UHGV virus genome: UHGV-0170246
Strand: one strand, 5' to 3'
Source of the DNA: a virus
Length of the DNA stretch: 45,982 nucleotides
Shown here one piece after another: positions 1-45,982 of the stretch (positions within the stretch are counted from its first letter, which is position 1; each line of letters opens with the position of its first letter). Both the position numbers and the translations under genes were made by a program. The notes beneath the pieces were generated by a model that was not told where the DNA came from, did not search any database, and was given only the letters and a program-made list of their open reading frames with translations.

Positions 1-38
1 TGGTTTTTCTGTAATGCGCCAGAAGCCTTGTTTATCGT

Positions 39-64
39 TTCCTGCAAACCGAGGTTTTTGCGAA
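39..64. other. gix/cix-like crossover site for a serine DNA invertase (TTCCTGCAAACCGAGGTTTTTGCGAA)
   Basis: Read from sequence; about 22/26 identical to the Mu gix site as I recall it; sits ~65 bp upstream of the invertase gene; nt 1-55 are the exact reverse complement of nt 45928-45982. Confidence 0.7.
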
Positions 65-128
65 TTGCCTCTGTGTCGTCTGAACGATATTTTTTCCCGC
101 TTTTAGCAACAATCGTGGTTTAGAAAGT

Positions 129-683
129 ATGCAATATGGTTATGCGAGGGTGTCAACTTTTGACCAGAATTTGGAATTACAACTGGAGGCGCTCAGGAGT
201 TCAGGATGTGACCGGATTTTTGAAGATAAAATATCCGGTGCTAAATCAAAACGACCAGGACTTGATAAGCTACTGAAGGTGTTACGACCGGGCGATACGG
301 TTATTGTCTGGAAGCTGGACCGAATGGGGCGTTCTCTGATTCATCTTGTTGATTTACTTAACCATTTTTTATCAAACGACATTGAGTTTATTTCGATTAC
401 GGAAGGGATAAAAATTAGCACTTCAATTGGCCGCTTTGCCTACACGATGCTGAGTGCAGTCGCAGAGATGGAGCGGGAAAATATGATTGAAAGAACGCGT
501 GCAGGATTGGCGGTGGCAAGGGCTAACGGCAGGATAGGAGGACGCCGCTCAAAGCTGGCACCAGAGCAATGGGAACAGATCGGAAGGCTTATTGCGAATG
601 GTGTTTCACGTAAGCGGATAGCGATTATCTTCGATGTTACCTTATCCACGCTTTACCGCAGGTTTCCGGCTGGGAATCATTGA
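129..683 (+). CDS. Serine recombinase, DNA invertase of the Gin/Cin/Pin/Hin family
   Basis: 184 aa; N-terminal YARVST..Q motif with catalytic Ser, GRIGGR and C-terminal HTH; close to phage Mu Gin from recalled sequence. Confidence 0.9.
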   Translation: MQYGYARVSTFDQNLELQLEALRSSGCDRIFEDKISGAKSKRPGLDKLLKVLRPGDTVIVWKLDRMGRSLIHLVDLLNHFLSNDIEFISITEGIKISTSIGRFAYTMLSAVAEMERENMIERTRAGLAVARANGRIGGRRSKLAPEQWEQIGRLIANGVSRKRIAIIFDVTLSTLYRRFPAGNH

Positions 684-805
684 CTGGAGTTAGGCCAGTA
701 GTATGATGCTCGCAAAACGAGATCCAATTTAGATCCTTTTACTGGTGGATTATCGTTCGATCAGTGAGAGACTTCGTGCATGACCGAAAGTGTTGTGGTA
801 GAGTT

Positions 806-834
806 CTCTTAAAACCACGTAAAGTGGTTATAAT
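806..834 (+). promoter_or_regulatory. Candidate repA promoter: perfect -10 TATAAT (829-834) overlapped by a repressor-type operator palindrome
   Basis: TATAAT read directly; -35 is weak; the palindrome at 813-829 abuts and overlaps the -10. Confidence 0.4.
813..829. promoter_or_regulatory. Operator-like palindrome AACCAC-N5-GTGGTT (AACCACGTAAAGTGGTT)
   Basis: Perfect 6-5-6 inverted repeat; same half-sites as the palindromes in the cI/cro-like intergenic region (10533-10652) and at 9781-9797. Confidence 0.55.
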
Positions 835-870
835 TGTGGGTGTCTGGTTGAAAAGTGACCAGATATGGAA

Positions 871-953
871 ACAAAAAGCCCGCAGATAAATCTGCGGGCT
901 TCTTGCGACATCCACGGAAAGGAAAACCAACAACTAACCATGGGCGCCTCGAC
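871..953 (-). ncRNA. Candidate CopA-like antisense RNA of the repA leader
   Basis: Minus-strand promoter (rc of 983-988 gives TTGCGT -35, 16-nt spacer, rc of 961-966 gives a perfect TATAAT -10) followed by a 9-bp GC-rich hairpin (877-900) and a U-run on the minus strand; geometry matches IncFII copA/copT, but coordinates are inferred. Confidence 0.4.
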
Positions 954-998
954 TACTCCCATTATACGTTGGTTTTCCGTGGACGCAAGAGCGAACAT

Positions 999-1847
999 AT
1001 GGATAGACCAATGCCGTCTCTACGTTCAGCTTACGTTTGTAATTTGTCGCCGGAGTTCCAGCCTCCAAAGCACCATACGCACAAGCTGCCGCTGGTGTTA
1101 TCTGATGCTTTACAGCGCATTAATGGTCGTGATCTTACGTGTGAGGTTGCGTTCTACGTTAATCAACCGTCAGAGCGGAAACGCCGGATAAACGAGCATC
1201 GTCGTCGGGCGATTAATGCTGTGATTGCTGCGATTTTGCACCATGTAAACATCATTTCTAAGCGGGTTCTGGCCAGTGCTGAGGCGTTGGCTGATTTTTG
1301 CGGCCTGTCTACCGTATCCGAAGCTGGGAACAAGTCTATAACGCGCTGTACAAGGGCGTTGTCGCAACTGAAAGAGTTAGGTTTTATTGATTATGAACGT
1401 CGCTGGGATCGGGTGAATAAACAGTATTGGCCAGCGAAAATCGAGATTCGTGATCAACTGCTGGAAACAGTTGGTATTACTGAACAAGCATGGAGACGTG
1501 CGGTTAGCCAGAAACTTAATTACTTCAATGCGAAGAATAGCGAACGGCTTAAAAAAGCGATAACGGAGGCTGATTATAAGCGTATTGTTATTCAGGAGCA
1601 GATGGAGAATGTATGGCGTCAGAGGAAGACGGCCAGAGAGATAAAGGCAAAACAGAAAGCAGCGGAGAGAGCTGCGCGTCTTGTTCAGGAAAAGGGAGAG
1701 GCCGAACTTCGTCATCAAATCACTAGAGAGGTTAGCCAGGAATTTGCTGATGGCATGTATCCTGGTGCTGACCTTGCATATTTACGCTCCCTCGTTGAGC
1801 AGCGTTATAACAGGCTAAGAAAGACCTGGAAATCACTCCAACATTAA
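999..1847 (+). CDS. repA: Plasmid replication initiator, IncFII RepA1-like
   Basis: In-frame ATG inside ORF 855-1847 gives 282 aa, close to RepA1 length; motif GLSTVSEAGNKSITRCTRALSQLKELGFIDY resembles the R100 RepA1 region as recalled. The GTG at 855 is probably an ORF-finder extension. Confidence 0.7.
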   Translation: MDRPMPSLRSAYVCNLSPEFQPPKHHTHKLPLVLSDALQRINGRDLTCEVAFYVNQPSERKRRINEHRRRAINAVIAAILHHVNIISKRVLASAEALADFCGLSTVSEAGNKSITRCTRALSQLKELGFIDYERRWDRVNKQYWPAKIEIRDQLLETVGITEQAWRRAVSQKLNYFNAKNSERLKKAITEADYKRIVIQEQMENVWRQRKTAREIKAKQKAAERAARLVQEKGEAELRHQITREVSQEFADGMYPGADLAYLRSLVEQRYNRLRKTWKSLQH

Positions 1848-1859
1848 CCCACCTGAATG

Positions 1860-2300
1860 ATGAATCCGGTTTTACCGGAGGATTATCTACGTCGCAATAA
1901 AATATCTGTTCAAAAAACAATCTAAATTAATTTTCTCTAAACCTGAACACAGCAAAAATATCGCCTTTACAGGTATCGGATAATAAAGTTATCCACAGTT
2001 TTGATATGTATATGCAAATGGTTTTTTATAATAGATGCACTAAACAAATAAATGCAAAATTACTTTCTTTTATTAAAACTTTCTTTATTTAACTTACGCA
2101 GGCTTTGCCTGTGAATATGTTCGCCCTTGCAGCGAGCTAAAGCTCGCGCCGGTTCGAGTCGCTACGCTCAAATATACCTCCTCCGGCACTTGCCGGAGGC
2201 ATGGAGCAGCCTGATCATCCTTTTCGAAACGGCGCGTTTCGAACTATACAAAATCAATTTATATAAGGCCGAAATAAGGCCTACGGCCGGGCTTTGCAGG
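1860..2300. other. Candidate replication origin (oriR-like): consensus DnaA box TTATCCACA at 1989-1997, AT-rich tract and several perfect palindromes
   Basis: DnaA box read directly; AT-rich 1920-2100; palindromes GCGAGCTAAAGCTCGC (~2132-2147) and TTCGAAACGGCGCGTTTCGAA (~2224-2244); position just downstream of repA as in IncFII replicons. Confidence 0.5.
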
Positions 2301-2490
2301 AGGAAGGGGCGAGCCTTATCAATAAACGTCGATAAATACGCACACAGTAGCCATCAGAACGCGATAAAACGTAAGAAACATCGTTTCCTATTAGACATAG
2401 AAAACTTGTCTTATACGCAATGTAGTAAATTTCTATTGCCACATAGGAAAAGATTTCCTACCATCGTAGATATAATAAATGGAGATGGTT

Positions 2491-2778
2491 ATGGATAAAG
2501 ATACTGTTTTAAAAATGTTGAATCCGGCTTGTTTAAAAAAAGCGGATGAATGGGAATCTCCTACATGTGGAGAAGTTCGGGCAGTCATTGGCCTGACCGG
2601 AATGAGCGGATCGCAGTTGGCCAAAAAACTTGGCTTAAAAGATAGTCGCAATGTTCGCAACTGGCAGATGTTAAAGGAGTCCACATCCAGATCCAGCATT
2701 CCGTATGCAGCCTGGGCGCTGCTGTGTTACTTCGCTGGGTTAGGGTTAATCTTCATTGATAACAAAACAGATGTTTGA
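2491..2778 (+). CDS. Hypothetical protein, possible HTH DNA-binding protein
   Basis: ORF 2479-2778; GGAG RBS 6 nt before ATG 2491; HTH-like segment GSQLAKKLGLKDSRNVRNWQ. Confidence 0.4.
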   Translation: MDKDTVLKMLNPACLKKADEWESPTCGEVRAVIGLTGMSGSQLAKKLGLKDSRNVRNWQMLKESTSRSSIPYAAWALLCYFAGLGLIFIDNKTDV

Positions 2779-2801
2779 AACATGCAAATATGAGGTTTGT
2801 T

Positions 2802-3065
2802 ATGGAACTTGTACGCAAAACACGCAAAGAGTTCTTGGACCTGTATCGCATGGGAGCTTTCACTTGTGTTGTGGCTACCCAGGACGAAGTGACAAAAAGC
2901 TGGCGGCTTTTTGCTCTCAATAAAAAAGGGATTGCCGTTTTCATTGAAAAAGCCCGTGGTGGTATCCGCGAATGGGCGGGATTGAATTATGTGGCTGATT
3001 TTTGCGCAGCTATGGGGATTCGTCGCTGGGAAGTCCATATGCCAGGAGTAAAGTCACAAAAATAG
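2802..3065 (+). CDS. Hypothetical protein
   Basis: ORF 2775-3065; GAGG RBS before ATG 2802; directly follows the HTH-like gene, so a possible two-gene module. Confidence 0.35.
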   Translation: MELVRKTRKEFLDLYRMGAFTCVVATQDEVTKSWRLFALNKKGIAVFIEKARGGIREWAGLNYVADFCAAMGIRRWEVHMPGVKSQK

Positions 3066-3303
3066 GGCTTTCGCGTCGAAAATGAGGCGAAACTGAAAAC
3101 GAGATTTCATTAACAAATAAGCAACATAAAAAACGGTGGAAAACGCCCAGGAAAACATGATCTTTTGAGCGGATTTTTTAGATCCGACAATGAACGGTGA
3201 TCCGGTGGTGCCGATAACGTCCATTATGTTAAATAGCCCCGTTTTTCTTGAAATTATAACCCACAGGTTATATAGTTAGTGATATAAACTACAGGTTATA
3301 GGA

Positions 3304-3657
3304 TTGAGCATGTGGACGGTACTTTTTAGCCAGCGATTTGACGACTGGCTAAATGAGCAAGAAGACGCTCTTCAGGAAAAGGTTTTGGCTGATTTGAAAA
3401 AGCTACAGGTTTACGGACCTGAGTTACCCAGGCCATATGCCGATACCGTAAAAGGTTCTCGGTACAAAAATATGAAAGAGCTTCGCGTTCAGTTTTCTGG
3501 CCGTCCGATAAGAGCCTTTTATGCGTTCGATCCGATTCGCCGGGCCATCGTTCTTTGTGCAGGAGACAAAAGTAACGATAAACGGTTTTATGAAAAACTG
3601 GTGCGTATAGCTGAGGATGAGTTTGCAGCACATCTGAACACACTGGAGAGCAAGTAA
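3304..3657 (+). CDS. RelE/ParE-superfamily toxin, HigB-like (phage Gp49-like)
   Basis: 117 aa; toxin precedes an HTH antitoxin with TAATGA stop/start overlap at 3655-3660; family assignment from recalled pattern. Confidence 0.6.
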   Translation: MSMWTVLFSQRFDDWLNEQEDALQEKVLADLKKLQVYGPELPRPYADTVKGSRYKNMKELRVQFSGRPIRAFYAFDPIRRAIVLCAGDKSNDKRFYEKLVRIAEDEFAAHLNTLESK

Positions 3658-3956
3658 TGAGAACATTAGATGAGGTGATTGCCAGCCGTTCACCTGAAAG
3701 CCAGGCGCGAATTAAAGAAATGGCAGATGAGATGATTCTTGAGGTCGGCTTGCAGATGATGCGTGAAGAACTCCAGTTATCACAAAAACAGGTTGCTGAG
3801 GCGATGGGTATAAGCCAGCCAGCAGTAACAAAGCTGGAGCAGCGCGGAAATGATTTAAAGCTGGCGACATTAAAGCGTTACGTTGAAGCTATGGGAGGCA
3901 AATTAAGCCTGGATGTTGAGCTTCCCACAGGAAAACGAATAGCGTTTAACATCTGA
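3657..3956 (+). CDS. HTH XRE-family antitoxin, HigA-like
   Basis: 99 aa; HTH segment LSQKQVAEAMGISQPAVTKLE; translationally coupled to the upstream toxin. Confidence 0.6.
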   Translation: MRTLDEVIASRSPESQARIKEMADEMILEVGLQMMREELQLSQKQVAEAMGISQPAVTKLEQRGNDLKLATLKRYVEAMGGKLSLDVELPTGKRIAFNI

Positions 3957-3971
3957 TCAGAACGAATGATA

Positions 3972-3997
3972 AGCCCCTGTTGCAAAGGGGCTTTTTT
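3972..3997 (+). terminator. Rho-independent terminator
   Basis: 7-bp stem AGCCCCT/AGGGGCT with a 7-nt loop followed by TTTTTT. Confidence 0.65.
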
Positions 3998-4003
3998 GTG
4001 CTC

Positions 4004-4119
4004 ATAGAATTATATAATTATATATTTATATAAAAAATGCTTTACAGGTGGGAAAAAATTTCCTAAGGTTATAACCGAAACCGAGCGATACCCGCCCTGG
4101 TTAAACCGGAGATAACCCG
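4004..4119 (+). repeat. Conserved promoter/leader cassette, copy A (AT-rich repeat, TTTACA -35 at 4041-4046, ~70-nt leader, GGAG RBS)
   Basis: Near-identical to 13072-13190 and 20695-20812; ends at the ATG of the downstream gene. Confidence 0.7.
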
Positions 4120-4500
4120 ATGAGCATGATTAAAATCCGCAAAAATGCTTTCCTTAAAATTCAAACTATCCTGGCTGGTTCTGTTGGCGTGATTTGCCGT
4201 TCTTCTTCAAGCCGCATCGATGACGGCTACGATGATGAGTACCGTGTGTCCTCGTGCGATGAGGCTTTAACCTGGCTGAAGGAGAATCAGGAACGTGCCC
4301 AGGTATATCTGGAAACAGAGAACGGCAATCAGATGCTGCGTATTAGCGGTCGTTATGGATTTGAAACTACATTCATGGCCTATTTTAATCAGGCTTACTT
4401 TGACAAGGAGCTGGCCTGGTACACTGATCGCATGAGCAAAAGCGAGCCAGCCCCGATTACACCGCCGAACAATAAACCATTTTTATTCCTCGTTAAGTAA
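4120..4500 (+). CDS. Hypothetical protein, first gene after cassette A
   Basis: 126-aa ORF with GGAG RBS inside the conserved leader. Confidence 0.5.
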   Translation: MSMIKIRKNAFLKIQTILAGSVGVICRSSSSRIDDGYDDEYRVSSCDEALTWLKENQERAQVYLETENGNQMLRISGRYGFETTFMAYFNQAYFDKELAWYTDRMSKSEPAPITPPNNKPFLFLVK

Positions 4501-4506
4501 ACACAA

Positions 4507-4533
4507 TGCGCAAAGTGTCATTTTGACACTTTG
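4507..4533. promoter_or_regulatory. Perfect 27-bp palindrome CGCAAAGTGTCA-TTT-TGACACTTTGCG
   Basis: Read directly; upstream of the HTH gene at 4564; a partial copy (AAAGTGTCATTTTGA) is at 13021-13035. Confidence 0.45.
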
Positions 4534-4563
4534 CGAGTGTTAATATTGTGCGAGGAGGATGCT

Positions 4564-4836
4564 ATGACGGGTTATGAATTGAAATTATGGCGTCGTGGGA
4601 TGAACTGGACGCAGGAGCGAGCCGCCGAAGAATTTGGGATATCGTTGGCTACATATAAGCGATATGAGAAGGGGGAGCCGCCGAGGGTCATTGAGATGGC
4701 CATTCGCGTTCTGTCGTTTGACGATATGGTTAAGGATCTTTCACACCTTGATAAAGATGCGATTCTGTTAAGGCTGCAAACCCTTGTATGGGAAAAGGTT
4801 AAAGTGTCGTCAGAATTGGAACAAGGGATCAAATGA
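4564..4836 (+). CDS. HTH XRE-family transcriptional regulator
   Basis: Internal ATG of ORF 4531-4836 preceded by GAGGAGG; HTH segment WTQERAAEEFGISLATYKRYE. Confidence 0.5.
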   Translation: MTGYELKLWRRGMNWTQERAAEEFGISLATYKRYEKGEPPRVIEMAIRVLSFDDMVKDLSHLDKDAILLRLQTLVWEKVKVSSELEQGIK

Positions 4837-4884
4837 TCCTTTACGGATCGTTTTATGGTGGTGTAATGTAAGCGCCAGAAAGAC

Positions 4885-4910
4885 AAAAACCGCCTTGCCG
4901 GGCGGTTTTC
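4885..4910 (+). terminator. Possible rho-independent terminator
   Basis: Hairpin CCGCC-ttgccg-GGCGG extended by A-T pairs, then TTTT. Confidence 0.35.
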
Positions 4911-5607
4911 AGTCTGAAATTTAAATCTTGCTTGGTAGGCTGGATTTAAAAAGACACCTCTTGATTGGGGCGGCTTTCTTGCGTCTAAAGATAATCAAAT
5001 CTTTTTGCGCCTGCAACCCCTTTTTTACTGGTGCCTGTTTCAGACTCACGCTCGCGTCGTTGTCTTTGCCACTTCGTTGGGTTCGGTGTTTTTGGGCGGA
5101 GTGGCGCGCGGGTATGCGTACAAGGGGAAAGTGTGCTGACGCAAGCTAGGAACAGCGATCTAAACTAAGTCGAGTCTGAGAAAGGCAGGAGTGCGACAAC
5201 TCGCCTGTGCTCAATGAGCAGAAGAAGGTATATCAGACGACCAATGGCATGATTGTGGGCCACAGGGCGCACACGGCGGCGAAGCATTGGAAACGATGTG
5301 GAGCTATCTGGTGGCATGAGTTCCGGTACTCGATCTCGAGCTTTTTTTGATGCTTTTGAGAAGGGGCCGGAACTCCGGTAAAGGGCACCCTGTATGGGGG
5401 GAGGGGGGGTTGTGTCTGAAGGGTGGCTATCGGTTATGGTGGAATTATGATGCGTAGAAAAGCGAGTTTGCTGCAAGCTATTGGGTCCATTATTTCTTTG
5501 TTTCCGGCAGTTGATCATTTTCGTCATATGGCGACACGTTCGAGTATGGGCTTGGCGCGTGACGCTGACGCTATTCGAAAGGATTTTCAGAAAGTCTCTG
5601 GTGTTGA

Positions 5608-5641
5608 TAAGAGAGAAAAGAGTAAGGGGCCGTAGCCCCTT
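5608..5641 (-). terminator. Rho-independent terminator for the antirepressor gene
   Basis: Hairpin AGGGGC-cgta-GCCCCT just downstream of the stop at 5646; minus strand has a U-rich run after the hairpin. Confidence 0.5.
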
Positions 5642-5645
5642 GTAG

Positions 5646-6791
5646 TTATGGTCTGCTTTTCTGTGCCAGCTTATCAGCACATGTTTTTATCAGATCCTGT
5701 AGTGTCCTGGCTGGCAGGTTTGCATCCAGTACGCTGAGTATGCTGTTGTGTTCTGCTTGGTCGACTACTTTGCCTGTCGGTGGTAGTAGCTTGAGCTGAG
5801 GATTCAGGTTTTCGTCAAAGCTGATAAGTGCTCTGGCGTTTCTGAGCAGATCAAGAAGTAAGGCTGATATCACATTTTCCTGAGTCATTGCTGGCAGACT
5901 TAGCGCCGCTTTGGTTTTCCCTGTTGCCTTGTCAAACTCCTTGATTAGTTCCTTCCTGTAGTTCGGTTCCGTTAATAGCCGATTATGCTCTGTTGCCGCG
6001 CGGATAATCGTTTTTTCCTGGTATAGTCGTTTAGCCAGATCACGCTCGTACTGTGTTTTTAACACGCTGCTGATAGCGTTAAAGGCTTCAATGTAGGCCA
6101 GCTTGATATCTTTCACGCTTGGACCGTCGATGCTCTCCATGAGCAAGGTAAATCCGTCTTTTGTCATGCGATAGATTGTTATTTCGCGGTCGCTTCCTTC
6201 CAGCGGTCGTTGCTCTTTAAAGAAGTGACGCGCCGCAGCTGTGCGAGGAATGCGTAACGCATCGATGGCCATAACGATGGAATTGTTTGTGGTGCTGAAT
6301 GCCTGGGCAACATCGGCTGAGGTTGTGAGTGGCTCGTTGTTGCACACCTTAATGTAATACATTGGTTTAGCGTTGAGCGTATCGACAACCTCACGAGCAT
6401 TGTTTGGTGAGACGGTTACGGTCGCGGCCGTTTGCGCGTTCTGGTTGAAGTAGCAGTCTTCCAGCCGTTCGAATACATCCCACGCCTGATCGGTTTCGAG
6501 CATTTTAGCGTGACGTGCAGCCCCGCGTTCTGTCCAGAGGATGAGGGAGCGGACTTTAGGTGAAACTGGATTTTGAGAGTAGTTTAAAGCTACCCGCAAT
6601 TCTTTAAGGTCATTACCAACAACTTTGAAAAAGTGTTTCCCTTCAACGAAACGTGCTTTGTTCTCATGATGATTCTGGCGAATACGCACCGGCTCAGTGC
6701 CGTAAAGCTGTGCTAGTAACTCGGTAGTAATGACAGGGATTTGGTTATGCAGGATAGGCTGTAGGGTGTTAACGGTCGGAAGCGTTTTCAT
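5646..6791 (-). CDS. Antirepressor-like protein (ORF6N-type N-terminus, Rha-like central region)
   Basis: 381 aa; N-terminal pattern PVITTELLAQLYGTEPVRIRQNHHENKARFVEGKHFFK and internal TTSADVAQAF segment typical of phage Ant/Rha-type regulators (recalled domain patterns). Confidence 0.55.
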   Translation of the reverse strand: MKTLPTVNTLQPILHNQIPVITTELLAQLYGTEPVRIRQNHHENKARFVEGKHFFKVVGNDLKELRVALNYSQNPVSPKVRSLILWTERGAARHAKMLETDQAWDVFERLEDCYFNQNAQTAATVTVSPNNAREVVDTLNAKPMYYIKVCNNEPLTTSADVAQAFSTTNNSIVMAIDALRIPRTAAARHFFKEQRPLEGSDREITIYRMTKDGFTLLMESIDGPSVKDIKLAYIEAFNAISSVLKTQYERDLAKRLYQEKTIIRAATEHNRLLTEPNYRKELIKEFDKATGKTKAALSLPAMTQENVISALLLDLLRNARALISFDENLNPQLKLLPPTGKVVDQAEHNSILSVLDANLPARTLQDLIKTCADKLAQKSRP

Positions 6792-6979
6792 TTTGCACCT
6801 CCCATAACTACTTTGGTTACGAGGGAGATTTTTGCGTCAGAAACAGCGTTATCGTTGCTGGCGATGCGCATAGCTTCGCGCTCGATGATTTCAGCCAGGC
6901 GGAATTTATCGGCGTATGAGGCTTTCTTGAGAAGGATCTTTACGAGGTTGACGTAATAGTCATGGGGTAAGTTTGTCAT
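6788..6979 (-). CDS. Small hypothetical protein, first gene of the antirepressor operon
   Basis: 63-aa ORF; its stop overlaps the antirepressor start (ATGA). Confidence 0.35.
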   Translation of the reverse strand: MTNLPHDYYVNLVKILLKKASYADKFRLAEIIEREAMRIASNDNAVSDAKISLVTKVVMGGAK

Positions 6980-7394
6980 GGTGATAGTTCCCTTAAAGGT
7001 TAAGGATACTCACCACCGTCTGGTTCCAATCATTGGGTGGTGAGACGTACAGGGTTGGAACTACCGGTCACCATGGAATCCGGCGAGTCTTACGACTCCC
7101 CCGCACGCCCCACCATAATTTGGGTGTAGCAGTGCTTTACGCATAAAAAAACCGCTAACGCGGTATGCGCCATGATGATTATCGGGGTTCCAATCCCGAC
7201 CGTAGATTTTGCTACGGCTCGGAAAGTGTCCACCAATGGCGCATTTATGTCAATACAGAGGGATTTTAACAGAGACAACCACATAGCGTGGGTTTATTGG
7301 TAGGCAGAAACAAAAAAACCGCCCTATTGAGGACGGTTCTTTCGTGCTGATCGGATTCGCGGTCCTTTCAGCATAACGTCGTTGTACTAATACA

Positions 7395-7414
7395 ACCACG
7401 CAAGCACAAACAGC
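7395..7414. repeat. Direct repeat copy 1 (ACCACGCAAGCACAAACAGC)
   Basis: 19/20 identical to 7645-7664, about 250 bp downstream, in an ORF-poor region. Confidence 0.6.
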
Positions 7415-7644
7415 AACTACATTCTTACCCAACTGAGGTGAATAGTCCACTATTCATATAAAAAAATTTAGCTCATTAGCTCATGCAAAATGAAGGTTTT
7501 TAACTTATTTACGTGTAATCTCATGTAATAAAAGCGTTTTTTATTCCTTCATTATGAAGGGTATGACGTGTAATATGGCTTGGGGCCTTTCCGCCGATTC
7601 GCACCCGGGCACTGACTTTCAGGAAAGGATTATCCACTTGCCGT

Positions 7645-7664
7645 ACCACGCAGGCACAAACAGC
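7645..7664. repeat. Direct repeat copy 2 (ACCACGCAGGCACAAACAGC)
   Basis: See copy 1. Confidence 0.6.
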
Positions 7665-7728
7665 GTGCTTGCTCTCGCGTCATTTTCGTCGGTGGGGATG
7701 CCGTGAAACGGCCTGTAAGGGCCACACA

Positions 7729-7851
7729 ATGAAAAAATACTACATGTGTATTTTTATCGTTGTTACTGGAGCTTTGTTTACGCCACATGGGGAGGGTTGG
7801 AAGATTACTGATAACGCTCTGAATGTGACGATAAACATTAGCAGCAAGTAG
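7729..7851 (+). CDS. Possible small hydrophobic peptide (40 aa)
   Basis: In-frame ATG of ORF 7669-7851; one predicted transmembrane stretch (YYMCIFIVVTGALF); followed at once by a strong terminator; no recognisable family. Confidence 0.2.
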   Translation: MKKYYMCIFIVVTGALFTPHGEGWKITDNALNVTINISSK

Positions 7852-7856
7852 CGATT

Positions 7857-7880
7857 AGGCCCCTTCGGGGGCCTTTTTTA
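7857..7880 (+). terminator. Rho-independent terminator
   Basis: 7-bp stem AGGCCCC/GGGGCCT with TTCG tetraloop followed by TTTTTT. Confidence 0.75.
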
Positions 7881-8028
7881 CTGCAACCTGCATTTGATAG
7901 CTGTTTACCATTGCAGTAGCTTATATACCGTAAGAGCCACAAGATGTGGTTACGATTTCAATACGGGGTTGATATGAAAAAGCGGTATGACGAATTTGAT
8001 GGTTTCTAAGAGACGTTGACCTCTAATG

Positions 8029-8055
8029 AGGCGGGTTGGTTGCCCGCCTTTTTTA
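8029..8055 (+). terminator. Rho-independent terminator
   Basis: Stem GGCGGG/CCCGCC with a 7-nt loop followed by TTTTTT; second plus-strand terminator ~170 bp after the first. Confidence 0.7.
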
Positions 8056-8064
8056 TGGCTACAT

Positions 8065-8247
8065 TTAAACGCTGGAACGCATTAAACCTTTCAGAACTGC
8101 TTCACGTACCCATTCTGGCCTGGTTGATAGCAAGGCAAATAAACGCCCAGCTTTGAGTCGCTTGAGGTCTATTAGACGAGTTTTTAGTAACCGTGTATAT
8201 TGTTGTTCGGACATAACAAATTCCCCTTGTTGTGTCGCGACGGCCAA
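8065..8247 (-). CDS. Hypothetical small protein, distal gene of the partition operon
   Basis: 60-aa ORF directly downstream of the parG-like gene on the same strand. Confidence 0.3.
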   Translation of the reverse strand: MAVATQQGEFVMSEQQYTRLLKTRLIDLKRLKAGRLFALLSTRPEWVREAVLKGLMRSSV

Positions 8248-8276
8248 CAGTTGGCGCTGGAGGCCGTCACCTTCTC

Positions 8277-8525
8277 TTACTTCTGGTTGTATTGAGCCTT
8301 GAGTAACTCAAAAGATTTTGTCAGCACTTCTTTCAATGACATATCCATTGAACTGGCGAACGTTTTGTACTCGCGTTTAAATTCAGGGTCGACGTTAAAC
8401 GCCATTTGTGCCCCACCTGATTTGGTTCTGGTTGGCGTTTCAGTCGGGTCGAAAACCTGCGGTTGTTCGATCGATGGCGGTACGCCTTTGCTGTTCTTCT
8501 TTGGTGGTTTTGATGGTGCGGCCAT
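8277..8525 (-). CDS. ParG-like ribbon-helix-helix centromere-binding protein
   Basis: 82 aa, immediately downstream of parA; unstructured basic N-terminal tail and C-terminal RHH-like segment (FNVDPEFKREYKTFASSMDMSLKEVL). Confidence 0.6.
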   Translation of the reverse strand: MAAPSKPPKKNSKGVPPSIEQPQVFDPTETPTRTKSGGAQMAFNVDPEFKREYKTFASSMDMSLKEVLTKSFELLKAQYNQK

Positions 8526-8537
8526 GTGTATCCCCTC

Positions 8538-8570
8538 TTATATAAATCTATAAAACTATAATTATATATT
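8538..8570. repeat. AT-rich motif locus (TATAAATCTATAAAACTATAATTATATATT) downstream of parG
   Basis: Member of the dispersed TATAATTATATA(AAT) motif family. Confidence 0.55.
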
Positions 8571-9237
8571 ACGCGGCAGTAGTCAGAGCCTCAAGCTGGT
8601 TGATAATCCCCTGAATAACGTCGTCTGCCTTTTTGCGTGGCGCAACGTATGAGCATTCAATGAGGCTTAAGCCCTTATCCTGAGCTTTGCTCAGAGCTGG
8701 CTTGTGGGGAATGTACTTATCGACAACAAAGTATGGCGTATTAGCCAGGTACTCTTGGGCTTCAATATAGTCAGCTTCATTTTCAGCCGCGCCGGAAAAC
8801 ACCATGCAAATTTTCTTGATTGGCACACCCTTTTTAACGATGCCGTGAGCAGTGTTAACGGTGGTTTCCAGGTCATCGGTAGAGAATCGGGTTGGCAAAA
8901 TAACCATATCCAGAAATTCAGATAGCTTCGGTACTGATTCAGATGCGTAGGCACCGCCATCAACGATAACCAGGTCGTATACTTCTGATTCGATGATTTT
9001 CTGGACTTGTGATGGTGTGCCGCACGGCTGCGCCGCGATTGCTGGTTCGATATTGTTGGCCATTCTGCGTTGTACCCAACGCGTTACCGTTCCGTTAAGC
9101 ACATCCATATCGATCAGGCATACATTCCAGCCAGCCTTTGCATAAGCAACTGCTAAAGCACGGGCAATTGTTGATTTGGTTACGCCGCCTTTTCCGTTGA
9201 AAATACCTACAGAGATAGTCATTTGTCGAGACTCCAT
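8569..9237 (-). CDS. parA: ParA-family partition ATPase (small type Ib ParA/ParF-like)
   Basis: 222 aa; deviant Walker A GKGGVTKST near the N-terminus; followed by a small RHH protein gene. Confidence 0.8.
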   Translation of the reverse strand: MESRQMTISVGIFNGKGGVTKSTIARALAVAYAKAGWNVCLIDMDVLNGTVTRWVQRRMANNIEPAIAAQPCGTPSQVQKIIESEVYDLVIVDGGAYASESVPKLSEFLDMVILPTRFSTDDLETTVNTAHGIVKKGVPIKKICMVFSGAAENEADYIEAQEYLANTPYFVVDKYIPHKPALSKAQDKGLSLIECSYVAPRKKADDVIQGIINQLEALTTAA

Positions 9238-9246
9238 GTGTTTGGT

Positions 9247-9350
9247 TATATAATTCTATAAATCTATATTTATAGAACGAGGTAAGCATAACCAACTTTT
9301 TGGCGGATGGAAAGTGTTTTATATAATTATATAAATCTATAATCATATAA
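9247..9350. repeat. Two AT-rich motif blocks upstream of parA (candidate par promoter/centromere)
   Basis: TATATAATTCTATAAATCTATATTTATAGA and TTATATAATTATATAAATCTATAATCATATAA read directly. Confidence 0.55.
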
Positions 9351-9372
9351 GCGGGCGTTAGCCCGCTTGCAG

Positions 9373-9747
9373 TCAGAGGTCAGCTATCGTTGATATCAGT
9401 TGATTTGCTAGCTGTCGCTGTTTACGTGAGAGGGTTAGAGCAGCTTCTGAGCGGTCGCTAAGAGGGGTGTTTTCATCAAGAATCATGAGGCATACAGAAA
9501 TAATAGCCCTGTTATATGCCATCAATGGCTGGCACAGCTTCGATACCGCTGGCACATCGTATTGCAAGGCCGTTTTGAGGCAGACTTTTTGTTCTGATGC
9601 CAGATGAAGGATAGATTCTATCCAGTCGATATCTTTCTCATTATCAATGATTTGGCATAACATACACTCAATCGCTATGTTCAACGCTTGGATTTCGATT
9701 CCAGCAGTGATCAGAGTTTCATTTTTATTGGCTGTATGTAATTCCAT
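9373..9747 (-). CDS. Hypothetical protein downstream of the repressor gene
   Basis: 124-aa ORF, same strand as the repressor; an operator-type palindrome lies between the two genes. Confidence 0.45.
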   Translation of the reverse strand: MELHTANKNETLITAGIEIQALNIAIECMLCQIIDNEKDIDWIESILHLASEQKVCLKTALQYDVPAVSKLCQPLMAYNRAIISVCLMILDENTPLSDRSEAALTLSRKQRQLANQLISTIADL

Positions 9748-9780
9748 GCGTAGCCTCTTTTATACTTTTACATGTTGTCA

Positions 9781-9797
9781 AAACCACATAATGTGGT
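9781..9797. promoter_or_regulatory. Operator-like palindrome AACCACATAATGTGGTT
   Basis: Perfect 6-5-6 inverted repeat, same half-sites as 813-829. Confidence 0.55.
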
Positions 9798-9839
9798 TTT
9801 TTTGAGCGTAGAAATGCACGGCTTTCGCCGTGCTGTGTA

Positions 9840-10496
9840 TCATAACCAGTTGACAACACTAACTACGCGGCCAAGAACTTTATAACGCTTAAATTCCTCG
9901 TTATTCAGATGCTTAGTGTTCATTTCAGCATCCCTTTCGGTTGACAGCATAACAGCATTGTCACCCGGTATGACTCTACAGTGCCTCAAAACAACCAGGC
10001 CATTTCTGTCTTCAAGGGCATAGATCCCCTCATGAATCTCTGTATCGTCTGTATTAATCAGGACTTGGGAGCCAGGGGATATTGTTGGTGACATTAACTC
10101 ATCGTTGCTCTGGAGAACTGACAGAGACGATGGGTTGATGTTCTTGCTTCGTAGAATCTCCTGTTCTATCGCCAGCACTGGCTTTTCTCCGGCGTGCGAT
10201 GCTATGTCATTTTTTATAGCTACAAGCCCAGGAATAACAGGAGCGTTAGTATTCTGGGGTGGGAACGGGTTATCTGTTAAGCACGCGATATAAGGCGCTG
10301 ATGCTTTCAGGGCGTGCGCGATTTTCTTGATGGCAGGTATCGATGGTTGTCTTAATCCGGCCTCATAGTTCTGCAAGGTGCTTAAGCCTATTCCAGTGAC
10401 TTGCTGGAGATCTCCGGCAGTCATGCCGGATTGTTTCCGTAGAGTCTGAATGCGCAGACCTATTTCTTTCTTGATGTTCTCGTCGTTGCTTTTCAT
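9840..10496 (-). CDS. CI-like phage repressor (N-terminal HTH, C-terminal LexA/S24-like domain)
   Basis: 218 aa; HTH TAGDLQQVTGIGLSTLQNYEAG; C-terminal region has the overall S24 pattern but the GxSM catalytic motif is not obvious on hand alignment. Confidence 0.75.
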   Translation of the reverse strand: MKSNDENIKKEIGLRIQTLRKQSGMTAGDLQQVTGIGLSTLQNYEAGLRQPSIPAIKKIAHALKASAPYIACLTDNPFPPQNTNAPVIPGLVAIKNDIASHAGEKPVLAIEQEILRSKNINPSSLSVLQSNDELMSPTISPGSQVLINTDDTEIHEGIYALEDRNGLVVLRHCRVIPGDNAVMLSTERDAEMNTKHLNNEEFKRYKVLGRVVSVVNWL

Positions 10497-10532
10497 GTCT
10501 CATCAATCGTGAATGGTGGGTTATTTATACAT

Positions 10533-10652
10533 TACCACATTTAGTGGTTTTCACATGGTAAGACGAGAGGTGGACCACAAATAGAAGGTTATTTTTTGTT
10601 TCGCCCATTGAAAAACTCACGATATGTGGTTTTAATACCACATATCGTGGTT
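10533..10652. promoter_or_regulatory. Immunity-region operator cluster: three palindromes of the ACCAC-N5-GTGGT type
   Basis: TACCACATTTAGTGGTT (10533-10549), ACTCACGATATGTGGTT (10615-10631), TACCACATATCGTGGTT (10636-10652) between the divergent repressor and rightward early genes. Confidence 0.65.
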
Positions 10653-10670
10653 TTAACTGGAGTTCGTTAA

Positions 10671-11165
10671 ATGACCTTTCAGGAGTGGGTTGACGAAAAT
10701 GGAGGCCAAATTGGTGTTGCCAGAAAGTTTGGCTTTACGTCATCACTGATTGGTGCCTGGTATCGCTTCGAGAGATTCCCTCGTGCGGATAACCTGACGC
10801 TGCTGGTGGCGTATTCGGAAGGCCGGATTAACGTCCAGCAATGGGCGGCAGATTTTGCCGAACGTCAGCGCCAGCGTAGCGATGGCACATCGGTTCGGCA
10901 GAACAAGATCAAAGGGAATCTCCCTGTTAACTGCTTATCAAGGCTGAAAGCGGTTTTCTCTGAGCTGGGGATGCCTGCGGAGCGTTGCAATCTACGCGGT
11001 CCGCGATTCATTGCTCGCTGGAAACACTCACACGTAACCGTTTCAGAGGTTCGTGATGCGATTACCGTGCTGGAGCTTAAGAATAAAGATTCCAGCGATA
11101 TCGAGCTGATTCATAAGGAGATTAGCAACGCCCGGCGTTCAGCACTTGGGAGGCTTGAGGAATGA
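10671..11165 (+). CDS. Putative HTH regulator, first gene of the rightward early operon (Cro/CII position)
   Basis: 164 aa; divergent from the repressor across the operator cluster; function is by position only. Confidence 0.35.
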   Translation: MTFQEWVDENGGQIGVARKFGFTSSLIGAWYRFERFPRADNLTLLVAYSEGRINVQQWAADFAERQRQRSDGTSVRQNKIKGNLPVNCLSRLKAVFSELGMPAERCNLRGPRFIARWKHSHVTVSEVRDAITVLELKNKDSSDIELIHKEISNARRSALGRLEE

Positions 11166-11677
11166 TGATTCTGGCCTTCTTTGGTGATAATCACCAGATT
11201 CAATCGCAGGTGGTGCACTACCTTGATCAAACGATTAAAGGATTTGTTATCGATCATATTGATAACGATAGCAAACATCTATCTGTAGATCAGAAAATTG
11301 GACGTGTGCAGCGACTGGTTGCCAGCCGTAACAGACGTGACACCGTAACAGTAGTCACGGGGATAACGGAGGTCATGGAGTACCAGATGTTGCTGCATCG
11401 TGGAGCTGTTTTCTGCGTTCTTCCTGGCATTCTGCCAGCAATTCTTGCTCGTGGTTTTGTCCCTATTGATGAGTCGTTTTTATATGTAACCCCAAGCCGT
11501 TCCCTTCTGGATACGGAGGCGAAGCGTCGCATTTATATGATGCCGGACGAGGCATTTTCTGAATGTTACCGCCGTGAAATGAGGTTGGGTAAACGAGAAG
11601 TGTCTGTTGTTCGTGATGGCAGGTTTTTAAGAAGCCGCACGGTGAAAAGCACCAGAAATGACGGGGGCCATCAATGA
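11162..11677 (+). CDS. Hypothetical protein
   Basis: 171-aa ORF; ATGA overlap with the upstream gene. Confidence 0.45.
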   Translation: MMILAFFGDNHQIQSQVVHYLDQTIKGFVIDHIDNDSKHLSVDQKIGRVQRLVASRNRRDTVTVVTGITEVMEYQMLLHRGAVFCVLPGILPAILARGFVPIDESFLYVTPSRSLLDTEAKRRIYMMPDEAFSECYRREMRLGKREVSVVRDGRFLRSRTVKSTRNDGGHQ

Positions 11678-11907
11678 GTAGTTATGTTCGCGGTGCTGCG
11701 ATGCATTGCCAGAATCCCCAATTCTGGCGCTTTCTGACCAGTAAAACAGGGAAGAACGTTTCAAACAGTTCTGAGGCCTCTGTGATTCTGCGTGAGTTTT
11801 GCGGGATCTCATCCCGTAAAGAGCTGGCAAAGAACTACGCGGCCAGAAGCATGTATGTCCAGTTAATCAACGAGTTCAACCTCTTTATCAATGGTAAGGG
11901 GCGCTGA
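11674..11907 (+). CDS. Hypothetical protein
   Basis: 77-aa ORF in an operon of overlapping reading frames. Confidence 0.35.
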   Translation: MSSYVRGAAMHCQNPQFWRFLTSKTGKNVSNSSEASVILREFCGISSRKELAKNYAARSMYVQLINEFNLFINGKGR

Positions 11908-12311
11908 TGAACGGACGTACACCAACGAAGAAAGAGAAACTTTATATACAAGCGGTGCTCACTCACGTGGGTTGCATAGCTTGCATTATTGATGGCCGTG
12001 AAATTGAGAATCCAGAGCTGTGGACGGAGCTACATCACGATCCTGATTACGGCAGCGTTGATGAGAATTGCCACTTTCATAGCTTTGGATTGTGCGCACC
12101 ACATCATCGCGGTGTTGTGCCTGGTGGTGGGCGCGTGCCTCCGCATATCGCCGTTCGTCACCCTCCCCTGAGTAATTGTGCTCGCTTTGTTGAGCGTTAT
12201 GGCACCGATGAATTTTTGTGTGCGCAGACGTGGGAGCTGTTGCCGCAGTCAGTTAAAGACGAAATTGGGTTTGATCTTAGTCTTGGTGAAGTACCAGGGG
12301 ATACCAAATGA
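11907..12311 (+). CDS. Putative HNH-type nuclease, Ref-like
   Basis: 134 aa; Cys/His-rich with paired HH motifs (ELHHDPDYG, CAPHHRG) and GCIACI; resemblance to the P1 Ref/DUF968 family is a recalled pattern. Confidence 0.35.
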   Translation: MNGRTPTKKEKLYIQAVLTHVGCIACIIDGREIENPELWTELHHDPDYGSVDENCHFHSFGLCAPHHRGVVPGGGRVPPHIAVRHPPLSNCARFVERYGTDEFLCAQTWELLPQSVKDEIGFDLSLGEVPGDTK

Positions 12312-12640
12312 GATATACCGGCTTTCGCAAACCAGCGACCAGGAAAAGCAAATACGGCAATAAAAAAACGGTTGTCGATGATATCGCTTTTGATAGCAAA
12401 AAAGAGGCTGATTACTACTGCGAACTGAAGTTACTGAGAAAAGCTGGCCGCGTTGTGACGTTTCTTATGCAGGTGCCTTTTCATCTGCCTGGTGGTGTCG
12501 TTTATAAACTTGATTTCATGGTGTTTTATGACGATGGGACGATTGATTGTGTCGACACTAAAGGTGTGCGAACAGACGTCTACATCATGAAGAAAAAGCA
12601 GGTAGAGGCGCTTTATCCCGTCACGATACGGGAGATCTGA
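12308..12640 (+). CDS. DUF1064-like phage protein
   Basis: 110 aa; N-terminal RKSKYGNKKT..DDIAFDSKKEADYY pattern recalled as characteristic of DUF1064. Confidence 0.45.
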   Translation: MRYTGFRKPATRKSKYGNKKTVVDDIAFDSKKEADYYCELKLLRKAGRVVTFLMQVPFHLPGGVVYKLDFMVFYDDGTIDCVDTKGVRTDVYIMKKKQVEALYPVTIREI

Positions 12641-12643
12641 ACA

Positions 12644-13021
12644 GTGAGACGCGATCTGGATAGCTTGTTTGAGCTATGGGCGCTGTGGGTGCGCAATGGC
12701 TGCAACGCCCGTAGCGGTTTCGCGTCGATGTTAGAAATGATGATGGTTACGCGTTGCCAGTTTACCGGAGGGGGCGGCGCACCAAATGACTCACTGGAAA
12801 CCAGTATCGAGGGAGCTGTGACGGCCCTCACGGTAGTTGATGAGACTGCGGCGCTGGTTGTCCGAATTGAATACGGGGCGTGGGAGATTCGGGGCCTCGA
12901 CATAAATGCACCGCATATTGATAAAGCCCACGCCCTTTCTCTTAGTCTCAGACAGTATCGCCGGAAGCTGGCAAAAGCCAGGGCGTATGTTGTCGACTAT
13001 TTGAAAAAGCGAAGAGAGTGA
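12644..13021 (+). CDS. Possible Q-like antitermination protein
   Basis: 125 aa; N-terminal LWALWVRNG resembles the WGAW region of one Q family; weak and from memory only. Confidence 0.25.
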   Translation: MRRDLDSLFELWALWVRNGCNARSGFASMLEMMMVTRCQFTGGGGAPNDSLETSIEGAVTALTVVDETAALVVRIEYGAWEIRGLDINAPHIDKAHALSLSLRQYRRKLAKARAYVVDYLKKRRE

Positions 13022-13071
13022 AAGTGTCATTTTGAGCTGTTTTGATGGTGTGTAGACATCGGGAACATCGA

Positions 13072-13190
13072 AAATCTATAAATATATAATTATAGATTTA
13101 TATAAAAAGTGCTTTACAGGTGGGAAAAAATTTCCTAAGGTTATACCCGAAACCGAGCGATACCCGCCCTGGTTAAACCGGAGAAATCTG
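13072..13190 (+). repeat. Conserved promoter/leader cassette, copy B (TTTACA at 13113-13118)
   Basis: Near-identical to cassettes A and C; ends at ATG 13191. Confidence 0.7.
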
Positions 13191-14258
13191 ATGAATAAAC
13201 AAGTAATTATTTCTGACTGGATCAACAACCCTAACAGCCTGTTAAGCACTGATACTGGCTACCTATTACGCCATGTTAATGGTCGTATGGTCAAAAGCGA
13301 TGAGCACGAAACCTTTTTCTTTGTTGAAGACGATGGGCGTATCTATGAGGATGGTTACTCTTATGAAGCCCAAACTGGTTGTATCCCTGCGGAGCTGGTG
13401 GACGTAACAGAAGATCTGCGCAAAGCATGGCTTGAACAGCAGCAGCGCGGAGATGATTACGTAAACACCTATCAGGAACGCCAGAACGCGCGTCTTGCCC
13501 GATATATTGCTCGTGCAGAAAAAGCCAGAAAAGAAGGTGCGGTAGCGCATAAGCGAGCGCATGACCTGTTGGATGTGATCCCGTTAGGCCAGCCGATTTT
13601 AGTTGACCATTATAGCGCGAAAGGCCATCGCCGCCGTTTGTCTAAAGCTGATGCGTTATTCAGAAAAGCGTTTGTTGAATGCGAAAGTAAAGCATCACAC
13701 TACGAGAGCAAAGCCGCAGGTGTTGGTCGTAATGGAATTTCGTCTGATGATCCTGATGCGCTATTTAAGTTGCTTCGTAAGCTGCAAGGCTGCATGAAGT
13801 CACACGTCAAAATGAAGGCAGCAAATAAGGCCATTCGCAAATACAAAAAAGACCAATTACAGCAGCTTTCTGCATTAATCGATCTCAGGTTTACAGAAAG
13901 CGAAGCCAAAGAGTTACTGGCCGGAGATTTCTGTGGGCACATCGGATTCCCTTCATACGCACTGAGCAACAATAAGGCCGAAATCAAACGACTACAGAGC
14001 CGTATTAAGGAGCTTGAATCGGTCAAGTCTGTAACAGGAGCACAGCGCGAAGAATACGACGGCTTTTCTATGGAGATAGATCCAGAGGATAACCGCATCC
14101 TGTTTTATTTCCCTGGCAAACCAGAGGCAAACATTCGTTCGCTGCTTAAATCACGCGCCTTTAAGTGGAGTCCAACCCGTAATGCATGGGTTCGCAAGAT
14201 TACTCCAAACGCCCTGGCTGATGCCCGATATCTGAAAGAATCGCTATTGAAAGCCTGA
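13191..14258 (+). CDS. Hypothetical protein (355 aa), first gene after cassette B
   Basis: Long ORF with GGAG RBS in the conserved leader; family not recognised. Confidence 0.5.
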   Translation: MNKQVIISDWINNPNSLLSTDTGYLLRHVNGRMVKSDEHETFFFVEDDGRIYEDGYSYEAQTGCIPAELVDVTEDLRKAWLEQQQRGDDYVNTYQERQNARLARYIARAEKARKEGAVAHKRAHDLLDVIPLGQPILVDHYSAKGHRRRLSKADALFRKAFVECESKASHYESKAAGVGRNGISSDDPDALFKLLRKLQGCMKSHVKMKAANKAIRKYKKDQLQQLSALIDLRFTESEAKELLAGDFCGHIGFPSYALSNNKAEIKRLQSRIKELESVKSVTGAQREEYDGFSMEIDPEDNRILFYFPGKPEANIRSLLKSRAFKWSPTRNAWVRKITPNALADARYLKESLLKA

Positions 14259-14288
14259 CAGTAAGCCTACGGCGGGATATCTCCCGCC

Positions 14289-14320
14289 GTATATAGAATT
14301 ATATATTTATATAAATGTAT
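14289..14320. repeat. AT-rich motif locus (TATATAGAATTATATATTTATATAAATGTATA)
   Basis: Shares the ATAGAATTATATA core with cassettes A and C. Confidence 0.5.
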
Positions 14321-14335
14321 AAGGACGCCTCGACA

Positions 14336-14617
14336 ATGAAACGCAAAATTATTAACCCCCAAGATGTGATTAATTTCCTGACCGATCACCCATGTTCAAA
14401 AGTGGACGTAATCGCGGAGCACATTGGTGTGTCGCAGAACTCTATGCGTTGCAGACTGAGAAGCATGGTTGCCGAAGGACAGATAACAACCAGGAAAATA
14501 AATGGTTGCCTGTACTACTCCGCTAAACCGGAATTGCCATTTGGCATGAATCCTAACTCCATGTTGTTTAACACCTTATTAGCCAAAGTTAAGCCGTTGA
14601 GAGGGGCTGTGGCATGA
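14336..14617 (+). CDS. Hypothetical protein, possible winged-helix DNA-binding protein
   Basis: Internal ATG of ORF 14315-14617. Confidence 0.35.
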   Translation: MKRKIINPQDVINFLTDHPCSKVDVIAEHIGVSQNSMRCRLRSMVAEGQITTRKINGCLYYSAKPELPFGMNPNSMLFNTLLAKVKPLRGAVA

Positions 14618-14979
14618 GCATCAAAACCCATACCGGAATAATCATTACCAATGATGGTGAGAAAAGAGTGAAGTTGCGCGAAACGCCGACAACCTGGTGT
14701 GTTGGTCCGAAAGAAACATATCGCAAGGAAGATGGCCGTCGTTGTGGGGCACCACTTTCCCGCCGTCGCCTCCTTTTGAGCACGATAAAACCTATCGGGC
14801 AGGTTGAGCAACCAACGACTCCGGTAACGAAGATTTCAGACAAGAGTCTGGCAAACCTGATCGCCGATGCGGACAAGGTGCTGGAGCGGAACACCCCCGT
14901 TGCAGATGAGGAATGGTGGCAGGATTTCCGAGCCGCAATGCTAGAGCTTCAGGAACGTCGTCGGGAGGAGTTGAAGTGA
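14614..14979 (+). CDS. Hypothetical protein
   Basis: 121-aa ORF; ATGA overlap with the upstream gene. Confidence 0.4.
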   Translation: MSIKTHTGIIITNDGEKRVKLRETPTTWCVGPKETYRKEDGRRCGAPLSRRRLLLSTIKPIGQVEQPTTPVTKISDKSLANLIADADKVLERNTPVADEEWWQDFRAAMLELQERRREELK

Positions 14980-15167
14980 GCAAGAAAAATGCCGGATGGG
15001 TCAGGCCAATGAAGGCGAATAAACATCATTATTTTAATGAAGGTGAAGTAACCAGCATTTGCGGCCGTTGGATGTATTTTGGTGATTACCGTGAGCCAGA
15101 CACTTTTGAGAGTCCTGATGATTGCGTGTCTTGTCGCCGGAAATTGAACAAGGTGGCTTCTAAATGA
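14976..15167 (+). CDS. Small Cys-rich hypothetical protein
   Basis: GTG start overlapping the preceding stop; CxxxxC and CxxC pairs (CGRW, CVSC). Confidence 0.3.
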   Translation: MSKKNAGWVRPMKANKHHYFNEGEVTSICGRWMYFGDYREPDTFESPDDCVSCRRKLNKVASK

Positions 15168-15856
15168 AAGAACGTGGTGTTGTTTTTAATGACGATATGG
15201 TTAGGGCCATCCTCGAAGGAAGGAAGACGCAGACTCGCCGACCTGTAAAAAATGTCAGGGCCGATAACTGCCTGGTTATCCGTAAACCGACAAAGAAACG
15301 CAATGGTGTCTATACCCACGTTATGGATGCACCTGAACATGGTTTATGCCCGTTCGGTAACGTTGGTGATCGCATATGGGTCCGTGAGGCGTGGGCGATA
15401 TTAGGCAATGAGGATGGTTGCAGTGTGGACTGGAACGACAACCTTTGTCGTGGCGATGAGAAGAACGCAGCAAGGATTTATCGGGCCAGTTGTGAGCAAA
15501 AGCCGGGTGATTACGGCTTATGGTCGATACCCGATGATGCCGACTGGAAACCTCACACTGTGAATGAAAAGTTTGATGGCGGGTGGCGTCCATCAATTCA
15601 CATGCCGCGCTGGGCTTCGCGTATTTTGCTGGAAATTACCGACGTGCGTGTGGAACGGCTGCATGACATGAGCGAGGCAGATGCTAAAGCGGAAGGCGCA
15701 TCTCCGGCGACGTACAAGATTACACCGCCGGAAGCTGTTTATCGCGTTGGCTTTGGTGATATCTGGCGCGGTATTTACGGGCAAGAGAACTGGCTATCTA
15801 ACCCGTGGGTATGGGTAATTGAGTTTAAACGTATTCAGGGGGCAACCAGTGAGTAA
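15164..15856 (+). CDS. ASCH-like domain protein
   Basis: 230 aa; N-terminal MVRAILEGRKTQTRRP and GDRIWVREAW resemble the ASCH/PUA-like fold pattern (recalled). Confidence 0.4.
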   Translation: MKERGVVFNDDMVRAILEGRKTQTRRPVKNVRADNCLVIRKPTKKRNGVYTHVMDAPEHGLCPFGNVGDRIWVREAWAILGNEDGCSVDWNDNLCRGDEKNAARIYRASCEQKPGDYGLWSIPDDADWKPHTVNEKFDGGWRPSIHMPRWASRILLEITDVRVERLHDMSEADAKAEGASPATYKITPPEAVYRVGFGDIWRGIYGQENWLSNPWVWVIEFKRIQGATSE

Positions 15857-16106
15857 TTCCGCACGGCTACAGCTTGGTTTTTCACCGCTATCAAAAACCA
15901 TCGTGTTGGCCAAAATGCGCGATTTAGGTGACGGAACAAAACGCCGTGTAGGCAATGATCGCGGTCGTGATGTAACCAACGAGGCCGCACAACTCGTTTG
16001 GCATCTTGTCATGGCAGAATGCGGTGAAATCAATTGGGAGCTGGATGATGATTCTCGCATGGTGTTAAGGGCAGAAAAGCAGGGGGCAAACGATGAAAAA
16101 CCGTAA
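15849..16106 (+). CDS. Hypothetical protein
   Basis: ORF 15819-16106; GTG at 15849 preferred because of the AGGGGG RBS; start uncertain. Confidence 0.3.
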   Translation: MSNSARLQLGFSPLSKTIVLAKMRDLGDGTKRRVGNDRGRDVTNEAAQLVWHLVMAECGEINWELDDDSRMVLRAEKQGANDEKP

Positions 16107-16281
16107 AGCAAAGATTCTGTTAGTTCGTAGAAACGCTCCTGGCGTCTGGCAGTGGGTGAGACTCAGCAACCGACGGATGGGGTTGATGAAATATTACGGG
16201 ATGATGGATTGTGGTTTTTGCAAAAAGCCCAGCGCGGCGCAAAACCGCTGGAAAAACCACTTGCGCAATAAAGGAGAGTGA
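16093..16281 (+). CDS. Small hypothetical protein
   Basis: 62-aa ORF with AGGGGG RBS; overlaps the upstream stop. Confidence 0.3.
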   Translation: MKNRKAKILLVRRNAPGVWQWVRLSNRRMGLMKYYGMMDCGFCKKPSAAQNRWKNHLRNKGE

Positions 16282-16282
16282 T

Positions 16283-16648
16283 ATGGCACTGACGAAAAAA
16301 CAACGTGCAGAGCTGCGCATGAAGTTCGGCGGTCGCTGTGCTTATTGTGGCTGTGAACTTGGCGAAAAGTGGCATGCAGACCATGTAAAACCGGTCATTC
16401 GTTTTGCTGGAAATATGCTTCACCAGGAACGTGACGATATATCCAACATGGTTCCGGCATGCCACCCATGCAATCTGCACAAGCATTGCAGCAGCCTGGA
16501 AGATTATCGGCGAATTATCAGTGATGGTCGTCGTGAATTCCTTGCGTCCGGGAAAGGCAAAGCGCTGGTTCGTATGGGATTGGTTGAAATGAAATCTGAC
16601 CCGGTTGTGTTCTGGTTTGAAAAATATCAAGAAGGGGCTACGGCATGA
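16283..16648 (+). CDS. HNH endonuclease
   Basis: AAGGAGAG RBS before ATG 16283; CAYCGC..HADHVKP..CHPCNLHKH is a classic HNH Zn-finger layout. Confidence 0.7.
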   Translation: MALTKKQRAELRMKFGGRCAYCGCELGEKWHADHVKPVIRFAGNMLHQERDDISNMVPACHPCNLHKHCSSLEDYRRIISDGRREFLASGKGKALVRMGLVEMKSDPVVFWFEKYQEGATA

Positions 16649-17157
16649 CCACTATTACCAGAGAACAAGCTCTGAAAATTATTGAGGCAGCCGATGAGGT
16701 TATTAGTGCGCTTGCCGGAACTAACGAGGATGTTCACCTTGGTAGCGATAACATGCTACGTCTGTGGGATGACCTGAATGACCGTTACGCGCCGCCAGAA
16801 GTTGTGCGCGAACTGGCACGGATTGCACTGGCATCGCTGGAAGCGGAGCCTGTAGCGTGGCGATATCGCTACGTGAAAAAAGGCGTTACGGACTCTCAGG
16901 GGGAGCCGTGGGTTGGTGACTGGAAATATGTACCGACAAAAGAGGATTGCAACGACAGGCCGAACTATGAAATTCAGGCGTTATTCACGGCCCAGCCTGT
17001 GCCACTGACACCAGAAGGATTGATTAAAGCAGTGCGTTTCTATGAACAGGTAAAGCGTGAGAATCCGCCAGTCGAAACCGGAGCATGGAAAGACGCTGTT
17101 GATTGGGTACTCAAAGAGGCTTGCCAGGCTGTAAACATTGGTACCAAAGGAGATTGA
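16645..17157 (+). CDS. Hypothetical protein sharing an IALASLEAEPVAW motif with the next gene
   Basis: 170-aa ORF; ATGA overlap with the HNH gene. Confidence 0.45.
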   Translation: MTTITREQALKIIEAADEVISALAGTNEDVHLGSDNMLRLWDDLNDRYAPPEVVRELARIALASLEAEPVAWRYRYVKKGVTDSQGEPWVGDWKYVPTKEDCNDRPNYEIQALFTAQPVPLTPEGLIKAVRFYEQVKRENPPVETGAWKDAVDWVLKEACQAVNIGTKGD

Positions 17158-17158
17158 T

Positions 17159-17566
17159 ATGAGCACTTTTACCGACAAAGAAATGATTAAAGAAATCAAA
17201 GAGCGCATAGGCAGCCTGGACGTGAGAGACAATATTGAGCGCCGTGCTTATGAAATTGCTCTGGCATCGCTGGAAGCAGAGCCGGTAGCGTGGGAATGCG
17301 GTGAAAACATAATCCTGTTTAACCCTGACACAGTTGAAGCATACGCAAAACGTGCGGAAATATCACCTAAACCTCTATTCTCCGCGCCGCCAACGGCGGT
17401 AGTGCCGGATGATGGGCGCGAAAAGTTCGAAGCACTTGTCAGGTTTCATGCGGGTGATAAAAACCATGAAACATTATTGCTTCGTGCCAACGAAGGGATG
17501 AATTACCAAGACCCGAATGTTGATCTGGCGTGGATATTCTGGAAGTCCAGTCGTGAACATATATAA
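17159..17566 (+). CDS. Hypothetical protein, motif paralogue of the upstream gene
   Basis: AAGGAG RBS before ATG 17159; contains IALASLEAEPVAW. Confidence 0.45.
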   Translation: MSTFTDKEMIKEIKERIGSLDVRDNIERRAYEIALASLEAEPVAWECGENIILFNPDTVEAYAKRAEISPKPLFSAPPTAVVPDDGREKFEALVRFHAGDKNHETLLLRANEGMNYQDPNVDLAWIFWKSSREHI

Positions 17567-17908
17567 GCTGTAGTGAGAAGCCATGCGCTTACGAGCAGTA
17601 TTCAGATATTCAGAGCGGGTAATGAAGCACATACAACCGAAAACATGGCAGAAACTGGACTTTATGGGAGTTAAGTTGGAGAAGATTACTCAACTTAAGC
17701 AGTGGCATATTGGCGAATATTATGGAAGTCCTGGTCGGGATGTTCGTTTGGTAAAAAGTTGAGTATTGTTTTTTTATTGATCAATTAACCACAGAGTGAA
17801 GGTTTTTTTATGGGAAAGCCTTGTTTTAGGTGGTAACTGGGTGTAGTGTTTCATTTAACGTAGTAAAACTGCGTTAAGCGATTACCGCGTAATTTGTTGC
17901 TTTATGAA

Positions 17909-17939
17909 GCCCTGCCTTTTTCGGCGGGGCTTTTTTTTT
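17909..17939 (+). terminator. Rho-independent terminator just upstream of the lysis cassette
   Basis: 8-bp stem GCCCTGCC/GGCGGGGC (one G-U pair) followed by nine T. Confidence 0.7.
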
Positions 17940-17952
17940 AACGAGGATTTCA

Positions 17953-18348
17953 ATGTCAGCAGAACCAATTTCCGGTACGGCCGTTGCTGCTGGTGGCCTG
18001 ATGGGTGCCAGCGTTTTTGGTATTGCAACTGGTATTGATTACGGCGTTGTATTCGGGGCATTTGCTGGCGCTGTTTTCTATGTTGCTACAGCGGTGAATA
18101 TTAGCCGTCTCAAGCTGATTGGCTATTTCTTTACATCGTTCATTGTTGGAGTGATTGGAGCGCCGTTAGTTGGCTCATTTCTTGCCAAATGGACCAGCTA
18201 CAACGATCGTCCTCTGGATGCGCTTGGTGCGGTTATTGTGGCTGCATTGACCATTAAAATCCTCACGTTCGTAAACAGCCAGGATCTCGGTAGCATCTTT
18301 GGAATGCTTTCTCGCTTACGTGGAGGGGGTTCAAATGGTAAGCAGTGA
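17953..18348 (+). CDS. Putative holin
   Basis: 131 aa with several hydrophobic Gly/Ala-rich transmembrane segments; first gene of the lysis cluster. Confidence 0.55.
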   Translation: MSAEPISGTAVAAGGLMGASVFGIATGIDYGVVFGAFAGAVFYVATAVNISRLKLIGYFFTSFIVGVIGAPLVGSFLAKWTSYNDRPLDALGAVIVAALTIKILTFVNSQDLGSIFGMLSRLRGGGSNGKQ

Positions 18349-18631
18349 CCCGTCAGCACTGATTAATGCGGTGCTTTGCACAGTAATAGTAATGGCGCTG
18401 ATGCTTTATCGACGGAAAGACTCCAGGCATCGTCCATTTGTTTCCTTTCTGGCTTATATCTACGTCATTGTATACGCCAATGTTCCCTTCCGTTATGTGT
18501 TCGGTCTTTATCAAGAATCCCACTGGCTGGTGGTTATTGGAAATCTGATTATCTGCATCGTTGTTCTGTATTTCAGGGGCAATCTGGCGCGGATAGTTGA
18601 CGCATTAGGGTTTAATCATGACCAAAGATGA
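18335..18631 (+). CDS. Putative membrane protein (second holin or antiholin candidate)
   Basis: Internal ATG of ORF 18299-18631; two or three hydrophobic segments. Confidence 0.4.
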   Translation: MVSSDPSALINAVLCTVIVMALMLYRRKDSRHRPFVSFLAYIYVIVYANVPFRYVFGLYQESHWLVVIGNLIICIVVLYFRGNLARIVDALGFNHDQR

Positions 18632-19160
18632 GATTTTTAACAGCGTTCTTGGAAAAGAGGGCGGCTATGTGGATCACCCTGACGACAAGGGAGGCCCAAC
18701 AAAGTGGGGCATTACTCAGAACACTGCCCGTGCTCATGGATACCGTGGCGATATGCGCGATTTAACTCGCGAACAGGCTCTGGAAATCCTTGAGGCTGAT
18801 TACTGGTACGGCCCACGTTTTGACCAGATAGCAACTCTGTCGCCGGATATTGCCGCAGAACTGTGCGACACGGGCGTCAACATGGGGCCAACAGTGGCGT
18901 CAAAAATGCTTCAACGCTGGCTGAATGTGTTCAACCTGCGTGGGAAGCTGTATCCCGATTTGGATGCAGACGGACGAATCGGTCCACGTACCATTAATGC
19001 GCTGCGTGCTTATCTTGGGAATCGGGGAAAAGACGGCGAACGGGTGATGCTGACGTCGCTGAACTGTACGCAGGGCGAACGCTATCTGGAGTTGGCGGAG
19101 AAGCGCGAGGCTAATGAGTCGTTTGTCTACGGCTGGATGAAAGAGCGAGTGGTGGTATGA
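18618..19160 (+). CDS. Endolysin (GH108-like N-terminal domain with C-terminal peptidoglycan-binding domain)
   Basis: 180 aa; EGGYVDHPDDKGGPTKWGIT motif characteristic of GH108 lysozymes (recalled). Confidence 0.8.
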   Translation: MTKDEIFNSVLGKEGGYVDHPDDKGGPTKWGITQNTARAHGYRGDMRDLTREQALEILEADYWYGPRFDQIATLSPDIAAELCDTGVNMGPTVASKMLQRWLNVFNLRGKLYPDLDADGRIGPRTINALRAYLGNRGKDGERVMLTSLNCTQGERYLELAEKREANESFVYGWMKERVVV

Positions 19161-19435
19161 CTGGTTTGAAGGCCGTTTTGTCATTTATTGGCACAATTAT
19201 ATTGGTTGCATTTGGCGCGTTTGGTTTTGGTCGTATGAAGGGGCGAGAAAAGGCCGAAGATGAAGCTGAAAAGCAGCGCATTAATGAGAATGCAGCCGCC
19301 GTAAAAGCCACTGCGGAGCGGCGTATAGAAGTGACAAAAGAGGTGGGGAATGTACAGCAGAGTGTTAACCATATGGCTGATGACGATGTTGATCGCGAGC
19401 TGCGGGAGTCGTGGAAGCGTCCCGGTGGTGGTTGA
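19157..19435 (+). CDS. Putative i-spanin (Rz-like)
   Basis: 92 aa; N-terminal transmembrane segment then charged coiled region; follows the endolysin with ATGA overlap. Confidence 0.5.
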   Translation: MTGLKAVLSFIGTIILVAFGAFGFGRMKGREKAEDEAEKQRINENAAAVKATAERRIEVTKEVGNVQQSVNHMADDDVDRELRESWKRPGGG

Positions 19436-19559
19436 TACCGCCTGTGATTGGGTAAAGCCCATCTACCTGACTGATCACGACATCGATGTTATGGACCGAC
19501 AGACAAAGAAAGATATTCTGGCTCATAACAGGGCATGGGAAATCAACTGTCCAAAGTAA
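19350..19559 (+). CDS. Putative o-spanin lipoprotein (Rz1-like), overlapping the i-spanin gene in another frame
   Basis: 69 aa; signal peptide with lipobox LIASC. Confidence 0.5.
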   Translation: MYSRVLTIWLMTMLIASCGSRGSVPVVVDTACDWVKPIYLTDHDIDVMDRQTKKDILAHNRAWEINCPK

Positions 19560-19594
19560 TATATATTTCTATAATTATATAAATATATAGTTAC
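19558..19594. repeat. AT-rich motif locus (ATATATTTCTATAATTATATAAATATATAG)
   Basis: Contains the CTATAATTATATAAAT core shared with the par-flanking repeats. Confidence 0.5.
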
Positions 19595-19728
19595 AACATT
19601 CTATGCGCTTTTCTCATGGGCGCACGCATCAACCATGTTTGTCTGATATGCCGCCGCGCCCAAAAATCCTGAATTTATTGGCTGGGATTTTCGTGCGCGG
19701 CGCCACACCAGACAAACAAATCAAATAT

Positions 19729-19804
19729 GGCCCCTTAGCTCAGTGGTTAGAGCAGGCGACTCATAATCGCACGGTCATCGGTTCAAATCCGGTAGGGGCC
19801 ACCA
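19729..19804 (+). tRNA. tRNA with anticodon CAU (Met, or Ile2 if lysidine-modified)
   Basis: Hand-folded cloverleaf: 7-bp acceptor stem GGCCCCT/AGGGGCC, D arm, anticodon loop CTCATAA, T arm GGTTCAAATCC, encoded CCA; strongly resembles E. coli ileX as I recall it. Confidence 0.85.
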
Positions 19805-20111
19805 ATTCACTCTCACACATAAAGATAAGCGCGGTGGAGTTACTTCTTCGTGCTCATCTTTATGCGTGCCTGGTGCGCATTTCGGGCGAACGTGGGGCTA
19901 AGTTACAGGCAGGGCCTGTTATCCGCAAAGGGGTAAAAGCTGGAGCGGCACGGAACTGTAGCCGTGTTACCAAAACAGCGTTGTCGGGCGATATCCGGCA
20001 CACAACAGGCAAGGGCATTAATCAGTCTGGTTAGTGCCCTTTTCGTTGTGTTTGCTGTAGAGCTGGCCAGCGTTATGACTGCCGGAGATAAGCGCCGGAG
20101 GCACAATTAAC

Positions 20112-20699
20112 ATGGAGGCAATTGCATTGTTTAATCTGATTTATGCAGATCCCCCCTGGGAATACAAAGACAAGTGTAAGGATGGGAATCGTGGAGCTGG
20201 TTTTAAGTATCCAACGATGAAAGCTGAGGAGATTGCTCGTATTCCTGTCTGGCAGCTTGCTAATCCTGAATCGTGTTTGTTGGCCATGTGGTGGGTTCCG
20301 ACTCAGCCAGAAGAAGCGTTGCTGGTGGTTAAAGCATGGGGATTCAGGCTGATGACCATGAAGGGCTTCACATGGAACAAATGTGGTAGCCGACAACCAG
20401 ATAAGCTGGTGATGGGGATGGGGCATATGACTCGTGCAAACAGTGAAGATTGCTTGTTTGCGGTAAAAGGCAAACTGCCGACCCGTCTTGATGCGGGGAT
20501 CATTCAGTCGTTTACATCGCCTCGTCTGGAGCATTCTCGGAAGCCTGATGTGGTCCGTGACAAGCTGGTAAAGCTGTTAGGTGATGTTCCTCGTATTGAG
20601 CTGTTTGCTCGCGGTGATTTACCTGATGGCTGGCATGGCTGGGGCAACCAGTGCAATGGAGGTATCCAGTTGCATGATGCTCTCTGGCAAGTGGCATAG
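20112..20699 (+). CDS. MT-A70 family N6-adenine DNA methyltransferase
   Basis: 195 aa; DPPW catalytic motif (YADPPWEY) near the N-terminus. Confidence 0.8.
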   Translation: MEAIALFNLIYADPPWEYKDKCKDGNRGAGFKYPTMKAEEIARIPVWQLANPESCLLAMWWVPTQPEEALLVVKAWGFRLMTMKGFTWNKCGSRQPDKLVMGMGHMTRANSEDCLFAVKGKLPTRLDAGIIQSFTSPRLEHSRKPDVVRDKLVKLLGDVPRIELFARGDLPDGWHGWGNQCNGGIQLHDALWQVA

Positions 20700-20812
20700 A
20701 ATTATATAATTATAGATTTATATAAAAAGTGCTTTACAGGTGGGAAAAAAATTTCCTAAGGTTATACCCGAAACCGAGCGATACCCGCCCTGGTTAAACC
20801 GGAGATAACCCG
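20695..20812 (+). repeat. Conserved promoter/leader cassette, copy C (TTTACA at 20733-20738)
   Basis: Near-identical to cassettes A and B; ends at ATG 20813. Confidence 0.7.
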
Positions 20813-21082
20813 ATGAAAGTACAAGACCGTGAAGTAGTAAAAAACCTCCTGCAATACCTGACCTCAAAAAACCTGACGGGCAGCGTTGAGTTCCGTGAAG
20901 CGTTAAAACATTTCAACGTCACTACGGTTTATCGTTGGGAAAACGAACATTCTGAAAGACCGTATGTGGTGGATGTTTTTGCGCCTGATATTGAGTGCGG
21001 TTTTGAGCGTCATTCGTTCAAGGAGAAACATTCCGCTGATGTTTTTTGTGAGGTTGTATGTGCGGCAGGAGATGATGAGTGA
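20813..21082 (+). CDS. Hypothetical protein, first gene after cassette C
   Basis: 89-aa ORF with GGAG RBS in the conserved leader. Confidence 0.45.
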   Translation: MKVQDREVVKNLLQYLTSKNLTGSVEFREALKHFNVTTVYRWENEHSERPYVVDVFAPDIECGFERHSFKEKHSADVFCEVVCAAGDDE

Positions 21083-21279
21083 TGCGTATTTCCTTCAAAC
21101 GTGCGACTGAGCAGCAACGCAAAGAGTTCCTGGCTGATGATGTAGCGGCCGTTTATGACCTCATGAAAGAGGTTGTGGAATCAGGGAACTACACGGCGGC
21201 AAAGATGCTTAAACTGCAATTCTTGCTGGGCGACCTGAAATACAAATCCGAAGTTGTCGCCGGACGACGCGAGCATTAA
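21079..21279 (+). CDS. Hypothetical protein
   Basis: 66-aa ORF with ATGA overlap; followed by a terminator. Confidence 0.4.
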   Translation: MMRISFKRATEQQRKEFLADDVAAVYDLMKEVVESGNYTAAKMLKLQFLLGDLKYKSEVVAGRREH

Positions 21280-21302
21280 ACCGTAACGATAACGAACAAC
21301 GA

Positions 21303-21329
21303 GCCTCGGCAATTGCCGGGGCTTTTTTA
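21303..21329 (+). terminator. Rho-independent terminator
   Basis: Hairpin around the CCGGCAATTGCCGG palindrome followed by TTTTTT. Confidence 0.65.
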
Positions 21330-21353
21330 CATCCAGACAAAGGAGAACATGGG

Positions 21354-21809
21354 ATGCCTTCGACAAGCACCAAAAAAGAAATGGCGATTAGTGATGTGCT
21401 TTACGCGCTTTCGATTATGTGTGACGGAGCAATGATGAGGATGAAAGTCCTCCATGAAGCATACGGAAAAAGTCACGACGAGGCAGCCAAAGAGTGCCTG
21501 AATGAGATTGTGGACTTCATTGATAGCCATCGGTCGCTGATAGCTCTCGATAACCAGCCTCAAGCCGAAGAATGCCAGAAGCGCGAGTATAAAACGATAT
21601 ATGGGAATAAGTTCTCCTGTCTAAGCGAGTTGGCTGCAAAGGTGGCCGACATTCTGGAGAACAACGGCGGTCGAATGCGTCAGGTTAGCTATCAGTCTGA
21701 ATATGAAGCTCTAATCATGTTAGTTGATCAGTTAGTTGATACCGGAGCTTTACAGCTCAACTGCGTAAGGCTATCTGGTCATCCGATAAAAATGAATGGA
21801 AGGATATAA
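21354..21809 (+). CDS. Hypothetical protein
   Basis: 151-aa ORF. Confidence 0.45.
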   Translation: MPSTSTKKEMAISDVLYALSIMCDGAMMRMKVLHEAYGKSHDEAAKECLNEIVDFIDSHRSLIALDNQPQAEECQKREYKTIYGNKFSCLSELAAKVADILENNGGRMRQVSYQSEYEALIMLVDQLVDTGALQLNCVRLSGHPIKMNGRI

Positions 21810-21811
21810 CC

Positions 21812-22018
21812 GTGGACTTGCCGAGTGATTTGTTCTGGTTTCCGCTTCCAATAAGAGATTTGTTGGTATTTCTGGCTGGGGCTTACGTCTGGAGAAAAGC
21901 GAAAGACACCTCGTTATCTTTGAGGTTTGTCTTAGCTATATCGGTAGGAACCGCGCTGGGGACGGCGTATCTCTTGACATTACTGGAGATATTCATTGAA
22001 GAATGGATAGTTTCATGA
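21812..22018 (+). CDS. Small membrane protein
   Basis: 68-aa ORF with two hydrophobic stretches. Confidence 0.35.
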   Translation: MDLPSDLFWFPLPIRDLLVFLAGAYVWRKAKDTSLSLRFVLAISVGTALGTAYLLTLLEIFIEEWIVS

Positions 22019-22167
22019 ATGGTGTTGGCATTTTTCTGATGGTTGTGGCCGTGTGTTTTTGTATCTCGCTGGTGGTTATCGCTGGTGTCCTGTGGCGCAT
22101 CTTAGTGGCGCAGAGAGCTTTTCGGCGTAAGCGGGAGCAATTGCGCCTTGATTTCTATCGAAAGTAA
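22015..22167 (+). CDS. Small membrane peptide (50 aa; not in the supplied ORF track)
   Basis: Hand-translated as MNGVGIFLMVVAVCFCISLVVIAGVLWRILVAQRAFRRKREQLRLDFYRK; ATGA overlap with the upstream gene; stop TAA at 22165-22167. Confidence 0.3.
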   Translation: MNGVGIFLMVVAVCFCISLVVIAGVLWRILVAQRAFRRKREQLRLDFYRK

Positions 22168-22216
22168 CTCTTACAGCCTCGCGGTGTCGCGGGGCTTTTT
22201 ATTTTCAGGTGATGTT

Positions 22217-22627
22217 ATGGAAAAGAAAGAAGATAAACCGATTGCCATTGGTGCAGAGTCTGTTCCGTTTAAGTTTGAATTATCCCAACTGGTAACAATG
22301 CGTATCAGTGACGAATGGGGAGAAGTTCAAGCCCGTGCTCAGTATGCAAATGGCGAAAACCAGTATCTGATTCACTATCAGGCGGCTGATGGCCGTGCTA
22401 CCACAGAGTGGTTCGGTGAGTCGATGCTGATTGCGATGGAGGATAAACGTCATCCTGGCTGCCCTGTTTTTGCCTGTATTGATTTGCCAGAAGGCGCGGT
22501 ACTTGAAGACGACGAAGAAGAATGCTCATCTGATGGCGAACTTGTCATTACCGGAATCGTTGATGGTAAGCCGGAATACTCTCGTATTGAGGTAAATAAC
22601 GGCTGCCTCCGTTTGATCCCTGCGTAA
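22217..22627 (+). CDS. Hypothetical acidic protein
   Basis: Internal ATG of ORF 22148-22627 preceded by AGGTGA. Confidence 0.4.
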   Translation: MEKKEDKPIAIGAESVPFKFELSQLVTMRISDEWGEVQARAQYANGENQYLIHYQAADGRATTEWFGESMLIAMEDKRHPGCPVFACIDLPEGAVLEDDEEECSSDGELVITGIVDGKPEYSRIEVNNGCLRLIPA

Positions 22628-22861
22628 CGCATTACAGCAGCTCTTGTGCCTATCAGGGGCTGCGATAATGCGCAAACCAAAGCTGCCTCATTAACTCCAG
22701 CTCGCTGTGGAGTTAATGCTGGTGGCTTTTTTATTACTGGAAGGTGGGCGACCGCCGTCAGTTGCGACCTGACGACAGTCATTCATACCCACAGGGTGCC
22801 GTGGATACAAACCGAGGCCCACTTGCTTGCACAAGCGAGGGGATTTTAGCGGATAAACGGC

Positions 22862-23533
22862 ATGACAAAACATCTTAATGTGGTTTCTTTACCACTTTCT
22901 GTGTTGATTGGTTATGAAAAGAACGCTCGCACACACTCCGTGGAGCAGGTAGATCAGATTGTTGCCAGCATACAGGAGTACGGATGGACTAATCCGATCC
23001 TGATAGACGAGAACAACGTTGTAATTGCTGGTCATGGTCGAATTGTTGCGGCCACTCAGTTGGGGATGGATGACGTTCCCTGCATTGTTCTGGAAGGGCT
23101 AACGGAGAATCAGAAGAAGGCATATCGTCTGGCCGACAACCGTATTCCGCTGAATGCTGGTTGGGATGAAGAGTTGTTAAGCGCGGAACTTGCAGATCTT
23201 GCGGCCGATGATTTTGCTCTGGACTCAATTGGTTTTACTCAGCGCGAACTGGATAACTTATTGAGTGCGGCGGTCTACGATGACACAGAGGGTATGGATA
23301 TCCCATTTGAGAAGGATGAGGCCAAATCAGGCGTAAAAGTTCAGTACCTGTCATTTGGAGGTCATAAAATCCCAGCAACGGATGGGAAGCGGATCGTTTT
23401 GACTGCGCGGTATCTCGTTATGTTGATGATAATGGCAGCTATATCGGATTTGTATCCGCATTGCTGGCTGGGGAGGTGTGCTGATGCTTCATCTCAATTA
23501 CGACATAACGCACCTACGCGGCGCGGAATATAA
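22862..23533 (+). CDS. ParB-like nuclease domain protein (paralogue 1)
   Basis: 223 aa; ParB/Srx motif AGHGR; about 55% identical by eye to the protein at 26151-26741 over the N-terminal ~130 aa. Confidence 0.7.
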   Translation: MTKHLNVVSLPLSVLIGYEKNARTHSVEQVDQIVASIQEYGWTNPILIDENNVVIAGHGRIVAATQLGMDDVPCIVLEGLTENQKKAYRLADNRIPLNAGWDEELLSAELADLAADDFALDSIGFTQRELDNLLSAAVYDDTEGMDIPFEKDEAKSGVKVQYLSFGGHKIPATDGKRIVLTARYLVMLMIMAAISDLYPHCWLGRCADASSQLRHNAPTRRGI

Positions 23534-24857
23534 CCCGCGTTTTATCGGTGAGGATGATCTTGCGAGGCTGGCGGAAAGCGTCAGGGAGCTGGGGCTTGTG
23601 AAGCCATTGATAGTGCGCGGCGATTTGCTGGTGGCGGGACACCAAAGGACGAAGGCGCTACGTAAGTTGGGAATAACGCGTGCTGCGGTGTATGTGTTGC
23701 CCTGTGAAACGACGGTATACGACGAAGTACGGTTTAACCAACTGCATAACGGAACGGATTTTGACAGCGGAGATGAGCGTTGCAGGGTGTCAGGTCTGGA
23801 AGATAAGCATGGTTTTGTTCAGGTATCGGCAAGCCAGATCTCAGGCAATATGCGCGCGAAAATGGCATATGTTCGAAAGAACATAGCGGAACTGGTTATC
23901 AAGTATGGGCCGTGGGGTGGTTGTGTTGCTACTCAGTCTGGTGAGGTTATTCACTGTGCTCAGTATGCATTAGCAGCGAAGATGACGCGCACACCGCTAA
24001 CGGTGTTTGTGATCCCTGATGTTGAGAAGGAAAAATACCAAAGTTATCTGAATAAAACTTATGGTGTATTTGAGTATTCTCACCTGGAGAAAACAACATA
24101 CATCCAGACGTATGCGCAGCTTATGCGGTTGCGTAATGGTGGCAGCCTGAAATCAAACCTGTATGAGTCGTTGATCCTCCCGATCATTGCCAAGACGCCA
24201 AGAGGAATTGATTTTGGTTCGGGGCAGGGAGACTACGCGCGAATGCTCAGGGCAAAGGGATATAACCTGCATGATCTAGAGCTTTTCCGCCGTAAGGGCG
24301 CTGGAAACACTCTGGATAGGACTGCAACAAACCGGATGATTGATACGCTGGTGGACGACTTAAAAACGCGAGGGCGTTACGACTACGTGATTTGCGATAG
24401 CGTTTTGAACTCGGTCGATAGTGTCGAGGCTGAATGGTCCGTTCTAACGGTTCTGAAAGGCCTGTGTAAAGCTGGTGGGTCAATATTCTTTTCTGGTCGT
24501 AGCCGTGGAGAGCTGGAAACAGTCCTGAAGCAAACACAAGCGGCGAGTTCCAAAAGCCGGCTTTATTTTATTGATCATAACGGTTTTACCGCGTTGTACC
24601 GGAAGGGGCACTGGTTTTACCAGAAGTTTCACTCTGATGATGAAGTGAAGCAGTTGTGTCGTGTACATGGTTTCAGGATTAAGCGGTCAATATTCAACTG
24701 TAAGAGCTGGTATTTGCACGTCATTAACGATGATTCCCTTAGTTGGGCGAGTCTGGAGAAAGCTGTTCGTTTTGAGTTTGAGTTGCCGTTGCCTGGTGGT
24801 TCAACAATCGGACGATCTGATGATGTGCTGGCGGCTTTCCGGCCGTTGATTAAGTAG
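23484..24857 (+). CDS. ParB-like N-terminal domain fused to a class I SAM-dependent methyltransferase-like domain
   Basis: GGGAGG RBS before ATG 23484; N-terminus LLVAGHQRTKALRKLG is ParB-like; C-terminal region has motif I IDFGSGQG, acidic post-I, hhhhD (YDYVICD) and GG motif; no DPPY-type motif seen. Confidence 0.55.
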   Translation: MLHLNYDITHLRGAEYNPRFIGEDDLARLAESVRELGLVKPLIVRGDLLVAGHQRTKALRKLGITRAAVYVLPCETTVYDEVRFNQLHNGTDFDSGDERCRVSGLEDKHGFVQVSASQISGNMRAKMAYVRKNIAELVIKYGPWGGCVATQSGEVIHCAQYALAAKMTRTPLTVFVIPDVEKEKYQSYLNKTYGVFEYSHLEKTTYIQTYAQLMRLRNGGSLKSNLYESLILPIIAKTPRGIDFGSGQGDYARMLRAKGYNLHDLELFRRKGAGNTLDRTATNRMIDTLVDDLKTRGRYDYVICDSVLNSVDSVEAEWSVLTVLKGLCKAGGSIFFSGRSRGELETVLKQTQAASSKSRLYFIDHNGFTALYRKGHWFYQKFHSDDEVKQLCRVHGFRIKRSIFNCKSWYLHVINDDSLSWASLEKAVRFEFELPLPGGSTIGRSDDVLAAFRPLIK

Positions 24858-24873
24858 TCTGTAGGAGGCGCTG

Positions 24874-25593
24874 GTGGCTGACAGAATTGAGATAAAGATT
24901 GATTTTTCTTCTCAGGATATTCAACGACAACTCCAGCGCCTTGAAGAACGCGAATTGCCGTTCGCAATGGCGCTTGCGGCAACCAGAACGGCAAAGGCTT
25001 CTCAGGCTGCGATTAAGAATGAAATTAATCGGGTATTTGACAGGCCCACGCCGTGGATTCAGAACTCTACTTACGTTTTGGCCGCAAAGAAGAGTGATCC
25101 TACAGCCATTGTGTATGCTCGTGAATGGGGAGGAACGCCAGCCCCTGTAACGTTGACTCCGCAAATCGAAGGTGGCCAACGACAGTACAAACGCTCAGAA
25201 GGGGCGCTAAGGGCTGGTGGATATTTGCCTAACGGCTGGCAGCTTGCTCCTGGTCCCGGCGCAAAGCTGGACAAATACGGGAATATTTCGCGGGGGCAAT
25301 TACAGCAGGTCTTATCTGGCCTAAGAGTTCAGCGAGATGTGCATCAAAATCGCCGTCAGGGCAAGCCTACGGAGTTTTTTGTTGTTCGACCTGGTACAAG
25401 TAACCCGCTTCAACCAGGCGTCTGGCAGCGCGTTGGGCGGCGTCCTACGTTGATCCTTACGTTTATCCAGCAACCTAACTATTCGCAGCGTCTTGATTGG
25501 CATGGCGTGGCGCTGCGTGCTGGTGAGGATGCGTTTGCTGATGAAGTCACAAAGGCTATTGATGACATTCTTTCTAAGACCTTCTCTCGTTAA
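24874..25593 (+). CDS. Hypothetical protein (239 aa) between ParB-domain genes
   Basis: GTG start with AGGAGG RBS; family not recognised. Confidence 0.45.
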   Translation: MADRIEIKIDFSSQDIQRQLQRLEERELPFAMALAATRTAKASQAAIKNEINRVFDRPTPWIQNSTYVLAAKKSDPTAIVYAREWGGTPAPVTLTPQIEGGQRQYKRSEGALRAGGYLPNGWQLAPGPGAKLDKYGNISRGQLQQVLSGLRVQRDVHQNRRQGKPTEFFVVRPGTSNPLQPGVWQRVGRRPTLILTFIQQPNYSQRLDWHGVALRAGEDAFADEVTKAIDDILSKTFSR

Positions 25594-25599
25594 TCATCG

Positions 25600-26150
25600 T
25601 GTGGTTGATGGTGTTGTTATGCAGAGTGTATTCACTGTGTTCTGTAGTGTCGCTCGCTGGCTGTCTGTGGGGGAGCACGAGCATCGTTTCATCGTCCGGC
25701 AGAATTGGGTCCTTCTGGCCAAAAGCGTTGGATGCGGGTCATTCGAACCCCGATGTTCGGCTAGCTAAACGTGAAAAAAGTTAGGTTAAAAGTTTCGGTA
25801 AAAGAAATTTACTCATCTCATTGAAAAACATCGGGAAAACGTGATTTTTTGCTGTGCTTGTGATGGTGAAAAGAAAGTAGAGAATTTTCTTTTAGATCAT
25901 CAAGATACGCGCAGATCTTTAACCAATGTAAGGCTGTTTTGATAAAAATCGTTATAAATCATGCAAATACATCCAATCTTTTAACCAAAACACCATATCA
26001 AGATCCTTTTTACTTATAAAAACTTAATAAAATCAGATGATTATTCTGGTTTGTGTGATTTTTTATGAGTAAAAAGATCGTCATTTTTCTCTTTTAGTAT
26101 CAATAAGTTAAACAGTTTTCTTTAACCTGTTGTGTTATGGCGGTTAAAAA
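25600..26150. promoter_or_regulatory. ORF-free AT-rich intergenic region with three copies of (A)TCTTTAACC; candidate late promoter and/or packaging (cos/pac) region
   Basis: Repeats at about 25916-25930, 25973-25990 and 26113-26125; lies upstream of the ParB-like and terminase genes. Confidence 0.3.
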
Positions 26151-26741
26151 ATGGCTCTAAAAATCGAATATTTACCAGTCGGTAAGCTGCTCAGATACGC
26201 CAAAAATTCACGGACTCATTCAGATGAGCAAGTTGAACAGTTGGTGAACAGTATCCGTGAGTTCGGTTTCACTAATCCTGTGCTGATCGATGAAAAGAAT
26301 GAACTGATTGCGGGGCATGGGCGGCTTGCAGCAGCCGAAATTCTGGAAATGGATAAAGTTCCAGCGATTCGGTTGAGTAACCTTTCTGAAAAACAGAAGA
26401 AGGCTTACAGGATTGCAGATAACAAGCTGGCCTTAAATGCTGGCTGGGATATGCAGCTTCTGGCCGAAGAAGTCAAAGCGTTAATGGATGATGATTTTGA
26501 TATTGATCTGCTTGGGTTTAATGATGCAGAGCTTGACGAAATGTTAAGCGATGAACAGCCGCAGGAAGAAGACGATAATTCTTCCCCTGTTGTTCAAATT
26601 AAGTACCTGGCTATTGATAAAGAACGTATTCCCGCGACGGATATGGAAATTGCATTGTTGCTGGATGTTTATCGTCAGTACCACGACGCGCATGAAACGC
26701 ATGAGGGATTTGTTCAGTATCTTGCTAATGGTTGCAAGTAA
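26151..26741 (+). CDS. ParB-like nuclease domain protein (paralogue 2)
   Basis: 196 aa; AGHGR motif; paralogue of 22862-23533. Confidence 0.7.
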   Translation: MALKIEYLPVGKLLRYAKNSRTHSDEQVEQLVNSIREFGFTNPVLIDEKNELIAGHGRLAAAEILEMDKVPAIRLSNLSEKQKKAYRIADNKLALNAGWDMQLLAEEVKALMDDDFDIDLLGFNDAELDEMLSDEQPQEEDDNSSPVVQIKYLAIDKERIPATDMEIALLLDVYRQYHDAHETHEGFVQYLANGCK

Positions 26742-27292
26742 TGGCCATCGTCAGTAAGTCAGAGTTTGCCCGCCGAAAAGGTATTTCTCCGGCAATGGTT
26801 ACGAAGCTCTGTCGTTCCGGTCGCATTCCAGTGCTGAAAAGCGGCAAGCTGGATTTTGATAAAGCTAGTGCGGCTTATGAAGCGAGCCGACAGGTTGGTC
26901 GTGAGGTATCTGCTGAAAATGGAAAAAGAGGGCATGGGATATCTTCGGAACAACCAGAGTTACCCGCTGATGATGCCGGATTAGCTGGTGGTACTTCCGG
27001 TGTTGCGGTGCAATTCAACAAGGCTAAGACCGCAGAAAAAATTTATCAGGCAAAGCTGAAACGCCTTGAATTTGAAGAAAAGGAAGGCTCTCTCATCGCT
27101 AAAGATGCGGTCAGGGATGATGCATTTCTGGCAGCTAATGAATTGCGTAGCCGCTTATTTAGTATTGCTCCAAGAGCAGCTCCCCGTTGTGAAGGCAAAA
27201 CAGCCAGGGAGATCGAACGCATTATTGAAGACGAGATTAATTTTGCGCTTCAGGCGCTCCAGGAATCCCGATTTATTAAGCAGGAAGAATAA
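26741..27292 (+). CDS. Terminase small subunit (Nu1-like)
   Basis: ATG overlapping the upstream stop (TAATG); N-terminal HTH-like SKSEFARRKGISPAMVTK; immediately precedes the large subunit. Confidence 0.6.
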   Translation: MAIVSKSEFARRKGISPAMVTKLCRSGRIPVLKSGKLDFDKASAAYEASRQVGREVSAENGKRGHGISSEQPELPADDAGLAGGTSGVAVQFNKAKTAEKIYQAKLKRLEFEEKEGSLIAKDAVRDDAFLAANELRSRLFSIAPRAAPRCEGKTAREIERIIEDEINFALQALQESRFIKQEE

Positions 27293-27297
27293 ACCTC

Positions 27298-29154
27298 ATG
27301 GGCGAAACAGTATGGAGCACCGCTTTTTTCCGTGCGCTTCGCCCTAAATCACGGCTAACTGTTTCCGAATGGGCTGATAAGTATCGTCATGTAGCGCCGG
27401 GAACGTCTCCAGAGCCAGGGCCGTGGCGTACAAGCCGAGTGCCATATTTGCGTGAACCAATGGATGTTATTGGTGACGCTGATACAGAAACAGTAGTGAT
27501 GCAATGTAGCTCGCAAATTGGTAAATCCGAATTACAGCTAAATGTTATGGGTTACTTTGCAGATCAGGAGCCATCTCCTCAGTTGATGATTTATCCAACG
27601 GTAGAGGCGGCTGAGGCTTTTTCAAAAGAGCGTATTGATCCGACGTTCAAATATTCCCCTGGTTTGAAACACAAGCTGCATGAAGGGAAAGAGGGGCGCG
27701 GTGCAGCCAAAAAGTCCAGCACGACTATACGTATGAAGCATTACGCTGGTGGATATATAGCACTTGTTGGTGCTAATTCCCCAGCAGGTCTTGCATCCAG
27801 GCCAATTCGAATACTGTTAGCTGATGAGATTGATCGTTACGGTGTGACGCAGGAGGGCGACCCACTAAAACTAGGTATTCAGCGTACTACCAACTTTCAT
27901 AATCGTAAGAAAGTTTTTGTTTCTACTCCTGTTTTGGAGGAAACGAGCAAAATCCACAAGTGGTTTAAGCTCTCCGATCAGCGTTACTACCATGTTCCTT
28001 GCCCATGTTGTGGCACCATGCAGGTGATGAAATGGTCGCAAGTCAGATGGGATAAGAGCGATTCAGGTGAGGCGTTACCGGAAACGGCCAGATATGAGTG
28101 CTGTGAGTGCGGCGGGATTATGCGCGGATCTGGTAAACCAGACGTTGATTGGTTGGCGAAGGGGGTATGGATAGCTGAACATACTGGAATTAAAGGTATT
28201 GTTGGTTTTCATATTAACAGTCTTTACTCCCCGTGGGTTGCATTGTCAGAGCTGGTTGAAGAGTTTACGGAAGCAACCAGAAACCGCGATAAAAATGGAT
28301 TAATGGAGTTTATTAACCTTAAGCTGGGTGAGCCATGGAAAGAGGATGCTAAAGACGATATCGATCCTGAATACTTGTTGCAACGCAGAATAAGGTTTGA
28401 AGAGTTTTTACCAGATGATGTTTTATTGTTAAGTGCTGGTGTTGACGTACAGGACACGTATTTAGTTTGTGAATTGGTCGGTTGGGGAAAAGGTAAGGAG
28501 TCATGGGGGATAGAATATAAAATATTCCCAGGTGATCCCGCACAAGATGTTGTCTGGAAACAACTTGATGAATACTTACTCCGTAGCTGGTCATTCCGTG
28601 ACGGTAGAAAATTACAGATTTCTTCCGTTTGTATTGACTCTGGTGGGCATTTTACGACAGAGGTATATCGCTTTACTAAGCCGAGAGAATCAAGGCGAAT
28701 ATACTCTATCAGGGGGCGTGGTGGGGTAGGTTTACCATTTATAGGAAAGCCAAGTAATAATAACCGTGTGGGTGCTATGTTGTTTAATTTGGGGGTTGAT
28801 GATGGTAAAGGGACCATCATGGCAAGAATTAAACTACATGATCCTGGTCCTGGTTATATGCATTTCCCATTAGATTCTGACAGAGGATATGATACCGAAT
28901 ACTTTAAAGGATTATTATCAGAGAAAAAAATATTTGAATATAAAAATGGGCAGACAAAAGAAAAGTGGGTGAAAGTCTACGAGCGTAACGAGCCTCTTGA
29001 TTGCCGTAACTATGCAACTGCCGCGATGGAAATTCTGAACCCTAATTTTAACTGGCTTGCCGAACAGGAAATGCGAGGTAATGTGTATGTGCAGAACTCG
29101 TCAGGTATACGTAGAAGACGCCGTAGAGTTATAAGTAAAGGCGTAACCATATAG
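27298..29154 (+). CDS. Terminase large subunit (lambda GpA family)
   Basis: 618 aa; N-terminal GpA-like pattern with P-loop CSSQIGKSE. Confidence 0.85.
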   Translation: MGETVWSTAFFRALRPKSRLTVSEWADKYRHVAPGTSPEPGPWRTSRVPYLREPMDVIGDADTETVVMQCSSQIGKSELQLNVMGYFADQEPSPQLMIYPTVEAAEAFSKERIDPTFKYSPGLKHKLHEGKEGRGAAKKSSTTIRMKHYAGGYIALVGANSPAGLASRPIRILLADEIDRYGVTQEGDPLKLGIQRTTNFHNRKKVFVSTPVLEETSKIHKWFKLSDQRYYHVPCPCCGTMQVMKWSQVRWDKSDSGEALPETARYECCECGGIMRGSGKPDVDWLAKGVWIAEHTGIKGIVGFHINSLYSPWVALSELVEEFTEATRNRDKNGLMEFINLKLGEPWKEDAKDDIDPEYLLQRRIRFEEFLPDDVLLLSAGVDVQDTYLVCELVGWGKGKESWGIEYKIFPGDPAQDVVWKQLDEYLLRSWSFRDGRKLQISSVCIDSGGHFTTEVYRFTKPRESRRIYSIRGRGGVGLPFIGKPSNNNRVGAMLFNLGVDDGKGTIMARIKLHDPGPGYMHFPLDSDRGYDTEYFKGLLSEKKIFEYKNGQTKEKWVKVYERNEPLDCRNYATAAMEILNPNFNWLAEQEMRGNVYVQNSSGIRRRRRRVISKGVTI

Positions 29155-29165
29155 AGGAAATATAA

Positions 29166-29405
29166 ATGAACAATGAAGCATTTTCTCTGACTGAAGCCAG
29201 AGAGATGTTATCTGTCTGGCGGGAAGCATATCGCGCTATTGCTATTGGCGGTCAGTCATATAAATTTGGTACGCGGCAGTTAACTCGTGCGGATTTATCA
29301 GAAGTCAGAAAAGAGATGGATTACTGGCGTAATGAAGTAGAAAGATTATCAGCAGGTATACGCCGAGGCCCACGAATTAAACGAGTGGTGATAAGAGATT
29401 TATGA
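29166..29405 (+). CDS. Head-tail joining protein (lambda gpW-like)
   Basis: 79 aa between terminase and portal, as in lambda. Confidence 0.5.
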   Translation: MNNEAFSLTEAREMLSVWREAYRAIAIGGQSYKFGTRQLTRADLSEVRKEMDYWRNEVERLSAGIRRGPRIKRVVIRDL

Positions 29406-30976
29406 ATATTCTTGATCGAGTTATTGCGCCGTTTTCACCTCAGAGGGCATTAAATCGAGCTTTGGCAAGAAAACGGTTAGAAGCACTTGAAGGTATTAAT
29501 AACCTTGGATATTCACGTCATGGTGCAAGCACTCATAAAAAATCATTAAGGGGTTGGTTTAGTAAAGCTGGTTCTCCTGATGATGATATTGTTAAAAATA
29601 TAGATAAATTGCGTGAGCGTTCTCGTGATCTCTTCATGGGAAACCCGCTATCGGTTGGCGCAATAAAAACTATCAGGACAAACGTTGTTGGTTCCGGTTT
29701 AAAACTAAATGCGAACATTGATGCCGATTTCTTGGGGATGACGCAGGAAGAAGCGCGAGCATGGGAAAAGCATGTTGAGCGTGAGTTTAGATTATGGGCT
29801 GATTCTCCAAATTGTGATGCATCAAGAATGTGTACTTTTGGACAATTGCAATCATTGGTCCAAATATCTGCGTTAACATCTGGCGATATATTTGCTGCGC
29901 TACCAGTTATTAAGCGTAAGGGTGTTATATATGATTTGTGCGTCTATTTAATTGAAGGTGATCGTGTTTGCAATCCAGAGGATCGTTTTATACCAAATCT
30001 TTACGGTGGCGTAGAGGTTGGTGAATTTAGCGAGCCTGTGGCGTACTGGGTTGCAAAACATCACCCAGCCGGGACTTCTGGTTTTGTAACCCGCAAGTGG
30101 GAACGTATTCCCGCATATGGGAGTAAAACAGGAAGAAGAAATATTCTGCATGTCATGCAGGATTTTGAAAGGCCTGGGCAACGCCGTGGCGTTCCTGTCC
30201 TTGCTCCTGTAATTGAAGCATTGAAGCAGTTAGGACGATACACCGATGCTGAATTGGTTGCTGCGGTTGTGTCAGGGATGTTTACTGTCTTTATTAAAAC
30301 AGACGCTCCTGATGGACCAGTCGGTGAATCGGGTATCCCTCAGTACGAGCAGATCGATAACCATGATGATAACACCCAAGAAATGGGGAATGGCTCCATA
30401 GTAAGTTTGGGTGAAGGTGAGTCGATAGATACAGCAAATCCCGGGCGACCAAATACGGCATTTGATGGTTTTGTTGTCGCCATATGCCGTCAAATTGGGG
30501 CTGCTTTAGAACTCCCTTACGAACTCTTGGTAAAGCATTTTACAGCAAGTTATAGCGCTAGCAGGGCCGCATTACTTGAAGCCTGGAAAATGTTCCGTAT
30601 GCGACGTGACTGGATGGTTCAGTCATTTTGCCAACCGATCTATGAGGAATGGTTGGCCGAAGCCGTTGCAAAAGGCCGTGTTATTGCCCCTGGTTTTTTT
30701 TATGGTCCTGAATATCGCGCTGCATGGAGCGGCGCCCAATGGTATGGCCCATCACAAGGCCAATTAGATCCCCTTAAAGAAGTTAAAGCTGCAAAACTGC
30801 GTGTTGAGGAAACATTCTCTACCCGTGAAAAGGAAGCGGCTGAAATGTCAGGTCTTAACTGGGAAGAAACCGCACAAATCTGTGGCAGAGAAGAGAATGC
30901 TCGCCGTGAGTTGGGGCTTATTACACCTCCTGTTTCTGAGGTAAATGAACAAAATATGGAGACTGATGATGCCTAA
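29402..30976 (+). CDS. Portal protein (lambda gpB family)
   Basis: 524 aa; position and length; ATGA overlap with the upstream gene. Confidence 0.8.
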   Translation: MNILDRVIAPFSPQRALNRALARKRLEALEGINNLGYSRHGASTHKKSLRGWFSKAGSPDDDIVKNIDKLRERSRDLFMGNPLSVGAIKTIRTNVVGSGLKLNANIDADFLGMTQEEARAWEKHVEREFRLWADSPNCDASRMCTFGQLQSLVQISALTSGDIFAALPVIKRKGVIYDLCVYLIEGDRVCNPEDRFIPNLYGGVEVGEFSEPVAYWVAKHHPAGTSGFVTRKWERIPAYGSKTGRRNILHVMQDFERPGQRRGVPVLAPVIEALKQLGRYTDAELVAAVVSGMFTVFIKTDAPDGPVGESGIPQYEQIDNHDDNTQEMGNGSIVSLGEGESIDTANPGRPNTAFDGFVVAICRQIGAALELPYELLVKHFTASYSASRAALLEAWKMFRMRRDWMVQSFCQPIYEEWLAEAVAKGRVIAPGFFYGPEYRAAWSGAQWYGPSQGQLDPLKEVKAAKLRVEETFSTREKEAAEMSGLNWEETAQICGREENARRELGLITPPVSEVNEQNMETDDA

Positions 30977-32033
30977 TTGGTGGGAAATAAAAAATAGCAC
31001 GGGTGAAGATGACTCTCCGGCTGAACTTTTAATTTACGGGTATATTGGTGAATTTGATGAGGTTTCTTCTTCTGACATAGTTAATAAATTAAAGGATATT
31101 TCATCAAATACTATCAACGTAAAAATTAATAGTTATGGTGGGTCTGTTTTTACTGCTCAAGCTATTCTTTCATCATTAAAGCGTCATAAGGCGAATATTA
31201 CGATTTATATCGACGGGATTGCTGCATCGGCTGCAACTATTATTGCAATGGCGGGTGATAAAATTATTATCCCATCTAATGCTATGATGATGATCCATAA
31301 TCCGTGGACATTTGCTGCTGGCGATGCGGATGAATTGCGTGATATTGCTGAGATGATGGATAAGATACGCAATAGTATTTTATCTGTATATAAGGAGAAA
31401 ACAGGGCTTTCTGAGGATAAATTAATTGAACTAATGGATCAGGAAACATGGCTAAATGCAGAAGAGGCTGTAGAGCTTGGATTTGCTGACGAAGTTGAAA
31501 AACCAATGCGCTTATCCGCTTCTATAAAGGAAGGGATGCTTTCGCTTAATGGAATAACTTTTGAAGCATCAAGGTTTTCAAAATTACCTGATTCACTCGC
31601 AAAGTTGCCGCAAAATAAAAATGAGTTATCTACTGAATCAAATGAACAAAATGAGGACGATATTGTGACTCTTGATGAATTAAAAAATAAATATCCAGAA
31701 TTATACAATCAGGTTTTTAATGCTGGTAAAGACGAGGGCGTTAAATCAGAACGCGAGCGCATTGAAACAATCGAGAATAGCGTGATTCCTGGTCATGACG
31801 ACCTGGTTAAGAATGCAAAATTCAAAACAGGAGTTTCTGCGGCTGAACTTGCTTTGGAAATTATGAATGCAGAGCGAGCGCGTAACAAAAACTTTCTTAA
31901 TCAACGGCAAGAAGACGCAAGTGAGGTGAATGATTCAGTTGATGTTAATCAACCAGAAAACAACGGCAACAAACAGGCTGAAGCAGTAAAAAATGTTATT
32001 GGGTCAGTATTTAAAAACCGCGATAAAAATTAA
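30966..32033 (+). CDS. Prohead protease, ClpP/S49-like, with C-terminal scaffold-like acidic region
   Basis: ClpP-like core (IDGIAASAATIIAMAGDK, MMMIHNPW) then a Glu/Asn-rich helical tail; start 30966 or 30969. Confidence 0.8.
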   Translation: MMPNWWEIKNSTGEDDSPAELLIYGYIGEFDEVSSSDIVNKLKDISSNTINVKINSYGGSVFTAQAILSSLKRHKANITIYIDGIAASAATIIAMAGDKIIIPSNAMMMIHNPWTFAAGDADELRDIAEMMDKIRNSILSVYKEKTGLSEDKLIELMDQETWLNAEEAVELGFADEVEKPMRLSASIKEGMLSLNGITFEASRFSKLPDSLAKLPQNKNELSTESNEQNEDDIVTLDELKNKYPELYNQVFNAGKDEGVKSERERIETIENSVIPGHDDLVKNAKFKTGVSAAELALEIMNAERARNKNFLNQRQEDASEVNDSVDVNQPENNGNKQAEAVKNVIGSVFKNRDKN

Positions 32034-32042
32034 GGTGAGTTT

Positions 32043-32426
32043 ATGCGAGAGTCTTTTTCATTTGAACCAGATAATCTGATTATTTCTGGTGGTATGCCAG
32101 CAATTCCAACAAGTATTAAACTTGCCAGCGGTAAAGTAAAACGGGGTGAGTTACTTGCTTTTGTCAGTATTGATCAGACAACAAATGTTGTCACTGTGGC
32201 GCCAATAAATCTCTCTGGTGAAGGGGAGGCAAAAGAACCGTATTGTATCGCTCAACACAATATTGATGCGACTGATTCAGCGCAAGTCGGAACAGCATGG
32301 CTGACCGGAATGTTCAATGCACATGCGGTTATCCTTCCTGAATCAGCAAAAGTTGCCGATGTATATCTGGCTTGCCGGAAGGTTGGAATATTCCTTAATA
32401 CCGCACAACAAAATCCATCTGCATAA
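32043..32426 (+). CDS. Head decoration protein (lambda gpD-like)
   Basis: 127 aa between protease and major capsid gene. Confidence 0.5.
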   Translation: MRESFSFEPDNLIISGGMPAIPTSIKLASGKVKRGELLAFVSIDQTTNVVTVAPINLSGEGEAKEPYCIAQHNIDATDSAQVGTAWLTGMFNAHAVILPESAKVADVYLACRKVGIFLNTAQQNPSA

Positions 32427-32446
32427 TATAAAGAGGTCGTATTTTT

Positions 32447-33490
32447 ATGCCGAATATTGATATTTTTGAACGACGTACAATGCTTGAGCCTGTTATTCAG
32501 AATTTCAAGGCTCGTCGTTTTCTTCTTCGTACCTTTTTCCCTGGTGTTCAGACCTTTAATACAAAGAAAGTTGATCTGGATTTTGTTCGCGGTGGCCGTA
32601 CTATGGCTCCGTTTGTTGGTAAAGGTTTTGGCTCAAAAACCGTTGAGCGACGCGGCTTTGTAACGAGAACTCTGGAGCCACCACTTGTTGCACCTGATTT
32701 GGTAACAACAGCCGAGCTGCTTTTAAACAGGCTTCCGGGTGAGAATATTTACAACGCAAAATCGCCAGCAGAACGAGCCGCCGAGCAATTAGGTAAAGAT
32801 TTGCTTGAGCTTGATGAAATGGTTAACCGCCGTGAAGAATGGATGTGTGCACAGGTCTTGTTTACGGGACAGGTTGATATTGTTGGTGAAGGAGTAGATG
32901 ACACAGTTTATTTTTGGCCTGAAGAGGAAGGTGATAAACCATACCTTGAACTGACAGGTGATGATTTATGGAGTGCCGCAAAATCAGATCCGTTGGTCAA
33001 TATCCGCAACTGGAAGCGCCGGGTATCACTAACATCAGGTTTTACACCTCGTACTGCTGTAATGGGTGCAAAAGTTGTTGATGCATTCGTTAAAAATGAA
33101 GCAGTAACTAAATATCTTGATAATCGTCGAAAAGAGTTTGGGTATATTAAGCCAGAGGACTTAGAAGAAGGAGTTACTCATTATGGTAATATTGAGGGGC
33201 TCGATTTTTATGGTTACGACGAACTTATTCTTAGTGATAAAACAGGAAAACCAGAACCATTAGTGCCGGAGGATAAGATTCTCCTTGGCTCTCCGGGGCG
33301 GGGAACTATGTTGTATGGTGCTGTAGAGCTTGTAGATGAAGCTGAAAAGACTCTGACGATTGTTGAGTCACCACGAGTTCCAGATACTTGGGTATCTCGT
33401 AAGCCGGGAGGTCGTTATGTTGCCATGAAGTCGTCTCCACTGCCTAATCCTGGCGTGGCTGACGCCTATCTGGTGGCTAAGGTGGTTTAA
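32447..33490 (+). CDS. Major capsid protein (lambda gpE family)
   Basis: 347 aa; N-terminal pattern resembles lambda gpE (recalled); position after the decoration gene. Confidence 0.8.
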   Translation: MPNIDIFERRTMLEPVIQNFKARRFLLRTFFPGVQTFNTKKVDLDFVRGGRTMAPFVGKGFGSKTVERRGFVTRTLEPPLVAPDLVTTAELLLNRLPGENIYNAKSPAERAAEQLGKDLLELDEMVNRREEWMCAQVLFTGQVDIVGEGVDDTVYFWPEEEGDKPYLELTGDDLWSAAKSDPLVNIRNWKRRVSLTSGFTPRTAVMGAKVVDAFVKNEAVTKYLDNRRKEFGYIKPEDLEEGVTHYGNIEGLDFYGYDELILSDKTGKPEPLVPEDKILLGSPGRGTMLYGAVELVDEAEKTLTIVESPRVPDTWVSRKPGGRYVAMKSSPLPNPGVADAYLVAKVV

Positions 33491-33883
33491 ATGGCCAGAC
33501 TGGTTAAAAACATCGATACGATAAGCCACGGCTCGCTAAAAGCGGGCCGTTTGCTTAATGGGCTAATGGATAACTCCAGAATTGCCGAACTGATTGCGTC
33601 AGGACATGCTATTGCCACCGAAGAGGATGGTGATTTGGCATCGGCTGGGGGCTATGATGCTGCTAAGTTAGCTTTTGAGCACGGATACGCATCTGCTGTT
33701 AATGATGCTGTGGACGCGGGGTTGATTACGCGAACGGAGGCGGGTAGCTGTGTATTCGAGGTTGAGTTTGAGGATGATGGCGGCAATGAGGAAATGGTTG
33801 CTGATGATTCATCTGAATCTGTAGCTACTTCTGATACCAGTAATGCGAAAAAATCAACGCAAAAAAAAGGTAATAAGAAGTAA
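33491..33883 (+). CDS. Hypothetical acidic head-associated protein (lambda FI position)
   Basis: 130 aa; by size and position only. Confidence 0.3.
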   Translation: MARLVKNIDTISHGSLKAGRLLNGLMDNSRIAELIASGHAIATEEDGDLASAGGYDAAKLAFEHGYASAVNDAVDAGLITRTEAGSCVFEVEFEDDGGNEEMVADDSSESVATSDTSNAKKSTQKKGNKK

Positions 33884-34227
33884 TGAACTCCTTCAAAGAG
33901 GTTATAGCGCAAGATATTTCTGCAATATTCCTCAATGAAAAAGAGTTTGCCGATACATATAACATAGACGGCAAGGATATCCTTGCCGTTATTGATACAG
34001 ACCTTATTCATGAGCGTAATAAACGCTCATATGCTGAGTTTGCAGAGGGAATAAATCAGGGACAAATAATATTATTTGTTTCAAGAAAAGATTTTCCTGT
34101 TATCCCTGTCAAAGACCAGTCAATGAAAATCAACGGTAAAAATTATATTGTTGATGAAGTATCAGATAATGTTGGTGTATTGGAAATAACTCTCACTGTT
34201 AATACTAACAGAGGAATGCCGATTTGA
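33883..34227 (+). CDS. Putative head-tail connector (lambda FII-like)
   Basis: 114 aa; by size and position, weak pattern similarity. Confidence 0.35.
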   Translation: MNSFKEVIAQDISAIFLNEKEFADTYNIDGKDILAVIDTDLIHERNKRSYAEFAEGINQGQIILFVSRKDFPVIPVKDQSMKINGKNYIVDEVSDNVGVLEITLTVNTNRGMPI

Positions 34228-34709
34228 TTAATCTTTTGATAGATGCAATAAAAAATCGGTTGGAACATGAGGTTTTCCATGATTTATTAGTGCAGGGGCC
34301 TCCTTATGATGAAACAGACAGCGATATTAAATTGTTTGTTCCAACAATATTTAAAGGGTACTTGCCTCCTAAATCACAACCATCTCCAGATAAACCGCCA
34401 GAATTTCCTCATGTGATTATCAGACCCACGGAAGGAGGAATGCAGCCTGAAACGGATGAAGTTAAGGTTAAGTTTCTTCTAGGTGGTTTTTGTGAGGACC
34501 ATACTGGATATGAATGGGTAATGGCTCTTCTTGAAAGGATGATGTTTCATTTTCAGGAGAAGCCTTTACTTGAAGAGAAATTTCTCTTTCAGGGTGATAT
34601 CAGATGGCGAATGTTTGATGATCAACCATATCCATATTGGATAACGGAAGCAACTGGAACGTGGCTAGTATTAAAGCCTCAGAATATTCAGTCTCAGGAG
34701 TTTATCTAA
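34224..34709 (+). CDS. Hypothetical protein, likely neck/tail completion
   Basis: 161 aa between head and sheath genes. Confidence 0.3.
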   Translation: MINLLIDAIKNRLEHEVFHDLLVQGPPYDETDSDIKLFVPTIFKGYLPPKSQPSPDKPPEFPHVIIRPTEGGMQPETDEVKVKFLLGGFCEDHTGYEWVMALLERMMFHFQEKPLLEEKFLFQGDIRWRMFDDQPYPYWITEATGTWLVLKPQNIQSQEFI

Positions 34710-35000
34710 ATGGCTAATAAGAAAAGTAGTAAAGAAGATATAGAAAAGAAGGAAGATGTTGCTCAAACATTTGTATATATAGGACCAACAATCCCTCAAC
34801 TCTCAATTTTGAAGCATAAACTATTTAAGAATGGTTTATCTCCAGAGTGTGAAAAATTAATATCACATATTCCTGGTGCAAAGTGTTTGTTTGTGGCAAC
34901 CAGTGATTTTGCAGATGCAGAAAAAAGACTTTCTGATAAAACCAGTGTCGAGTATGTAATGTACTCTAGAGTTTCTTCTTCTATCATGGAGATTAAATAA
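34710..35000 (+). CDS. Hypothetical protein
   Basis: 96-aa ORF directly upstream of the sheath gene. Confidence 0.3.
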   Translation: MANKKSSKEDIEKKEDVAQTFVYIGPTIPQLSILKHKLFKNGLSPECEKLISHIPGAKCLFVATSDFADAEKRLSDKTSVEYVMYSRVSSSIMEIK

Positions 35001-36463
35001 TGGGATATCGCCACGGTATTTATATATCTGAGCTGGCTACATCTATAACTCCTCCAGTACAAGTTAGTGCTGGGTTGATTGTCGCATTTGGTACAGCTCC
35101 TGTTAATCAGTTAGAAGATCCAGCCTCAGCGGTAAATAAACCTATCATTGCTTATACATACGCAGAGGCCGTATCTAAAATAGGATATAGCACAAACTTC
35201 GAGAAATATACTTTAAGCGAAGTAATTAAAGTCGCATTTGGAATATATGGTGTTGCGCCAGTTGTATTTATTAATGTGCTTGATCCAGCAAAGCATAAGA
35301 AAGACGTAACTGATGAGGTAGTAAAACTTTCTGGCGGGAAAGGTACGCTCTCTAACGATGGTGTCTTATATAAATCTGTTGTTGTGAAAAAAGCAGATGG
35401 TGATTCGGCAGGATTAACGGTTGATACCGATTATGTGCTGGCGCTGGATGATAATGGCTATACGGTCATTACCGCTATTAGCGGAGGAAAAATTACCGAA
35501 AAAGATGCTACTCTTAAGGTTAGTTATACGCATCTTGATCCCGGTGCCGTAACTAAAAATGACATTATCGGTGGTGTGGATTCCAACACTAAAGCCAATA
35601 CAGGGCTTGAGTTACTGTCTGATGTGTATCCCCGCTTCAAGTTGGTTCCTGGACAAGTGATTGCGCCTGGATTTAGTTCTGATAGTGAAGTTGGTCAGCT
35701 AATGGCGGCTAAAGCCGCGTTGATTAGTGAATTGTTCAAAGCAGAAGCCATAACTGATGCACCGACCGATAAATCTACTATCAGTGATTACTCGGCTGTT
35801 CCTGAATGGAAACAGAACAATAATCACATGGCCGCTAACCAGACAGTGTGCTGGCCGATGGTGAAACTTGGTGACAATATTTACCATCACTCAACCCATT
35901 TAGCGGCCGCAACATGCTTGCTGGATAGTCAGTATGGTGATATTCCATCACGTTCTCCGTCAAATATAAAACTACAGATGGACGGTGCTGTACGTAAAGA
36001 TGGCAGTGAAGTATGGCTTAACATTAGCCAGGCAAACTACTTAAATGGACAGGGGATTGTAACAAGCCTTAATTTTGATGGTTGGAAATCATGGGGAAAT
36101 CGTAATGCTATTTATCCAACATCTACAGACCCCAAAGACGCATTTCGTGTTTGCCGACGTATGTTTAACTGGGTGGGTAATACGTTAATTCTTTCGCATT
36201 GGTCAAAAATAGACAATCCTGCAAACCGTCGATTAATTGAATCGATTGTTACAAGTGCGAATATTTGGCTTAACGGCCTCACAGGTAATCAGGATATTGC
36301 AGGTGGTGTTGTTACCTTTGATCAGTCTGAAAACACGATTACGTCATTGATGGACGGGATTGTTAAATTCCATGTAAAAATGACACCATTCTCACCTGCC
36401 AGAGATATAGAGTTCGTCATGGAATATAATCCTGATTATCTGCTGAACTTGTTTTCTGAATAA
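35000..36463 (+). CDS. Contractile tail sheath protein
   Basis: 487 aa; N-terminal GIYISELATSITPPVQVSAGLIVAFGTAPVN pattern typical of myovirus sheath proteins. Confidence 0.8.
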   Translation: MGYRHGIYISELATSITPPVQVSAGLIVAFGTAPVNQLEDPASAVNKPIIAYTYAEAVSKIGYSTNFEKYTLSEVIKVAFGIYGVAPVVFINVLDPAKHKKDVTDEVVKLSGGKGTLSNDGVLYKSVVVKKADGDSAGLTVDTDYVLALDDNGYTVITAISGGKITEKDATLKVSYTHLDPGAVTKNDIIGGVDSNTKANTGLELLSDVYPRFKLVPGQVIAPGFSSDSEVGQLMAAKAALISELFKAEAITDAPTDKSTISDYSAVPEWKQNNNHMAANQTVCWPMVKLGDNIYHHSTHLAAATCLLDSQYGDIPSRSPSNIKLQMDGAVRKDGSEVWLNISQANYLNGQGIVTSLNFDGWKSWGNRNAIYPTSTDPKDAFRVCRRMFNWVGNTLILSHWSKIDNPANRRLIESIVTSANIWLNGLTGNQDIAGGVVTFDQSENTITSLMDGIVKFHVKMTPFSPARDIEFVMEYNPDYLLNLFSE

Positions 36464-36479
36464 ATAATAGGAGGTTGCT

Positions 36480-37001
36480 TTGAGCAATCAAATTCCTGAG
36501 AGACTTATTAACTTTACAGTATACGGTGAGGGAAACCGTATTATCGGTGTTGCTGACGCAAAGCTGCCATCAATTGAGATGATGACAGAAACTGTTAGTG
36601 GTGCAGGTATCGCTGGAGAGCTTGAGAGCGGAACGCTGGGGCATTTCAAACCAATGACTGTCTCTCTTAAATGGCGAACTCTGACCTCTGCTGGTACAAA
36701 ATTATTTCTATCCTCATCGCATCAGGTAGATTTTCGCGGTAGCCAGCAGGTTTATGATGCAGGAACAGGAAAATATAAAACGGTTCCTATTCGGGCTTCA
36801 ATGAAGCTAAACCCTAAAAAACTGGATTTAGGTTCGCTACAGGTGGCAAAGGCTACTGATTCAGAGAATGAATTTGAAGTTCTCTATATCAAATTATTTA
36901 TTGATGGAAAAGAAGTCTTGGAAATTGATAAGTTGAACTTTATTTGTATCTTTGATGGTGAAGATATATTAAAAAGCGTTCGTGATGATTTAGGTTTATA
37001 A
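36480..37001 (+). CDS. Tail tube protein (P2 FII-like)
   Basis: 173 aa; TTG start 7 nt after AGGAGG; N-terminal NFTVYGEG pattern. Confidence 0.7.
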   Translation: MSNQIPERLINFTVYGEGNRIIGVADAKLPSIEMMTETVSGAGIAGELESGTLGHFKPMTVSLKWRTLTSAGTKLFLSSSHQVDFRGSQQVYDAGTGKYKTVPIRASMKLNPKKLDLGSLQVAKATDSENEFEVLYIKLFIDGKEVLEIDKLNFICIFDGEDILKSVRDDLGL

Positions 37002-37010
37002 GGTGACAAA

Positions 37011-37292
37011 ATGGAAACCGTTAAATTAAGTAAAGAATATCGTTTTGAAGACTTTGAGCCGGTGACTGAACTCAACCTTGATTTAGACAACCTAAAAGGC
37101 AGTGATATTTTAGAGGTATCGGACTTACTGCAATCTCAAGGGCATGTTTCAGTTCAAACATCACTTGATAATAAAGTCCATGCAGCCTTGGCTGCTCGCT
37201 GTATTGGCCGTCCAATAGAGTATCTGAATGGATTGCCAGCGAAAGACTTTATTAAAGTTTGTCAAAAGGTACAGAATTTTTTGCTCTCGTAG
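37011..37292 (+). CDS. Tail assembly chaperone (P2 gpE-like), frame-0 product
   Basis: 93 aa between tube and tape-measure genes; ends just after a slippery heptamer. Confidence 0.6.
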   Translation: METVKLSKEYRFEDFEPVTELNLDLDNLKGSDILEVSDLLQSQGHVSVQTSLDNKVHAALAARCIGRPIEYLNGLPAKDFIKVCQKVQNFLLS

Positions 37293-37441
37293 GTTTTGAT
37301 GAGCAAAAACCTATTGATAAGCAAATAATGAGGGCCGCGAGTTCTCTATCTCAATCATCTCAATCAACACCTATATCCTACTGGCTTTCGCTTCGGTTGA
37401 GGCGAATCGTCGCATGGATTGATGTGTTTAATGAGGATTAA
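37259..37441 (+). CDS. Frameshift extension of the tail chaperone (E'-like), made only as a fusion with 37011-37283
   Basis: -1 frame relative to the chaperone; continues 52 codons past the slip site. Confidence 0.5.
   Translation: MSKGTEFFALVGFDEQKPIDKQIMRAASSLSQSSQSTPISYWLSLRLRRIVAWIDVFNED
37277..37283 (+). other. Candidate -1 programmed ribosomal frameshift site, slippery heptamer T-TTT-TTG
   Basis: In frame 0 the heptamer is aaT TTT TTG; the overlapping ORF 37259-37441 is in the -1 frame. Confidence 0.6.
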
Positions 37442-37446
37442 TACTA

Positions 37447-40239
37447 ATGGCCAGCAATAAGAACTTTAAGCTGGCTTTTGAAATTGGCGGCAAAGTTGCC
37501 GCCTCTCTCCCCAAAAGTTTTACTACAGCTAATCAGGCTGTTGCTAAATTAAATGCCGAGCTTGCTGGATTAACGAAAGAACATGGGGAAATTCAAAAGC
37601 TACAATCTGTAAAAGTAAAGGTTGGACAGACTGCCCTCGAATATCATAAAGCTGCCGCTCGCGTTGAAGAGTTACAGAAGCAAATAAAAAACACGGCCAA
37701 TCCAACCAGAGCGATGCTTCGTGACTTTGAGAAGGCAAAAACACATTCATCAAATTTACGAGCATCACTACGTTCTCAGCGTGAAGAACTGGCCGCTTTA
37801 AAGTCTGCGTATCAGGGAGCTGATACATCTGCCAGAGCTTTGGCCTCAAGAGAGAAAGAGCTTAAAGCAAGCATTGATCGTAATCGTGAGGCTCAGGCCC
37901 GTAGCGTTGAGCAGGTTAACCGCTACAGAACGGCTTTGGCTTTAGCCAGAGCAAATGTTCAGCAAGTGAAAAAACAGCAGGAGGAACTTAACCGGGCATT
38001 AGAAAAACAACGTATTGATAAAATTAACAGTTATAAAAATGCGTTGGCTGAAGCACGGAAAAATGTTCTTGCAGTAAAACGTGCTCAGGAGGAGTTAAAC
38101 CGCGCGTTGGAAAGGCAGCGTGAATTGAAGCGAGAGCATCTTGGTGAGGCAAAGAGTCAACTTGTAAGGTCAGGATTACAAACTGGTGCTGTAGCGGCTG
38201 GTGCATTTGCTGCTGCTAACAATGCAGCAAATTTCAATCGTGAAAACAAAATGATTGGTCTTACGGCAGATATGAAGCCGGAAGAAGTTCAGGCGATGGG
38301 GCAGGCGATGCTTGTTACCGGAACGGCCACCAACCAGTTTGCATCTGATATTCAGGCCGCTCAGGGTTTTCTCGTCGCTGCTGGGCAGGATTATAAAGAG
38401 GCTCAGGCGAATCTACTAACTATTGGGCGAACAGCTACAGCTACTGGCTCTGATATCCTCGATGTCTCGAAAGCATCATTTACATTAAGTGACTCATTGA
38501 AGATTGATCCATCTCAAATGAAGTCTGCAATGGGGATTCTGGTTCAGGCAGGGAAAGAGGGAAACTTTGAATTTAAAGATATGGCCAAAAATCTTCCTGT
38601 GCTTGGTGCTCAGTTCCAGGCATTAAAAATGGGAGGTAAAGAAGCCGCCGCGACGATGGGGGCAGCTTTGCAGATAGCTCGCAAAGGTGCTGCAACTTCG
38701 GATGAGGCTGCTAATAATATGAACAACTTTTTGGCAAAAATACTTTCCCCTGAAACACTAAAAAAAGCAAAGAAAAATTTCGGTGTAGATTTATATAAAA
38801 TTGTCACAACAGCGCAGAAAAAAGGGAAGAATCCATTCGAAGCTGCAATGCATTCTGTCATGAAAATGACTAAGAACGGAGATCAGAAGTTACTTGGTGA
38901 ACTATTTGGCGATATGCAGGTTCAGAACTTTGTTCGTCCGATGATTCAAAACTGGAAGGAATACCAGAGAATCAAAGCAACATCTCTTGGAGCTGGAAGT
39001 GCTGTTATTGACCGCGATTTTGCCAACATAACGAAAGATAATGCGGAGCGATTGAAACAATTACGTATTCAGGCTAGCAATGCATCATTAAGTTTTGGTC
39101 AGGCCTTGCAACCTGCTTTGAATGCCGCGCTTAGTGTTTTGGTTCCGCTGATTACAAAAATTAGTGAATTTGTAGCTAACAACCCCAATTTTGTGTCTCA
39201 GATAGTGATGGCGGCAGGTGCGTTTCTAACCATGAAAAGTGTGGTTATAGCGTGTAGGGTAGCTATGCTGGCTTTATCTGTAGCGACAAAGCTAACACCC
39301 TTCGGGTGGATTCAGATGGCTATATCTGCGCTGGTTGCCGCAGGAATATTGCTCTATCAGAACTGGGATAAGATCAGAGATTATGCTGTCAGAGTTTGGC
39401 CTTCTGTTAAGGAATATACAGTTAAATCGTTTGAGACTATAAAAAACTTTATCTTAAACTTTGATCTCAATGGATGGATTATATCTATATTTGGTAAAGC
39501 ATGGGATTATCTTTCCAACATAAACTGGAGTTCGGCAGGAGTAAGAATTTACAGTACATTAATTAGTGCTTTTAAATGGATGTCTCCGCTTCCGTTCTTA
39601 ATTAAAGCATTTAAACTTACAACAAATTACCTTTCTGGCATTAACTGGAGCGAAACAGGAAAGAAAATCATAGATACACTGGTATCTGTTTTTATGCGTT
39701 TTTCGCCAGTTGGACTCTTTATAAGAGCATTCCAATCTGTAACGGCTTATTTATCTGGAATAAACTGGAGTGAGTCAGGTGCAAAAATAATTGAGACGTT
39801 AATCATTGGGATAAAATCAAAAGCAAATGCTTTAATTAATGAAGTGAAAGGCGTTTTTTCTTCTGTACGTGAGTATTTACCGTTCTCTGACGCGAAAAAA
39901 GGTCCATTCTCACAGCTAACAAAGTCAGGTGGTGCAATAATGACTACTCTGGCATCAGGTGTTAGCAGGAATAACAGCTTACAGAATGCAATAGCAACCA
40001 AGTTCGGGCAATCAAATTTATCACCTCACGGGATATCTGCCGCCGGGACTTCTGGACCTCGCCAGAACGTTAATGCTGTGACTGGTGGAATAACCTATTC
40101 ACCTGTAATCAATCTTCCGGCTGGTTCACCAAAGGAAACTGAGGCGGCAGCTAAAAGAGCATTAGATGCGGGATATTCTGATTTTGAGAAGAAATTGAGT
40201 GCTCATATGTTCCAACAACGGAGATTAAGTTTTGGATGA
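37447..40239 (+). CDS. Tail tape measure protein
   Basis: 930 aa; coiled-coil N-terminal region, central hydrophobic segments, W-containing repeats (GINWSE x3). Confidence 0.85.
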   Translation: MASNKNFKLAFEIGGKVAASLPKSFTTANQAVAKLNAELAGLTKEHGEIQKLQSVKVKVGQTALEYHKAAARVEELQKQIKNTANPTRAMLRDFEKAKTHSSNLRASLRSQREELAALKSAYQGADTSARALASREKELKASIDRNREAQARSVEQVNRYRTALALARANVQQVKKQQEELNRALEKQRIDKINSYKNALAEARKNVLAVKRAQEELNRALERQRELKREHLGEAKSQLVRSGLQTGAVAAGAFAAANNAANFNRENKMIGLTADMKPEEVQAMGQAMLVTGTATNQFASDIQAAQGFLVAAGQDYKEAQANLLTIGRTATATGSDILDVSKASFTLSDSLKIDPSQMKSAMGILVQAGKEGNFEFKDMAKNLPVLGAQFQALKMGGKEAAATMGAALQIARKGAATSDEAANNMNNFLAKILSPETLKKAKKNFGVDLYKIVTTAQKKGKNPFEAAMHSVMKMTKNGDQKLLGELFGDMQVQNFVRPMIQNWKEYQRIKATSLGAGSAVIDRDFANITKDNAERLKQLRIQASNASLSFGQALQPALNAALSVLVPLITKISEFVANNPNFVSQIVMAAGAFLTMKSVVIACRVAMLALSVATKLTPFGWIQMAISALVAAGILLYQNWDKIRDYAVRVWPSVKEYTVKSFETIKNFILNFDLNGWIISIFGKAWDYLSNINWSSAGVRIYSTLISAFKWMSPLPFLIKAFKLTTNYLSGINWSETGKKIIDTLVSVFMRFSPVGLFIRAFQSVTAYLSGINWSESGAKIIETLIIGIKSKANALINEVKGVFSSVREYLPFSDAKKGPFSQLTKSGGAIMTTLASGVSRNNSLQNAIATKFGQSNLSPHGISAAGTSGPRQNVNAVTGGITYSPVINLPAGSPKETEAAAKRALDAGYSDFEKKLSAHMFQQRRLSFG

Positions 40240-40450
40240 TTATAGAACGGTTCAAGGGGACTCATGGGATAGTATCGCGTTAAAGTTGTATGGTAATGAG
40301 TACCTGTCTTATCTTCTTATTGATGCTAATACTGAGCACCGCTTTACGGTGCTTTTTTCTGCGGGAATTATTCTTAAAGTTCCTGATGCTCCGGTTATGC
40401 CAATATCAGTAAACAATTTGCCTCCGTGGAGACGCAATAGTGTTACGTAA
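40232..40450 (+). CDS. Tail protein X-like (LysM-like)
   Basis: 72 aa; LysM-like N-terminus; position after the tape measure gene. Confidence 0.5.
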   Translation: MDDYRTVQGDSWDSIALKLYGNEYLSYLLIDANTEHRFTVLFSAGIILKVPDAPVMPISVNNLPPWRRNSVT

Positions 40451-41441
40451 AACGCTTTTTGATGTTATATATCAGAATGTAAATATTACCGCTCATATGT
40501 CACCTGATGTTTTGTCAATGTCTTATACAGATAATGAAGATGGTCAGGTCGATGATATTTCTATTATATTAAAAAATGATGATGGGAAATGGTCTGGAGA
40601 CTGGACACCTAAAAAGGGTGATTTTATTGATTTGAGCTTTAAGCCTATAAATCAAATCGTCCTTGAGTGCGGGAAATTCCAGGTAGATGGCATAACTTGC
40701 TCTGGACCACCTTCTGTTGTTGAGGTGACTGCTGTTTCTGTTCCTGTTTCATCAGGCATTAGACGTGATTTAAAAAGTAATGCATGGGAAAAAACAACTC
40801 TTAAAGATATAGCAACCTCTATAGCTAAATTAGCTAACCTTGAACTGTTGTTTCTTATTGATGGTGATAGTAATCCATATTATGCGCGTGAAGATCAAAT
40901 GGAGGAAAGCGATTTAAAATTTCTCCATCGACTATGCCAGGATGAAGGGTTGTCGTTAAAGGTCACTGATAGCCAATTAATAATATTTGCTCAAGAGATG
41001 TTTGAGCAAAAAGATCCTATCGCTACGCTTACGTTAGGTATTGATGAGATAATCAGATATAGCTTTAGCACACAATCTACAGATTTGTATAAAAGTTGCA
41101 CGTGCAAATATCGCGTACCTAAAAAAAGAAAGTCGCTTTCGTATACTTGGGTAGATCCATCCGTAGAAGAAGGGTCGAATCTTAAGATAAGAAAACTGGT
41201 AGCTAATTTAGATGAAGCAAAACGTAAGGCAAAGGCTGCTTTGCGGCTTAAAAATAGATATCAAAATACAGGATCTTTAGTATTGGTTGGAGACACCAGA
41301 TTGGTAGCTGGTGTAACTATAAATCTGGACGGATTCGGTTCATTTTCTGGAAAATATCTTATATCGAAAGCTGTGCATTCAATTGGGGCTAGTGGTTATA
41401 CCACCTCGATTGATGTCCGAAGAGTAATTAATGGGTATTAA
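40440..41441 (+). CDS. Tail protein, P2 gpD-like (late control D / baseplate hub)
   Basis: 333 aa; position between X-like and V-like genes. Confidence 0.55.
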   Translation: MLRKTLFDVIYQNVNITAHMSPDVLSMSYTDNEDGQVDDISIILKNDDGKWSGDWTPKKGDFIDLSFKPINQIVLECGKFQVDGITCSGPPSVVEVTAVSVPVSSGIRRDLKSNAWEKTTLKDIATSIAKLANLELLFLIDGDSNPYYAREDQMEESDLKFLHRLCQDEGLSLKVTDSQLIIFAQEMFEQKDPIATLTLGIDEIIRYSFSTQSTDLYKSCTCKYRVPKKRKSLSYTWVDPSVEEGSNLKIRKLVANLDEAKRKAKAALRLKNRYQNTGSLVLVGDTRLVAGVTINLDGFGSFSGKYLISKAVHSIGASGYTTSIDVRRVINGY

Positions 41442-41443
41442 TT

Positions 41444-42064
41444 ATGAATGATTTAGAAACATTATTACGTCAGACTATAAGAGTTGGCGTTGTTTCTGAT
41501 ATTGATGATGGTGATGTTACAGCAAGAGTTACTTTCGATGATCAGGATAACGTCACTTCGGCAAAGTTATCAGTTATTGTGAAAAATACGGATAAGAATG
41601 CTGATTACTGGATGCCAGATATTGGTGAGCAAGTTTTGTGTATCTTTCATCCCGCAGGGCCGCAACAAGGTTTTATTCTTGGTAGTTTTTATGATGAAAC
41701 ACAGAAGCCGCCATCTAATACTGTTAATAAACGCGTCATTAGATTTAATAACGGAACTCGTATTGAGGTAGACAGAGAATCTAATTTACTCCTTGTTGAT
41801 GCTGTCGGAGATGTAACCGTTAAGGCTACAGGAACCGTAACTATTGATGCTCCAGAAACCATCATTACCGGAAATGCTACAGTTGAAGGATTACTAACCT
41901 TCAAAGGTGGAATGAAAGGATCTTCTGCTGGAGGTGTTGCAGCTACAATTTCTGGGGATGTTAAGGTTGTTGGTGGTGATATAGATGTTGATGGGATTAA
42001 ATCTAAAGGCCACCATCACACGGCTCAGGGGGAATACGCTCCGACAACGGAGGCTCAGGCATGA
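41444..42064 (+). CDS. Baseplate assembly protein V-like (spike)
   Basis: 206 aa; N-terminal OB-fold-like region and Gly/Val-rich beta C-terminus. Confidence 0.6.
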   Translation: MNDLETLLRQTIRVGVVSDIDDGDVTARVTFDDQDNVTSAKLSVIVKNTDKNADYWMPDIGEQVLCIFHPAGPQQGFILGSFYDETQKPPSNTVNKRVIRFNNGTRIEVDRESNLLLVDAVGDVTVKATGTVTIDAPETIITGNATVEGLLTFKGGMKGSSAGGVAATISGDVKVVGGDIDVDGIKSKGHHHTAQGEYAPTTEAQA

Positions 42065-42528
42065 TTGTGGGTATGCTTGGTACAATGCCTTTTGTTGCCT
42101 CATCAATAGTGGTGAATACGTTCAACAATTTTAAAAGGACGTCAAAGCGTCGTGTAGCGCGCCATGATGTTATTGGGCTTAAACCTGTTCTGGAGGATAT
42201 AGGTCCAGATCTGGATGAAGTTAGTTTTAATATGCGGTTGGATACAACACTTGGCATTGTTCCATTGGCTGCGCTTTCATTACTTAGGACAATGCAATCA
42301 ATTCAGGAAGTAAATCCTGTTGTAATTGGTATTCAGTATTTTGGTAATTTTATAATTACAGATATAGAGGAATCATGGACTTATTTCGGTCCAACTGGGA
42401 ATCCACGAGTGATTATCGTCGGCATTAAATTACAGGAAGTCGGACAGACCTCTCTGAAAGAAGCATTAGTTGATATTGCTGGCAATATAGAGTCAAAAAC
42501 TAGAAGTGCGTTAGGTAAATTATTATGA
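42061..42528 (+). CDS. Hypothetical baseplate-associated protein
   Basis: 155 aa between V-like and W-like genes. Confidence 0.35.
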   Translation: MIVGMLGTMPFVASSIVVNTFNNFKRTSKRRVARHDVIGLKPVLEDIGPDLDEVSFNMRLDTTLGIVPLAALSLLRTMQSIQEVNPVVIGIQYFGNFIITDIEESWTYFGPTGNPRVIIVGIKLQEVGQTSLKEALVDIAGNIESKTRSALGKLL

Positions 42529-42845
42529 ATAATACGTTTACCATATCATCACCTTCTTACTCGATTGATTGGTCACCCAAAACAGTTGTAGAAGAAGTTT
42601 TGCAAAATGTCTCTACTATTATTAATACTCAGATTGGCACTGTACCATATGCCAGAAAATTAGGAGTTAATTCAAGTCTTGTTGATAGCCCTAGCCCAAT
42701 TTTTATTGCTACAGCAACACGAGAAATAATTCAAAAAATTAGTGAGTTTGAGCCTAGAGCGATTATCCATTCTGTTACTTTTGAAAGAACGGACGTTTCT
42801 GATGGTTTTATTAGGCCAAAACTTGTGATAGGAGTTAGAGAATGA
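42525..42845 (+). CDS. Baseplate wedge protein, GPW/gp25-like
   Basis: 106 aa; EEVLQNVSTIINTQIGTVPYARKLG fits the gp25/GPW pattern. Confidence 0.65.
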   Translation: MNNTFTISSPSYSIDWSPKTVVEEVLQNVSTIINTQIGTVPYARKLGVNSSLVDSPSPIFIATATREIIQKISEFEPRAIIHSVTFERTDVSDGFIRPKLVIGVRE

Positions 42846-43966
42846 CGTTGCCGCGCGGTGGTTTGCCAGATATTACTTTCGCAGATTCTAACCCGACTGA
42901 TATAACAACTCGTTCAATCAGGGCTTTTGAGAGTATAACAGGTGAAACATTAGCACCTGCTGATCCACGTAGATTATTCATCTTGTCATTGTGTGAGATT
43001 ATTATACAGCAAAGAAAAGCTATCGATTTTTCTGCAAAACAAAACCTTCTTACATATGGTGGGGGTGAATATCTCGACCATATAGGCTATCTGACGGATA
43101 CGCCTAGGCTGGAAGCTCAATCTGCCTTGACTACATTTGAGTTTAATCTGTCAACAAAATTATCGGGGATATATACAATACCTGCTGGCACTCAAATTTC
43201 AACTGGAAATAGTGTTATTTTCCAAACAGATGTTTTGTTGGAAATACCAGCTGGGAAAACAGTTGGTACAGTCTCAGGATATGCTGTTATACCTGGCTTA
43301 TCGGGGAATGGATTTTTACCTGGGCAAATAAACGAGTTGGTGACTCCGTTGCCGTATGTTTCCAGCGTAAGGAATCTAACAACATCTAATTCTGGTGCTG
43401 ATACAGAGTCAGATGATAATTATGCTGAAAGAATAAAACTGTCGCCGGAAAAACTGTCTACAGCAGGGCCGGAGGATTCTTATAAATATTGGACAAGAAC
43501 AGCCAATCAGAATATAAAAGATGTGAATGTATATACACCATCGCCCGGAACTGTAGAAATCCGTTCTTTGTTAGAGAACGGGGATATACCTTCTGATGAA
43601 CTATTAGAGCAGATAAATAGCGTTCTCTCTGCAACTAATATTCGACCATTCACAGATAAAGTTCTTGTTAAGAAACCAGAGAGCATTGAATACGATATAA
43701 TAATTAAATACTGGATTAACTCATCGGACAAAAACAGAACAACGTTAATTCAAAGTGAGGTTGAGAAAGCTCTTGATGAGTATAAACAATGGCAACGTTC
43801 GGTTATGGGAAGAGATATAAATCCAGATGAAATTATTCAACGTTTAAAAAATGCCGGGGCTAAAAGATTAGAAATATCAAGTCCTGTATTTACTGTAGTT
43901 GGAGAGACGCAGGTCGCCAGAGAGAGAAATATAAATTGCCAGTATGCGGGGTTAGAGGATGGCTGA
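42842..43966 (+). CDS. Baseplate protein J-like
   Basis: 374 aa; position and size match P2 gpJ. Confidence 0.7.
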   Translation: MTLPRGGLPDITFADSNPTDITTRSIRAFESITGETLAPADPRRLFILSLCEIIIQQRKAIDFSAKQNLLTYGGGEYLDHIGYLTDTPRLEAQSALTTFEFNLSTKLSGIYTIPAGTQISTGNSVIFQTDVLLEIPAGKTVGTVSGYAVIPGLSGNGFLPGQINELVTPLPYVSSVRNLTTSNSGADTESDDNYAERIKLSPEKLSTAGPEDSYKYWTRTANQNIKDVNVYTPSPGTVEIRSLLENGDIPSDELLEQINSVLSATNIRPFTDKVLVKKPESIEYDIIIKYWINSSDKNRTTLIQSEVEKALDEYKQWQRSVMGRDINPDEIIQRLKNAGAKRLEISSPVFTVVGETQVARERNINCQYAGLEDG

Positions 43967-44540
43967 TATCTTTAATGTTAGCTTGTTGGATGTTTTACCT
44001 CCTAACTTAGCTAGAGATCCCAACGTGATAGCTATGTCGAAAGCTATTGATGATGAACTACAAGCAATTAACAATTTAATATATAAGACAGAAATATATA
44101 GCGTTGTTGATAACCTGGACTCAGTTGTTCTCGATCATTTAGCTTGGCAATGGAATGCTGATACATGGAGGGATAGTTGGCCTGTATCGTTAAAGCGTTC
44201 TGTTTTTAAATCAATAATACGAACAAAGCGAATAAAGGGTACAAGGGCAGCGGTTGACGATGTAGTAAATAGCTTGGGTGGAGAGGTAAACATAACAGAA
44301 TGGTTTGAAACATCACCACCTGGCGAACCATATACAGCCTCAATTGTTGCTTCGATTAACTCTTTTGATGGTGCCGTTCCTTCGAAAGAGATGTTGGAAG
44401 ATACGTTAAGAAGTATCAAGAGCGCAAAGTCGGCAAGAACATTATTTACATTTTCGCAAGCAGCCAATGTTTCTGGTGGTGTCGGTATTGTTGGTGCTTG
44501 TCAGCCTGTGTCTTATGTACGATTAATTGGCGAGTGCTAA
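43959..44540 (+). CDS. Tail protein I-like
   Basis: 193 aa; follows the J-like gene with overlap. Confidence 0.65.
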   Translation: MADIFNVSLLDVLPPNLARDPNVIAMSKAIDDELQAINNLIYKTEIYSVVDNLDSVVLDHLAWQWNADTWRDSWPVSLKRSVFKSIIRTKRIKGTRAAVDDVVNSLGGEVNITEWFETSPPGEPYTASIVASINSFDGAVPSKEMLEDTLRSIKSAKSARTLFTFSQAANVSGGVGIVGACQPVSYVRLIGEC

Positions 44541-44570
44541 TTCGCAATTTGTTAATTCAAGGAATTAAGC

Positions 44571-45982
44571 GTGAGTAAATTATTATTTACGATGACTGAC
44601 GCCGGGCGTCAGGAGCTGGTTAATGCCAACAAAACAGGAACAAATAAAGTTGAGATTGTTTCTGTTGGTTTAGGTAGTAGATATTATGTCACGTCAACTT
44701 CACAAACAAATATAACAAACGAAATAAAACGACTTACCACAATAGGTGGCAAAGTTGTTTCCCCTGATACAATTCATGTAACAGCGAAGGATGATAGTAA
44801 AGATGAGTATGTTGTCCATACAATAGGATTGTATACGAATAAGGGTACGTTGTTTGCTGTATACTCACAAGAACAAGCAATAATAAATAAAGCATCATCT
44901 ACTATCGCTTTAATATCAAGTGATATAGCAATTAAAACTCTTGATACTAAAAATATTACATTTGGTGATATTGAGTTTATTAATCCTCCCGCGACCGAAA
45001 CTGTTGTTGGGGTGGCAAGATTTGCTAATGAACAAGAAATTGATGCAGGTACAGATGATTCCCTTGCTGTTTCAGCAAAACGGCTTAAGCAAGCCATTGT
45101 GAAACATGAGCAATCACGTAATCATCCTGATGCAACTTTAACCTCAAAAGGCTTTGTTCAACTTAGCAGCGCCACCAATAGCGCGTCTGAAACGCTTGCT
45201 GCGACGCCTAAGGCTGTTAAGGCAGCATATGACCTGGCTAATGCTAAATACACCGCACAGGACGCTACCACAGCGCGAAAAGGGATTGTTCAGCTCAGTA
45301 GTGCCACCAACAGCACGTCTGAAACGCTGGCAGCAACACCAAAGGCTGTTAAGGCAGCGTATGATCTTGCGGCCGGAAAGGCTCCGTCCAATCACACGCA
45401 TTCGTGGGAGCAGATAACAAATGTGCCTGTAGCTTCACTGACTGTAAGGGGAATAACTCAGCTCAGTAGTGCCACCAACAGCACGTCTGAAACACTGGCC
45501 GCGACATCGAAAGCTGTAAAGGTGGTAATGGATGAAACGAACAAGAAAGCGCCCCTGAACAGTCCGGCGCTGACCGGAACACCAACAACACCAACTGCGC
45601 CAAAAGGTACTAACAATACTCAGATCGCAAGCACGGCTTATGTTATGGCTGCGATTGCCGCCCTTGTAGATTCGTCACCTGACGCACTGAATACGCTGAA
45701 CGAGTTAGCGGCGGCGCTGGGAAACGACCCGAATTTTGCGACCACCATGACTAACGCGCTTGCGGGTAAGCAACCGAAAGATGCCACCCTGACGGCGCTG
45801 GCCGGGCTTGCTACTGCGGCAGACAGGTTTCCGTATTTTACGGGGAATGATGTCGCCAGCCTGGCAACTCTGACAAAAGTCGGGCGGGATATTCTTGCGA
45901 AATCGACCGTTGCCGCCGTTATCGAATACCTCGGTTTGCAGGAAACGATAAACAAGGCTTCTGGCGCATTACAGAAAAACCA
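44571..45982 (+). CDS. Tail fibre protein (P2 gpH / Mu S-like constant part), 3'-truncated by the window edge
   Basis: GTG start; open frame to the window end, absent from the ORF track because there is no stop; three tandem fibre repeats; reading frame runs through the gix-like site at 45919-45944. Confidence 0.8.
   Translation, partial: MSKLLFTMTDAGRQELVNANKTGTNKVEIVSVGLGSRYYVTSTSQTNITNEIKRLTTIGGKVVSPDTIHVTAKDDSKDEYVVHTIGLYTNKGTLFAVYSQEQAIINKASSTIALISSDIAIKTLDTKNITFGDIEFINPPATETVVGVARFANEQEIDAGTDDSLAVSAKRLKQAIVKHEQSRNHPDATLTSKGFVQLSSATNSASETLAATPKAVKAAYDLANAKYTAQDATTARKGIVQLSSATNSTSETLAATPKAVKAAYDLAAGKAPSNHTHSWEQITNVPVASLTVRGITQLSSATNSTSETLAATSKAVKVVMDETNKKAPLNSPALTGTPTTPTAPKGTNNTQIASTAYVMAAIAALVDSSPDALNTLNELAAALGNDPNFATTMTNALAGKQPKDATLTALAGLATAADRFPYFTGNDVASLATLTKVGRDILAKSTVAAVIEYLGLQETINKASGALQKN
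45150..45535 (+). repeat. Three tandem ~90-bp coding repeats inside the tail fibre gene (GxVQLSSATNSxSETLAATPKAVKAAYDLA)
   Basis: Read directly at ~45150-45242, 45280-45372 and 45446-45535. Confidence 0.8.
45919..45944. other. gix/cix-like crossover site (TTATCGAATACCTCGGTTTGCAGGAA), inverted partner of 39-64
   Basis: About 23/26 identical to the Mu gix site as recalled; lies inside the tail fibre reading frame. Confidence 0.7.

Follow-up and report, generated by a model that had tools for sequence, protein, structure and literature searches.

A predicted non-cleavable CI-type repressor with a degenerate S24 domain in a phage-plasmid of the Escherichia coli group

How is a prophage repressor released once its autopeptidase domain has lost the residues needed for self-cleavage? 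The question is raised by a leftward gene in the virus genome UHGV-0170246 (45,982 nt, the whole of which is called the window here). A first-pass annotation made from the letters alone had described its product, by hand alignment to lambda CI, as a CI-like repressor whose S24 catalytic motif looks degenerate, reading NDELMSP in place of G-x-S-M and VLRHCR in the region of the catalytic Lys. It had proposed that the protein would not self-cleave and that induction would depend on an antirepressor encoded nearby, and it had named a profile alignment with catalytic residue mapping as one check. Here we report that mapping together with structure prediction and a comparison of the locus across related elements (Table 1). 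Our joint reading, which we consider probable, is that the protein is an immunity repressor with an S24-fold pseudo-protease domain, derepressed most likely by an RNA-gated antirepressor (Ant).

Table 1. Features of the repressor, operator and antirepressor regions, in window coordinates
Feature	Coordinates	Strand	Evidence
Repressor gene (218 aa), with an XRE/HTH_3 N-domain joined by a linker to an S24-fold C-domain that lacks catalytic residues	9840..10496	-	ORF call, Pfam, PHROG, AF2
HTH DNA-binding domain, ~residues 11-70	10287..10466	-	Pfam HTH_3 residues 16-69; pLDDT 96-98
S24/LexA-fold C-terminal domain (~residues 108-218), predicted pseudo-protease	9843..10175	-	hhalign, Foldseek
NDELMSP, residues 131-137; Leu134 (nt 10095-10097) at the nucleophile Ser position of the GDSMxP motif	10086..10106	-	hmmsearch, hhalign, MAFFT
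VLRHCR, residues 169-174; Arg171 (nt 9984-9986) at the general-base Lys position, alternative register Leu170	9975..9992	-	hhalign, MAFFT
Candidate operator O1, ACCACATATCGTGGT, covering the -10 and start of the rightward early promoter	10637..10651	.	Palindrome search; equivalents in L003-L007
Candidate operator O2, CTCACGATATGTGGT, with 2 mismatches, inside the putative rightward promoter's spacer	10616..10630	.	Palindrome search
Candidate operator O3, ACCACATTTAGTGGT, adjoining the repressor gene's own promoter region	10534..10548	.	Palindrome search; conserved in L003-L007
Fourth palindrome of the operator type, with flanking A and T runs, just downstream of the repressor gene	9783..9797	.	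Position conserved in L003-L007
First gene of the divergent early (lytic) operon	10671..11165	+	ORF call; syntenic in all relatives; phrog_7452, function unknown
Antirepressor Ant, 381 aa, ORF6N and Rha domains	5646..6791	-	Pfam ORF6N E 3e-20, Phage_pRha E 1.8e-12
63-codon ORF (orf63) in place of P1 icd / Gifsy-1 orf45	6788..6979	-	ORF call; 90-97% identical in relatives
C4 antisense RNA (P1/P7 immI type)	7033..7120	-	Rfam RF01695, 84.3 bits vs gathering score 45
isrK-type Hfq-binding RNA, first element of the ant operon	7145..7218	-	Rfam RF01394, 70.2 bits vs gathering score 50

The repressor ORF is intact, and the same protein is annotated as WP_021543140.1 in 58 plasmids of the E. coli group, where its RefSeq name is only 'helix-turn-helix domain-containing protein'. 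The 1.9 kb around the gene is at least 95% identical in all 58 and at least 99% identical in 41 of them. These plasmids (complete entries in PLSDB) are non-mobilisable and 46-50 kb long, and come from Escherichia in 57 cases and from Klebsiella aerogenes in one. The region also occurs, at 98.8% DNA identity or more, in three phages isolated on Yersinia pestis, vB_YpM_39, vB_YpM_41 and vB_YpM_44; a literature search found no paper on vB_YpM_41. Pfam matches to other ORFs of the window include an IncFII RepA, ParA, a lambda-type terminase, portal, capsid and a P2-type contractile tail. The window is thus a phage-plasmid, of a circular type roughly 46-49 kb in size that joins a lambda-type head to a contractile tail like that of P2 and carries an IncFII-type RepA; it has relatives in Salmonella, Citrobacter and Klebsiella.

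The amino-terminal part of the protein is readily placed. Its match to HTH_3 (PF01381; E 4.5e-11, 43 bits against a cut-off of 23) is that of an XRE/HTH_3 regulator. Nearly the full length (residues 4-217) matches phrog_4, a large family of CI-type repressors (E 9.6e-27), and the C-domain matches phrog_6201, 'CI-like repressor' (E 2.9e-9). A word-indexed homologue search recovered only a narrow family around the protein, comprising 13 clusters at 90% identity; we aligned 12 representatives, which are 60-67% identical to the window protein and near-invariant over its residues 12-49. The wider set of homologues required an exhaustive profile search with the repressor C-domain, which returned 636 relatives at E ≤ 1e-3.

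Placing the C-domain took an indirect route. Its match to Peptidase_S24 (PF00717) fell below the Pfam threshold (18.4 bits against a cut-off of 23.3, E 0.0018), and among PDB sequences both phmmer with the repressor and a search with the family profile returned HTH proteins only and no S24 chain. The tie of the family to UmuD and LexA was therefore made through an intermediate profile built from 30 canonical relatives. The family C-domain profile aligned to it with an hhalign probability of 99.75% (E 2.7e-27), and the canonical profile in turn matched UmuD (E 3.4e-11) and LexA (E 8.8e-8) among PDB sequences. Structure prediction depended on the depth of the alignment supplied: with the 12-sequence family alignment, AF2 gave the C-domain a pLDDT of only 31-58 per 10-residue block, which was unusable, and a 120-sequence alignment was used instead, yielding a model with a mean pLDDT of 92. 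The best Foldseek matches of this model in the PDB were a lambda-186 hybrid repressor (7jvt, E 3.4e-8) and coliphage 186 CI (2fjr, E 7.9e-7); it also matched UmuD (8gmt, TM 0.80), the C-domain of M. tuberculosis LexA (6a2s, TM 0.73, rmsd 2.3 A) and the C-domain of lambda CI (1f39, TM 0.67). Because the hhalign, PHROG, PDB-profile, AF2 and Foldseek evidence agree, we regard it as established, at the level of profiles and predicted structure, that the C-domain is a true homologue of the S24 (LexA/UmuD/lambda CI) fold.

Within this fold the catalytic columns could be identified from the alignment of the canonical profile to PDB sequences, where they are anchored by GDSM and VKKL of UmuD and by GMSM and VKRL of LexA; the anchor residues are, in their established numbering, Ser60 and Lys97 in UmuD and Ser119 and Lys156 in LexA. 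In the hhalign comparison, canonical G-D-S-M-x-P-T-I lies opposite D-E-L-M-S-P-T-I, placing Leu134 in the Ser column, and canonical V-K-R lies opposite L-R-H, placing Arg171 in the Lys column. A MAFFT alignment of 120 sequences gave the same correspondence: of 108 relatives, 83 have Ser at the Leu134 column and 77 have Lys at that of Arg171. In the alignment anchored by hmmsearch, Ser occupies the Leu134 column in 120 of 149 sequences, and Lys is split between the columns of Leu170 and Arg171 (60 'KR' vs about 40 '[VI]K'). Comparing hairpin lengths in LexA, UmuD and lambda CI leaves the choice between these two columns undecided, as the active homologues themselves differ by one residue there. 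On these alignments the general-base Lys is replaced by Arg171 or, less likely, by Leu170, the register being ambiguous by one residue; no Lys stands at position 170 or 171 in any of the 12 family representatives. Both regions are fixed within the family, with D132, L134, M135 and P137 invariant in the 12 representatives (motif DELM[AS]PTI) and R171, H172, C173 and R174 likewise (motif [LI]RHCR).

The catalytic residue mapping thus finds neither Ser nor Lys at the catalytic positions and upholds the description of this protein as a CI-like repressor with a degenerate S24 motif by hhalign, MAFFT and hmmsearch alike. The reading of NDELMSP in place of G-x-S-M was correct in three independent alignments, and VLRHCR does occupy the region of the catalytic Lys.

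A further loss had not been named in the first-pass annotation. Canonical relatives carry [AS]-A-G-x-G, the cleavage-site segment, between the first strand and the LAF helix; in the family this segment is an 11-column gap, and [AC]-G-x-G is absent from 12 of 12 members. The three losses travel together in the wider set. Among the 108 relatives aligned by MAFFT, 72 keep the Ser-Lys pair and 20 lack both residues, and [AC]-G-x-G is present in 54 of the 72 vs none of the 20. The closest matches outside the family are often degenerate (11 of the first 20), a proportion to be read with the slight preference of the profile itself for such sequences. Because the losses are invariant in the family and co-occur in 20 of 108 relatives, the non-catalytic state is old and selected, and is not a recent pseudogene-like decay. 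As nucleophile, base and Ala-Gly segment are all lost, RecA-stimulated self-cleavage is not expected, and the predicted non-cleavability of the repressor is well supported computationally.

Could the protein nevertheless be cleaved by other means, with Ser136, Thr138 or Cys173 as a non-canonical nucleophile and Arg171 or His172 as the base? The invariance of R171, H172, C173 and R174 in the family would suit such a mechanism, as would the presence in the window protein of Ser136 and of an Ala102-Gly103 pair. Comparison speaks against it, however: 10 of 12 family members have Ala in place of Ser136; the Ala102-Gly103 pair varies (SG, -G, GS or -D elsewhere) and lies outside the deleted cleavage-site segment; Thr138 belongs to the structural PTI motif common to active S24 proteins; and the wider degenerate clade does not keep His172 or Cys173, its motif reading RW[IGA]R, RFVR or RRVR. 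Adjacent residues on one beta-strand, as in strand 168-176 of the model, also face opposite sides. We consider residual cleavage by this route extremely improbable.

Against five testable features of S24 peptidases, the repressor has the fold and lacks the other four (Ser, Lys, Ala-Gly site and Pfam score), and it should be classed as a non-peptidase S24 homologue, outside the autopeptidase family. The active autopeptidases lambda CI, P22 C2, LexA and UmuD share with it the C-domain fold and detectable homology, and for lambda CI and P22 C2 the likeness extends to the pairing of an HTH with the C-domain and to an operator-based divergent switch; unlike all four, the window repressor has no nucleophile Ser, base Lys or Ala-Gly site, and it scores below the Pfam S24 threshold. 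Its closest characterised analogue is coliphage 186 CI (PDB 2fjr/2fkd). Both proteins join an HTH N-domain to a LexA/S24-like C-domain without a catalytic dyad, 186 CI having Gly in the Ser column and Arg in the Lys column when aligned to the family, although sequence similarity between the two is marginal (hhalign E 0.05). The 186 C-domain builds wheels; the likeness to the window repressor concerns the fold and the loss of the dyad. The C-domain of the window repressor, descended from an S24 autopeptidase, would then serve only for oligomerisation or partner binding and would not self-cleave on activated RecA, as judged from sequence and fold.

The surroundings of the gene point to the operators on which such a repressor would act. 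The palindrome ACCAC-N5-GTGGT has four exact copies in the window, against 0.07 expected, and two exact copies plus one with two mismatches fall in the 174-bp divergent region between the repressor gene and the rightward early operon, which includes a Ref nuclease, DUF1064, DUF3560 and others. A putative rightward promoter, TTGAAA-N17-TTTAAT, read by eye, overlaps O1 and O2; in a scan of 6900-10800 for the sigma-70 consensus, sites were no more numerous than in shuffles. The same layout recurs, with other bases at the centre, in four or five diverged relatives (Citrobacter, Klebsiella and Salmonella), in which operator positions are kept although the spacers differ. The palindrome downstream of the repressor gene may double as a terminator hairpin. 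This is the ordinary anatomy of a CI-type switch, and by its context and its PHROG matches the protein is predicted to be the immunity (CI-type) repressor, acting at these candidate operators. The XRE helix-turn-helix domain would bind ACCAC-N5-GTGGT in the divergent promoter region, and the bound repressor would shut off the rightward early operon and probably autoregulate its own leftward operon.

The same palindrome occurs outside the immunity region, which raises the alternative that the protein is mainly a plasmid-maintenance regulator of repA and the parA operon and not a phage immunity repressor. Upstream of repA, an exact copy at 814-828 directly adjoins a TATAAT; the Salmonella plasmid L007, a diverged relative, has a corresponding site ~180 bp upstream of its own repA; and the repressor gene itself heads an operon containing parA. 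The three operators between the repressor gene and the divergent early phage operon are, however, a classic immunity-region layout, and phage repressors give the best family matches. One protein could fill both roles, and we judge a chiefly plasmid-maintenance function very unlikely.

Since self-cleavage is predicted to be lost, de-repression of the immunity repressor would have to be non-proteolytic or in trans. An ImmA/IrrE-type trans-acting protease was not found among the 25 of 38 Pfam families listed for the 56 ORFs of the window. The leftward gene at 5646-6791, which the first-pass annotation had pointed to as the inducer, matches PHROG anti-repressor families (E 1.8e-64 to 1.4e-23) in addition to its Pfam domains, and by these matches its product is a bona fide Ant homologue. 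Its start codon overlaps the stop of orf63 as ATGA (6788-6791), and the isrK and C4 RNAs lie directly upstream of orf63-ant on the same strand.

Two well-studied modules resemble this arrangement. P1/P7 immI (c4-icd-ant) likewise has a C4 RNA, a short ORF overlapping the ant start (ATGA) and an Ant homologue downstream, and its host element is likewise a plasmid prophage; in the window module, unlike P1/P7 immI, isrK precedes C4. C1, the primary repressor of P1, is not known to be an HTH_3/S24-fold protein. Gifsy-1 isrK-orf45-anrP of Salmonella shares with the window module the order isrK RNA, small ORF, antirepressor-like gene. In Gifsy-1, experiments have shown that short IsrK, acting in trans, opens a read-through mRNA so that both the small ORF and the antirepressor are translated (PMC4825925). 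The described output of Gifsy-1 is AntQ antitermination, and the inducing antirepressors are LexA-controlled. The Gifsy repressors are small (136 aa) and without any S24-like domain (PMC3121763).

Ant-dependent induction of the phage-plasmid is plausible from homology and conserved synteny. In five diverged relatives, C4 recurs in L003, L004 and L005 and isrK in L003 and L005 by Rfam; L003 and L005 carry orf63 and a Rha-type ant, L004 a Rha-type gene only, and L007 an orf63-ant pair by annotation. Divergence between relatives is also uneven. Over four taxa, identity is 46-52% for the Ant core and 52-69% for the repressor C-domain, with orf63 (90-97%) and the HTH domain (79-84%) as the conserved parts. 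The parallel fast divergence of the Ant core and the repressor C-domain across these four taxa fits a specificity pair. The most likely release would be stoichiometric inactivation of the repressor by Ant; the isrK and C4 RNAs upstream would act through the overlapping orf63 to gate Ant translation, as in P1 immI and Gifsy-1.

An input from DNA damage was sought in the same regions. No credible or conserved LexA box turned up in a search of the immunity and ant regions of the window and its relatives, and the sole exact CTGT-N8-ACAG of the window, at 34196, falls inside the virion-gene region. A LexA-like site at 7901-7916, near the ant module, was rejected as it lies in a cassette of ~810 bp (7255-8064) absent from L003 and L007. 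The cassette also carries a ryfA RNA. With no conserved LexA box, the link of the ant module to DNA damage is missing. Also set aside was a repressor-type site at 7278-7292, upstream of the isrK promoter and reminiscent of P1 Op51: it has one mismatch, is shared only with L005 and is poorly placed, ~24 bp upstream of the promoter -35, which is not a classical repression position.

These observations bear on whether Ant is the physiological inducer. The repressor could be non-cleavable and yet be removed by a small-protein antirepressor encoded elsewhere, by host-protease turnover or by Cro-type competition after repressor dilution, leaving isrK/C4-ant for superinfection or prophage cross-talk, in the manner of P22/P1 Ant. 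The Ant proteins of P1 and P22 act mainly on superinfection and are not routine inducers. Variation of ant among relatives with the same or a similar repressor points the same way: one repressor type (P0004) is paired with a 382-aa ORF6N-Rha, a 234-aa Rha-only and a 165-aa Rha gene, and L006 has no recognisable ant or C4 within the ~4.3 kb between its repressor gene and the contig end. Ant may accordingly not be obligatory. The want of a conserved LexA box in the ant operon, and the restriction of the 7278-7292 site to L005 at an atypical position, also count on this side, and small-protein induction modules are known in plasmid-like phages (PMC10432266). Against this stand the recurrence of orf63-ant in three of the five relatives examined and of C4 with ant, and no called orf63, in a fourth, two of them having isrK; the parallel divergence of Ant core and repressor C-domain; and the presence in the window of no other antirepressor candidate among the Pfam families listed. 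We find a role for Ant other than routine induction rather unlikely, if well ahead of the other alternatives considered here, and retain release of the repressor by RNA-gated Ant as the preferred reading.

The two roles suggested by the operator map may also be joined in one protein. The repressor may tie lysogeny to plasmid maintenance, binding both the immunity operators and the conserved repA-promoter site and heading the parA operon, and being released by an SOS-independent Ant, gated by isrK as activator and C4 as repressor, that recognises the fast-evolving degenerate S24 domain including the invariant RHCR strand. We offer this as speculation and think it unlikely; if true, the choice between prophage and plasmid would be read out through a former active-site domain.

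The design of a non-cleavable repressor with an antirepressor is already known from 186, N15, Gifsy and P1. Phage 186 is induced by the antirepressor Tum and not by cleavage (PMC3121763). Tum is small, LexA-controlled and related to DinI; Ant here is a 381-aa ORF6N-Rha protein behind isrK/C4, with no LexA box found. As cited in PMC3121763, N15 is a plasmid prophage whose CB repressor yields to the LexA-controlled antirepressor AntC and not to cleavage, and N15 and the Gifsy phages follow the switch logic of 186 with LexA-controlled antirepressors. We liken N15 to the window by this induction logic as that source gives it; AntC is in the SOS regulon, whereas no LexA box was found for the window ant. 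The present element differs from 186, N15 and Gifsy in combining a predicted pseudo-protease repressor like that of 186 with an Ant probably gated by isrK/C4 in the P1/Gifsy manner, with no SOS input visible.

Our results correct the annotation of the repressor of a widespread phage-plasmid family that is common in E. coli-group plasmids. They provide a clean natural case of an S24 domain in which the losses of nucleophile, base and cleavage site are correlated, one that helps to annotate the many non-peptidase S24 homologues among phage repressors. For the biology of the element, a non-cleavable repressor predicts that SOS-inducing antibiotics will not induce the phage-plasmid by the lambda route, and directs attention to the isrK/C4-Ant module.

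The repressor retains the S24 fold and lacks the catalytic residues, and the strand that formerly carried the catalytic lysine reads RHCR (R171-H172-C173-R174, window 9975-9986) in all 12 representatives of its family. The same residues, as FRHCR, are found in one distant degenerate relative (P0018), and other degenerate relatives have R-[WFR]-x-R at this position. The invariant RHCR could be a partner-binding surface. With a Ref-family, RecA-dependent nuclease encoded in its early operon, the element does interact with RecA, though not via the repressor.

Leftward from the repressor gene, which heads it, runs a string of genes all on the minus strand (see table). Window 7255-8064 is a cassette of approximately 810 bp that is missing in two diverged relatives, L003 and the Salmonella plasmid L007; in these cassette-less relatives the string continues directly into isrK-C4-orf63-ant, and it is therefore conceivable that transcription of the lysogenic operon reads through into the ant module. 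Within the cassette, the small hydrophobic ORF (MKKYYMCIFIVVTGALF...) that accompanies the ryfA RNA looks like a type I toxin. A repressor-type palindrome (ACCAC-N5-GTGGT) with one mismatch lies at 7278-7292, about 24 bp upstream of the perfect TTGACA -35 element of the isrK promoter; this palindrome is shared with another diverged relative, L005 (9240-9254), and is absent from L003 and L007.

Features of the ryfA cassette, the leftward gene string and the early operon
Feature	Position	Strand	Remarks
ryfA RNA	7581-7879		cassette; 134.6 bits
Small hydrophobic ORF	inside ORF 7669-7851		with ryfA RNA
LexA-like box	7901-7916		cassette
Repressor-type half-matching palindrome	7936-7950		cassette
11-codon ORF			cassette
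Terminator	8028-8050		cassette
~60-aa protein	8065-8247	-	leftward string
82-aa protein	8277-8525	-	leftward string
ParA	8569-9237	-	leftward string
124-aa protein	9373-9747	-	leftward string
Ref-family, RecA-dependent nuclease	11907-12311	+	early operon; annotated in homologous plasmids, Pfam RecA_dep_nuc in relatives

Elsewhere, a tRNA-Met gene (anticodon CAT, 19729-19804, plus strand) lies amid phage genes. As plasmid-type accessory modules, the element carries a Cin/Gin-type serine DNA invertase (Resolvase and HTH_7; 129-683, plus strand) and a Gp49/RelE-like toxin paired with an HTH antitoxin (3304-3956, plus strand).

Just ahead of the IncFII-type repA, window 814-828 carries an exact copy of the repressor-type palindrome, ACCACGTAAAGTGGT, directly beside a perfect TATAAT. 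In L007 (pAR-0407-1), an exact palindrome that matches it but differs in the spacer lies at 14712-14726, approximately 180 bp upstream of repA. Plasmid replication may also be under the control of the prophage repressor.

Follow-up and report, generated by a model that had tools for sequence, protein, structure and literature searches.

Predicted operators of a CI-like repressor at the immunity region and the repA promoter of an IncFII-type phage-plasmid

Between the divergent repressor and early rightward genes of the virus genome UHGV-0170246 (positions 10,533-10,652) lie closely spaced copies of a palindrome, ACCAC-N5-GTGGT, and another copy occurs upstream of the replication gene, which raises the questions of what these sites are, which protein reads them and how they might connect immunity with replication. 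The whole stretch of DNA that was analysed, here called the window (45,982 nucleotides), is a near-complete circular phage-plasmid of ~48 kb that carries the structural genes of a myovirus together with an IncFII-type RepA and a ParA partition system. Its region 9300-11700 is 99% identical to three myoviruses that plate on Yersinia pestis (vB_YpM_39/41/44) and shares 95% identity or more with 58 plasmids of ~46-50 kb that are non-mobilizable and come almost entirely from Escherichia. Of 5,426 complete E. coli genomes, 71 contain the 174-bp immunity intergenic region, with 72 occurrences (71 on plasmids and one on a chromosome), and plasmid NZ_CP009073.1 of the quality-control strain E. coli ATCC 25922 is a carrier. 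Further relatives of the element were found in Salmonella, Serratia, Klebsiella and phages plaquing on Yersinia pestis, and the complete relatives whose records we opened are circular plasmids of 46.8-50.7 kb; a profile search of genome contigs with the repressor alignment returned no relative. The element is common, and its regulation is seemingly undescribed in the literature searched, which yielded no binding, footprint or transcript data and no account of regulation for this phage-plasmid. Likewise, the papers on phage-plasmid groups and on ATCC 25922 do not describe the phage-plasmid family of the window.

The CI-like repressor gene (9840-10496, minus strand, 218 aa) encodes an HTH_3 protein (Pfam HTH_3, E = 4.5e-11; PHROG 'transcriptional repressor'), and the first gene of the rightward operon (10671-11165, plus strand) encodes 164 aa. 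Beyond the 3' end of the repressor gene lie an ORF of 124 aa (9373-9747, minus strand), for which phrog_7632 was the sole match and which is syntenic in the Salmonella and Serratia relatives, and the ParA gene (8569-9237, minus strand). An ORF6N/Rha-type antirepressor gene (ORF6N and pRha) occupies 5646-6791 on the minus strand. The IncFII-family RepA replication initiator is encoded on the plus strand at 999-1847, with an approximate start codon (Pfam IncFII_repA, E = 5.5e-44), its homologue in Salmonella carries the annotation 'plasmid replication initiator RepA', and its upstream neighbour is a serine recombinase (resolvase/invertase) gene at 129-683.

The exact palindrome was found four times in the window (814-828, 9783-9797, 10534-10548 and 10637-10651), compared with none in 100 dinucleotide shuffles and an expectation of 0.03 from 300 Markov-1 simulations. 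Sites with one mismatch were also in excess (5 vs 0.74 expected; maximum of 4 in 300 simulations), and those with two mismatches were close to expectation (13 vs 11). The half-site words alone occurred at expectation (ACCAC, 25 vs 25.8; GTGGT, 59 vs 56.3), and since the single pentamers are not enriched, the non-random signal is their paired arrangement. An independent repeat finder applied to 9700-10700 returned a sole multi-copy family, with copies at 9773, 10524, 10606 and 10627. We further scanned the window with a 21-bp weight matrix built from 11 sites of relatives only (Salmonella plasmids and the locus L016), a check that an earlier note on this DNA had proposed, and six sites scored 21.9-30.3 (9783, 30.3; 10637, 29.5; 814, 27.8; 10534, 25.8; 10616, 23.3; 7278, 21.9) against a maximum of 16.9 in 60 simulated windows. 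All six are outside protein-coding genes, and the palindrome in its extended form reads (A)ACCAC-N5-GTGGT(T). The counts of exact copies, together with half-sites that are selectively conserved in diverged relatives, bear out the observation of these palindromes in the earlier note. The recurrence that it reported at 813-829 and 9781-9797 was likewise recovered, with cores at 814-828 and 9783-9797 and with both copies conserved in relatives. These results lend good support to the prediction that the window carries at least five sites of the operator type, and probably six or seven, for a repressor from an uncharacterised family. Three other sites with one mismatch each (7936, 40706 and 44736) were rejected as operators on matrix scores inside the simulated null, and a pair at 22870/22891, inside a ParB-like gene, was rejected on null-range scores and on the uniform conservation of that stretch.

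We next examined how the sites of the intergenic region relate to promoters. A simple sigma-70 weight-matrix scan placed the top plus-strand candidate at the same position in the window, L001, L002 and L016, and this putative rightward early promoter, PR (10608-10636, plus strand), consists of TTGAAA (10608-10613), a 17-bp spacer and TTTAAT (10631-10636). The same pattern, TTGAwA followed by a spacer of 17-18 bp and an AT-rich hexamer between the right-hand sites, describes the candidate across these four diverged intergenic regions. A stock promoter scanner did not call PR because its -10 hexamer, TTTAAT, has no A at position 2. The predicted operator O2 (CTCACGATATGTGGT, 10616-10630) fills the PR spacer with its centre at about -21, and the predicted operator O1 (ACCACATATCGTGGT, 10637-10651) directly follows the -10 hexamer with its centre at about +1/+2. 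O1 is retained in place in the Salmonella/L016 relatives with a different N5. O2 reads CTCAC-N5-GTGGT, in which the left half-site differs from ACCAC at two positions; this weaker half is kept as C[CT]CAC in the relatives, and the distance between O2 and O1 is always 21 bp.

On the side of the repressor gene, a third predicted operator (ACCACATTTAGTGGT, 10534-10548) would act on the repressor's own promoter, with its centre at about -19 of a putative leftward, PRM-like extended -10 promoter (TGgTAATGT, 10529-10537, minus strand) that abuts it. The pattern TGnTAA[TA]GT was the sole position-conserved leftward candidate in the window, L001, L002 and L016; a more distal leftward promoter, TTTTCA-17-TAACCT, was dropped, as it is not conserved in L016. 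The 10534 site is found at the same position in all relatives of the E. coli/Salmonella clade, with a core that is identical in Salmonella-type relatives and reads ATTAA in L016 vs ATTTA, and a Serratia-type relative carries ACTACAAAATGTAGT at the equivalent place. Between the left operator and O2 lies a half-degenerate site (ACCACAAATAGAAGG, 10574-10588), which has a good left half and GAAGG as its right half. It is kept as ACCAC-N5-G[AG]AGG in L001, L002, L015 and L016 although the flanks diverge, and in all four relatives its distance is 40-41 bp to the left operator and 41-42 bp to O2. Of the five CB operators of phiKO2, Cro binds a single one (PMC4997575), and, as a speculation, the odd and strongly conserved middle element, ACCAC-N5-GRAGG, could be a special site of that kind.

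The centres of the array fall at 10541, 10581 (degenerate), 10623 and 10644, which gives spacings of 40, 42 and 21 bp. On these positions, the layout is a phased 2 + 1 + 1 array of predicted sites between divergent genes, accompanied by single distant sites. The sites do lie between the divergent repressor and early rightward genes, as the earlier note had stated, and they overlap the best conserved promoter candidates. Its description of three palindromes with the same half-sites is correct for 10534 and 10637 but not for 10616, with its mismatched left half, and its distance of 4 bp between two of them applies to 17-mers but becomes 6 bp (TTTAAT, 10631-10636) for the 15-bp cores. The OR1-3-like arrangement that it proposed had to be given up: the PR pair flanks the -10 hexamer with centres 21 bp apart, the third site is 82-103 bp off, and a fourth, half-degenerate site stands in between. 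In the lineage of the window, 10617-10650 also forms one palindrome with 14-bp arms; this 34-bp palindrome was rejected as a separate unit, as the extended symmetry is missing in relatives. The 14-bp-arm palindrome, the degenerate site at 10574-10588 and the strong site at 7278-7292 had all escaped the earlier note.

Among the distant sites, the predicted flanking operator at 9783-9797 (ACCACATAATGTGGT) lies past the terminator of the repressor gene and upstream of the gene at 9373-9747. It is conserved in Salmonella/L016 as ACCACGAAACGTGGT, and E. coli variants have changed three of its five N5 bases and none of its half-site bases. The likely terminator of the repressor transcript is a predicted GC-rich hairpin after the repressor stop codon (GCACGGC-N4-GCCGTGC, 9817-9834, minus strand), which is kept with loop changes in the Salmonella and Serratia relatives and is followed by a minus-strand T-run. 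The gene at 9373-9747 is possibly controlled from the 9783 site. A search for a conserved strong promoter of this gene found none, and the -35 regions of the weak candidates overlap the site.

At the replication gene, the predicted operator at 814-828 (ACCACGTAAAGTGGT) is centred at about +10 of a conserved putative repA promoter, an extended -10 element (TGgTAGAGT, 796-804, plus strand) whose form TGnTAGAGT is common to the window, the Salmonella plasmid and the Serratia plasmid. The corresponding sites read ACCACGTTGTGTGGT in Salmonella and ACCCCGAAATGTGGT in Serratia, at the same offset from the TAGAGT -10. Directly 3' of the 814 site stands a lineage-specific TATAAT (829-834), for which the site also forms the spacer. 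A candidate sixth site (ACCACATAGCGTGGG, 7278-7292) precedes the start of the isrK/C4-antirepressor transcript by ~67 bp and is not part of the core promoter; the Salmonella relative, in which this stretch has been replaced, does not have it. From its position, it is possibly an additional operator upstream of the antirepressor operon.

We further compared the sites across relatives of decreasing similarity. Among syntenic elements, the repressor is 65-66% identical in Salmonella pAR-0407-1 and CP053324, 65% in the IMG/VR locus L015 and 62% in L016, and 29-36% identical in a Serratia-type group. Within the 62-66% group, the four-site array keeps its half-sites and its spacing of 40-41/41-42/21 bp and diverges in N5 cores and flanks; from the repressor gene outward it reads ACCAC-N5-GTGGT, ACCAC-N5-G[AG]AGG, C[CT]CAC-N5-GTGGT and ACCAC-N5-GTGG[GT]. 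The N5 variants among relatives include GATAT, GAATT, ATATC and TGAAC at one site and ATATC, GATAT, AATAT and GAATC at the next. Among E. coli elements (10 near-identical copies and one variant with a 94%-identical intergenic region), substitutions fall in N5 cores (9789, 9791, 9792 and 10624) and flanks, and the sole change touching a half-site, the shortening by one base of a T run that starts at 10651, leaves GTGGT intact. Serratia-type sites are less symmetric (ACTAC-AAAAT-GTAGT and ACTGC-AAAAT-GTGGT; at repA, ACCCC-GAAAT-GTGGT). In the Vibrio phage K303, whose repressor is 26% identical, the sequence TTATCA-ATACCACGTTTTGTGGT-TATAAT-TACCAC resembles PR of the window in having one site inside the promoter spacer and a second immediately 3' of the -10. 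Since K303 has the same promoter-operator layout, motif and layout travel with the repressor/cro module.

The next question is which protein reads the sites, and for this role the CI-like HTH repressor is the obvious candidate. The enterobacterial homologues that keep GT[GA]GT half-sites all carry its segment STLQNYEAG, the predicted recognition helix, unchanged. Half-sites are similar even in Vibrio, where the recognition helix differs, and therefore no clean covariation ties the motif to the repressor over a co-inherited Cro-like protein. Such a competitor is likely to be present in the element. The N-terminal ~66 aa of the 10671-11165 product matched, with an hhalign probability of 97%, a 73-aa protein that occupies the cro position in Aliivibrio phage H905 and itself scores 29.9 bits against Pfam YdaS_toxin (cut-off 30) and E = 4e-4 against P22_Cro; direct searches with the Cro-like protein gave no match in the PDB (single sequence and profile) or in Pfam. 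The N-terminal domain of 10671-11165 is thus probably an HTH of the Cro/YdaS type. It is unlikely, though worth weighing, that this protein, or another DNA-binding protein of the element, is the main or only reader of the palindromes and that the repressor recognises some other sequence. The repressor and Cro-like genes co-occur in every relative found, and this constant joint inheritance means that the comparative data cannot assign the sites between them; moreover, Cro and repressor differ in specificity in phiKO2 and PY54 (PMC4997575). Against this, the 174-bp intergenic region contains no other repeated palindrome, and the placement of the sites (two at PR, one at the promoter of the repressor gene itself and one at repA) is more in keeping with a prophage repressor than with a protein of the lytic phase; at the repA site of N15/phiKO2, CB binds and Cro does not (PMC4997575). 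Binding by the repressor and by the Cro-like protein is, in addition, not mutually exclusive.

Two further accounts would dispense with an immunity protein altogether. That the palindromes are RNA or DNA hairpins, such as terminators or processing sites, rather than protein-binding sites seems very improbable, even though T-runs follow several of them, a scanner lists 10617-10650 as terminator-like on both strands, and the 9783 site (AAAACCACATAATGTGGTTTTTTT) resembles a weak bidirectional terminator. All sites have a half-site sequence in common, which goes beyond mere self-complementarity; two of them occupy non-transcribed promoter positions (the spacer and -19); and the palindrome with 14-bp arms is not conserved among relatives. 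In the Serratia-type and Vibrio relatives, moreover, direct repeats of the half-site, which are unable to fold into a hairpin, take the place of the site downstream of the repressor gene. Hardly credible, and the least probable of the accounts weighed here, is a role in plasmid maintenance, with the sites serving as RepA-binding sites or as a centromere for the pair of ParA and an 82-aa partition protein. One site does precede repA, and a distance of ~0.5 kb separates the cluster from the par genes, but the par promoter region (9238-9372) has no site, the densest cluster overlaps an early phage promoter, and motif and layout also occur in 36-kb Vibrio phages, for which the repressor/cro module alone was compared.

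Taken as a whole, the explanation that we hold with good confidence is that the palindromes are operators of a CI-like repressor that silences the early genes, limits its own synthesis and throttles repA. Each palindrome would be bound by a repressor dimer and would probably also be read by the Cro-like product of 10671-11165. In the plasmid-prophage state, repressor on the two sites that bracket the PR -10 (at about -21 and +1) would block the early rightward operon. At higher concentration, the repressor would fill the site centred near -19 of the extended -10 promoter of its own gene, resulting in negative autoregulation of the kind exerted through lambda OR3. The conserved half-site element between the operators and the 40/42/21-bp spacing, which corresponds to whole helical turns, hint that binding is cooperative and takes place along a single face of the DNA. 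Through the site at about +10 of the repA promoter, the same repressor would hold down transcription of the replication initiator, and its loss at induction would raise replication. The site beyond the repressor gene may regulate its neighbouring gene or act as an accessory site for looping.

Induction would probably proceed through the Ant-type antirepressor (5646-6791) under the control of C4/IsrK antisense RNAs, and not through RecA-stimulated self-cleavage of the repressor. The repressor C-terminal domain scored 18.4 bits against Peptidase_S24, below the cut-off of 23.3, and comparison of the repressor with LexA by BLASTP and hhalign gave no alignment, so that catalytic residues were not placed. 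The C-terminal half contains no invariant Lys in the three homologues compared, and no LexA box was found near the antirepressor or repressor gene, the sole CTGT-N8-ACAG in the window being at 34196. Upstream of the antirepressor gene, Rfam models identified C4 at 7033-7120 on the minus strand (84.3 bits; gathering score, 45) and isrK at 7145-7218, and a 63-aa ORF (6788-6979) overlaps the start of the antirepressor gene. Given the sub-threshold S24 match, the missing LexA alignment, invariant Lys and LexA box, and the C4-IsrK-antirepressor layout, antirepressor-driven induction is the better guess, as in N15.

We then compared the predicted switch with known systems. In lambda, three abutting operators with centres ~23-24 bp apart are shared by PR and PRM, OR3 is located at about -19 relative to PRM, the repressor has a LexA-like S24 self-cleavage domain, and Cro occupies these operators in reversed order of affinity. 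The locus resembles lambda, 434 and P22 in its divergent repressor and early genes, in palindromic operators suited to HTH dimers (binding being predicted here), in an adjacent pair of PR sites about two helical turns apart and in one site at about -19 of the repressor promoter. It differs from them in that the autoregulatory site is 82-103 bp from the PR pair and the sites are non-contiguous, that no site occupies the activating position at -42, and that an extra, conserved half-degenerate site is present. Moreover, in place of an OL triplet there are single distant sites, one flanking the repressor gene on its 3' side and one at repA, and an S24 self-cleavage domain was not confirmed.

The P1 and P7 elements are likewise plasmid prophages with repressor sites scattered over promoters that include a replication function, and their immI region (c4-icd-ant) has in common with the window a C4 antisense RNA that precedes a short ORF and an antirepressor gene. 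The operators of P1 are asymmetric 17-mers, so that palindromic sites here stand against non-palindromic ones there. Furthermore, C1 of P1 controls the lytic replicon and not the plasmid RepA. The repressor of the window is an HTH_3 protein.

The closest functional precedent is the immB switch of N15/phiKO2, in which CB binds three OR operators and two further operators at the repA promoter and lowers copy number (PMC4997575). Both are phage-plasmids with divergent repressor and cro genes, operators between them and further operators on the repA promoter, the latter read from sequence in our case. In N15/phiKO2, the repressor has no recognisable Ser/Lys self-cleavage dyad and induction runs via an antirepressor (PMC4997575; PMC7969092); the repressor of the window may likewise lack such a dyad, and the antirepressor is its predicted route of induction. 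The operators themselves are different, being 16-bp T-A-N10-T-A sequences in N15/phiKO2 (PMC4997575) and ACCAC-N5-GTGGT in the window. When 50,697 phage records were searched by tblastn with the repressor, 98 of them matched (E <= 1e-5), and N15, phiKO2 and PY54 were not among these. N15 and phiKO2 are linear, with a protelomerase and a primase-type RepA, whereas the element described here is a circular replicon that has an IncFII-type RepA and a predicted antisense RNA in the repA leader; they have two repA sites and three adjacent OR sites, compared with one repA site and the phased 2 + 1 + 1 arrangement. The element thus shares the logic of N15/phiKO2 and stands outside that family, as operator, repressor lineage, replicon and geometry all differ. 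Control of repA by a prophage repressor was already established for N15/phiKO2, and our result extends this known design and overturns nothing: the switch is of a conventional kind, in an element that is seemingly unstudied. The defined operator consensus offers a direct handle for predicting immunity groups among these phage-plasmids, for constructing mini-replicons under repressor control and for probing the way in which a phage switch is connected to an IncFII-type replicon.

The CopB/CopA control of the IncFII plasmids R1/R100 provides the counterpart on the side of replication. The window resembles these plasmids in its IncFII-family RepA, in a structured antisense transcript predicted in the leader and in a site on the repA promoter. 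It differs in that the gene upstream of repA encodes a serine recombinase and the promoter-proximal site is the phage immunity motif. No copB-like ORF was found upstream of repA, where 684-998 holds short overlapping ORFs without a family match, and an Rfam search of the repA leader gave no CopA match. The immunity motif occupies the place at which a repressor of the CopB type would be expected to work, and this position suggests that the phage repressor may fill a CopB-type role. A bolder scenario, which we offer tentatively and would not favour as it stands, is that the repressor took over the CopB role of the IncFII-type replicon, so that one protein would set both silencing and copy number through a phased four-site array that wraps ~100 bp and is looped to the single site 750 bp away beyond its own gene. 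A lower copy number would then mean less repressor and more repA transcription, and full loss of the repressor at induction would make the same replicon the engine of lytic replication. The antisense RNA predicted in the repA leader would span 866-955 on the minus strand (~90 nt; z = -6.6), delimited by a minus-strand TATAAT and a terminator.

The two operators flanking the -10 hexamer of the inferred rightward early promoter PR, together with the hexamer itself, formed one perfect palindrome with 14-bp arms in the window's lineage (10617-10650; CACGATATGTGGT-TTTAAT-ACCACATATCGTG). This extended symmetry is not kept in the Salmonella relatives (syntenic plasmids) or in the IMG/VR relative L016, and the long palindrome is therefore probably incidental. 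We also found two weak matches to the ACCAC-N5-GTGGT motif, ACATCTTAATGTGGT and ACCACTTTCTGTGTT, lying 21 bp apart at 22870-22905, within the 5'-terminal part of a ParB/Srx-like gene; the Salmonella relative has both. These are probably not operators, because their weight-matrix scores fall within the range obtained from simulated windows and the surrounding stretch is uniformly conserved. In the more diverged Serratia-type and Vibrio relatives (L003/L005, L017-L020, L025, and L026), the position 3' of the repressor gene holds, in place of the single palindrome, two or three direct half-site repeats, for example TAATGTGGTTA...TTATGTGGTTA with a spacing of 21 bp, or three copies of GCGTGGTA. 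These repeats hint at a different binding mode there.

An immI-like antirepressor module similar to that of P1/P7 was located on the minus strand at 5646-7218. It comprises an isrK RNA (7145-7218) and a C4 antisense RNA (7033-7120), both scoring above the Rfam gathering score, followed downstream by a 63-aa ORF (6788-6979). An ORF6N+Rha antirepressor gene (5646-6791) comes next, its start overlapping the stop of this ORF. The predicted promoter of the module, TTGACA-17-GACACT, is kept in the Salmonella relative.

We further identified a ryfA match on the plus strand (7581-7879; Rfam, 134.6 bits) that contains a small hydrophobic ORF (MKKYYMCIFIVVTGALF...), which looks like a type I toxin. The divergent minus-strand stretch beside it (about 7310-7470), ending in a terminator at about 7312-7340, could encode the antitoxin sRNA. 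The whole region, including this divergent stretch, is entirely missing from the Salmonella relative.

The minus-strand genes at 8277-9237 encode a small ParA of 222 aa and, after it, an 82-aa protein without a family match, a layout as in type Ib partition systems, which pair ParA with a small centromere-binding protein. The region upstream of this pair (9238-9372) carries no ACCAC-type site. In the repA leader (866-965), a minus-strand TATAAT hexamer (the reverse complement of 960-965) precedes a predicted antisense transcript of about 90 nt. Its predicted fold (MFE -40.6 kcal/mol, z = -6.6) contains two stem-loops together with a strong terminator. The predicted RNA is similar in position to CopA; it gave no match to the Rfam CopA family.

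A serine recombinase/DNA invertase gene (129-683) adjoins oppositely oriented tail-fibre-assembly genes at the 3' end of the window (about 44.7-45.9 kb), the latter identified from the annotation of the Salmonella relative; the corresponding stretch of the related locus L004 is 11845-14578. This layout suggests an invertible host-range segment, a counterpart of the P1 C and Mu G segments. The phage-plasmid also carries a tRNA gene (19729-19801, plus strand; Rfam tRNA, 67 bits). A family member resides in E. coli ATCC 25922, a quality-control strain in wide use, as plasmid NZ_CP009073.1 (48,488 bp), the Cro-like protein of which shows 97.6% identity.

Follow-up and report, generated by a model that had tools for sequence, protein, structure and literature searches.

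A conserved operator-like and hairpin-rich leader with a strong terminator precedes the lysis genes of an Escherichia coli phage-plasmid

Results

The lysis cassette and its terminator

The DNA analysed here (UHGV virus genome UHGV-0170246; the whole stretch of 45,982 nucleotides is referred to as the window) comes from a ~48-kb E. coli phage-plasmid with an IncFII-type RepA, ParA, a lambda-like head and a P2-like contractile tail, whose + strand holds everything from position 10671 to about 44500. The original prediction had placed a holin, a second membrane protein, a GH108-type endolysin and an overlapped Rz/Rz1-like pair behind a terminator in 17570-19559, and all five genes were found there, at 17953-19559 (Table 1), including hydrophobic segments in both holins and in the i-spanin and a lipobox in the o-spanin. 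The first holin-family protein, which has three to four hydrophobic segments, is preceded by a ribosome-binding site (GAGGA, 17943-17947); the second may act either as a holin or as an antiholin. The endolysin carries an EGGY motif in its GH108 catalytic domain and has neither a hydrophobic segment nor a hydrophobic N-terminus. The o-spanin, whose lipobox cysteine is residue 18, is encoded in the +1 frame relative to the i-spanin gene; the two genes share 86 nt, and the o-spanin gene continues for 124 nt past the end of the other, an arrangement of the 'overlapped' type. At the DNA level, the spanin genes show 88% identity to the pair annotated in phage mEp390. In RefSeq relatives the o-spanin gene is not annotated.

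Membrane proteins, a peptidoglycan-degrading enzyme and a two-component spanin, the three constituents of a holin-endolysin-spanin cassette, are thus all present. Gene order, domain families, lipobox and overlap architecture are shared with canonical Gram-negative cassettes with overlapped spanins (e.g. that of mEp390), from which the cassette does not differ in any essential way; particular to it are two holin genes of different Pfam families and a short i-spanin. In itself, it is an ordinary phage lysis gene set.

Table 1. Positions in the window of the lysis genes, the features of their leader and related elements
Feature	Position	Strand	Evidence or description
cI-like repressor (XRE helix-turn-helix, S24-like C-terminal part)	9840-10496	-	PHROG transcriptional repressor, 9.6e-27
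Candidate antiterminator, 125 aa, distant relative of phage-21 Q	12644-13021	+	Family profile and Foldseek
Promoter and 5'UTR, one of three copies	13075-13190	+	AT-rich 8-bp repeats, TTTACA-N17-TAAGGT, shared leader to ATG
Accessory 59-aa gene (phrog_9594)	17583-17762	+	PHROG match, E 1.2e-44
Conserved upstream box	17766-17792	+	T-rich tract and ATTGATCA ATTAACCA; conserved in 39 loci of three lineages
Operator-like site ACCAC-AGAGT-GAAGG	17788-17802	+	Same family as the immunity-region operators
Hairpin SL1	17799-17822	+	Stem GAAGG.../...CCUU, variable loop; RNAalifold consensus
Near-invariant 57-nt core	17819-17875	+	G/U-rich GGUGGUAACUGGGUGUAGUGUUUCAUUU, then hairpin SL2 (UUAACGUAG-UAAAA-CUGCGUUAA)
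Lineage-specific segment	17877-17905	+	Small hairpin, then U-rich single strand with conserved UUGCU
Strong intrinsic terminator	17906-17939	+	11-bp stem (7 G-C), 6-nt loop, nine U; -20.8 kcal/mol
Holin-family protein, 131 aa (Phage_holin_8)	17953-18348	+	Pfam E 1.7e-37; PHROG holin 1.2e-40
Second holin-family protein, 98 aa (Phage_holin_3_7)	18335-18631	+	Pfam E 8.9e-18; PHROG holin 1.7e-32; 3 hydrophobic segments
Soluble endolysin, 180 aa	18618-19160	+	Glyco_hydro_108 1.8e-27; PG_binding_3 9e-27
i-spanin, 92 aa	19157-19435	+	PHROG Rz-like spanin 5.9e-32; N-terminal membrane anchor, hydrophobic residues 1-27
o-spanin lipoprotein, 69 aa	19350-19559	+	PHROG Rz-like spanin 2.9e-33; lipobox IAS-C
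AT-rich motif of 8-bp units, one of eight copies	19560-19589		Downstream border of the exchangeable lysis module

The strong terminator that had been predicted ahead of these genes was confirmed, with its stem beginning at 17906 instead of 17909 (stem 17906-17933, nine T 17931-17939), but the 386-bp gap in which it lies (17567-17952), originally regarded as a leader only, carries a conserved 59-aa gene. The terminator is among the strongest intrinsic terminators on the + strand and contains the longest T run in the window; it is kept at all 39 loci compared, with 98.2% of cells paired in its stem and one stem pair altered on both sides (C-G to U-A). The number of loose terminator-like patterns in the region is close to expectation (5 vs 4.5), but this terminator stands far above that threshold. 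From about 8050 up to this terminator, including the interval that follows the promoter at 13075-13190, no other strong terminator was found on the + strand. As the 13 nt between its end and the holin ATG are too few to accommodate a separate promoter, the lysis genes need read-through of the terminator.

The leader

The 59-aa gene is under purifying selection in comparison with the Salmonella and L009 lineages (pN 0.19-0.26, pS 0.78-0.90), with third codon positions taking 26 of the 41-46 differences. It is missing from the complete relative pMB9880_3 and is thus dispensable. The same absence, together with homologues found only within its own phage-plasmid family and the lack of a sequence match in PDB, led us to reject its product as the antiterminator. 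At about 17759 there is a recombination junction, and the gene directly upstream, here the 59-aa gene, is a different one in other relatives.

The remainder of the leader contains a conserved element of ~180 bp, which contains the operator-like site and, behind it, a hairpin-rich stretch of ~150 nt running into the terminator, and which is new and previously unannotated. The Salmonella plasmid pAR-0407-1 has the same element ahead of a non-homologous lysis cassette. At the downstream border of the exchangeable module, a 42-nt exact match to the Salmonella relative is found.

The hairpin-rich stretch is most conserved in its 57-nt core, where only 6 positions vary across the 39 loci, although an exact 20-mer within it (17841-17860) served as search bait for most loci and part of the invariance is therefore forced. 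The core is ~95% identical to that of the Salmonella and L009 lineages, whereas synonymous sites of the adjoining coding DNA are saturated; by inspection, it contains stop codons in every frame. The segment between core and terminator exists in three distinct versions in the three lineages, all of them U-rich. The fold has a z-score of -4.6, with 97% of cells paired and compensatory changes in three pairs, a number reached by 64 of 500 shuffles, and since only SL1 and the terminator vary, covariation support is thin. SL1 has 93.8% of its cells paired, and in the Salmonella lineage two of its U-A pairs have become A-U. A covariance model of the stretch (R1) detected no second copy, nor any diverged copy in the relatives L043-L047. 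A leader peptide (MGKPCFRW, 17810-17836, following GAAGG-N7-ATG) was considered and rejected, as its start is ATA in L004 and it meets an immediate stop in L009 and L022.

The operator-like site at the head of the element belongs to a family that is strongly overrepresented in the window: the pattern ACCAC-N5-GWRGK gives 11 strand matches at seven places against 0.31 expected. Three of these (10534, 10574 and 10637) sit in the 174-bp divergent region that adjoins the cI-like gene and lies between it and the early operon, and the remaining ones at 814 (the repA promoter), 7278, 9783 and 17788. The sites lie mostly at or near promoter regions. In the Salmonella relative the motif recurs at mostly matching places, among them its immunity region, its lysis leader and the DNA ahead of repA. 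Across the 39 loci, the half-sites of the leader copy are invariant while the 4-5 nt spacer is hypervariable. A Cro-like protein is encoded at 10671-11165. The cI-like protein is presumed to bind the ACCAC-N5-GTGGT operators, and judged by its sequence the leader site would be bound by the repressor as well. Since this site matches the palindromic operators of the immunity region, any promoter there would be repressor-gated and not constitutive like PR'.

The upstream box that overlaps the operator-like site could be a promoter or a factor-binding region. Behind its T-rich tract it can be read as two similar 8-bp units (17776-17791) or, alternatively, as a dyad TTATTG-N3-CAAT(T)AA; no second copy or repeats of the box, which would be expected of shared late promoters, were found in the window. 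Neither a simple scan nor inspection of the 39 aligned relatives revealed a recognisable sigma-70 -35/-10 pair in the leader (17567-17952), but the scan is insensitive, as it missed the three-copy promoter and called no + strand promoter in the early-promoter region either. Motifs of alternative sigma factors or of Ogr/Delta-type promoters were not seen by eye, and there is no Cys4 zinc-finger protein among the small ORFs.

A probable remote relative of phage-21 Q in the early operon

No early protein matches a recognised Q or N family at threshold in Pfam, PHROGs, NCBIfam or by PDB sequence. The protein encoded at 12644-13021 itself has no Pfam match at E up to 0.01 and does not reach the curated threshold of the Q21 family (PF06530; PDB 6P18/6JNX). 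A profile of its family (112 representatives), however, has Q21 as its sole significant match in PDB (E 2.6e-5), with positions 4-91 aligned to Q21 residues 11-95 and the motif FELWALWV corresponding to LELWGAWV of Q21, and the most frequent Pfam family among the members, PF06530 (Phage_antitermQ), is matched by 10 of the 112 (best 1e-4). With an AlphaFold model of the protein (pLDDT 87.4), the top seven Foldseek matches are all Q21 chains, followed by sigma region 4; these Q21 matches are weak (prob 0.63-0.91, TM 0.44-0.54, E 0.3-0.6, large rmsd), and Q21 chains lead the lists in two independent models. With its counterpart in the Salmonella relative the protein shares 92% identity. Its short Q-like branch comprises ~130 clusters at 50% identity and has a weak link to the PA0613 family; our search of the literature on PA0613 or a pyocin antiterminator yielded nothing usable. 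Given that its modelled fold is near sigma region 4, the protein could instead be an activator or a sigma-like factor.

Directly behind the Q-like gene lies the listed copy of the three-copy promoter. The other copies are found at 4003-4119 and 20703-20812, and a copy other than that behind the Q-like gene lies ~590 nt ahead of a strong terminator (T run at 21323), beyond which the morphogenesis genes follow. In the Salmonella relative, a version of this promoter particular to it occupies the three corresponding places.

Discussion

Comparison with lambdoid late gene control

In lambda, the PR'/tR' unit comprises the Q gene, a constitutive sigma-70 promoter with a pause element, and the terminator; the fold of Q21 is related to sigma region 4 and its binding element consists of two 8-bp direct-repeat subsites (bioRxiv 10.1101/651190). 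The likeness of the leader to such a unit, which had been proposed originally, holds in part. As in the lambdoid switches of lambda, phage 21 and the Stx phages (Q, PR', 6S/StxS, tR', S-R-Rz/Rz1), the lysis genes come first behind a strong intrinsic terminator that separates them from a promoter, the late genes downstream are all on the same strand, and a short hairpin-rich stretch has the terminator at its end, like 6S RNA and StxS (PMC7547250; bioRxiv 10.1101/651190); a remote Q21-family candidate is encoded in the early operon. In contrast to the lambdoid arrangement, where the Q gene is immediately upstream of the promoter-terminator unit, the Q-like gene is found 4.5 kb before the terminator, with a different promoter, the three-copy one, behind it. 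In addition, the leader shows no visible constitutive sigma-70 promoter and has an immunity-type operator-like site, the Q relative is much shorter (125 vs 162 aa) and passes no curated family threshold, and the morphogenesis genes come with a promoter copy of their own and additional terminators.

Taken together, we have moderate confidence that the lysis module is gated by the terminator, with read-through by the Q-like protein as the most likely way of opening it and the operator-like site as a second lock. According to this model, the lysis module would form the far end of a rightward early/middle transcription unit from which the terminator separates it, and its genes would be expressed only by RNA polymerase reading through. 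The agent of read-through would most likely be the Q-like protein, which we infer from its remote relationship to Q21; polymerase might be modified at the three-copy promoter behind the Q-like gene, 4.8 kb upstream, or alternatively at an unrecognised promoter in the upstream box. The operator-like site would tie the lysis leader to the lysogeny switch. Transcripts stopped at the terminator would end in the ~150-nt hairpin-rich stretch and might give rise to a small RNA as a by-product; both the existence of this RNA and any function are suggested here by analogy with lambda 6S and StxS.

Alternative explanations

A self-contained late unit of the lambda type is a tentative possibility. In this case, a promoter in the upstream box would start transcription at about 17793, yielding an RNA of ~147 nt that ends at 17939, and an antiterminator loading there would open the lysis and late genes. 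The layout fits PR'-6S/StxS-tR'; position 17793 is invariably a purine and the bases after it are hypervariable, which resembles a transcription start; the two 8-bp units recall the direct-repeat subsites of the Q21 binding element; and with the module border at about 17759 the unit travels with its own upstream box. That operator-family sites are mostly found near promoters points in the same direction. However, no -35/-10 pair with the key -10 bases kept in the 39 loci could be recognised, the candidate hexamers differ between loci at bases that a -10 should keep, the Q-like gene is 4.5 kb away, and the repressor operator would make the promoter unlike the constitutive PR'.

The stretch might also be the gene of a trans-acting, Hfq-type small RNA with a G/U-rich seed like that of GcvB or DapZ, acting on host or phage mRNAs and ending at the terminator that also closes the early operon, which would be compatible with gating by the terminator; we regard this as rather unlikely. 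The order of parts, namely a 5' hairpin, a G/U-rich single strand, hairpins and a U-tailed terminator, is that of GcvB RNA, with a near-invariant single strand, a U-rich stretch and nine terminal U in the present case, and a conserved 'seed' beside variable stems is the usual pattern of small RNAs. Membership in GcvB (RF00022) was nevertheless rejected: the match in the window, although covering the whole length (E 1e-5), scores 36.9 bits against a gathering score of 42, it drops to 28.4 bits in L009 and 26.5 bits in L022, two loci of the L009 lineage, and the Salmonella locus gives no match with E up to 1. The stretch also has no R2/SL4 part, and the resemblance is one of layout, not of membership; apart from GcvB, Rfam returned only weak, terminator-driven matches. 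Candidate antisense targets in its own genome argue against a role in trans as well, as the longest complementary runs (13 nt at most) are no better than those of shuffles and the best match, 11 bp of complementarity to the anti-repressor leader (7121-7131), is lost in Salmonella. The absence of a recognisable promoter is a further difficulty for a separate gene.

It is improbable that the RNA decides the fate of the terminator in cis, either in the manner of HK022 put, which reportedly is a cis-acting antiterminator RNA, or as an antiterminator structure bound by a protein or ligand, in which case a factor of the Q type would not be needed. A near-invariant hairpin-rich stretch does stand directly upstream of the terminator in every relative, whichever lysis cassette follows, but the segment touching the terminator is the least conserved part, Rfam offers nothing beyond terminator-driven matches, and a constitutive cis-antiterminator would render the adjoining terminator pointless. 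A classical attenuator that sequesters the 5' arm of the terminator was rejected on inspection, since only 4-5 bp can be drawn and the registers differ between the three lineages.

Finally, the terminator might merely end the operon, with lysis genes expressed by leaky read-through and the conserved block serving as a recombination linker between exchangeable modules, for which the mosaic junction at 17759, the exchangeable cassette and the conserved non-coding blocks on both of its sides could be adduced, but this is hardly probable because it leaves unexplained the invariant half-sites around a variable spacer, the compensatory changes in SL1 and the terminator, and the near identity of the core beside saturated synonymous sites, and because the terminator is very strong for a leaky gate.

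Silencing of lysis in a phage-plasmid

The question at stake is how phage-plasmids keep lysis silent during plasmid life. N15 is a temperate phage kept as a plasmid, in which a single repressor acts through its operators on the early lytic operon as well as on the gene for plasmid replication, and in which the gene of a Q-type antiterminator is located in the early operon, not beside the late genes. The phage-plasmid studied here would resemble N15 in its plasmid lifestyle, in repressor-type sites at the early operon and at repA, and in the position of its Q-like gene. The two differ in their other equipment: the N15 plasmid is linear, and N15 has a siphovirus tail and a telomerase, whereas the replication and partition genes and the virion of the present phage-plasmid are of the types given above; in none of our searches was sequence similarity to N15 found.

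With terminator gating as the favoured explanation, two locks appear to act on the lysis genes, an immunity-type operator-like site and a strong terminator, and the sole candidate key is a Q-like protein too divergent for annotation. Going further, one may speculate, with clear reservations, that the ~150-nt stretch is a new regulatory RNA of phage-plasmids that is controlled by the repressor, ended by the terminator guarding lysis and active on host or phage mRNAs in trans or else on the timing of lysis in cis, alongside an unrecognised short branch of the Q21 family. StxS provides a precedent for a small RNA produced by termination ahead of phage late genes (PMC7547250). Should the conserved stretch prove to be a real RNA, it would be the second example after StxS of a regulatory RNA arising as a by-product of terminator-gated late genes, and one found in a laboratory strain that is non-pathogenic and accessible to genetics; otherwise, what is left is a well-built but ordinary lysis cassette.

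Distribution

A search of 185,579 species-representative genomes with the 20-mer bait gave no match, and the bait matches at the viral loci L015 and L016 were discarded as chance matches inside a coding region. The plasmid pSLy3 was considered as a member of this phage-plasmid group and rejected, as it belongs to the SSU5 supergroup. The more distant relative L045 has the Q-like gene and lacks both the RNA-like element and the operator motif, which speaks against the favoured explanation. The phage-plasmid family is present in 70 of 5426 complete E. coli genomes (~1.3%), including that of the reference strain ATCC 25922, whose plasmid NZ_CP009073.1 has the element at 29596-29778, and occurs also in Salmonella, in Klebsiella and as infectious Yersinia phages.

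Lysis genes, terminator and leader

Pfam and PHROG matches returned the same five lysis genes, at the same positions, that had been read from the sequence (see the table), and the expected membrane features, namely the hydrophobic segments of the holins, the i-spanin anchor and the o-spanin lipobox, were all present. The o-spanin gene starts 86 nt ahead of the i-spanin stop codon in the +1 frame and extends 124 nt past it, the 'overlapped' architecture of the original prediction; the DNA of the annotated spanin pair of phage mEp390 is 88% identical. The lysis cassette itself is ordinary.

The predicted strong terminator ahead of the holin gene (17906-17939) was also recovered; it is among the strongest classical + strand terminators of the window and has its longest T run. 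Since this T run ends at 17939 and is followed by the ribosome-binding site GAGGA (17943-17947) and the holin ATG (17953), there is no room for a promoter between terminator and holin gene. The stretch preceding the terminator had been regarded as a plain leader, and this part of the claim did not hold. It contains an ORF of 59 aa (17583-17762) with a full-length match to phrog_9594 and, at the protein level, relatives in two diverged lineages. In comparisons between lineages pS is 0.78-0.90 (saturated) and pN 0.19-0.26, with differences mostly at third codon positions; it is thus a real gene under purifying selection. The gene is dispensable for whatever lies downstream. It is missing from 9 of 38 related loci within the sequence compared and wholly absent from the complete plasmid pMB9880_3, where another gene abuts the same downstream element, the junction lying at the upstream stop codon near 17759. 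Further upstream, genes 16645-17157 and 17138-17566 are paralogues with a common N-terminal segment (IALASLEAEPVAW) and count as accessory genes of the variable 'ead/Ea22-like' or DUF551 type, in what is a mosaic, nin-like region.

A conserved element in front of unrelated lysis cassettes

Relatives of the element at 17763-17939 were gathered by BLAST with the leader, exact-word scans of viral contigs and an exact-word metagenome scan; an exact-word scan of species-representative genomes yielded no copy. The 39 copies including the window (29 distinct sequences) fall into three lineages, an E. coli type, a Salmonella type (plasmid pAR-0407-1 and locus L006) and a third type (loci L009 and L022). 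The element is present in E. coli ATCC 25922 and is unannotated in every relative examined. It begins with a conserved box, rich in T, that contains ATTGATCA|ATTAACCA. Next come AACCAC, which never varies, a hypervariable run of four to five bases whose first is always a purine, and TGAAGG, likewise invariant, at which a hairpin opens that has a variable loop. The 57-nt core (17819-17875) varies at only six positions and is followed by a U-rich lineage-specific segment and the terminator. Between lineages the core is about 95% identical, while neighbouring neutral sites are saturated. Positions 17841-17860 served as search bait, and invariance there is forced in the scanned collections; the Salmonella plasmids came from BLAST, not from bait scans, and two further baits elsewhere in the core gave zero additional true loci.

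In the Salmonella relative pAR-0407-1 the element stands before a non-homologous lysis cassette (phrog_20 holin, phrog_7 lysozyme with a hydrophobic N-terminus, embedded spanins), whose downstream border is the AT-rich block that also follows the o-spanin in the window. Control element and lysis genes are therefore separable modules.

A 153-nt stretch folds better than 200 of 200 shuffles (z = -4.6). In the consensus fold the 5' hairpin is separated from a second hairpin by a G/U-rich middle with little structure, and the variable segment and the terminator follow; 97% of cells are paired. Changes on both sides occur in three pairs only (two in the first hairpin, one in the terminator), a number also reached by 64 of 500 shuffles, and the two central helices are invariant and hence uninformative on structure. 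On this comparative evidence an RNA structure is plausible, not proven. At gathering thresholds no Rfam family covers the element. The one sub-threshold match, to GcvB, was taken as a resemblance of layout only and membership was rejected, the window element scoring 36.9 bits (E 1e-5) against a gathering score of 42, the third lineage 28 and 26 bits, and the Salmonella lineage having no match listed at E up to 1.

Operator-like sites

Where the cI-like gene (9840-10496, - strand) and the early operon diverge, the DNA between them holds three copies of the palindromic ACCAC-N5-GTGGT or of ACCAC-N5-GAAGG. Across the window, ACCAC-N5-GWRGK occurs at seven places (11 strand matches versus 0.31 expected), and the copy in the lysis leader, ACCAC-AGAGT-GAAGGTT, is closest to the middle immunity site, ACCAC-AAATA-GAAGGTT. 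This accounts for the invariant half-sites flanking a free spacer in the element. In the Salmonella relative the pattern recurs in the immunity region, upstream of repA, beside the cI-like gene and in the lysis leader, with no copy listed at the anti-repressor leader; zero copies occur in a more distant relative, whose early genes differ. Judged from these motifs, the site appears to tie the lysis leader to the lysogeny switch, the putative binder being the cI-like protein or, through its Cro-like N-terminal domain, the first early protein. Through the repA-side operator at the TATAAT, plasmid replication may likewise be under phage repressor control, as it is in N15.

Features of the lysis region and of the regulatory sites in the window
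Feature	Position	Strand	Remarks
Operator	814-828		abuts TATAAT just upstream of repA
Operator	7278-7292		upstream of isrK/C4 leader of anti-repressor operon
Operator	9783-9797		just past 3' end of cI-like gene
Immunity-region operators (three)	10534-10548, 10574-10588, 10637-10651
Operator-like site, lysis leader	17788-17802
Three-copy promoter + 5'UTR	4003-4119		precedes gene 4120-4500
Three-copy promoter + 5'UTR	13075-13190		precedes gene 13191-14258 (DUF3560); directly behind gene 12644-13021
Three-copy promoter + 5'UTR	20703-20812		precedes gene 20813-21082
TATATAATTATAGAWWTATATA copies	4003-4032, 8539-8568, 9247-9276, 9320-9349, 13075-13104, 14292-14321, 19560-19589, 20703-20724
Intrinsic terminator	17906-17933 + nine T	+	-20.8 kcal/mol
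Phage_holin_8 protein	17953-18348		3-4 hydrophobic segments (simple hydropathy scan)
Phage_holin_3_7 protein	18335-18631		3 hydrophobic segments (simple hydropathy scan)
Endolysin, GH108 + PG_binding_3	18618-19160		N-terminus without hydrophobic stretch
i-spanin	19157-19435		PHROG 'Rz-like spanin' family; single N-terminal anchor (hydropathy scan)
o-spanin	19350-19559		PHROG 'Rz-like spanin' family; signal peptide, lipobox I-A-S-C at end
ORF6N anti-repressor-like gene	5646-6791	-
C4 antisense RNA	7033-7120	-	Rfam gathering-level, 84 bits
isrK	7145-7218	-	Rfam gathering-level, 70 bits
ryfA	7581-7879	+	Rfam gathering-level, 135 bits
Long inverted repeat	about 19620-19720
tRNA, anticodon CAU	19729-19804		labelled Met or Ile in relatives
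MT-A70 methyltransferase	20112-20699		adjoins ParB/Srx-domain genes
ParB/Srx-domain proteins (three)	22862-23533, 23478-24857, 26151-26741		between lysis region and terminase genes

A candidate Q-type antiterminator

The product of gene 12644-13021 (125 aa) was left unnamed by every library searched. A profile of its family (112 representatives) found phage-21 Q (Q21) as its sole significant PDB match (E 2.6e-5), and among family members PF06530 (Phage_antitermQ) was the most frequent Pfam model, with those for ECF-sigma and sigma region 4 next. For two AlphaFold models (pLDDT 77.5 and 87.4) Q21 chains ranked top among 350,542 PDB chains, ahead of sigma region 4, an order to be expected given that the Q21 fold has been reported to be related to ECF sigma region 4 (bioRxiv 10.1101/651190). 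The N-terminal motif FELWALWV matches LELWGAWV of Q21, and the protein of the Salmonella relative is 92% identical. Since the scores are modest, we call the protein a candidate Q-type antiterminator. Its unnamed family (110-150 aa) comprises 130 clusters at 50% identity, and a DUF1064 gene precedes the Q-like gene in Vibrio phages as in the window. A weak sub-threshold match to the NCBIfam 'PA0613 family' (E 2.5e-4) was also seen; in the P. aeruginosa R-pyocin cluster, PA0613 lies directly upstream of the holin.

Later strong + strand intrinsic terminators have T runs at 21323, 22196, 22727 and 40353, the first three lying after the third promoter copy and before the terminase, head and tail genes; terminators also occur within the morphogenesis genes, in the rightward late direction. 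These late-direction terminators are consistent with a need for processive antitermination, and a processive antiterminator would make sense of those at 21323, 22196 and 22727. A 48-nt block directly beyond 22727 recurs unchanged in the Salmonella relative.

Promoters and control of lysis

A unit of AT-rich 8-bp repeats, TTTACA-N17-TAAGGT and a common leader up to the start codon is found three times in the window, and a version particular to the Salmonella relative occupies all three corresponding places there, a distribution that suggests three co-regulated operons. No strong + strand terminator lies between the 13.1-kb copy and 17906. The AT-rich motif TATATAATTATAGAWWTATATA, of about 8-bp units, occupies eight intergenic places (25 strand matches versus 0.01 expected), three of them flanking parA, and all eight corresponding places in the Salmonella relative; it may be a centromere or global-operator site of a partition protein or a binding element of the Q-like protein.

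On balance, the most likely mechanism is that the lysis cassette represents the distal, terminator-gated end of an early/middle transcription unit, opened by the Q-like protein after induction. In the plasmid state, repressor would occupy the early operators, and probably the leader site too, and stray transcription would end at 17939. Upon induction the Q-like protein would build up and render polymerase terminator-resistant, the modification site being the three-copy promoter or a promoter, so far unrecognised, within the leader box, and holins, endolysin and spanins would be produced. The self-contained PR'/tR' unit of the original prediction, in which a leader promoter and terminator make lysis dependent on antitermination, differs mainly in where transcription starts and seems less likely. 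A sigma-70 consensus scan of the + strand from 16,000 to 20,500 found no promoter, and inspection of the 39 loci showed no conserved -10. Little weight attaches to the scan, as it also misses the three-copy promoter, which is clearly real since it occurs three times with its whole 5'UTR.

Transcripts halted at the terminator would carry the conserved hairpin-rich stretch at their end and could give a small RNA; lambda 6S RNA and StxS arise at tR' (PMC7547250). Either mechanism would also accommodate an sRNA that acts in trans. The element joins features not described together, an immunity-type operator-like site, a near-invariant RNA-like core and a strong terminator, in combination with a very divergent Q21 relative encoded elsewhere in the genome.

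The phage-plasmid carrying the lysis region

The window is a nearly complete phage-plasmid. Circular E. coli plasmids of 47-50 kb show 97.8% identity to it over the query, and the Yersinia pestis phages vB_YpM_39, 41 and 44 are 95-98% identical. The RefSeq annotation of one relative lists an IncFII-type RepA, ParA, a RelE/ParE toxin pair and a cI-like repressor; in this annotation the head module is lambda-like and the contractile tail P2-like. Essentially all genes between about 10,670 and about 44,500 are on the + strand. The C4, isrK and ryfA hits upstream of the ORF6N anti-repressor-like gene make up a P1-like immI-type region, with a promoter of its own and a hairpin resembling a terminator (seven T). 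At the repA start, 46 nt (869-914) match the Salmonella relative exactly and contain a minus-strand hairpin with a T run, which probably terminates an antisense copy-control RNA. The stretch 19600-20110 separates the lysis cassette from the MT-A70 methyltransferase gene. In each of the three lineages block 20054-20109 has weak Rfam hits of rydB type, at 25-29 bits against a gathering score of 50, and blocks starting at 19951 and 20053 are 48-49-nt exact matches to the Salmonella relative.

Follow-up and report, generated by a model that had tools for sequence, protein, structure and literature searches.

An ileX-like tRNA gene with a CAT anticodon in an Escherichia phage-plasmid, and the use of AUA in the late genes

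Which amino acid is carried by a phage-borne tRNA whose gene spells the anticodon CAT, which codon does it read, and what might the phage gain from keeping it? These questions are raised by nucleotides 19729-19804 of UHGV virus genome UHGV-0170246, of which a stretch of 45,982 nucleotides, here called the window, was analyzed. A previous reading based on the letters alone (the sequence-only reading) had seen in this locus a tRNA resembling tRNA-Ile2, which after lysidine modification would decode AUA in AT-rich structural genes, and had considered an attachment-site role unlikely. That reading turned out to be essentially right. The locus is, with high confidence, a functional tRNA-Ile2 gene, and it probably raises AUA decoding for the late virion genes. 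It is also an ordinary feature of an already known kind, comparable to trnI of phage P1 and ileZ of phage 933W, and identical copies in RefSeq are already annotated as tRNA-Ile.

Identity of the CAT-anticodon tRNA

When the whole window was searched with ARAGORN, a single tRNA was found, on the plus strand at 19729-19804 and with the anticodon cat at position 34. Rfam likewise matched 19729-19801 to the tRNA family RF00005, well above threshold (67 bits against a gathering score of 29, E = 1.5e-12). The cloverleaf with an encoded CCA that had been read directly from the sequence was thus recovered by the tRNA predictors, with one blemish: on the standard cloverleaf, Watson-Crick or G-U pairing is seen at 20 of the 21 stem positions, the sole non-standard pair being G27/A43 at the top of the anticodon stem. 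An unconstrained minimum free energy (MFE) fold misses the D and anticodon arms, as free folds of unmodified tRNA sequences often do, and is still more stable than shuffled sequences (z = -3.1). The gene and its parts are as follows.

19729 to 19804, plus strand: tRNA gene assigned to tRNA-Ile2, genomic anticodon CAT, ileX-like, 76 nt (ARAGORN; Rfam; 68/76 to ileX; 72/76 to P1 trnI; PGAP on identical copies)
19762 to 19764, plus strand: anticodon CAT, positions 34-36 (ARAGORN), in a loop, CTCATAA, that is the same as in ileX; C34 is the presumed lysidine site for host TilS
19802 to 19804, plus strand: genome-encoded 3' CCA, read from the sequence and aligned with the CCA of ileX

As references, the Escherichia coli genes ileX (tRNA-Ile2), metT (elongator tRNA-Met) and metY (initiator tRNA) were fetched. 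The phage tRNA is identical to ileX at 68 of 76 positions with no gaps, as compared to 57 of 77 for metT and 50 of 79 for metY, so that both the closeness to ileX and the resemblance to tRNA-Ile2, which the sequence-only reading had claimed, are borne out. Acceptor stem, D arm, anticodon loop, discriminator A73 and CCA are all identical to ileX, while the eight substitutions are confined to the T stem and to positions 43, 44 and 59. Outside the latter, U43A turns the G27-U43 wobble of ileX into the G/A mismatch, and U44C and G59A are further changes. In the T stem, G49:C65 has become A:U, C50:G64 has become U:G and U51:A63 has become C:G; pairing is kept, since 49:65 and 51:63 are altered on both sides and 50:64 is U-G. 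The identity set of IleRS consists of A73, C4:G69, U12:A23, C29:G41, A37 and A38, and all of these bases are present, the same as in ileX.

The enzyme TilS converts C34 of tRNA-Ile2 to lysidine, which changes charging from methionine to isoleucine and decoding from AUG to AUA (PMC11947777, PMC8450103, PMC12514573). The major identity elements of E. coli TilS are the pairs 4:69 and 5:68 (PMC11947777); in the phage tRNA these are C4:G69 and C5:G68, as in ileX, whereas metT has U4:A69 and A5:U68. Efficient modification is nevertheless not certain, because G27/A43 replaces the G-U pair of ileX and anticodon-stem changes are able to impair E. coli TilS (PMC11947777).

PGAP gives the name tRNA-Ile to an identical 76-mer in over 50 circular E. 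coli plasmids of RefSeq, most of them 47-50 kb long. PGAP runs tRNAscan-SE. Version 2.0 of that program has a dedicated Ile2 isotype model (PMC8450103). A different label is found in the records of the Yersinia phages vB_YpM_39/41/44, where the tRNA gene (43084-43159 in OR545054.1, i.e. vB_YpM_41, and its counterparts in the sister records OR545053.1 and OR545055.1) is annotated as tRNA-Met. If this were correct, the gene would encode an elongator tRNA-Met reading AUG, a notion that agrees with the genomic CAT anticodon, with the tRNA-Met output of ARAGORN and with the established knowledge that unmodified tRNA-Ile2 is a near-cognate substrate of MetRS. Naming by anticodon alone, however, cannot separate Met from Ile2 (PMC8450103), being ambiguous because three bacterial tRNA species have a genomic CAT, and the far better match to ileX than to metT, the ileX-type pairs at 4:69 and 5:68 and the PGAP labels on identical copies all argue against it. 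A tRNA-Met is therefore highly improbable, and we consider the label in the three Yersinia phage records a mislabel from anticodon-only naming, which should be changed to tRNA-Ile2. In OR545054.1, nearly all proteins are named 'hypothetical protein', despite this being a RepA/ParA phage-plasmid.

A phage-plasmid and the relatives of its tRNA

The window covers nearly all of a myovirus-type phage, about 48 kb when whole, which persists as a plasmid in E. coli and its relatives. Its main parts are listed here in genome order.

855 to 1847, plus strand: IncFII-type RepA replication initiator (Pfam PF02387, E = 5.5e-44; repA according to PGAP in the relative L008)
8569 to 9237, minus strand: ParA partition ATPase (Pfam CbiA, ParA and MipZ; ParA family protein according to PGAP)
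17953 to 19559, plus strand: lysis cassette with two holins, a GH108 endolysin and Rz/Rz1-like spanins (PHROGs, E from 1e-32 to 1e-53)
20112 to 20699, plus strand: MT-A70 DNA methyltransferase, the first gene after the tRNA (PHROGs; Pfam PF05063; PGAP in relatives)
26151 to 45980, plus strand: packaging, head and tail late genes, AUA-rich and the presumed users of the tRNA (Pfam; PGAP in L008)
27298 to 29154, plus strand: gpA-type large terminase, within the plus-strand block

The phage functions lie in a plus-strand block that begins at about 10.7 kb and continues up to the window's end, with early, lysis, methyltransferase, packaging and structural genes, the late ones also including portal, protease, capsid, sheath, tube, tape-measure and baseplate genes. 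The maintenance and immunity functions additionally comprise a HigB/RelE-type toxin with an HTH antitoxin, an XRE repressor, and a module similar to immI of P1, in which C4 and isrK RNAs lie upstream of an ORF6N/Rha antirepressor. Both RNAs score above the Rfam threshold (C4 antisense RNA at 7033-7120 and isrK at 7145-7218, minus strand) and are situated just upstream of a small ORF and the antirepressor (5646-6979, minus strand), like c4-icd-ant in P1 immI. Another RNA above threshold is a full-length ryfA-like one at 7581-7879 on the plus strand (134.6 bits). Between the tRNA and the terminase, at 20112-26741, two genes encode DNA methyltransferases, one of the MT-A70 type (20112-20699) and one in which ParB-N is fused to a methyltransferase (23478-24857). 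ParB-like nuclease/partition domains are unusually concentrated there, with three ParB/Srx N-domain proteins at 22862-23533, 23478-24857 and 26151-26741.

Neither Pfam nor the PGAP annotation revealed an integrase in the window or the complete relative L008, and the sole recombinase of the window is a Hin-type invertase (129-683). The 381-aa ORF at 5646-6791 on the minus strand is not an integrase but the ORF6N/Rha antirepressor. The missing integrase together with the RepA/ParA plasmid lifestyle and circular relatives makes an attachment-site role unlikely, in agreement with what had been read from the sequence; we reject attP/attB membership for this tRNA gene, which is full-length, internal to the element and accompanied by no att-like partial duplicate. 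The window itself begins just before the invertase gene and ends inside a tail-fibre gene (44592-45982). Complete relatives have some 3 kb of tail-fibre and assembly genes that the window lacks, probably the invertible segment of the Hin-type invertase, and the contig probably broke at inverted repeats.

Close relatives are numerous. The segment 10000-30000 is 97-99.5% identical to dozens of circular plasmids, mostly of 46-52 kb, in E. coli, E. fergusonii and E. albertii, one of them being the plasmid of ATCC 25922, whose copy of the tRNA differs at one T-loop base. The segment 19400-20200 is 98.5-99.1% identical to vB_YpM_39/41/44. In PLSDB, 58 plasmids carry the terminase of the family and 58 carry the tRNA region. 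A widespread 47-50 kb E. coli phage-plasmid family, including the ATCC 25922 plasmid and three Yersinia pestis-infecting isolates, has its own, presumably AUA-decoding tRNA. Within the family, the tRNA (1 of 76 sites variable) did not differ significantly in conservation from its flanks (28 of 475; p = 0.16). The pSLy3 group (a relative of SSU5) and HQ103, a 32-kb Peduoviridae phage, were set aside as unrelated elements.

The nearest relatives of the tRNA itself are not host genes but ileX-like genes of other E. coli phages kept as plasmids, i.e. P1, P7 and D6. Both trnI of P1 and P7 and a homologue that is unannotated in D6 match it at 72 of 76 positions, and the copy on a 76-kb plasmid with D6-matching neighbour genes does so at 74 of 76. 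Relative to ileX, all of these have A43, C44, A49, C51, G63 and U65 in common, and with them the G27/A43 mismatch. The tRNA thus belongs, judging by these sequence comparisons, to an ileX-like lineage common to the E. coli phage-plasmids P1, P7 and D6, one of whose members is described in the GenBank record of P1 as 'tRNA-ile2 (CAT)', 89% identical to ileX. The chromosomal ileX and ileY of E. coli, which are lysidine-modified and read AUA, differ from it in location, the phage copy being borne on a plasmid or phage. Genomic contexts within the lineage also differ: trnI of P1 follows tciABC and precedes the helicase gene ban, and the D6 copy follows tciAB, whereas the present tRNA sits between the lysis cassette and the methyltransferase. 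Similarity to the P1 and D6 loci ends at the tRNA borders, with the exception of 11 nt upstream in D6. Furthermore, P1 and D6 carry tRNA-Asn and tRNA-Thr genes in addition, while the present element has this tRNA alone.

More remote is ileZ of the Shiga-toxin phage 933W, an ileX-like CAT tRNA annotated as tRNA-Ile with only 64 of 76 positions identical, which like the present gene lies in a late region near lysis genes and has a non-standard 27:43 pair (A/C). It is part of a cluster, ileZ-argN-argO, located between pR' and stx2 on an integrating lambdoid phage, and its two tRNA-Arg genes, tentatively annotated as CGG and AGG, have no counterpart in the present element, which would serve AUA decoding only.

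Two more distant relatives of the structural module lack the tRNA, namely a Salmonella salamae plasmid, whose TerL gene has 80% nucleotide identity to that of the window, and Vibrio phage X29, with 62% TerL protein identity and syntenic head and tail genes. Since these two are without it, the tRNA looks like an acquisition in the Escherichia phage-plasmid family. The head and tail module is also syntenic with those of Vibrio phages phi 2 and Rostov 7 (62-65% TerL amino acid identity for the three Vibrio phages). X29, which has no tRNAs, integrates by means of two integrase genes, and the 49-kb S. salamae plasmid (CP053324.1), likewise without the tRNA, is an intermediate relative; the structural module seems to have shifted between integrating and plasmid lifestyles.

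AUA usage and the role of the tRNA

The codons served by phage tRNAs tend to be ones that the phage overuses and its host employs only rarely (PMC4032129). Codon usage was counted in 64 phage genes of the window and in 84 annotated genes of E. coli, taken from two chromosomal stretches of 50 kb each, with the following result for AUA.

Late packaging and structural genes: 21.2 per 1000 (138 of 6524 codons), 31.8% of Ile codons
Maintenance genes: 13.1 per 1000, 19.9% of Ile codons
Early genes: 8.8 per 1000, 16.4% of Ile codons
Lysis genes: 10.3 per 1000, 15.8% of Ile codons
Genes between the tRNA and the terminase: 10.1 per 1000, 18.8% of Ile codons
E. coli sample of 84 genes: 2.3 per 1000, 4.0% of Ile codons

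All phage genes together use AUA at 16.0 per 1000, and the published genome-wide value for E. coli is 4.9 per 1000 (PMC12514573). That AUA would be frequent in the AT-rich late genes had been predicted from the letters, and both halves of this statement hold: from about 26 kb onward GC is 0.36-0.47, as compared to 0.45-0.50 upstream, and late genes exceed the E. coli sample about ninefold (odds ratio 9.2, p about 1e-52) and the remaining phage genes twofold (odds ratio 2.0, p about 2e-6). The codon is thus phage-overused and host-rare, which would place the tRNA among the codon-compensating phage tRNAs and fits the long-standing view of what such tRNAs cover. The excess of AUA belongs to a broader move towards codons ending in A or T, late-gene GC3 being 0.33. 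When the observed AUA share is divided by that expected from third-position composition, the ratio is 0.88 in late genes and 0.16 in the host; relative to composition, the host strongly avoids AUA and the late genes hardly do. Ranked by enrichment over the host, AUA comes second among late-gene codons, after AGA (11.3-fold), and AGG is at 6.4-fold. In absolute counts AUA is the commonest of these three most host-enriched codons (138, as against 80 for AGA and 29 for AGG), and with only one tRNA in the window no tRNA-Arg for AGA or AGG is carried, which sets a limit to the codon-supply reading.

The demand is unevenly distributed over the late genes, which is a second limit. In the major capsid gene (32447-33490), which encodes the most abundant virion protein, none of the 11 Ile codons is AUA, and in the tail tube gene one of 13 is, so the genes with the highest expression do not depend on the tRNA; the baseplate gene gpJ (42842-43966), on the other hand, uses AUA for 18 out of 34. 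Avoidance of AUA inside the late operon seems to track the expected expression level, despite the element having its own tRNA-Ile2. In the orthologous structural genes of the tRNA-less relatives, AUA stands at 13.5 (S. salamae plasmid) and 4.0 (X29) per 1000, as compared to 21-22 here, and GC3 at 0.44 and 0.49, as compared to 0.32; with only three lineages and GC3 as a confounder, a joint origin of the tRNA and of high AUA use in the lineage is hinted at.

On the codon-supply explanation, which we think probable, the gene would be transcribed on the plus strand, either within a long rightward transcript from lysis to structural genes or from its own weak promoter, and host RNases would excise the tRNA. 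Going by its sequence, host TilS should recognize the ileX-type acceptor stem (C4:G69, C5:G68) and the anticodon arm and convert C34 to lysidine, whereupon, as is established for tRNA-Ile2, IleRS would charge it with isoleucine and it would read AUA only. As a third tRNA-Ile2 gene copy beside host ileX and ileY, it would then add to the supply for a codon whose demand in the late genes is some nine times that in the host, and a benefit to the phage would follow. Expression on induction, i.e. in the lytic cycle, is suggested by the place of the gene in the plus-strand lytic block and by analogy with P1, where the homologue trnI follows the C1-repressed ban promoters and is assigned to their region in the annotation.

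A working tRNA-Ile2 could also be present for other reasons. It might bring no meaningful benefit, being a hitchhiker acquired through recombination with another phage-plasmid or with the host, or a relic of a former tRNA-linked attachment site, kept because the family is young. Retention indeed says little when family members are 96-100% identical and the tRNA shows no more conservation than the sequence on either side, AUA is avoided in the capsid gene, relatives without the tRNA are presumably viable, and AGA and AGG are equally rare in the host yet unsupplied. A mere passenger, on the other hand, fits less well with a full-length gene having intact stems, compensatory T-stem changes and an encoded CCA, with the independent retention of ileX-like genes in P1, P7, D6 and Stx phages in different genomic contexts, and with AUA being the second most host-enriched late-gene codon, and the absence of an integrase and of any att-like partial duplicate weighs against a relic of integration; we regard this explanation as unlikely.

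Still less credence is given to two further roles. According to recent proposals, phage tRNAs make up for host tRNAs lost to tRNA-targeting defences and to decay, and the phage copy could in that sense be an insurance against shut-off, replacing host tRNA-Ile2 lost to anticodon nucleases or host RNA decay. With low abundance and about two host genes, tRNA-Ile2 could well become limiting, but the anticodon loop is the same as that of host ileX, so a nuclease directed at the loop of the host tRNA would probably cleave the phage copy as well, the element has just one tRNA, and we know of no defence nuclease specific for tRNA-Ile2, all of which makes such a counter-defence very unlikely. Equally doubtful is lysogenic conversion, whereby the tRNA of the resident plasmid would lift host AUA decoding for AUA-rich acquired genes and for the maintenance genes of the element itself. 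The latter genes, which include those for immunity, are in fact AUA-rich relative to the host (the XRE repressor gene reaches 36.7 per 1000), the plasmid adds one gene copy to a host median of two, and a perfect TATAAT with a weak -35 box lies upstream of the tRNA. Against this stand the lack of a convincing promoter, the location in the plus-strand lytic block between lysis and packaging genes, and the P1 arrangement, which points to expression at the time of induction. AUA supply for the late genes remains our preferred reading. The scientific weight of the finding is small, and the practical gains concern the tRNA label in the records of vB_YpM_39/41/44 and a spurious ORF over the tRNA.

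Surroundings of the tRNA gene

The tRNA is embedded in a 552-nt intergenic region (19560-20111) that is strongly structured (MFE z = -5.6) and contains or borders the following elements.

19548 to 19575, plus strand: weak candidate sigma-70 promoter, TGTCCA, a 16-nt spacer and a perfect TATAAT at 19570-19575 (relaxed scan, 9/12 consensus matches)
19560 to 19589: AT-rich palindrome directly after the Rz1 stop codon
19636 to 19718, plus strand: 83-nt imperfect hairpin ending 10 nt before the tRNA, with 34-nt arms, 85% complementary (-40.3 kcal/mol, z = -6.4)
19814 to 19868, plus strand: 55-nt hairpin starting 10 nt after the tRNA, with 27-nt arms (-25.4 kcal/mol, z = -5.3)
20011 to 20041, plus strand: terminator-like hairpin 3' of the tRNA with a weak T tract (terminator scan; -19.9 kcal/mol, z = -4.8)

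A standard sigma-70 scan gave no plus-strand promoter in 17400-20300. The candidate at 19548-19575, which lies 154 nt before the tRNA, is no more than a match to the consensus, and with its weak -35 box and detection by the relaxed scan alone it is not counted as evidence. Searches of phages and plasmids returned no homologues of the flanks or of the 552-nt region outside the phage-plasmid family, the tRNA being the only part with matches there. Known RNA families in Rfam were matched by the flanks only below threshold, e.g. a rydB-like hit of 28.9 bits against a gathering score of 50, and sub-threshold matches to microRNA models on the minus strand merely reflect the hairpin.

Judging by its fold and position, the hairpin at 19636-19718 is possibly a processing or insulator element. 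Speculating further, the tRNA and the two flanking hairpins might form a processing unit in a long lytic transcript, in which RNase III-type cleavage of the hairpins together with RNase P would free the tRNA and, by the same cuts, split the lysis mRNA from the methyltransferase/packaging mRNA, the tRNA acting as 'punctuation' by which one mRNA block is made more or less stable than the other; the G27/A43 mismatch common to the phage-plasmid trnI genes might in addition tune the rate of modification by host TilS. We consider this scheme unlikely.

The tRNA is also overlapped by an ORF of 143 aa (19603-20034, plus strand), which was rejected as a gene despite a match to phrog_23857 (E = 3e-51). 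In relatives its length varies between 103 and 147 aa, a 1-nt indel occurs, one member has no start codon, and PGAP does not call it. With the frame broken in close relatives, the ORF is probably spurious, and phrog_23857 may itself have been built from miscalled ORFs over the tRNA region.

Lastly, upstream of the lysis genes, the ORFs 16645-17157 and 17138-17566 had no Pfam match, known antiterminators included. After a 386-nt gap, and 20 nt before the first holin, there is a strong intrinsic terminator (17906-17933) in which an 11-bp stem is followed by a T run, an arrangement that resembles the pR'-tR' late-gene layout of lambdoid phages.

Follow-up and report, generated by a model that had tools for sequence, protein, structure and literature searches.

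The gene at 20112..20699 of the window (the whole 45,982-nt stretch of viral DNA analysed here, UHGV-0170246) encodes an intact orphan adenine methyltransferase of the MT-A70 family, and the element that carries it is a phage-plasmid, which is neither an ordinary phage nor an integrated prophage. In the explanation that we favour, and in which we place an even degree of confidence, the protein is an active, self-sufficient, stand-alone DNA N6-adenine methyltransferase that modifies the phage-plasmid DNA in lytic growth. The first-pass annotation had described an orphan phage methyltransferase; the family, the motif and the orphan status stand, and the carrier has to be corrected from simply a phage to a phage-plasmid. 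Public E. coli plasmids already have an identical, annotated copy of the gene, which belongs to an ordinary, very common family of orphan phage methyltransferases. The features of the gene itself are listed here.

20112..20699, + strand: MT-A70 family (beta-class) SAM-dependent N6-adenine methyltransferase gene, an ATG-started ORF of 195 aa
20097..20101, + strand: Shine-Dalgarno-like GGAGG, 10 nt 5' of the methyltransferase ATG, by direct sequence reading
20148..20159, + strand: codons of catalytic motif IV, D13-P14-P15-W16, by direct sequence reading

The product of the intact ORF matches the Pfam family MT-A70 (PF05063) over its full length, with residues 7-180 aligned to positions 1-172 of the 172-position profile (E=2.9e-23; 83.1 bits against a cut-off of 23.9 bits), and this match is far beyond chance. 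The DPPW motif occupies residues 13-16, and the DPPW-motif adenine methyltransferase that the first-pass annotation proposed at 20112-20699 is confirmed. The product also matches PHROG 359, "DNA methyltransferase" (2.7e-102), and the REBASE-derived PADLOC model MTase_II (7.6e-69), and is identical to the RefSeq entry WP_025667974.1, "MT-A70 family methyltransferase". In the Pfam search at E<=0.01, no family besides MT-A70 is found for the protein, and the Dam sequence families are unmatched. Across an alignment of 35-37 homologues, P14 and W16 do not vary, and conservation of D13 and P15 is at least 90%; S142-x-K144-P145, E163-x-F165-x-R167 and G178-N179 are likewise invariant among the homologues and align to MTA1.

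The motifs are arranged in a permuted order, in which DPPW (residues 13-16) comes first, at the N-terminal end of the domain, and the SAM-binding elements are C-terminal. Among proteins of solved structure, those closest in sequence are Tetrahymena MTA1 (2.9e-13) and human METTL3 (2e-6), and the DPPW, S-x-K-P, E-(I/L)-F-A-R and G-N motifs of the window protein align with those of both at an identity of approximately 24%. The AF2 model calculated from an alignment of 35 homologues has a pLDDT of 81.6 and a pTM of 0.83, with a single low-confidence loop at residues 101-109, and a Foldseek search with this model returns METTL3 (E 3e-14, TM 0.72) and MTA1 (rmsd 2.7 A), both at a probability of 1.00. 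The profile match, the motifs and the model place the protein among the circularly permuted beta-class amino-methyltransferases of the MT-A70 family, with a predicted METTL3/MTA1-type Rossmann-like fold. Additionally, the gene is under purifying selection, with 7-8 synonymous and 1-2 conservative non-synonymous codon differences between alleles within the phage-plasmid lineage. A horizontal-transfer signature around the gene was considered and rejected, the GC content there being unremarkable.

The methyltransferase gene lies downstream of a holin/GH108-endolysin/spanin cassette and a tRNA, and on its downstream side come, in order, five small ORFs without an assigned function, a group of three ParB/Srx-like genes, a gene of minor-tail type and the terminase genes. 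The features nearest to it are given below.

19729..19804, + strand: tRNA (CAT anticodon), 307 nt 5' of the methyltransferase gene (tRNA-Met by ARAGORN; Rfam tRNA, 67 bits)
20011..20041, + strand: terminator-like hairpin in the interval between the tRNA and the methyltransferase (pattern scan, consensus match only)
20813..21082, + strand: 89-aa ORF
21079..21279, + strand: 66-aa ORF
21301..21324, + strand: terminator-like hairpin ending the methyltransferase-orf89-orf66 block (pattern scan; 10 pairs, 7 of them G-C, then a T tract)

Searches of the neighbours within approximately 6 kb of the methyltransferase against Pfam, PHROGs and PADLOC matched no restriction-endonuclease or defence model, and no restriction enzyme is present among all 64 RefSeq features of a plasmid with a 100% identical methyltransferase gene, in which the sole nucleases are a Ref-family recombination enhancer and a DUF1064 protein. 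These results bear out the earlier statement that no endonuclease adjoins the gene. The gene is not part of a type II restriction-modification system, in which a cognate endonuclease would lie beside the methyltransferase. The 89-aa and 66-aa ORFs match PHROG 6143 and 6621 (both of unknown function), and neither ORF has a match in Pfam or PADLOC. The tRNA, which RefSeq names tRNA-Ile on E. coli plasmids (an assignment that would require lysidine modification of the CAT anticodon), resembles tRNAs in Pectobacterium, Klebsiella and Salmonella phages; a functional link between it and the methyltransferase was rejected, as no tRNA is found beside the homologues in 36 other loci.

The element exists as a plasmid of approximately 46-52 kb that contains a complete P2-like myovirus, including a P2-like contractile tail, together with the following genes of plasmid life and immunity.

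About 1011-1847: RepA, plasmid replication
8569-9237, - strand: ParA, partition
3304-3657 (toxin): RelE/ParE toxin with an HTH partner, forming a toxin-antitoxin pair
129-683: invertase, adjoining the tail-fibre genes
7033-7120 and 7145-7218, both - strand: C4 antisense RNA and isrK-like RNA (Rfam, 84 bits and 70 bits)
5646-6791, - strand: ORF6N/Rha antirepressor gene, with the C4 and isrK-like RNAs directly upstream

Together, the C4 RNA, the isrK-like RNA and the antirepressor make up an immI immunity module of the P1/P7 type, although the element that carries it is not P1. A full-length match to the ryfA sRNA family is also present nearby at 7581-7879 (+), with 135 bits against a gathering score of 80, in a region that holds no ORF of at least 100 aa. 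Window-wide, GATC (0.63 observed/expected) and GTAC (0.69) are under-represented, beyond the usual depletion of CTAG (0.39).

The window is 98-99% identical to the Yersinia phages vB_YpM_39, vB_YpM_41 and vB_YpM_44, in the records of which all genes are annotated "hypothetical". The 1.7-kb region around the methyltransferase (19600-21300) matches pGPT24-02-C, a circular E. coli plasmid of 46,125 bp, at 99.9% identity, and the methyltransferase gene itself is 100% identical. A search of 5,426 complete E. coli genomes found the gene for the large terminase subunit in 72 of them, with 74 of its 75 places on plasmids, and the methyltransferase region is present in 64 E. coli genomes of the approximately 71 that have the phage-plasmid (approximately 90%); the methyltransferase is a near-core accessory gene of the element, whose usual size in Escherichia and Yersinia is 46-49 kb. 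At 97-100% identity, the gene is found in 58 plasmids, which include the 48,488-bp plasmid of ATCC 25922 (allele WP_000387271.1) and plasmids of E. albertii, E. fergusonii and Klebsiella aerogenes. The Yersinia-phage form of the element forms plaques on Y. pestis, and the host range of the phage-plasmid is broad. A literature search found no publications on vB_YpM_39 or on the lineage of the phage-plasmid.

More than 6,400 proteins match the methyltransferase at E<=1e-5, under source names such as "MT-A70 family methyltransferase", "S-adenosylmethionine-binding protein" and "adenine methylase". Homologues are present in 515 phage records, of which approximately 120 are Stx2-converting phages with an identity of 72-73%. 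The gene occupies two positions in 33 loci of Enterobacterales genomes, one beside the integrase, often after a PerC-like gene, and the other in the nin region, a few kb before the lysis genes and next to a gene that was labelled RusA-like from a reading of its sequence. The position after the lysis genes is peculiar to the phage-plasmid. No conserved neighbour, whether an endonuclease, ParB, PNB-2 or any other gene, accompanies the homologues in the 33 loci and in several phages, which indicates that solitary occurrence is the rule for this MT-A70 phage family; the shifting contexts fit an enzyme that acts without a dedicated partner.

A comparison of segment identities between the window protein and its homologues reveals a mosaic structure with one distinct central segment.

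20373..20561, + strand: central variable segment of the mosaic gene, "type A", aa 88-150

Residues 7-87 are 90-91% identical to the homologues P0003 and P0005 of a Salmonella-type sub-lineage and 75% identical to P0006. The relation is reversed in residues 88-150, which share 57% with P0003 and P0005, 86-89% with P0006, P0010 and ZX5, and 79% with the enzyme of the Stx phage phi345, and residues 151-181 are again closer to P0003 and P0005 (77-81%) than to the ZX5/Stx-phage type (68-71%). Judged by these identities, the gene is a recombinant, with its flanks and its centre drawn from two sub-lineages of the family. The centre has one of two alternative versions of the variable loops and includes the loop at 101-109; by analogy with other beta-class enzymes, aa 88-150 would be the expected target-recognition region.

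The best-studied relative is the Stx-phage enzyme M.EcoPA8orf6770P, to which the window protein is 72.6-73% identical over residues 7-181. Gong, Chakraborty and Koudelka reported that disruption of this enzyme lowers spontaneous induction and virulence and that a DPPW to APPA mutant does not complement, the in-vivo effect being lost (PMC10810198). The purified enzyme alone has near-background activity on both RNA and DNA, dam-negative DNA included, but when bound to PNB-2, which the gene upstream encodes, it uses RNA more than 13-fold better than DNA, and the complex prefers 16S rRNA in 30S subunits (PMC10810198). Isoforms shorter by the 27 C-terminal residues are noted in strains devoid of PNB-2 (PMC10810198). 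As cited in that paper, the highly similar M.EcoGV of E. coli O104:H4, when over-produced alone, methylates GATC in vivo (PMC10810198). M.EcoGV is also listed with GATC specificity, and one Stx prophage has a homologue of M.EcoGV alongside a true homologue of Dam (PMC6602927); their joint presence argues that the two enzymes are not equivalent.

PNB-2 (143 aa) and PNB-1 were located in phage PA2 by means of the terminator sequence quoted in PMC10810198. A tblastn search of the whole window with PNB-2 of PA2 found no homologue (best E=3.4), and PNB-2 is absent from all 33 of the other genome loci. The window methyltransferase has 195 aa against the 208 aa of the Stx-phage enzyme, and residues 182-195 are only 7% identical. 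The window copy thus lacks both marks of the PNB-2-dependent holoenzyme, an adjacent PNB-2 gene and the C-terminal tail of approximately 27 aa, and is one of the partner-less, tail-less forms. The absence of both makes the rRNA route less likely for this copy, which does not in itself prove a DNA substrate. Further tblastn searches of the window with PNB-1, PerC and the 76-aa upstream protein of phi345 gave a match only for the ORF6N domain of PNB-1, which falls in the antirepressor at 5646-6791 (-) and is unrelated to the methyltransferase.

The 89-aa ORF was considered as a PNB-2-like partner and rejected: besides having no match in Pfam or PADLOC, it is removed by an in-frame deletion in vB_YpM_41 (L042 2814-3035 against window 20813-21279), which joins its first seven codons to the next ORF according to both annotation and sequence. 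vB_YpM_44 gives the same two-piece match at this ORF, and both plaque-forming phages keep the methyltransferase despite the loss. Homologues of the 89-aa ORF exist in only 6 phage records, with its position beside a methyltransferase seen for the same lineage only, and its single-sequence AF2 model (pLDDT 52) is unusable.

Downstream of the methyltransferase, the packaging region contains the following genes.

22862..23533, + strand: ParB/Srx-like protein 1 (PHROG 620, 1.6e-69)
23478/23484..24857, + strand: fusion of ParB_N and a class-I SAM methyltransferase domain, Methyltransf_23 (Pfam; PHROG 5475 of unknown function, 1.6e-265)
26151..26741, + strand: ParB/Srx-like protein 3, directly before the terminase genes (Pfam ParB_N, 4e-8; PHROG 620, 1.1e-74)
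26732-27292, + strand: terminase small subunit (terminase pair 26732..29154; PHROG 57, 7.4e-42)
27298-29154, + strand: terminase large subunit (RefSeq "phage terminase large subunit family protein")

Three ParB/Srx-fold paralogues are packed ahead of the terminase genes (22862-26741), one of them as the Methyltransf_23 fusion. The second methyltransferase-like domain that had been noticed at 23484-24857, fused to ParB, is indeed present: Methyltransf_23 (8e-8, 32.6 bits, cut-off 27) lies behind ParB_N (3.2e-5, 24.3 bits, just below the cut-off of 26.3), and RefSeq names the product "ParB N-terminal domain-containing protein". Its Methyltransf_23 domain is not obviously a DNA amino-methyltransferase, since no (D/N)PP(W/Y) motif is apparent on reading the sequence. 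The same architecture is reported to be enriched in prophages (PMC12704722). The two stand-alone ParB copies resemble the ParB part of ParB-methyltransferase fusions (PHROG 498 at 5e-50 and 7e-52; PADLOC MTase_II at 3e-37 and 1e-40) far more than partition ParB. Relative to pGPT24-02-C and vB_YpM_39, ParB/Srx-like protein 1 has a 1-nt deletion near 23385 that shifts the frame of its last approximately 30 residues and creates the overlap with the next gene; the deletion reflects an error of sequencing or else a mutation that inactivates the gene.

Iyer et al. described loci of ParB and the terminase large subunit with methyltransferases and predicted that these modify phage DNA during packaging (PMC4738411). 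In the window, the methyltransferase fused to ParB beside the terminase is that of 23484-24857. The MT-A70 gene has the same orientation but is separated from the first ParB gene by 2.2 kb and from TerL by 7.2 kb, and the interval contains unrelated ORFs as well as terminator-like hairpins. An AT-rich spacer of 556 bp (25594-26150, GC approximately 0.32) precedes ParB3-TerS-TerL and could hold a late promoter or a packaging site; a GATC cluster in it was considered as a methylation-controlled pac or ori and rejected, the four AGATC present not being significant against approximately 1.8 expected.

For the MT-A70 enzyme we infer a DNA substrate, a motif, a time of expression and a benefit. The protein most likely acts on DNA, alone or as a homo-oligomer. 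Its transcription is probably by read-through with the late (lysis-to-packaging) genes, since it shares their strand, no sigma-70-like promoter is predicted on that strand between 19000 and 23000, and terminator-like hairpins lie at 20011-20041 and 21301-21324. The replicating phage-plasmid DNA would be methylated before encapsidation, likely at GATC, as reported for the 73%-identical M.EcoGV, or at a similarly short motif. Fully modified DNA would enter the next host, possibly of another genus, where it may be protected from restriction or from nucleases that attack under-methylated DNA. Such a benefit is consistent with the spread across genera and with the predicted modification at packaging (PMC4738411), and a modification enzyme would be of use to an element that passes between hosts with different restriction barriers. 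Restriction protection and packaging control, the usual roles named in the first-pass annotation, are only the conventional default for an orphan enzyme, and the closest tested relatives point to conflicting substrates.

The evidence on the DNA substrate and on GATC points in both directions. The "type A" central segment, common to the window protein and the Stx-phage/M.EcoGV-type enzymes, would support a DNA substrate and GATC. Against DNA, the nearest purified enzyme barely acts on it, and a protein of 195 aa has little room for a target-recognition module; against GATC, the assignment as cited for M.EcoGV derives from over-expression. To our knowledge, all known hosts of the phage-plasmid already have Dam, and GATC methylation by the element would thus be largely redundant. 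Lambda has no methylase and P1 has its own Dam. The window has an observed/expected GATC ratio of 0.63, compared with 0.55 for lambda and 0.80 for P1, a weak indicator with one genome per class; the depletion in the window is near that of lambda and further from that of P1, which counts weakly against GATC.

An alternative that we consider unlikely is that the enzyme methylates host 16S rRNA or another stable RNA, and that it adjusts translation and thereby the choice between maintenance as a plasmid and lytic growth. It draws on the 73% identity to the Stx-phage enzyme over residues 7-181 (79% in the "type A" centre), on the more than 13-fold RNA preference of that enzyme with PNB-2, its 16S rRNA target and the spontaneous induction that it raises (PMC10810198), and on the presence of the mRNA methyltransferase METTL3 among the closest solved structures. 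However, the RNA preference is conferred by PNB-2, which neither the window nor the 33 loci contain, the tail that Gong et al. associate with PNB-2 is missing from the window protein, the modified rRNA base was never identified for the Stx-phage enzyme (PMC10810198), and MTA1, the second of the top structural relatives, methylates DNA. The methyltransferase could also be the catalytic half of a split ParB-methyltransferase, recruited by one of the three ParB/Srx-like proteins 2-6 kb downstream so that methylation is coupled to terminase packaging. ParB_N-MT-A70 fusions do exist: PHROG 21315 (415 positions) is matched by the methyltransferase at 238-407 (1.8e-23) and by both stand-alone ParB proteins at approximately 24-94 (2e-5 and 8e-5), which also strongly match the ParB part of fusion families (PHROG 498, PADLOC MTase_II), and methyltransferases are on record in a locus of ParB and the terminase large subunit (PMC4738411). 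Nevertheless, no ParB is found near the methyltransferase in the 33 other genome loci or in the Stx and ZX5 phages, five unrelated ORFs and two terminator-like hairpins separate the genes in the window, and one ParB copy is frameshifted there, and we regard a split enzyme as very unlikely.

That the gene is a functionless or decaying passenger is highly improbable: although the Stx-phage homologue alone is almost inactive in vitro (PMC10810198) and comparable prophage methyltransferases of E. coli EC958 are silent (PMC4659465), the window gene has an unbroken reading frame and a good ribosome-binding site, its product retains every catalytic and core residue, the substitutions are mostly synonymous, and the gene is kept in approximately 90% of the copies of the element. 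A broader departure from DNA protection, to which we assign a small probability, would make the protein a PNB-2-independent RNA (rRNA or tRNA) or single-strand-specific enzyme that sets the balance between carriage and lytic growth, or the catalytic subunit of a split ParB enzyme that marks DNA at packaging, with the mosaic centre as a specificity module that can be swapped among temperate phages. A self-sufficient DNA methyltransferase active in lytic growth remains the reading that we prefer.

The MT-A70 family is among the commonest accessory genes of enterobacterial temperate phages, and the substrate of its small phage enzymes is disputed between GATC in DNA and 16S rRNA with PNB-2. The window copy, whose gene also resides on a small extrachromosomal element of the standard laboratory strain ATCC 25922 and in Yersinia phages that form plaques, offers a natural partner-less, tail-less test case for this question.

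The orphan N6-adenine DNA methyltransferases P1 Dam/Dmt, T4 Dam and M.EcoVT2Dam keep phage DNA fully methylated for packaging or protection. These are alpha-class Dam enzymes of a family other than MT-A70, and the analogy with them underlies the earlier reading of protection or packaging. Tetrahymena MTA1 (DNA 6mA) and human METTL3 (mRNA m6A) share the Pfam family and the predicted fold of the window protein; they are, however, obligate heteromers with an inactive paralogue and accessory proteins, and no such paralogue is encoded in the window. ParB-methyltransferase fusions, with an N6_N4 or Methyltransf_23 domain, lie just upstream of prophage terminase genes (PMC4738411, PMC12704722), and one is found at 23484-24857; unlike these, the MT-A70 protein has no ParB domain and does not adjoin the ParB genes. 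The closest known system is M.EcoPA8orf6770P (gp5 of the Stx2 phage phiPA8/PA2), with the near-identical M.EcoGV, which has in common with the window protein the DPPW MT-A70 core, a temperate element as carrier and the lack of a cognate endonuclease. The PA2/PA8 enzyme differs in its length of 208 aa with a C-terminal tail of approximately 27 residues, which the window copy lacks, and in being co-transcribed with and bound to PNB-2, which is missing from the window. The settings differ as well: the gene of the Stx enzyme occupies the integrase end of a lambdoid prophage in its integrated state, the window gene follows the lysis genes of a phage-plasmid, and the N-terminal third of the window protein comes from a different sub-lineage than that of the Stx enzyme.

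Follow-up and report, generated by a model that had tools for sequence, protein, structure and literature searches.

What ParB-fold proteins do beyond chromosome segregation is an open topic at present. The locus described here raises the question of what three ParB-fold genes, the middle one fused to a class I SAM methyltransferase, do directly upstream of a lambda-type (GpA) terminase. The window that we analyzed is the whole 45,982-nt stretch of the viral genome UHGV-0170246. The element is a plasmid prophage (phage-plasmid) of approximately 48 kb, since 79 of its 82 matches in Escherichia coli are on plasmids, and it is also carried by the reference strain E. coli ATCC 25922.

Layout of the locus

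The four open reading frames of the block, ParBs1, the fusion gene ParB-MT, ORF3 and ParBs2, are all on the plus strand. They are followed on that strand by the terminase small subunit gene TerS (26741 to 27292; PHROG 57, E 7.4e-42) and by TerL, the large subunit of the lambda GpA type (27298 to 29154; Pfam GpA_ATPase, E 7e-76, and GpA_nuclease, E 1e-84). The same co-directional gene block includes an MT-A70 family DNA methyltransferase (20112 to 20699, plus strand; Pfam MT-A70, E 2.9e-23). An earlier note on this DNA had placed three ParB-domain genes upstream of the terminase, and the open reading frames, their Pfam and PHROG ParB matches and the TerS and GpA-type TerL that follow bear this out. 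The note had also treated the four genes as one bracketed cluster. This view had to be abandoned, because a cos site splits the block, ORF3 goes with the GpA module and ParBs2 is coupled to TerS. The ParB block and its neighbors are thus not one unit, and the conserved core is the two-gene pair of ParBs1 and ParB-MT. A scan of positions 22500 to 27400 revealed no promoter or terminator signals above chance inside the block.

The cos region and ORF3

The gap at 25594 to 26150 is more than a spacer and holds a cohesive-end site and a repeat array. The putative cosN is a 12-nt cohesive end at 25737 to 25748, GGTCATTCGAAC, a sequence found at no other position in the window and conserved among relatives. 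The deposited record of Yersinia phage vB_YpM_41 begins with this 12-mer, and that of Yersinia phage vB_YpM_44 has it at its end and starts immediately past it. This 12-nt offset between the deposited termini supports a cohesive end, the chemistry of which we infer; a literature search returned no paper on either Yersinia phage. Downstream lies an AT-rich, cosB-like region of 366 bp (25784 to 26149) that contains five of the window's 10 matches to YTTTAACC, and a relative with 70% identity in ParB-MT has about a dozen copies of GTTAACC in the same place. Folding the cos region as a single strand yielded a z score of 0.29, and the one match to the IHF consensus in the cosB-like region was not significant (4 in the window versus 2.8 expected). 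Together, the putative cos site and the repeat array would define the packaging signal of this group of phage-plasmids.

ORF3, the last gene before cos (24874 to 25593, plus strand), encodes a basic protein of 239 aa that had been described as unknown. That description stands insofar as no Pfam, NCBIfam or PDB sequence match was found, but a match to PHROG 1924 ("minor tail protein") was obtained, and the fold is HK97 gp10-like, with the core flanked by long helices. PF04883 is presumably the HK97 gp10 family of Pfam, and ORF3 has no sequence-profile match to it. Four phages with distant ORF3 homologues have the same layout of GpA TerL and portal, with no ParB-MT nearby. ORF3 belongs to the GpA packaging/head module and not to the ParB module; both ORF3 and cos are neighbors of the latter rather than components.

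The short ParB proteins

ParBs2 (26151 to 26741, plus strand) passes the Pfam ParB_N model (PF02195) with 33.6 bits against a cutoff of 26.3 and matches PHROG 620 at E 1.1e-74. ParBs1 (22862 to 23533, plus strand) scores 24.1 bits, slightly under the same Pfam cutoff, and its ParB fold is supported by PHROG 620 (E 1.6e-69) over residues 1 to 176 only. The two, which the note took for paralogues, are 51% identical and share PHROG 620. In the window, ParBs1 has a 1-nt deletion between 23384 and 23385, not present in seven close relatives, and as a result ends in an out-of-frame tail where the conserved C-terminal segment should be. In these relatives, intact ParBs1 is 207 aa long (equivalent to 22862 to 23484), and its TGA stop overlaps the ATG of ParB-MT at 23484. 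The frameshift is private to the window sequence, and ParBs2, a diverged paralogue and not a recent duplicate, is the sole short ParB in the window with an intact C-terminal segment. ParBs2 is also the first gene after cos, and its stop overlaps the TerS start (TAATG at 26739 to 26743), indicating translational coupling.

Both short proteins are strongly acidic, with a pI of 4.3 for intact ParBs1 and 4.6 for ParBs2 and charges of about -18 to -21. In the intact proteins, a ParB nucleotide-binding domain is followed by a helical, acidic middle part and then by a conserved segment of approximately 45 aa at the C terminus, and Pfam gave no match to a DNA-binding domain or helix-turn-helix. Their sequences match the N-terminal ~150 residues of models for ParB-fused DNA methyltransferases (PHROG 498, E 5e-50 and 6.6e-52; PADLOC MTase_II, E 6e-38 and 1e-40). 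The Box I Arg, the GxxR Arg and the Box III Asn are retained in ParBs1, ParBs2 and ParB-MT, and NxR/NPR and DN/N motifs are found in the ParB-fold proteins. The P-motif of the two short ParBs reads GHGR and that of ParB-MT GHQR (R55 being invariant), so that the Glu of the canonical GERR is replaced by His.

The ParB-methyltransferase fusion

ParB-MT (23484 to 24857, plus strand) comprises a ParB_N domain (approximately residues 1 to 91), a family-specific middle domain (92 to 236), a class I SAM methyltransferase domain (237 to 415) and C-terminal helices. The AlphaFold2 model (pLDDT 95.1, pTM 0.91) predicts that these fold as a single compact unit. The ParB domain scores 24.3 bits with Pfam ParB_N, slightly under the cutoff of 26.3, and matches a PHROG ParB family at E 2.3e-14; the family profile finds Spo0J (6sdk) in the PDB at E 3.9e-8. 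The methyltransferase domain matches Pfam Methyltransf_23 (PF13489) with 32.6 bits against a cutoff of 27. This was the sole methyltransferase match; a PF01555 (N6_N4_Mtase) domain was not found, and no [DNS]PP[YFW] motif is present anywhere in the protein, while the nearby MT-A70 gene has DPPW. The earlier reading of the gene as a ParB fusion to a SAM methyltransferase that has no DPPY-type motif and lies outside the amino-methyltransferase type is therefore upheld. ParB-MT has neither a DNA-methyltransferase catalytic motif nor a recognizable target-recognition domain, and searches with Foldseek and PDB profiles place UbiG, Trm9, glycine N-methyltransferase and similar enzymes nearest to the methyltransferase domain. 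The protein is basic (pI 9.2; charge +12.6, of which +10 is in the methyltransferase domain).

The middle domain has no Pfam match and only chance-level PDB matches (G-alpha, E ~0.5). An exhaustive search with it returned 209 representatives, nearly all of approximately 455 to 490 aa with the domain at about residues 92 to 240; one 1,348-aa match with 21 stretches looks repetitive and spurious. Since the domain is confined to the ParB-MT architecture, there is no other architecture from which a function could be borrowed. The order of secondary-structure elements had suggested a second, degenerate ParB domain at residues 101 to 200, but this found no support at the sequence level (hhalign of 1 to 100 versus 101 to 200, probability 0.2%).

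ParB-MT matches PHROG 5475 from end to end (E 1.6e-265), and NCBIfam and PADLOC searches yielded no additional assignment. At least 781 homologues were found at E ≤ 0.001 (8,000 candidates scored in a 90%-identity database), and both PF02195 and PF13489 are present in most of the top 120 of these. We checked whether all four genes of the block fall into families with established roles, and they do not, because PHROG 5475 is labeled "unknown function" and ParB-MT occurs in only 7 of 50,697 phage records, none of them from a studied phage.

The gene pair across phages

At 58 of the 63 viral loci with enough upstream sequence, the gene immediately preceding ParB-MT is a short ParB in the same orientation, and in most loci the two reading frames overlap by a few nucleotides, as expected for translational coupling. 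In 22 of 66 loci, ParB-MT is followed at 0.5 to 3.6 kb by a GpA TerL; of 10 others that were sampled, 9 have a TerL of the Terminase_6 or Terminase_1 family as the first large downstream open reading frame. The pair thus sits just upstream of terminase genes from three families in phages of Pseudomonadota and Bacteroidota, as well as in integrated prophages and lytic-type contigs. Bacteroides phage BS-TP3 has the same order as the window, namely, ParB, ParB-MT, TerS, TerL.

In 38 of 68 loci, ParB-MT is followed by an unannotated third gene for a Cys/His-rich protein of approximately 145 aa. The window has no copy of it and may therefore hold an incomplete module. No relation between this family and ORF3 was detected, and an apparent kinship to polyubiquitin was discarded as an artifact, the PDB rows having 0 passing stretches.

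Proposed function and alternatives

We tentatively favor the view that the ParB genes form a late modification module of the ParB-Tls type that acts on phage DNA around packaging. The short ParB and ParB-MT would be expressed from the late transcript, as replicated phage DNA is readied for packaging. The short ParB, in analogy to ParB176 with its thymine dioxygenase 5mYOX176, would be an NTP-binding partner or activator that keeps ParB-MT on double-stranded DNA; ParB-MT would transfer a methyl group from SAM to the phage DNA, and the mark would shield progeny genomes from host nucleases. ParBs2 would be a second ParB of the partner type. The opposite charges of the acidic short ParBs and the basic ParB-MT fit a partner and a nucleic-acid enzyme. 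The catalytic domain resembles small-molecule and O-methyltransferases and not the amino or C5 type of DNA methyltransferase, so the mark could be something other than m6A, m4C or m5C. A bolder form of the proposal, which we consider doubtful, is that the short ParB and ParB-MT, joined in most other phages by the third protein of ~145 aa, constitute a ParB-partner-dependent system that installs such a noncanonical methyl mark on phage genomes around packaging.

Several observations count against the late modification module. The phage already encodes the MT-A70 DNA methyltransferase, the nearest relatives of the methyltransferase domain are UbiG, Trm9 and the like, the catalytic motif of DNA methyltransferases and a recognizable target-recognition domain are lacking, and in the window ParBs1 is frameshifted and the third gene is missing. 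Unrelated accessory genes likewise show positional conservation upstream of the terminase.

ParB-MT may instead methylate a target other than DNA (protein, RNA, or a nucleotide or small molecule, e.g., a host defense signal). The ParB fold would then bind NTPs for regulation or else bind the substrate, and the short ParB would act as a regulator. We regard this as possible, if rather unlikely. The Foldseek and PDB profile matches, which are to small-molecule, tRNA and protein methyltransferases only, point in this direction, as do the lack of a DPPY or C5 motif and the highly conserved, family-only middle domain, which bears no nucleic-acid-binding signature. In Srx and SerK, the ParB fold works as a module of an enzyme, and ParB-SAM-methyltransferase fusions are reported to bind ATP (PMC12704722). 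However, genuine DNA methyltransferases are fused to this same ParB subtype, DNA-modification genes typically occupy the slot between ParB and TerL (PMC6536676), and the methyltransferase domain is strongly basic.

It is less likely still that the ParB-fold proteins are packaging accessories that help the terminase to recognize, nick or organize DNA at cos or pac, the methyltransferase tuning this step. TerS and TerL are invariably close by, ParBs2 is coupled to TerS and first after cos, and ParB domains with nicking activity have been reported, e.g., Bce_0392, as cited in PMC5512222. Yet the pair accompanies three unrelated terminase families, which counts against any specific partnership with the terminase; GpA terminases have their own nuclease, and the short ParBs are very acidic, with no DNA-binding domain detected. 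The rarity of ParB-MT among phage records and the four phages that share the GpA layout without a nearby ParB-MT also speak against this role.

It is improbable that they function as NTP-regulated DNases, a role proposed for Osa and DdrB, and break down the DNA of the host or of rivals or keep out superinfecting elements. The ParB/Srx superfamily does include DNases and NTPases of conflict systems (PMC5512222), and the conserved active-pocket Arg is retained here, but this function would leave the obligate pairing with a methyltransferase, and the conservation of that pairing, unexplained; moreover, a second nuclease domain is absent and the canonical Glu is replaced. Finally, that these are centromere-binding partition proteins, as the depositors annotated them and as a plasmid prophage might need, is barely credible, given TIGR00180 scores of 16 to 40 bits versus a cutoff of 58.45, no helix-turn-helix domain detected with Pfam, a ParA gene (8569 to 9237) that lies 13.6 kb away on the minus strand and adjoins an 82-aa open reading frame, and the occurrence of the same pair in integrated prophages and lytic-type contigs. 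Partition of the plasmid is provided for elsewhere, by that ParA gene and the 82-aa open reading frame beside it.

The ParB-MT family is large, highly conserved and spread over at least two phyla, and the presence of the phage-plasmid in E. coli ATCC 25922 makes genetics and methylome work straightforward. If the late modification reading is right and ParB-MT marks DNA, it would represent a new methyltransferase class in phage anti-restriction and extend the ParB-activator principle past dioxygenases; a noncanonical mark would be a new chemical class of anti-restriction modification. If ParB-MT does not mark DNA, the locus points to a non-DNA target of a common late phage enzyme.

Comparison with known systems

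A phage ParB was first proven to activate a DNA-modifying enzyme in 2026, when a protein consisting of a nucleotide-binding and a C-terminal domain, with no DNA-binding domain, was found to be required by a DNA dioxygenase on double-stranded DNA (PMC13229309). By description, ParB176/5mYOX176 appears to resemble the present pair in that a short phage ParB lies beside a DNA-modifying enzyme, often near terminases, and in the combination of a nucleotide-binding domain and C-terminal segment with no obvious DNA-binding domain. It differs in the enzyme, which in the window is a SAM methyltransferase with a ParB domain of its own. Mutations of the NTP site left ParB function unimpaired in the ParB176 system, so even that precedent does not establish an NTP-gated clamp.

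Canonical ParABS ParB/Noc proteins share the N-terminal ParB/Srx fold and the GxxR Arg, and the best PDB sequence matches are Spo0J, ParB and Noc; in contrast, the proteins here have no helix-turn-helix, no ParA-adjacent operon, scores under the TIGR00180 cutoff and GHxR in place of GERR. Like lambda cos-Nu1-A, the window has a GpA-type TerL, a 12-nt cohesive end and an AT-rich stretch with repeats that separates cosN from the first packaging gene, but a ParB gene intervenes between the cosB-like region and TerS, and the repeats are YTTTAACC. M.EcoGII was dropped as a ParB-fused analogue, the M.EcoGII paper mentioning no ParB domain.

Fusions of a ParB-CTPase domain to Methyltransf_23 appear in the survey of Kaljevic et al. 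(PMC12704722, 2025), where the text on these fusions gives the same domain pair and the same phage/prophage enrichment and calls them "perhaps anti-defense." Its NTP-binding and Discussion sections, and the passages located by term searches, contain no analysis of substrate, partner or locus and do not mention the conserved short ParB partner, the middle domain or the frequent third gene.

The closest parallel is the ParB-Tls locus (Iyer et al. 2013), which the passages on it in PMC6536676 and PMC4738411 present as predicted to modify phage DNA at packaging. Its defining layout, an enzyme gene between a ParB-like gene and TerL, is found in the window as ParBs1, ParB-MT, ..., TerS, TerL. According to the account in PMC6536676 of Paracoccus prophage loci with ParB-fused N6/N4 DNA methyltransferases, those loci have a methyltransferase in the same position and are likewise phage-borne and co-directional with packaging genes. 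The short ParB domain here matches the N terminus of ParB-fused methyltransferases (E ~1e-38 to 1e-52). The catalytic domain, however, is Methyltransf_23 without DPPY here and PF01555 in the loci of that account, and the window adds the middle domain, a separate short ParB and a cos site that cuts through the locus. The earlier suggestion of an undescribed system therefore goes too far, since both the layout (PMC6536676, PMC4738411) and the fusion (PMC12704722) appear in what these sources describe; the locus is a good experimental lead within an already described kind of system rather than a new kind.

Architecture of the ParB block

The four open reading frames that the earlier note had placed upstream of the terminase are real, and three of them encode ParB folds, as it had proposed. 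The second short ParB (ParBs2, 26151-26741, plus strand) scored above the Pfam ParB_N cutoff. The first short ParB (ParBs1, 22862-23533, plus strand) and the ParB-methyltransferase fusion (ParB-MT, 23484-24857, plus strand) scored slightly below it, and their fold was backed by PHROG ParB families and by PDB ParB, Spo0J, and Noc sequences. All three ParB domains retain the Box I arginine, the GxxR arginine, and the Box III asparagine, and in all three the GERR glutamate is replaced by histidine. The position upstream of the terminase was borne out: the stop codon of ParBs2 overlaps the start codon (TAATG) of a small terminase subunit gene (TerS, PHROG 57; 26741-27292, plus strand), which is followed by a GpA-type large subunit gene (TerL; 27298-29154, plus strand).

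Among 8,000 candidates scored, at least 781 were ParB-MT homologues with an E value of ≤0.001. They are approximately 460 amino acids long and contain many invariant residues, and gamma- and alphaproteobacterial members are 45 to 60% identical. We gathered 76 viral ParB-MT loci, 63 of which had enough upstream sequence for a partner count. A same-strand short ParB gene lay directly 5' of ParB-MT in 58 of the 63, mostly with an overlap of a few bases. The conserved core of the block is this gene pair, short ParB and ParB-MT. The 239-residue ORF3 (24874-25593, plus strand) and a second short ParB were found beside the pair only in close relatives (≥70% identity). In Bacteroides phage BS-TP3 the order is ParB, ParB-MT, TerS, TerL; a Brochothrix phage carries a fusion of 27% identity within its replication module, without a short ParB. 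Of 50,697 sequenced phage records, only 7 carry the ParB-MT gene, and no studied model phage is among them.

The fusion protein and the short ParBs

Over its full length, the ParB-MT protein matched PHROG 5475, a family labeled "unknown function." Its methyltransferase is not of the DPPY type, in agreement with the earlier note: [DNS]PP[YFW] is absent from the fusion, and Methyltransf_23 was matched. The predicted structure is one compact unit (pLDDT 95.1, pTM 0.91), and the protein is basic, with a net charge of +12.6, to which the methyltransferase domain contributes +10. The highly conserved middle domain (residues 92 to 236; 23757-24191, plus strand) had no relatives in Pfam or the PDB. 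An exhaustive search found it in only 209 of 1.84 billion representatives, nearly all with the same architecture, and no relatives were detectable outside the fusion family.

Four parts make up the short ParBs (median, 208 amino acids): the nucleotide-binding domain and a C-terminal stretch of about 45 residues, both conserved, and between them an acidic helical middle and a variable acidic linker. A Pfam search detected no DNA-binding domain in these proteins. Their first 150 or so residues match the N termini of ParB-fused DNA methyltransferase models (E values of 1e-38 to 1e-52). They are strongly acidic, with a pI of 4.3 and a net charge of about -21 for ParBs1 (22862-23484) and a pI of 4.6 and a net charge of about -18 for ParBs2. 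A ParB that binds DNA would not ordinarily be so acidic, which prompts the question whether these proteins engage in protein or DNA-mimic interactions. The acidity peaks at residues 96 to 145, which bear a GF..EL..LL motif. In an unbootstrapped neighbor-joining tree, ParBs2 clustered with ParBs that adjoin methyltransferases in other GpA phages; it therefore appears to be a diverged paralogue, not the product of a recent tandem duplication.

In the window, one base is missing from ParBs1 between 23384 and 23385, causing a frameshift. The intact protein of seven close relatives has 207 residues (equivalent to 22862-23484), and its TGA overlaps the ATG of the fusion at 23484. The deletion is private to the window when compared with these relatives and could be a true mutation or a sequencing error; the segment lost is C-terminal and is conserved throughout the short-ParB family. 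The gene directly 3' of ParB-MT belongs, in 38 of 68 loci, to one family of approximately 145 residues (about 135 to 175), aligned as A6 (for example, L005:2210-2644 and L003:9419-9883, with 36 other loci). Its invariant residues are W, H, C, Y, C, N, H, C, R, and N, with motifs HCARCL, YLCGVSxPYxW, and TCRNFQFG. The family gave no Pfam, PHROG, or genuine PDB match, and all of its members, at least 827, are labeled "hypothetical." No copy was found in the window. Given this and the ParBs1 frameshift, the module in the window may be a reduced one.

A candidate cos site divides the block

The records of Yersinia phages vB_YpM_41 and vB_YpM_44 have termini that are offset by the 12-nucleotide sequence GGTCATTCGAAC: the former record starts with GGTCATTCGAAC followed by CCCGATG, and the latter starts with CCCGATG and ends with GCGGGTCATTCGAAC. 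An offset of 12 nucleotides is the expected product of a cohesive end of that length, and GGTCATTCGAAC therefore probably forms the cohesive end (cosN) in this group of phage-plasmids. The window has a single copy, at 25737-25748. Relatives conserve the sequence; its counterpart in a more distant relative is GGTCATTCGTAC. Since this candidate site lies inside the block, ParBs1, ParB-MT, and ORF3 would end the right arm of the virion, and ParBs2, TerS, and TerL would open the left arm.

Between cosN and ParBs2 lie 366 AT-rich base pairs (25784-26149) bearing YTTTAACC repeats in both orientations, with 5 of the window's 10 matches. At the equivalent place, about a dozen copies of GTTAACC occur in a relative whose ParB-MT is 70% identical. 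The one IHF consensus match in the region (26098-26110) was not significant. The array is probably cosB-like, and by analogy with lambda cosB its repeats are probably TerS sites; ParBs2 might also bind there.

ORF3 is conserved as the gene before cos, and its fold is HK97 gp10-like. Its distant homologues (30 to 40% identity; L083, L084, L090, and L091) were, in all four cases, followed by a gap of 105 to 170 bp, a TerS-sized open reading frame, a GpA TerL, and a lambda-type portal, and no ParB-MT was found near any of them. ORF3 therefore belongs with the GpA packaging/head module and is a neighbor, not a component, of the ParB module. Thus, the anatomy in the earlier note stood, but the single bracketed four-gene unit did not, because cos splits the block and ORF3 is a neighbor.

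The host element

Escherichia phage vB_EcoM-613R2 and three phages of Yersinia pestis (vB_YpM_39, vB_YpM_41, and vB_YpM_44) share 98 to 99% identity with the region. Of 5,426 complete E. coli genomes, 74 contained matching plasmids of approximately 48 kb, among them that of ATCC 25922; 79 matches lay on plasmids and 3 on chromosomes. PLSDB lists 62 plasmids of this type, every one typed nonmobilizable. These matches mark the element as a temperate myovirus whose prophage is a plasmid. A ParA-type ATPase of 222 residues (8569-9237, minus strand) lies 13.6 kb from the ParB cluster on the opposite strand and adjoins an 82-residue open reading frame without a Pfam match. Together (8277-9237, minus strand) they are likely a plasmid partition cassette distinct from the ParB cluster.

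An MT-A70 gene containing DPPW lies at 20112-20699 (plus strand). Between it and the lysis genes is a tRNA with a CAU anticodon (19729-19804), called Met by ARAGORN; its counterpart in a relative is called Ile by PGAP. Rfam matches above the gathering score were C4 antisense RNA, isrK, and ryfA (7033-7120, minus; 7145-7218, minus; 7581-7879, plus). The ORF6N-domain protein of a 99%-identical plasmid is presumably encoded near this position.

Proposed function and comparison with known systems

The pairing, position, and domain make-up of the genes are observed. From these we tentatively favor a ParB-partnered, SAM-dependent marking of progeny DNA. The short ParB and ParB-MT would be coexpressed late, and the short ParB, as partner or activator, would retain ParB-MT on double-stranded DNA; ParB-MT would then use SAM to mark progeny DNA, protecting it from host nucleases. 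The mark might be other than m6A, m4C, or m5C, and that the system writes a noncanonical DNA methyl mark is, as a claim in itself, unlikely. A substrate other than DNA is somewhat unlikely, and is kept alive by the generic fold of the methyltransferase domain, whose resemblances are to class I enzymes of a generic kind, such as UbiG, Trm9, and glycine N-methyltransferase. That the ParB proteins are packaging accessories is improbable. A GpA TerL lies downstream of ParB-MT in 22 of 66 loci, and in a sample of 10 non-GpA loci the first large downstream open reading frame encoded a Terminase_6 or Terminase_1 TerL in nine; company with three unrelated terminase families weakens the idea of a packaging partner. 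An NTP-regulated DNase is a still more remote explanation, and plasmid partition is scarcely credible, as the window's ParBs do not class with canonical partition ParBs.

The earlier note had suggested an undescribed system. This did not hold, since the locus type is already described and the enzyme family at its center is already catalogued. The gene arrangement is that of the ParB-Tls locus, a concept from Iyer et al. 2013 as relayed in PMC6536676 and PMC4738411. According to Kaljevic et al. (PMC12704722), ParB-CTPase plus Methyltransf_23 is one of the fusions with the strongest phage enrichment; antidefense roles are suggested, and bacterial ParB-SAM-methyltransferase fusions are reported to bind ATP. 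ParB-MT does not class with the PF01555 amino-methyltransferases. O'Toole et al. found that a phage thymine dioxygenase acting on double-stranded DNA requires an adjacent ParB, which combines a nucleotide-binding domain with a C-terminal domain and lacks a DNA-binding domain (PMC13229309). The window's pair fits this pattern of a ParB partner, but with a different enzyme.
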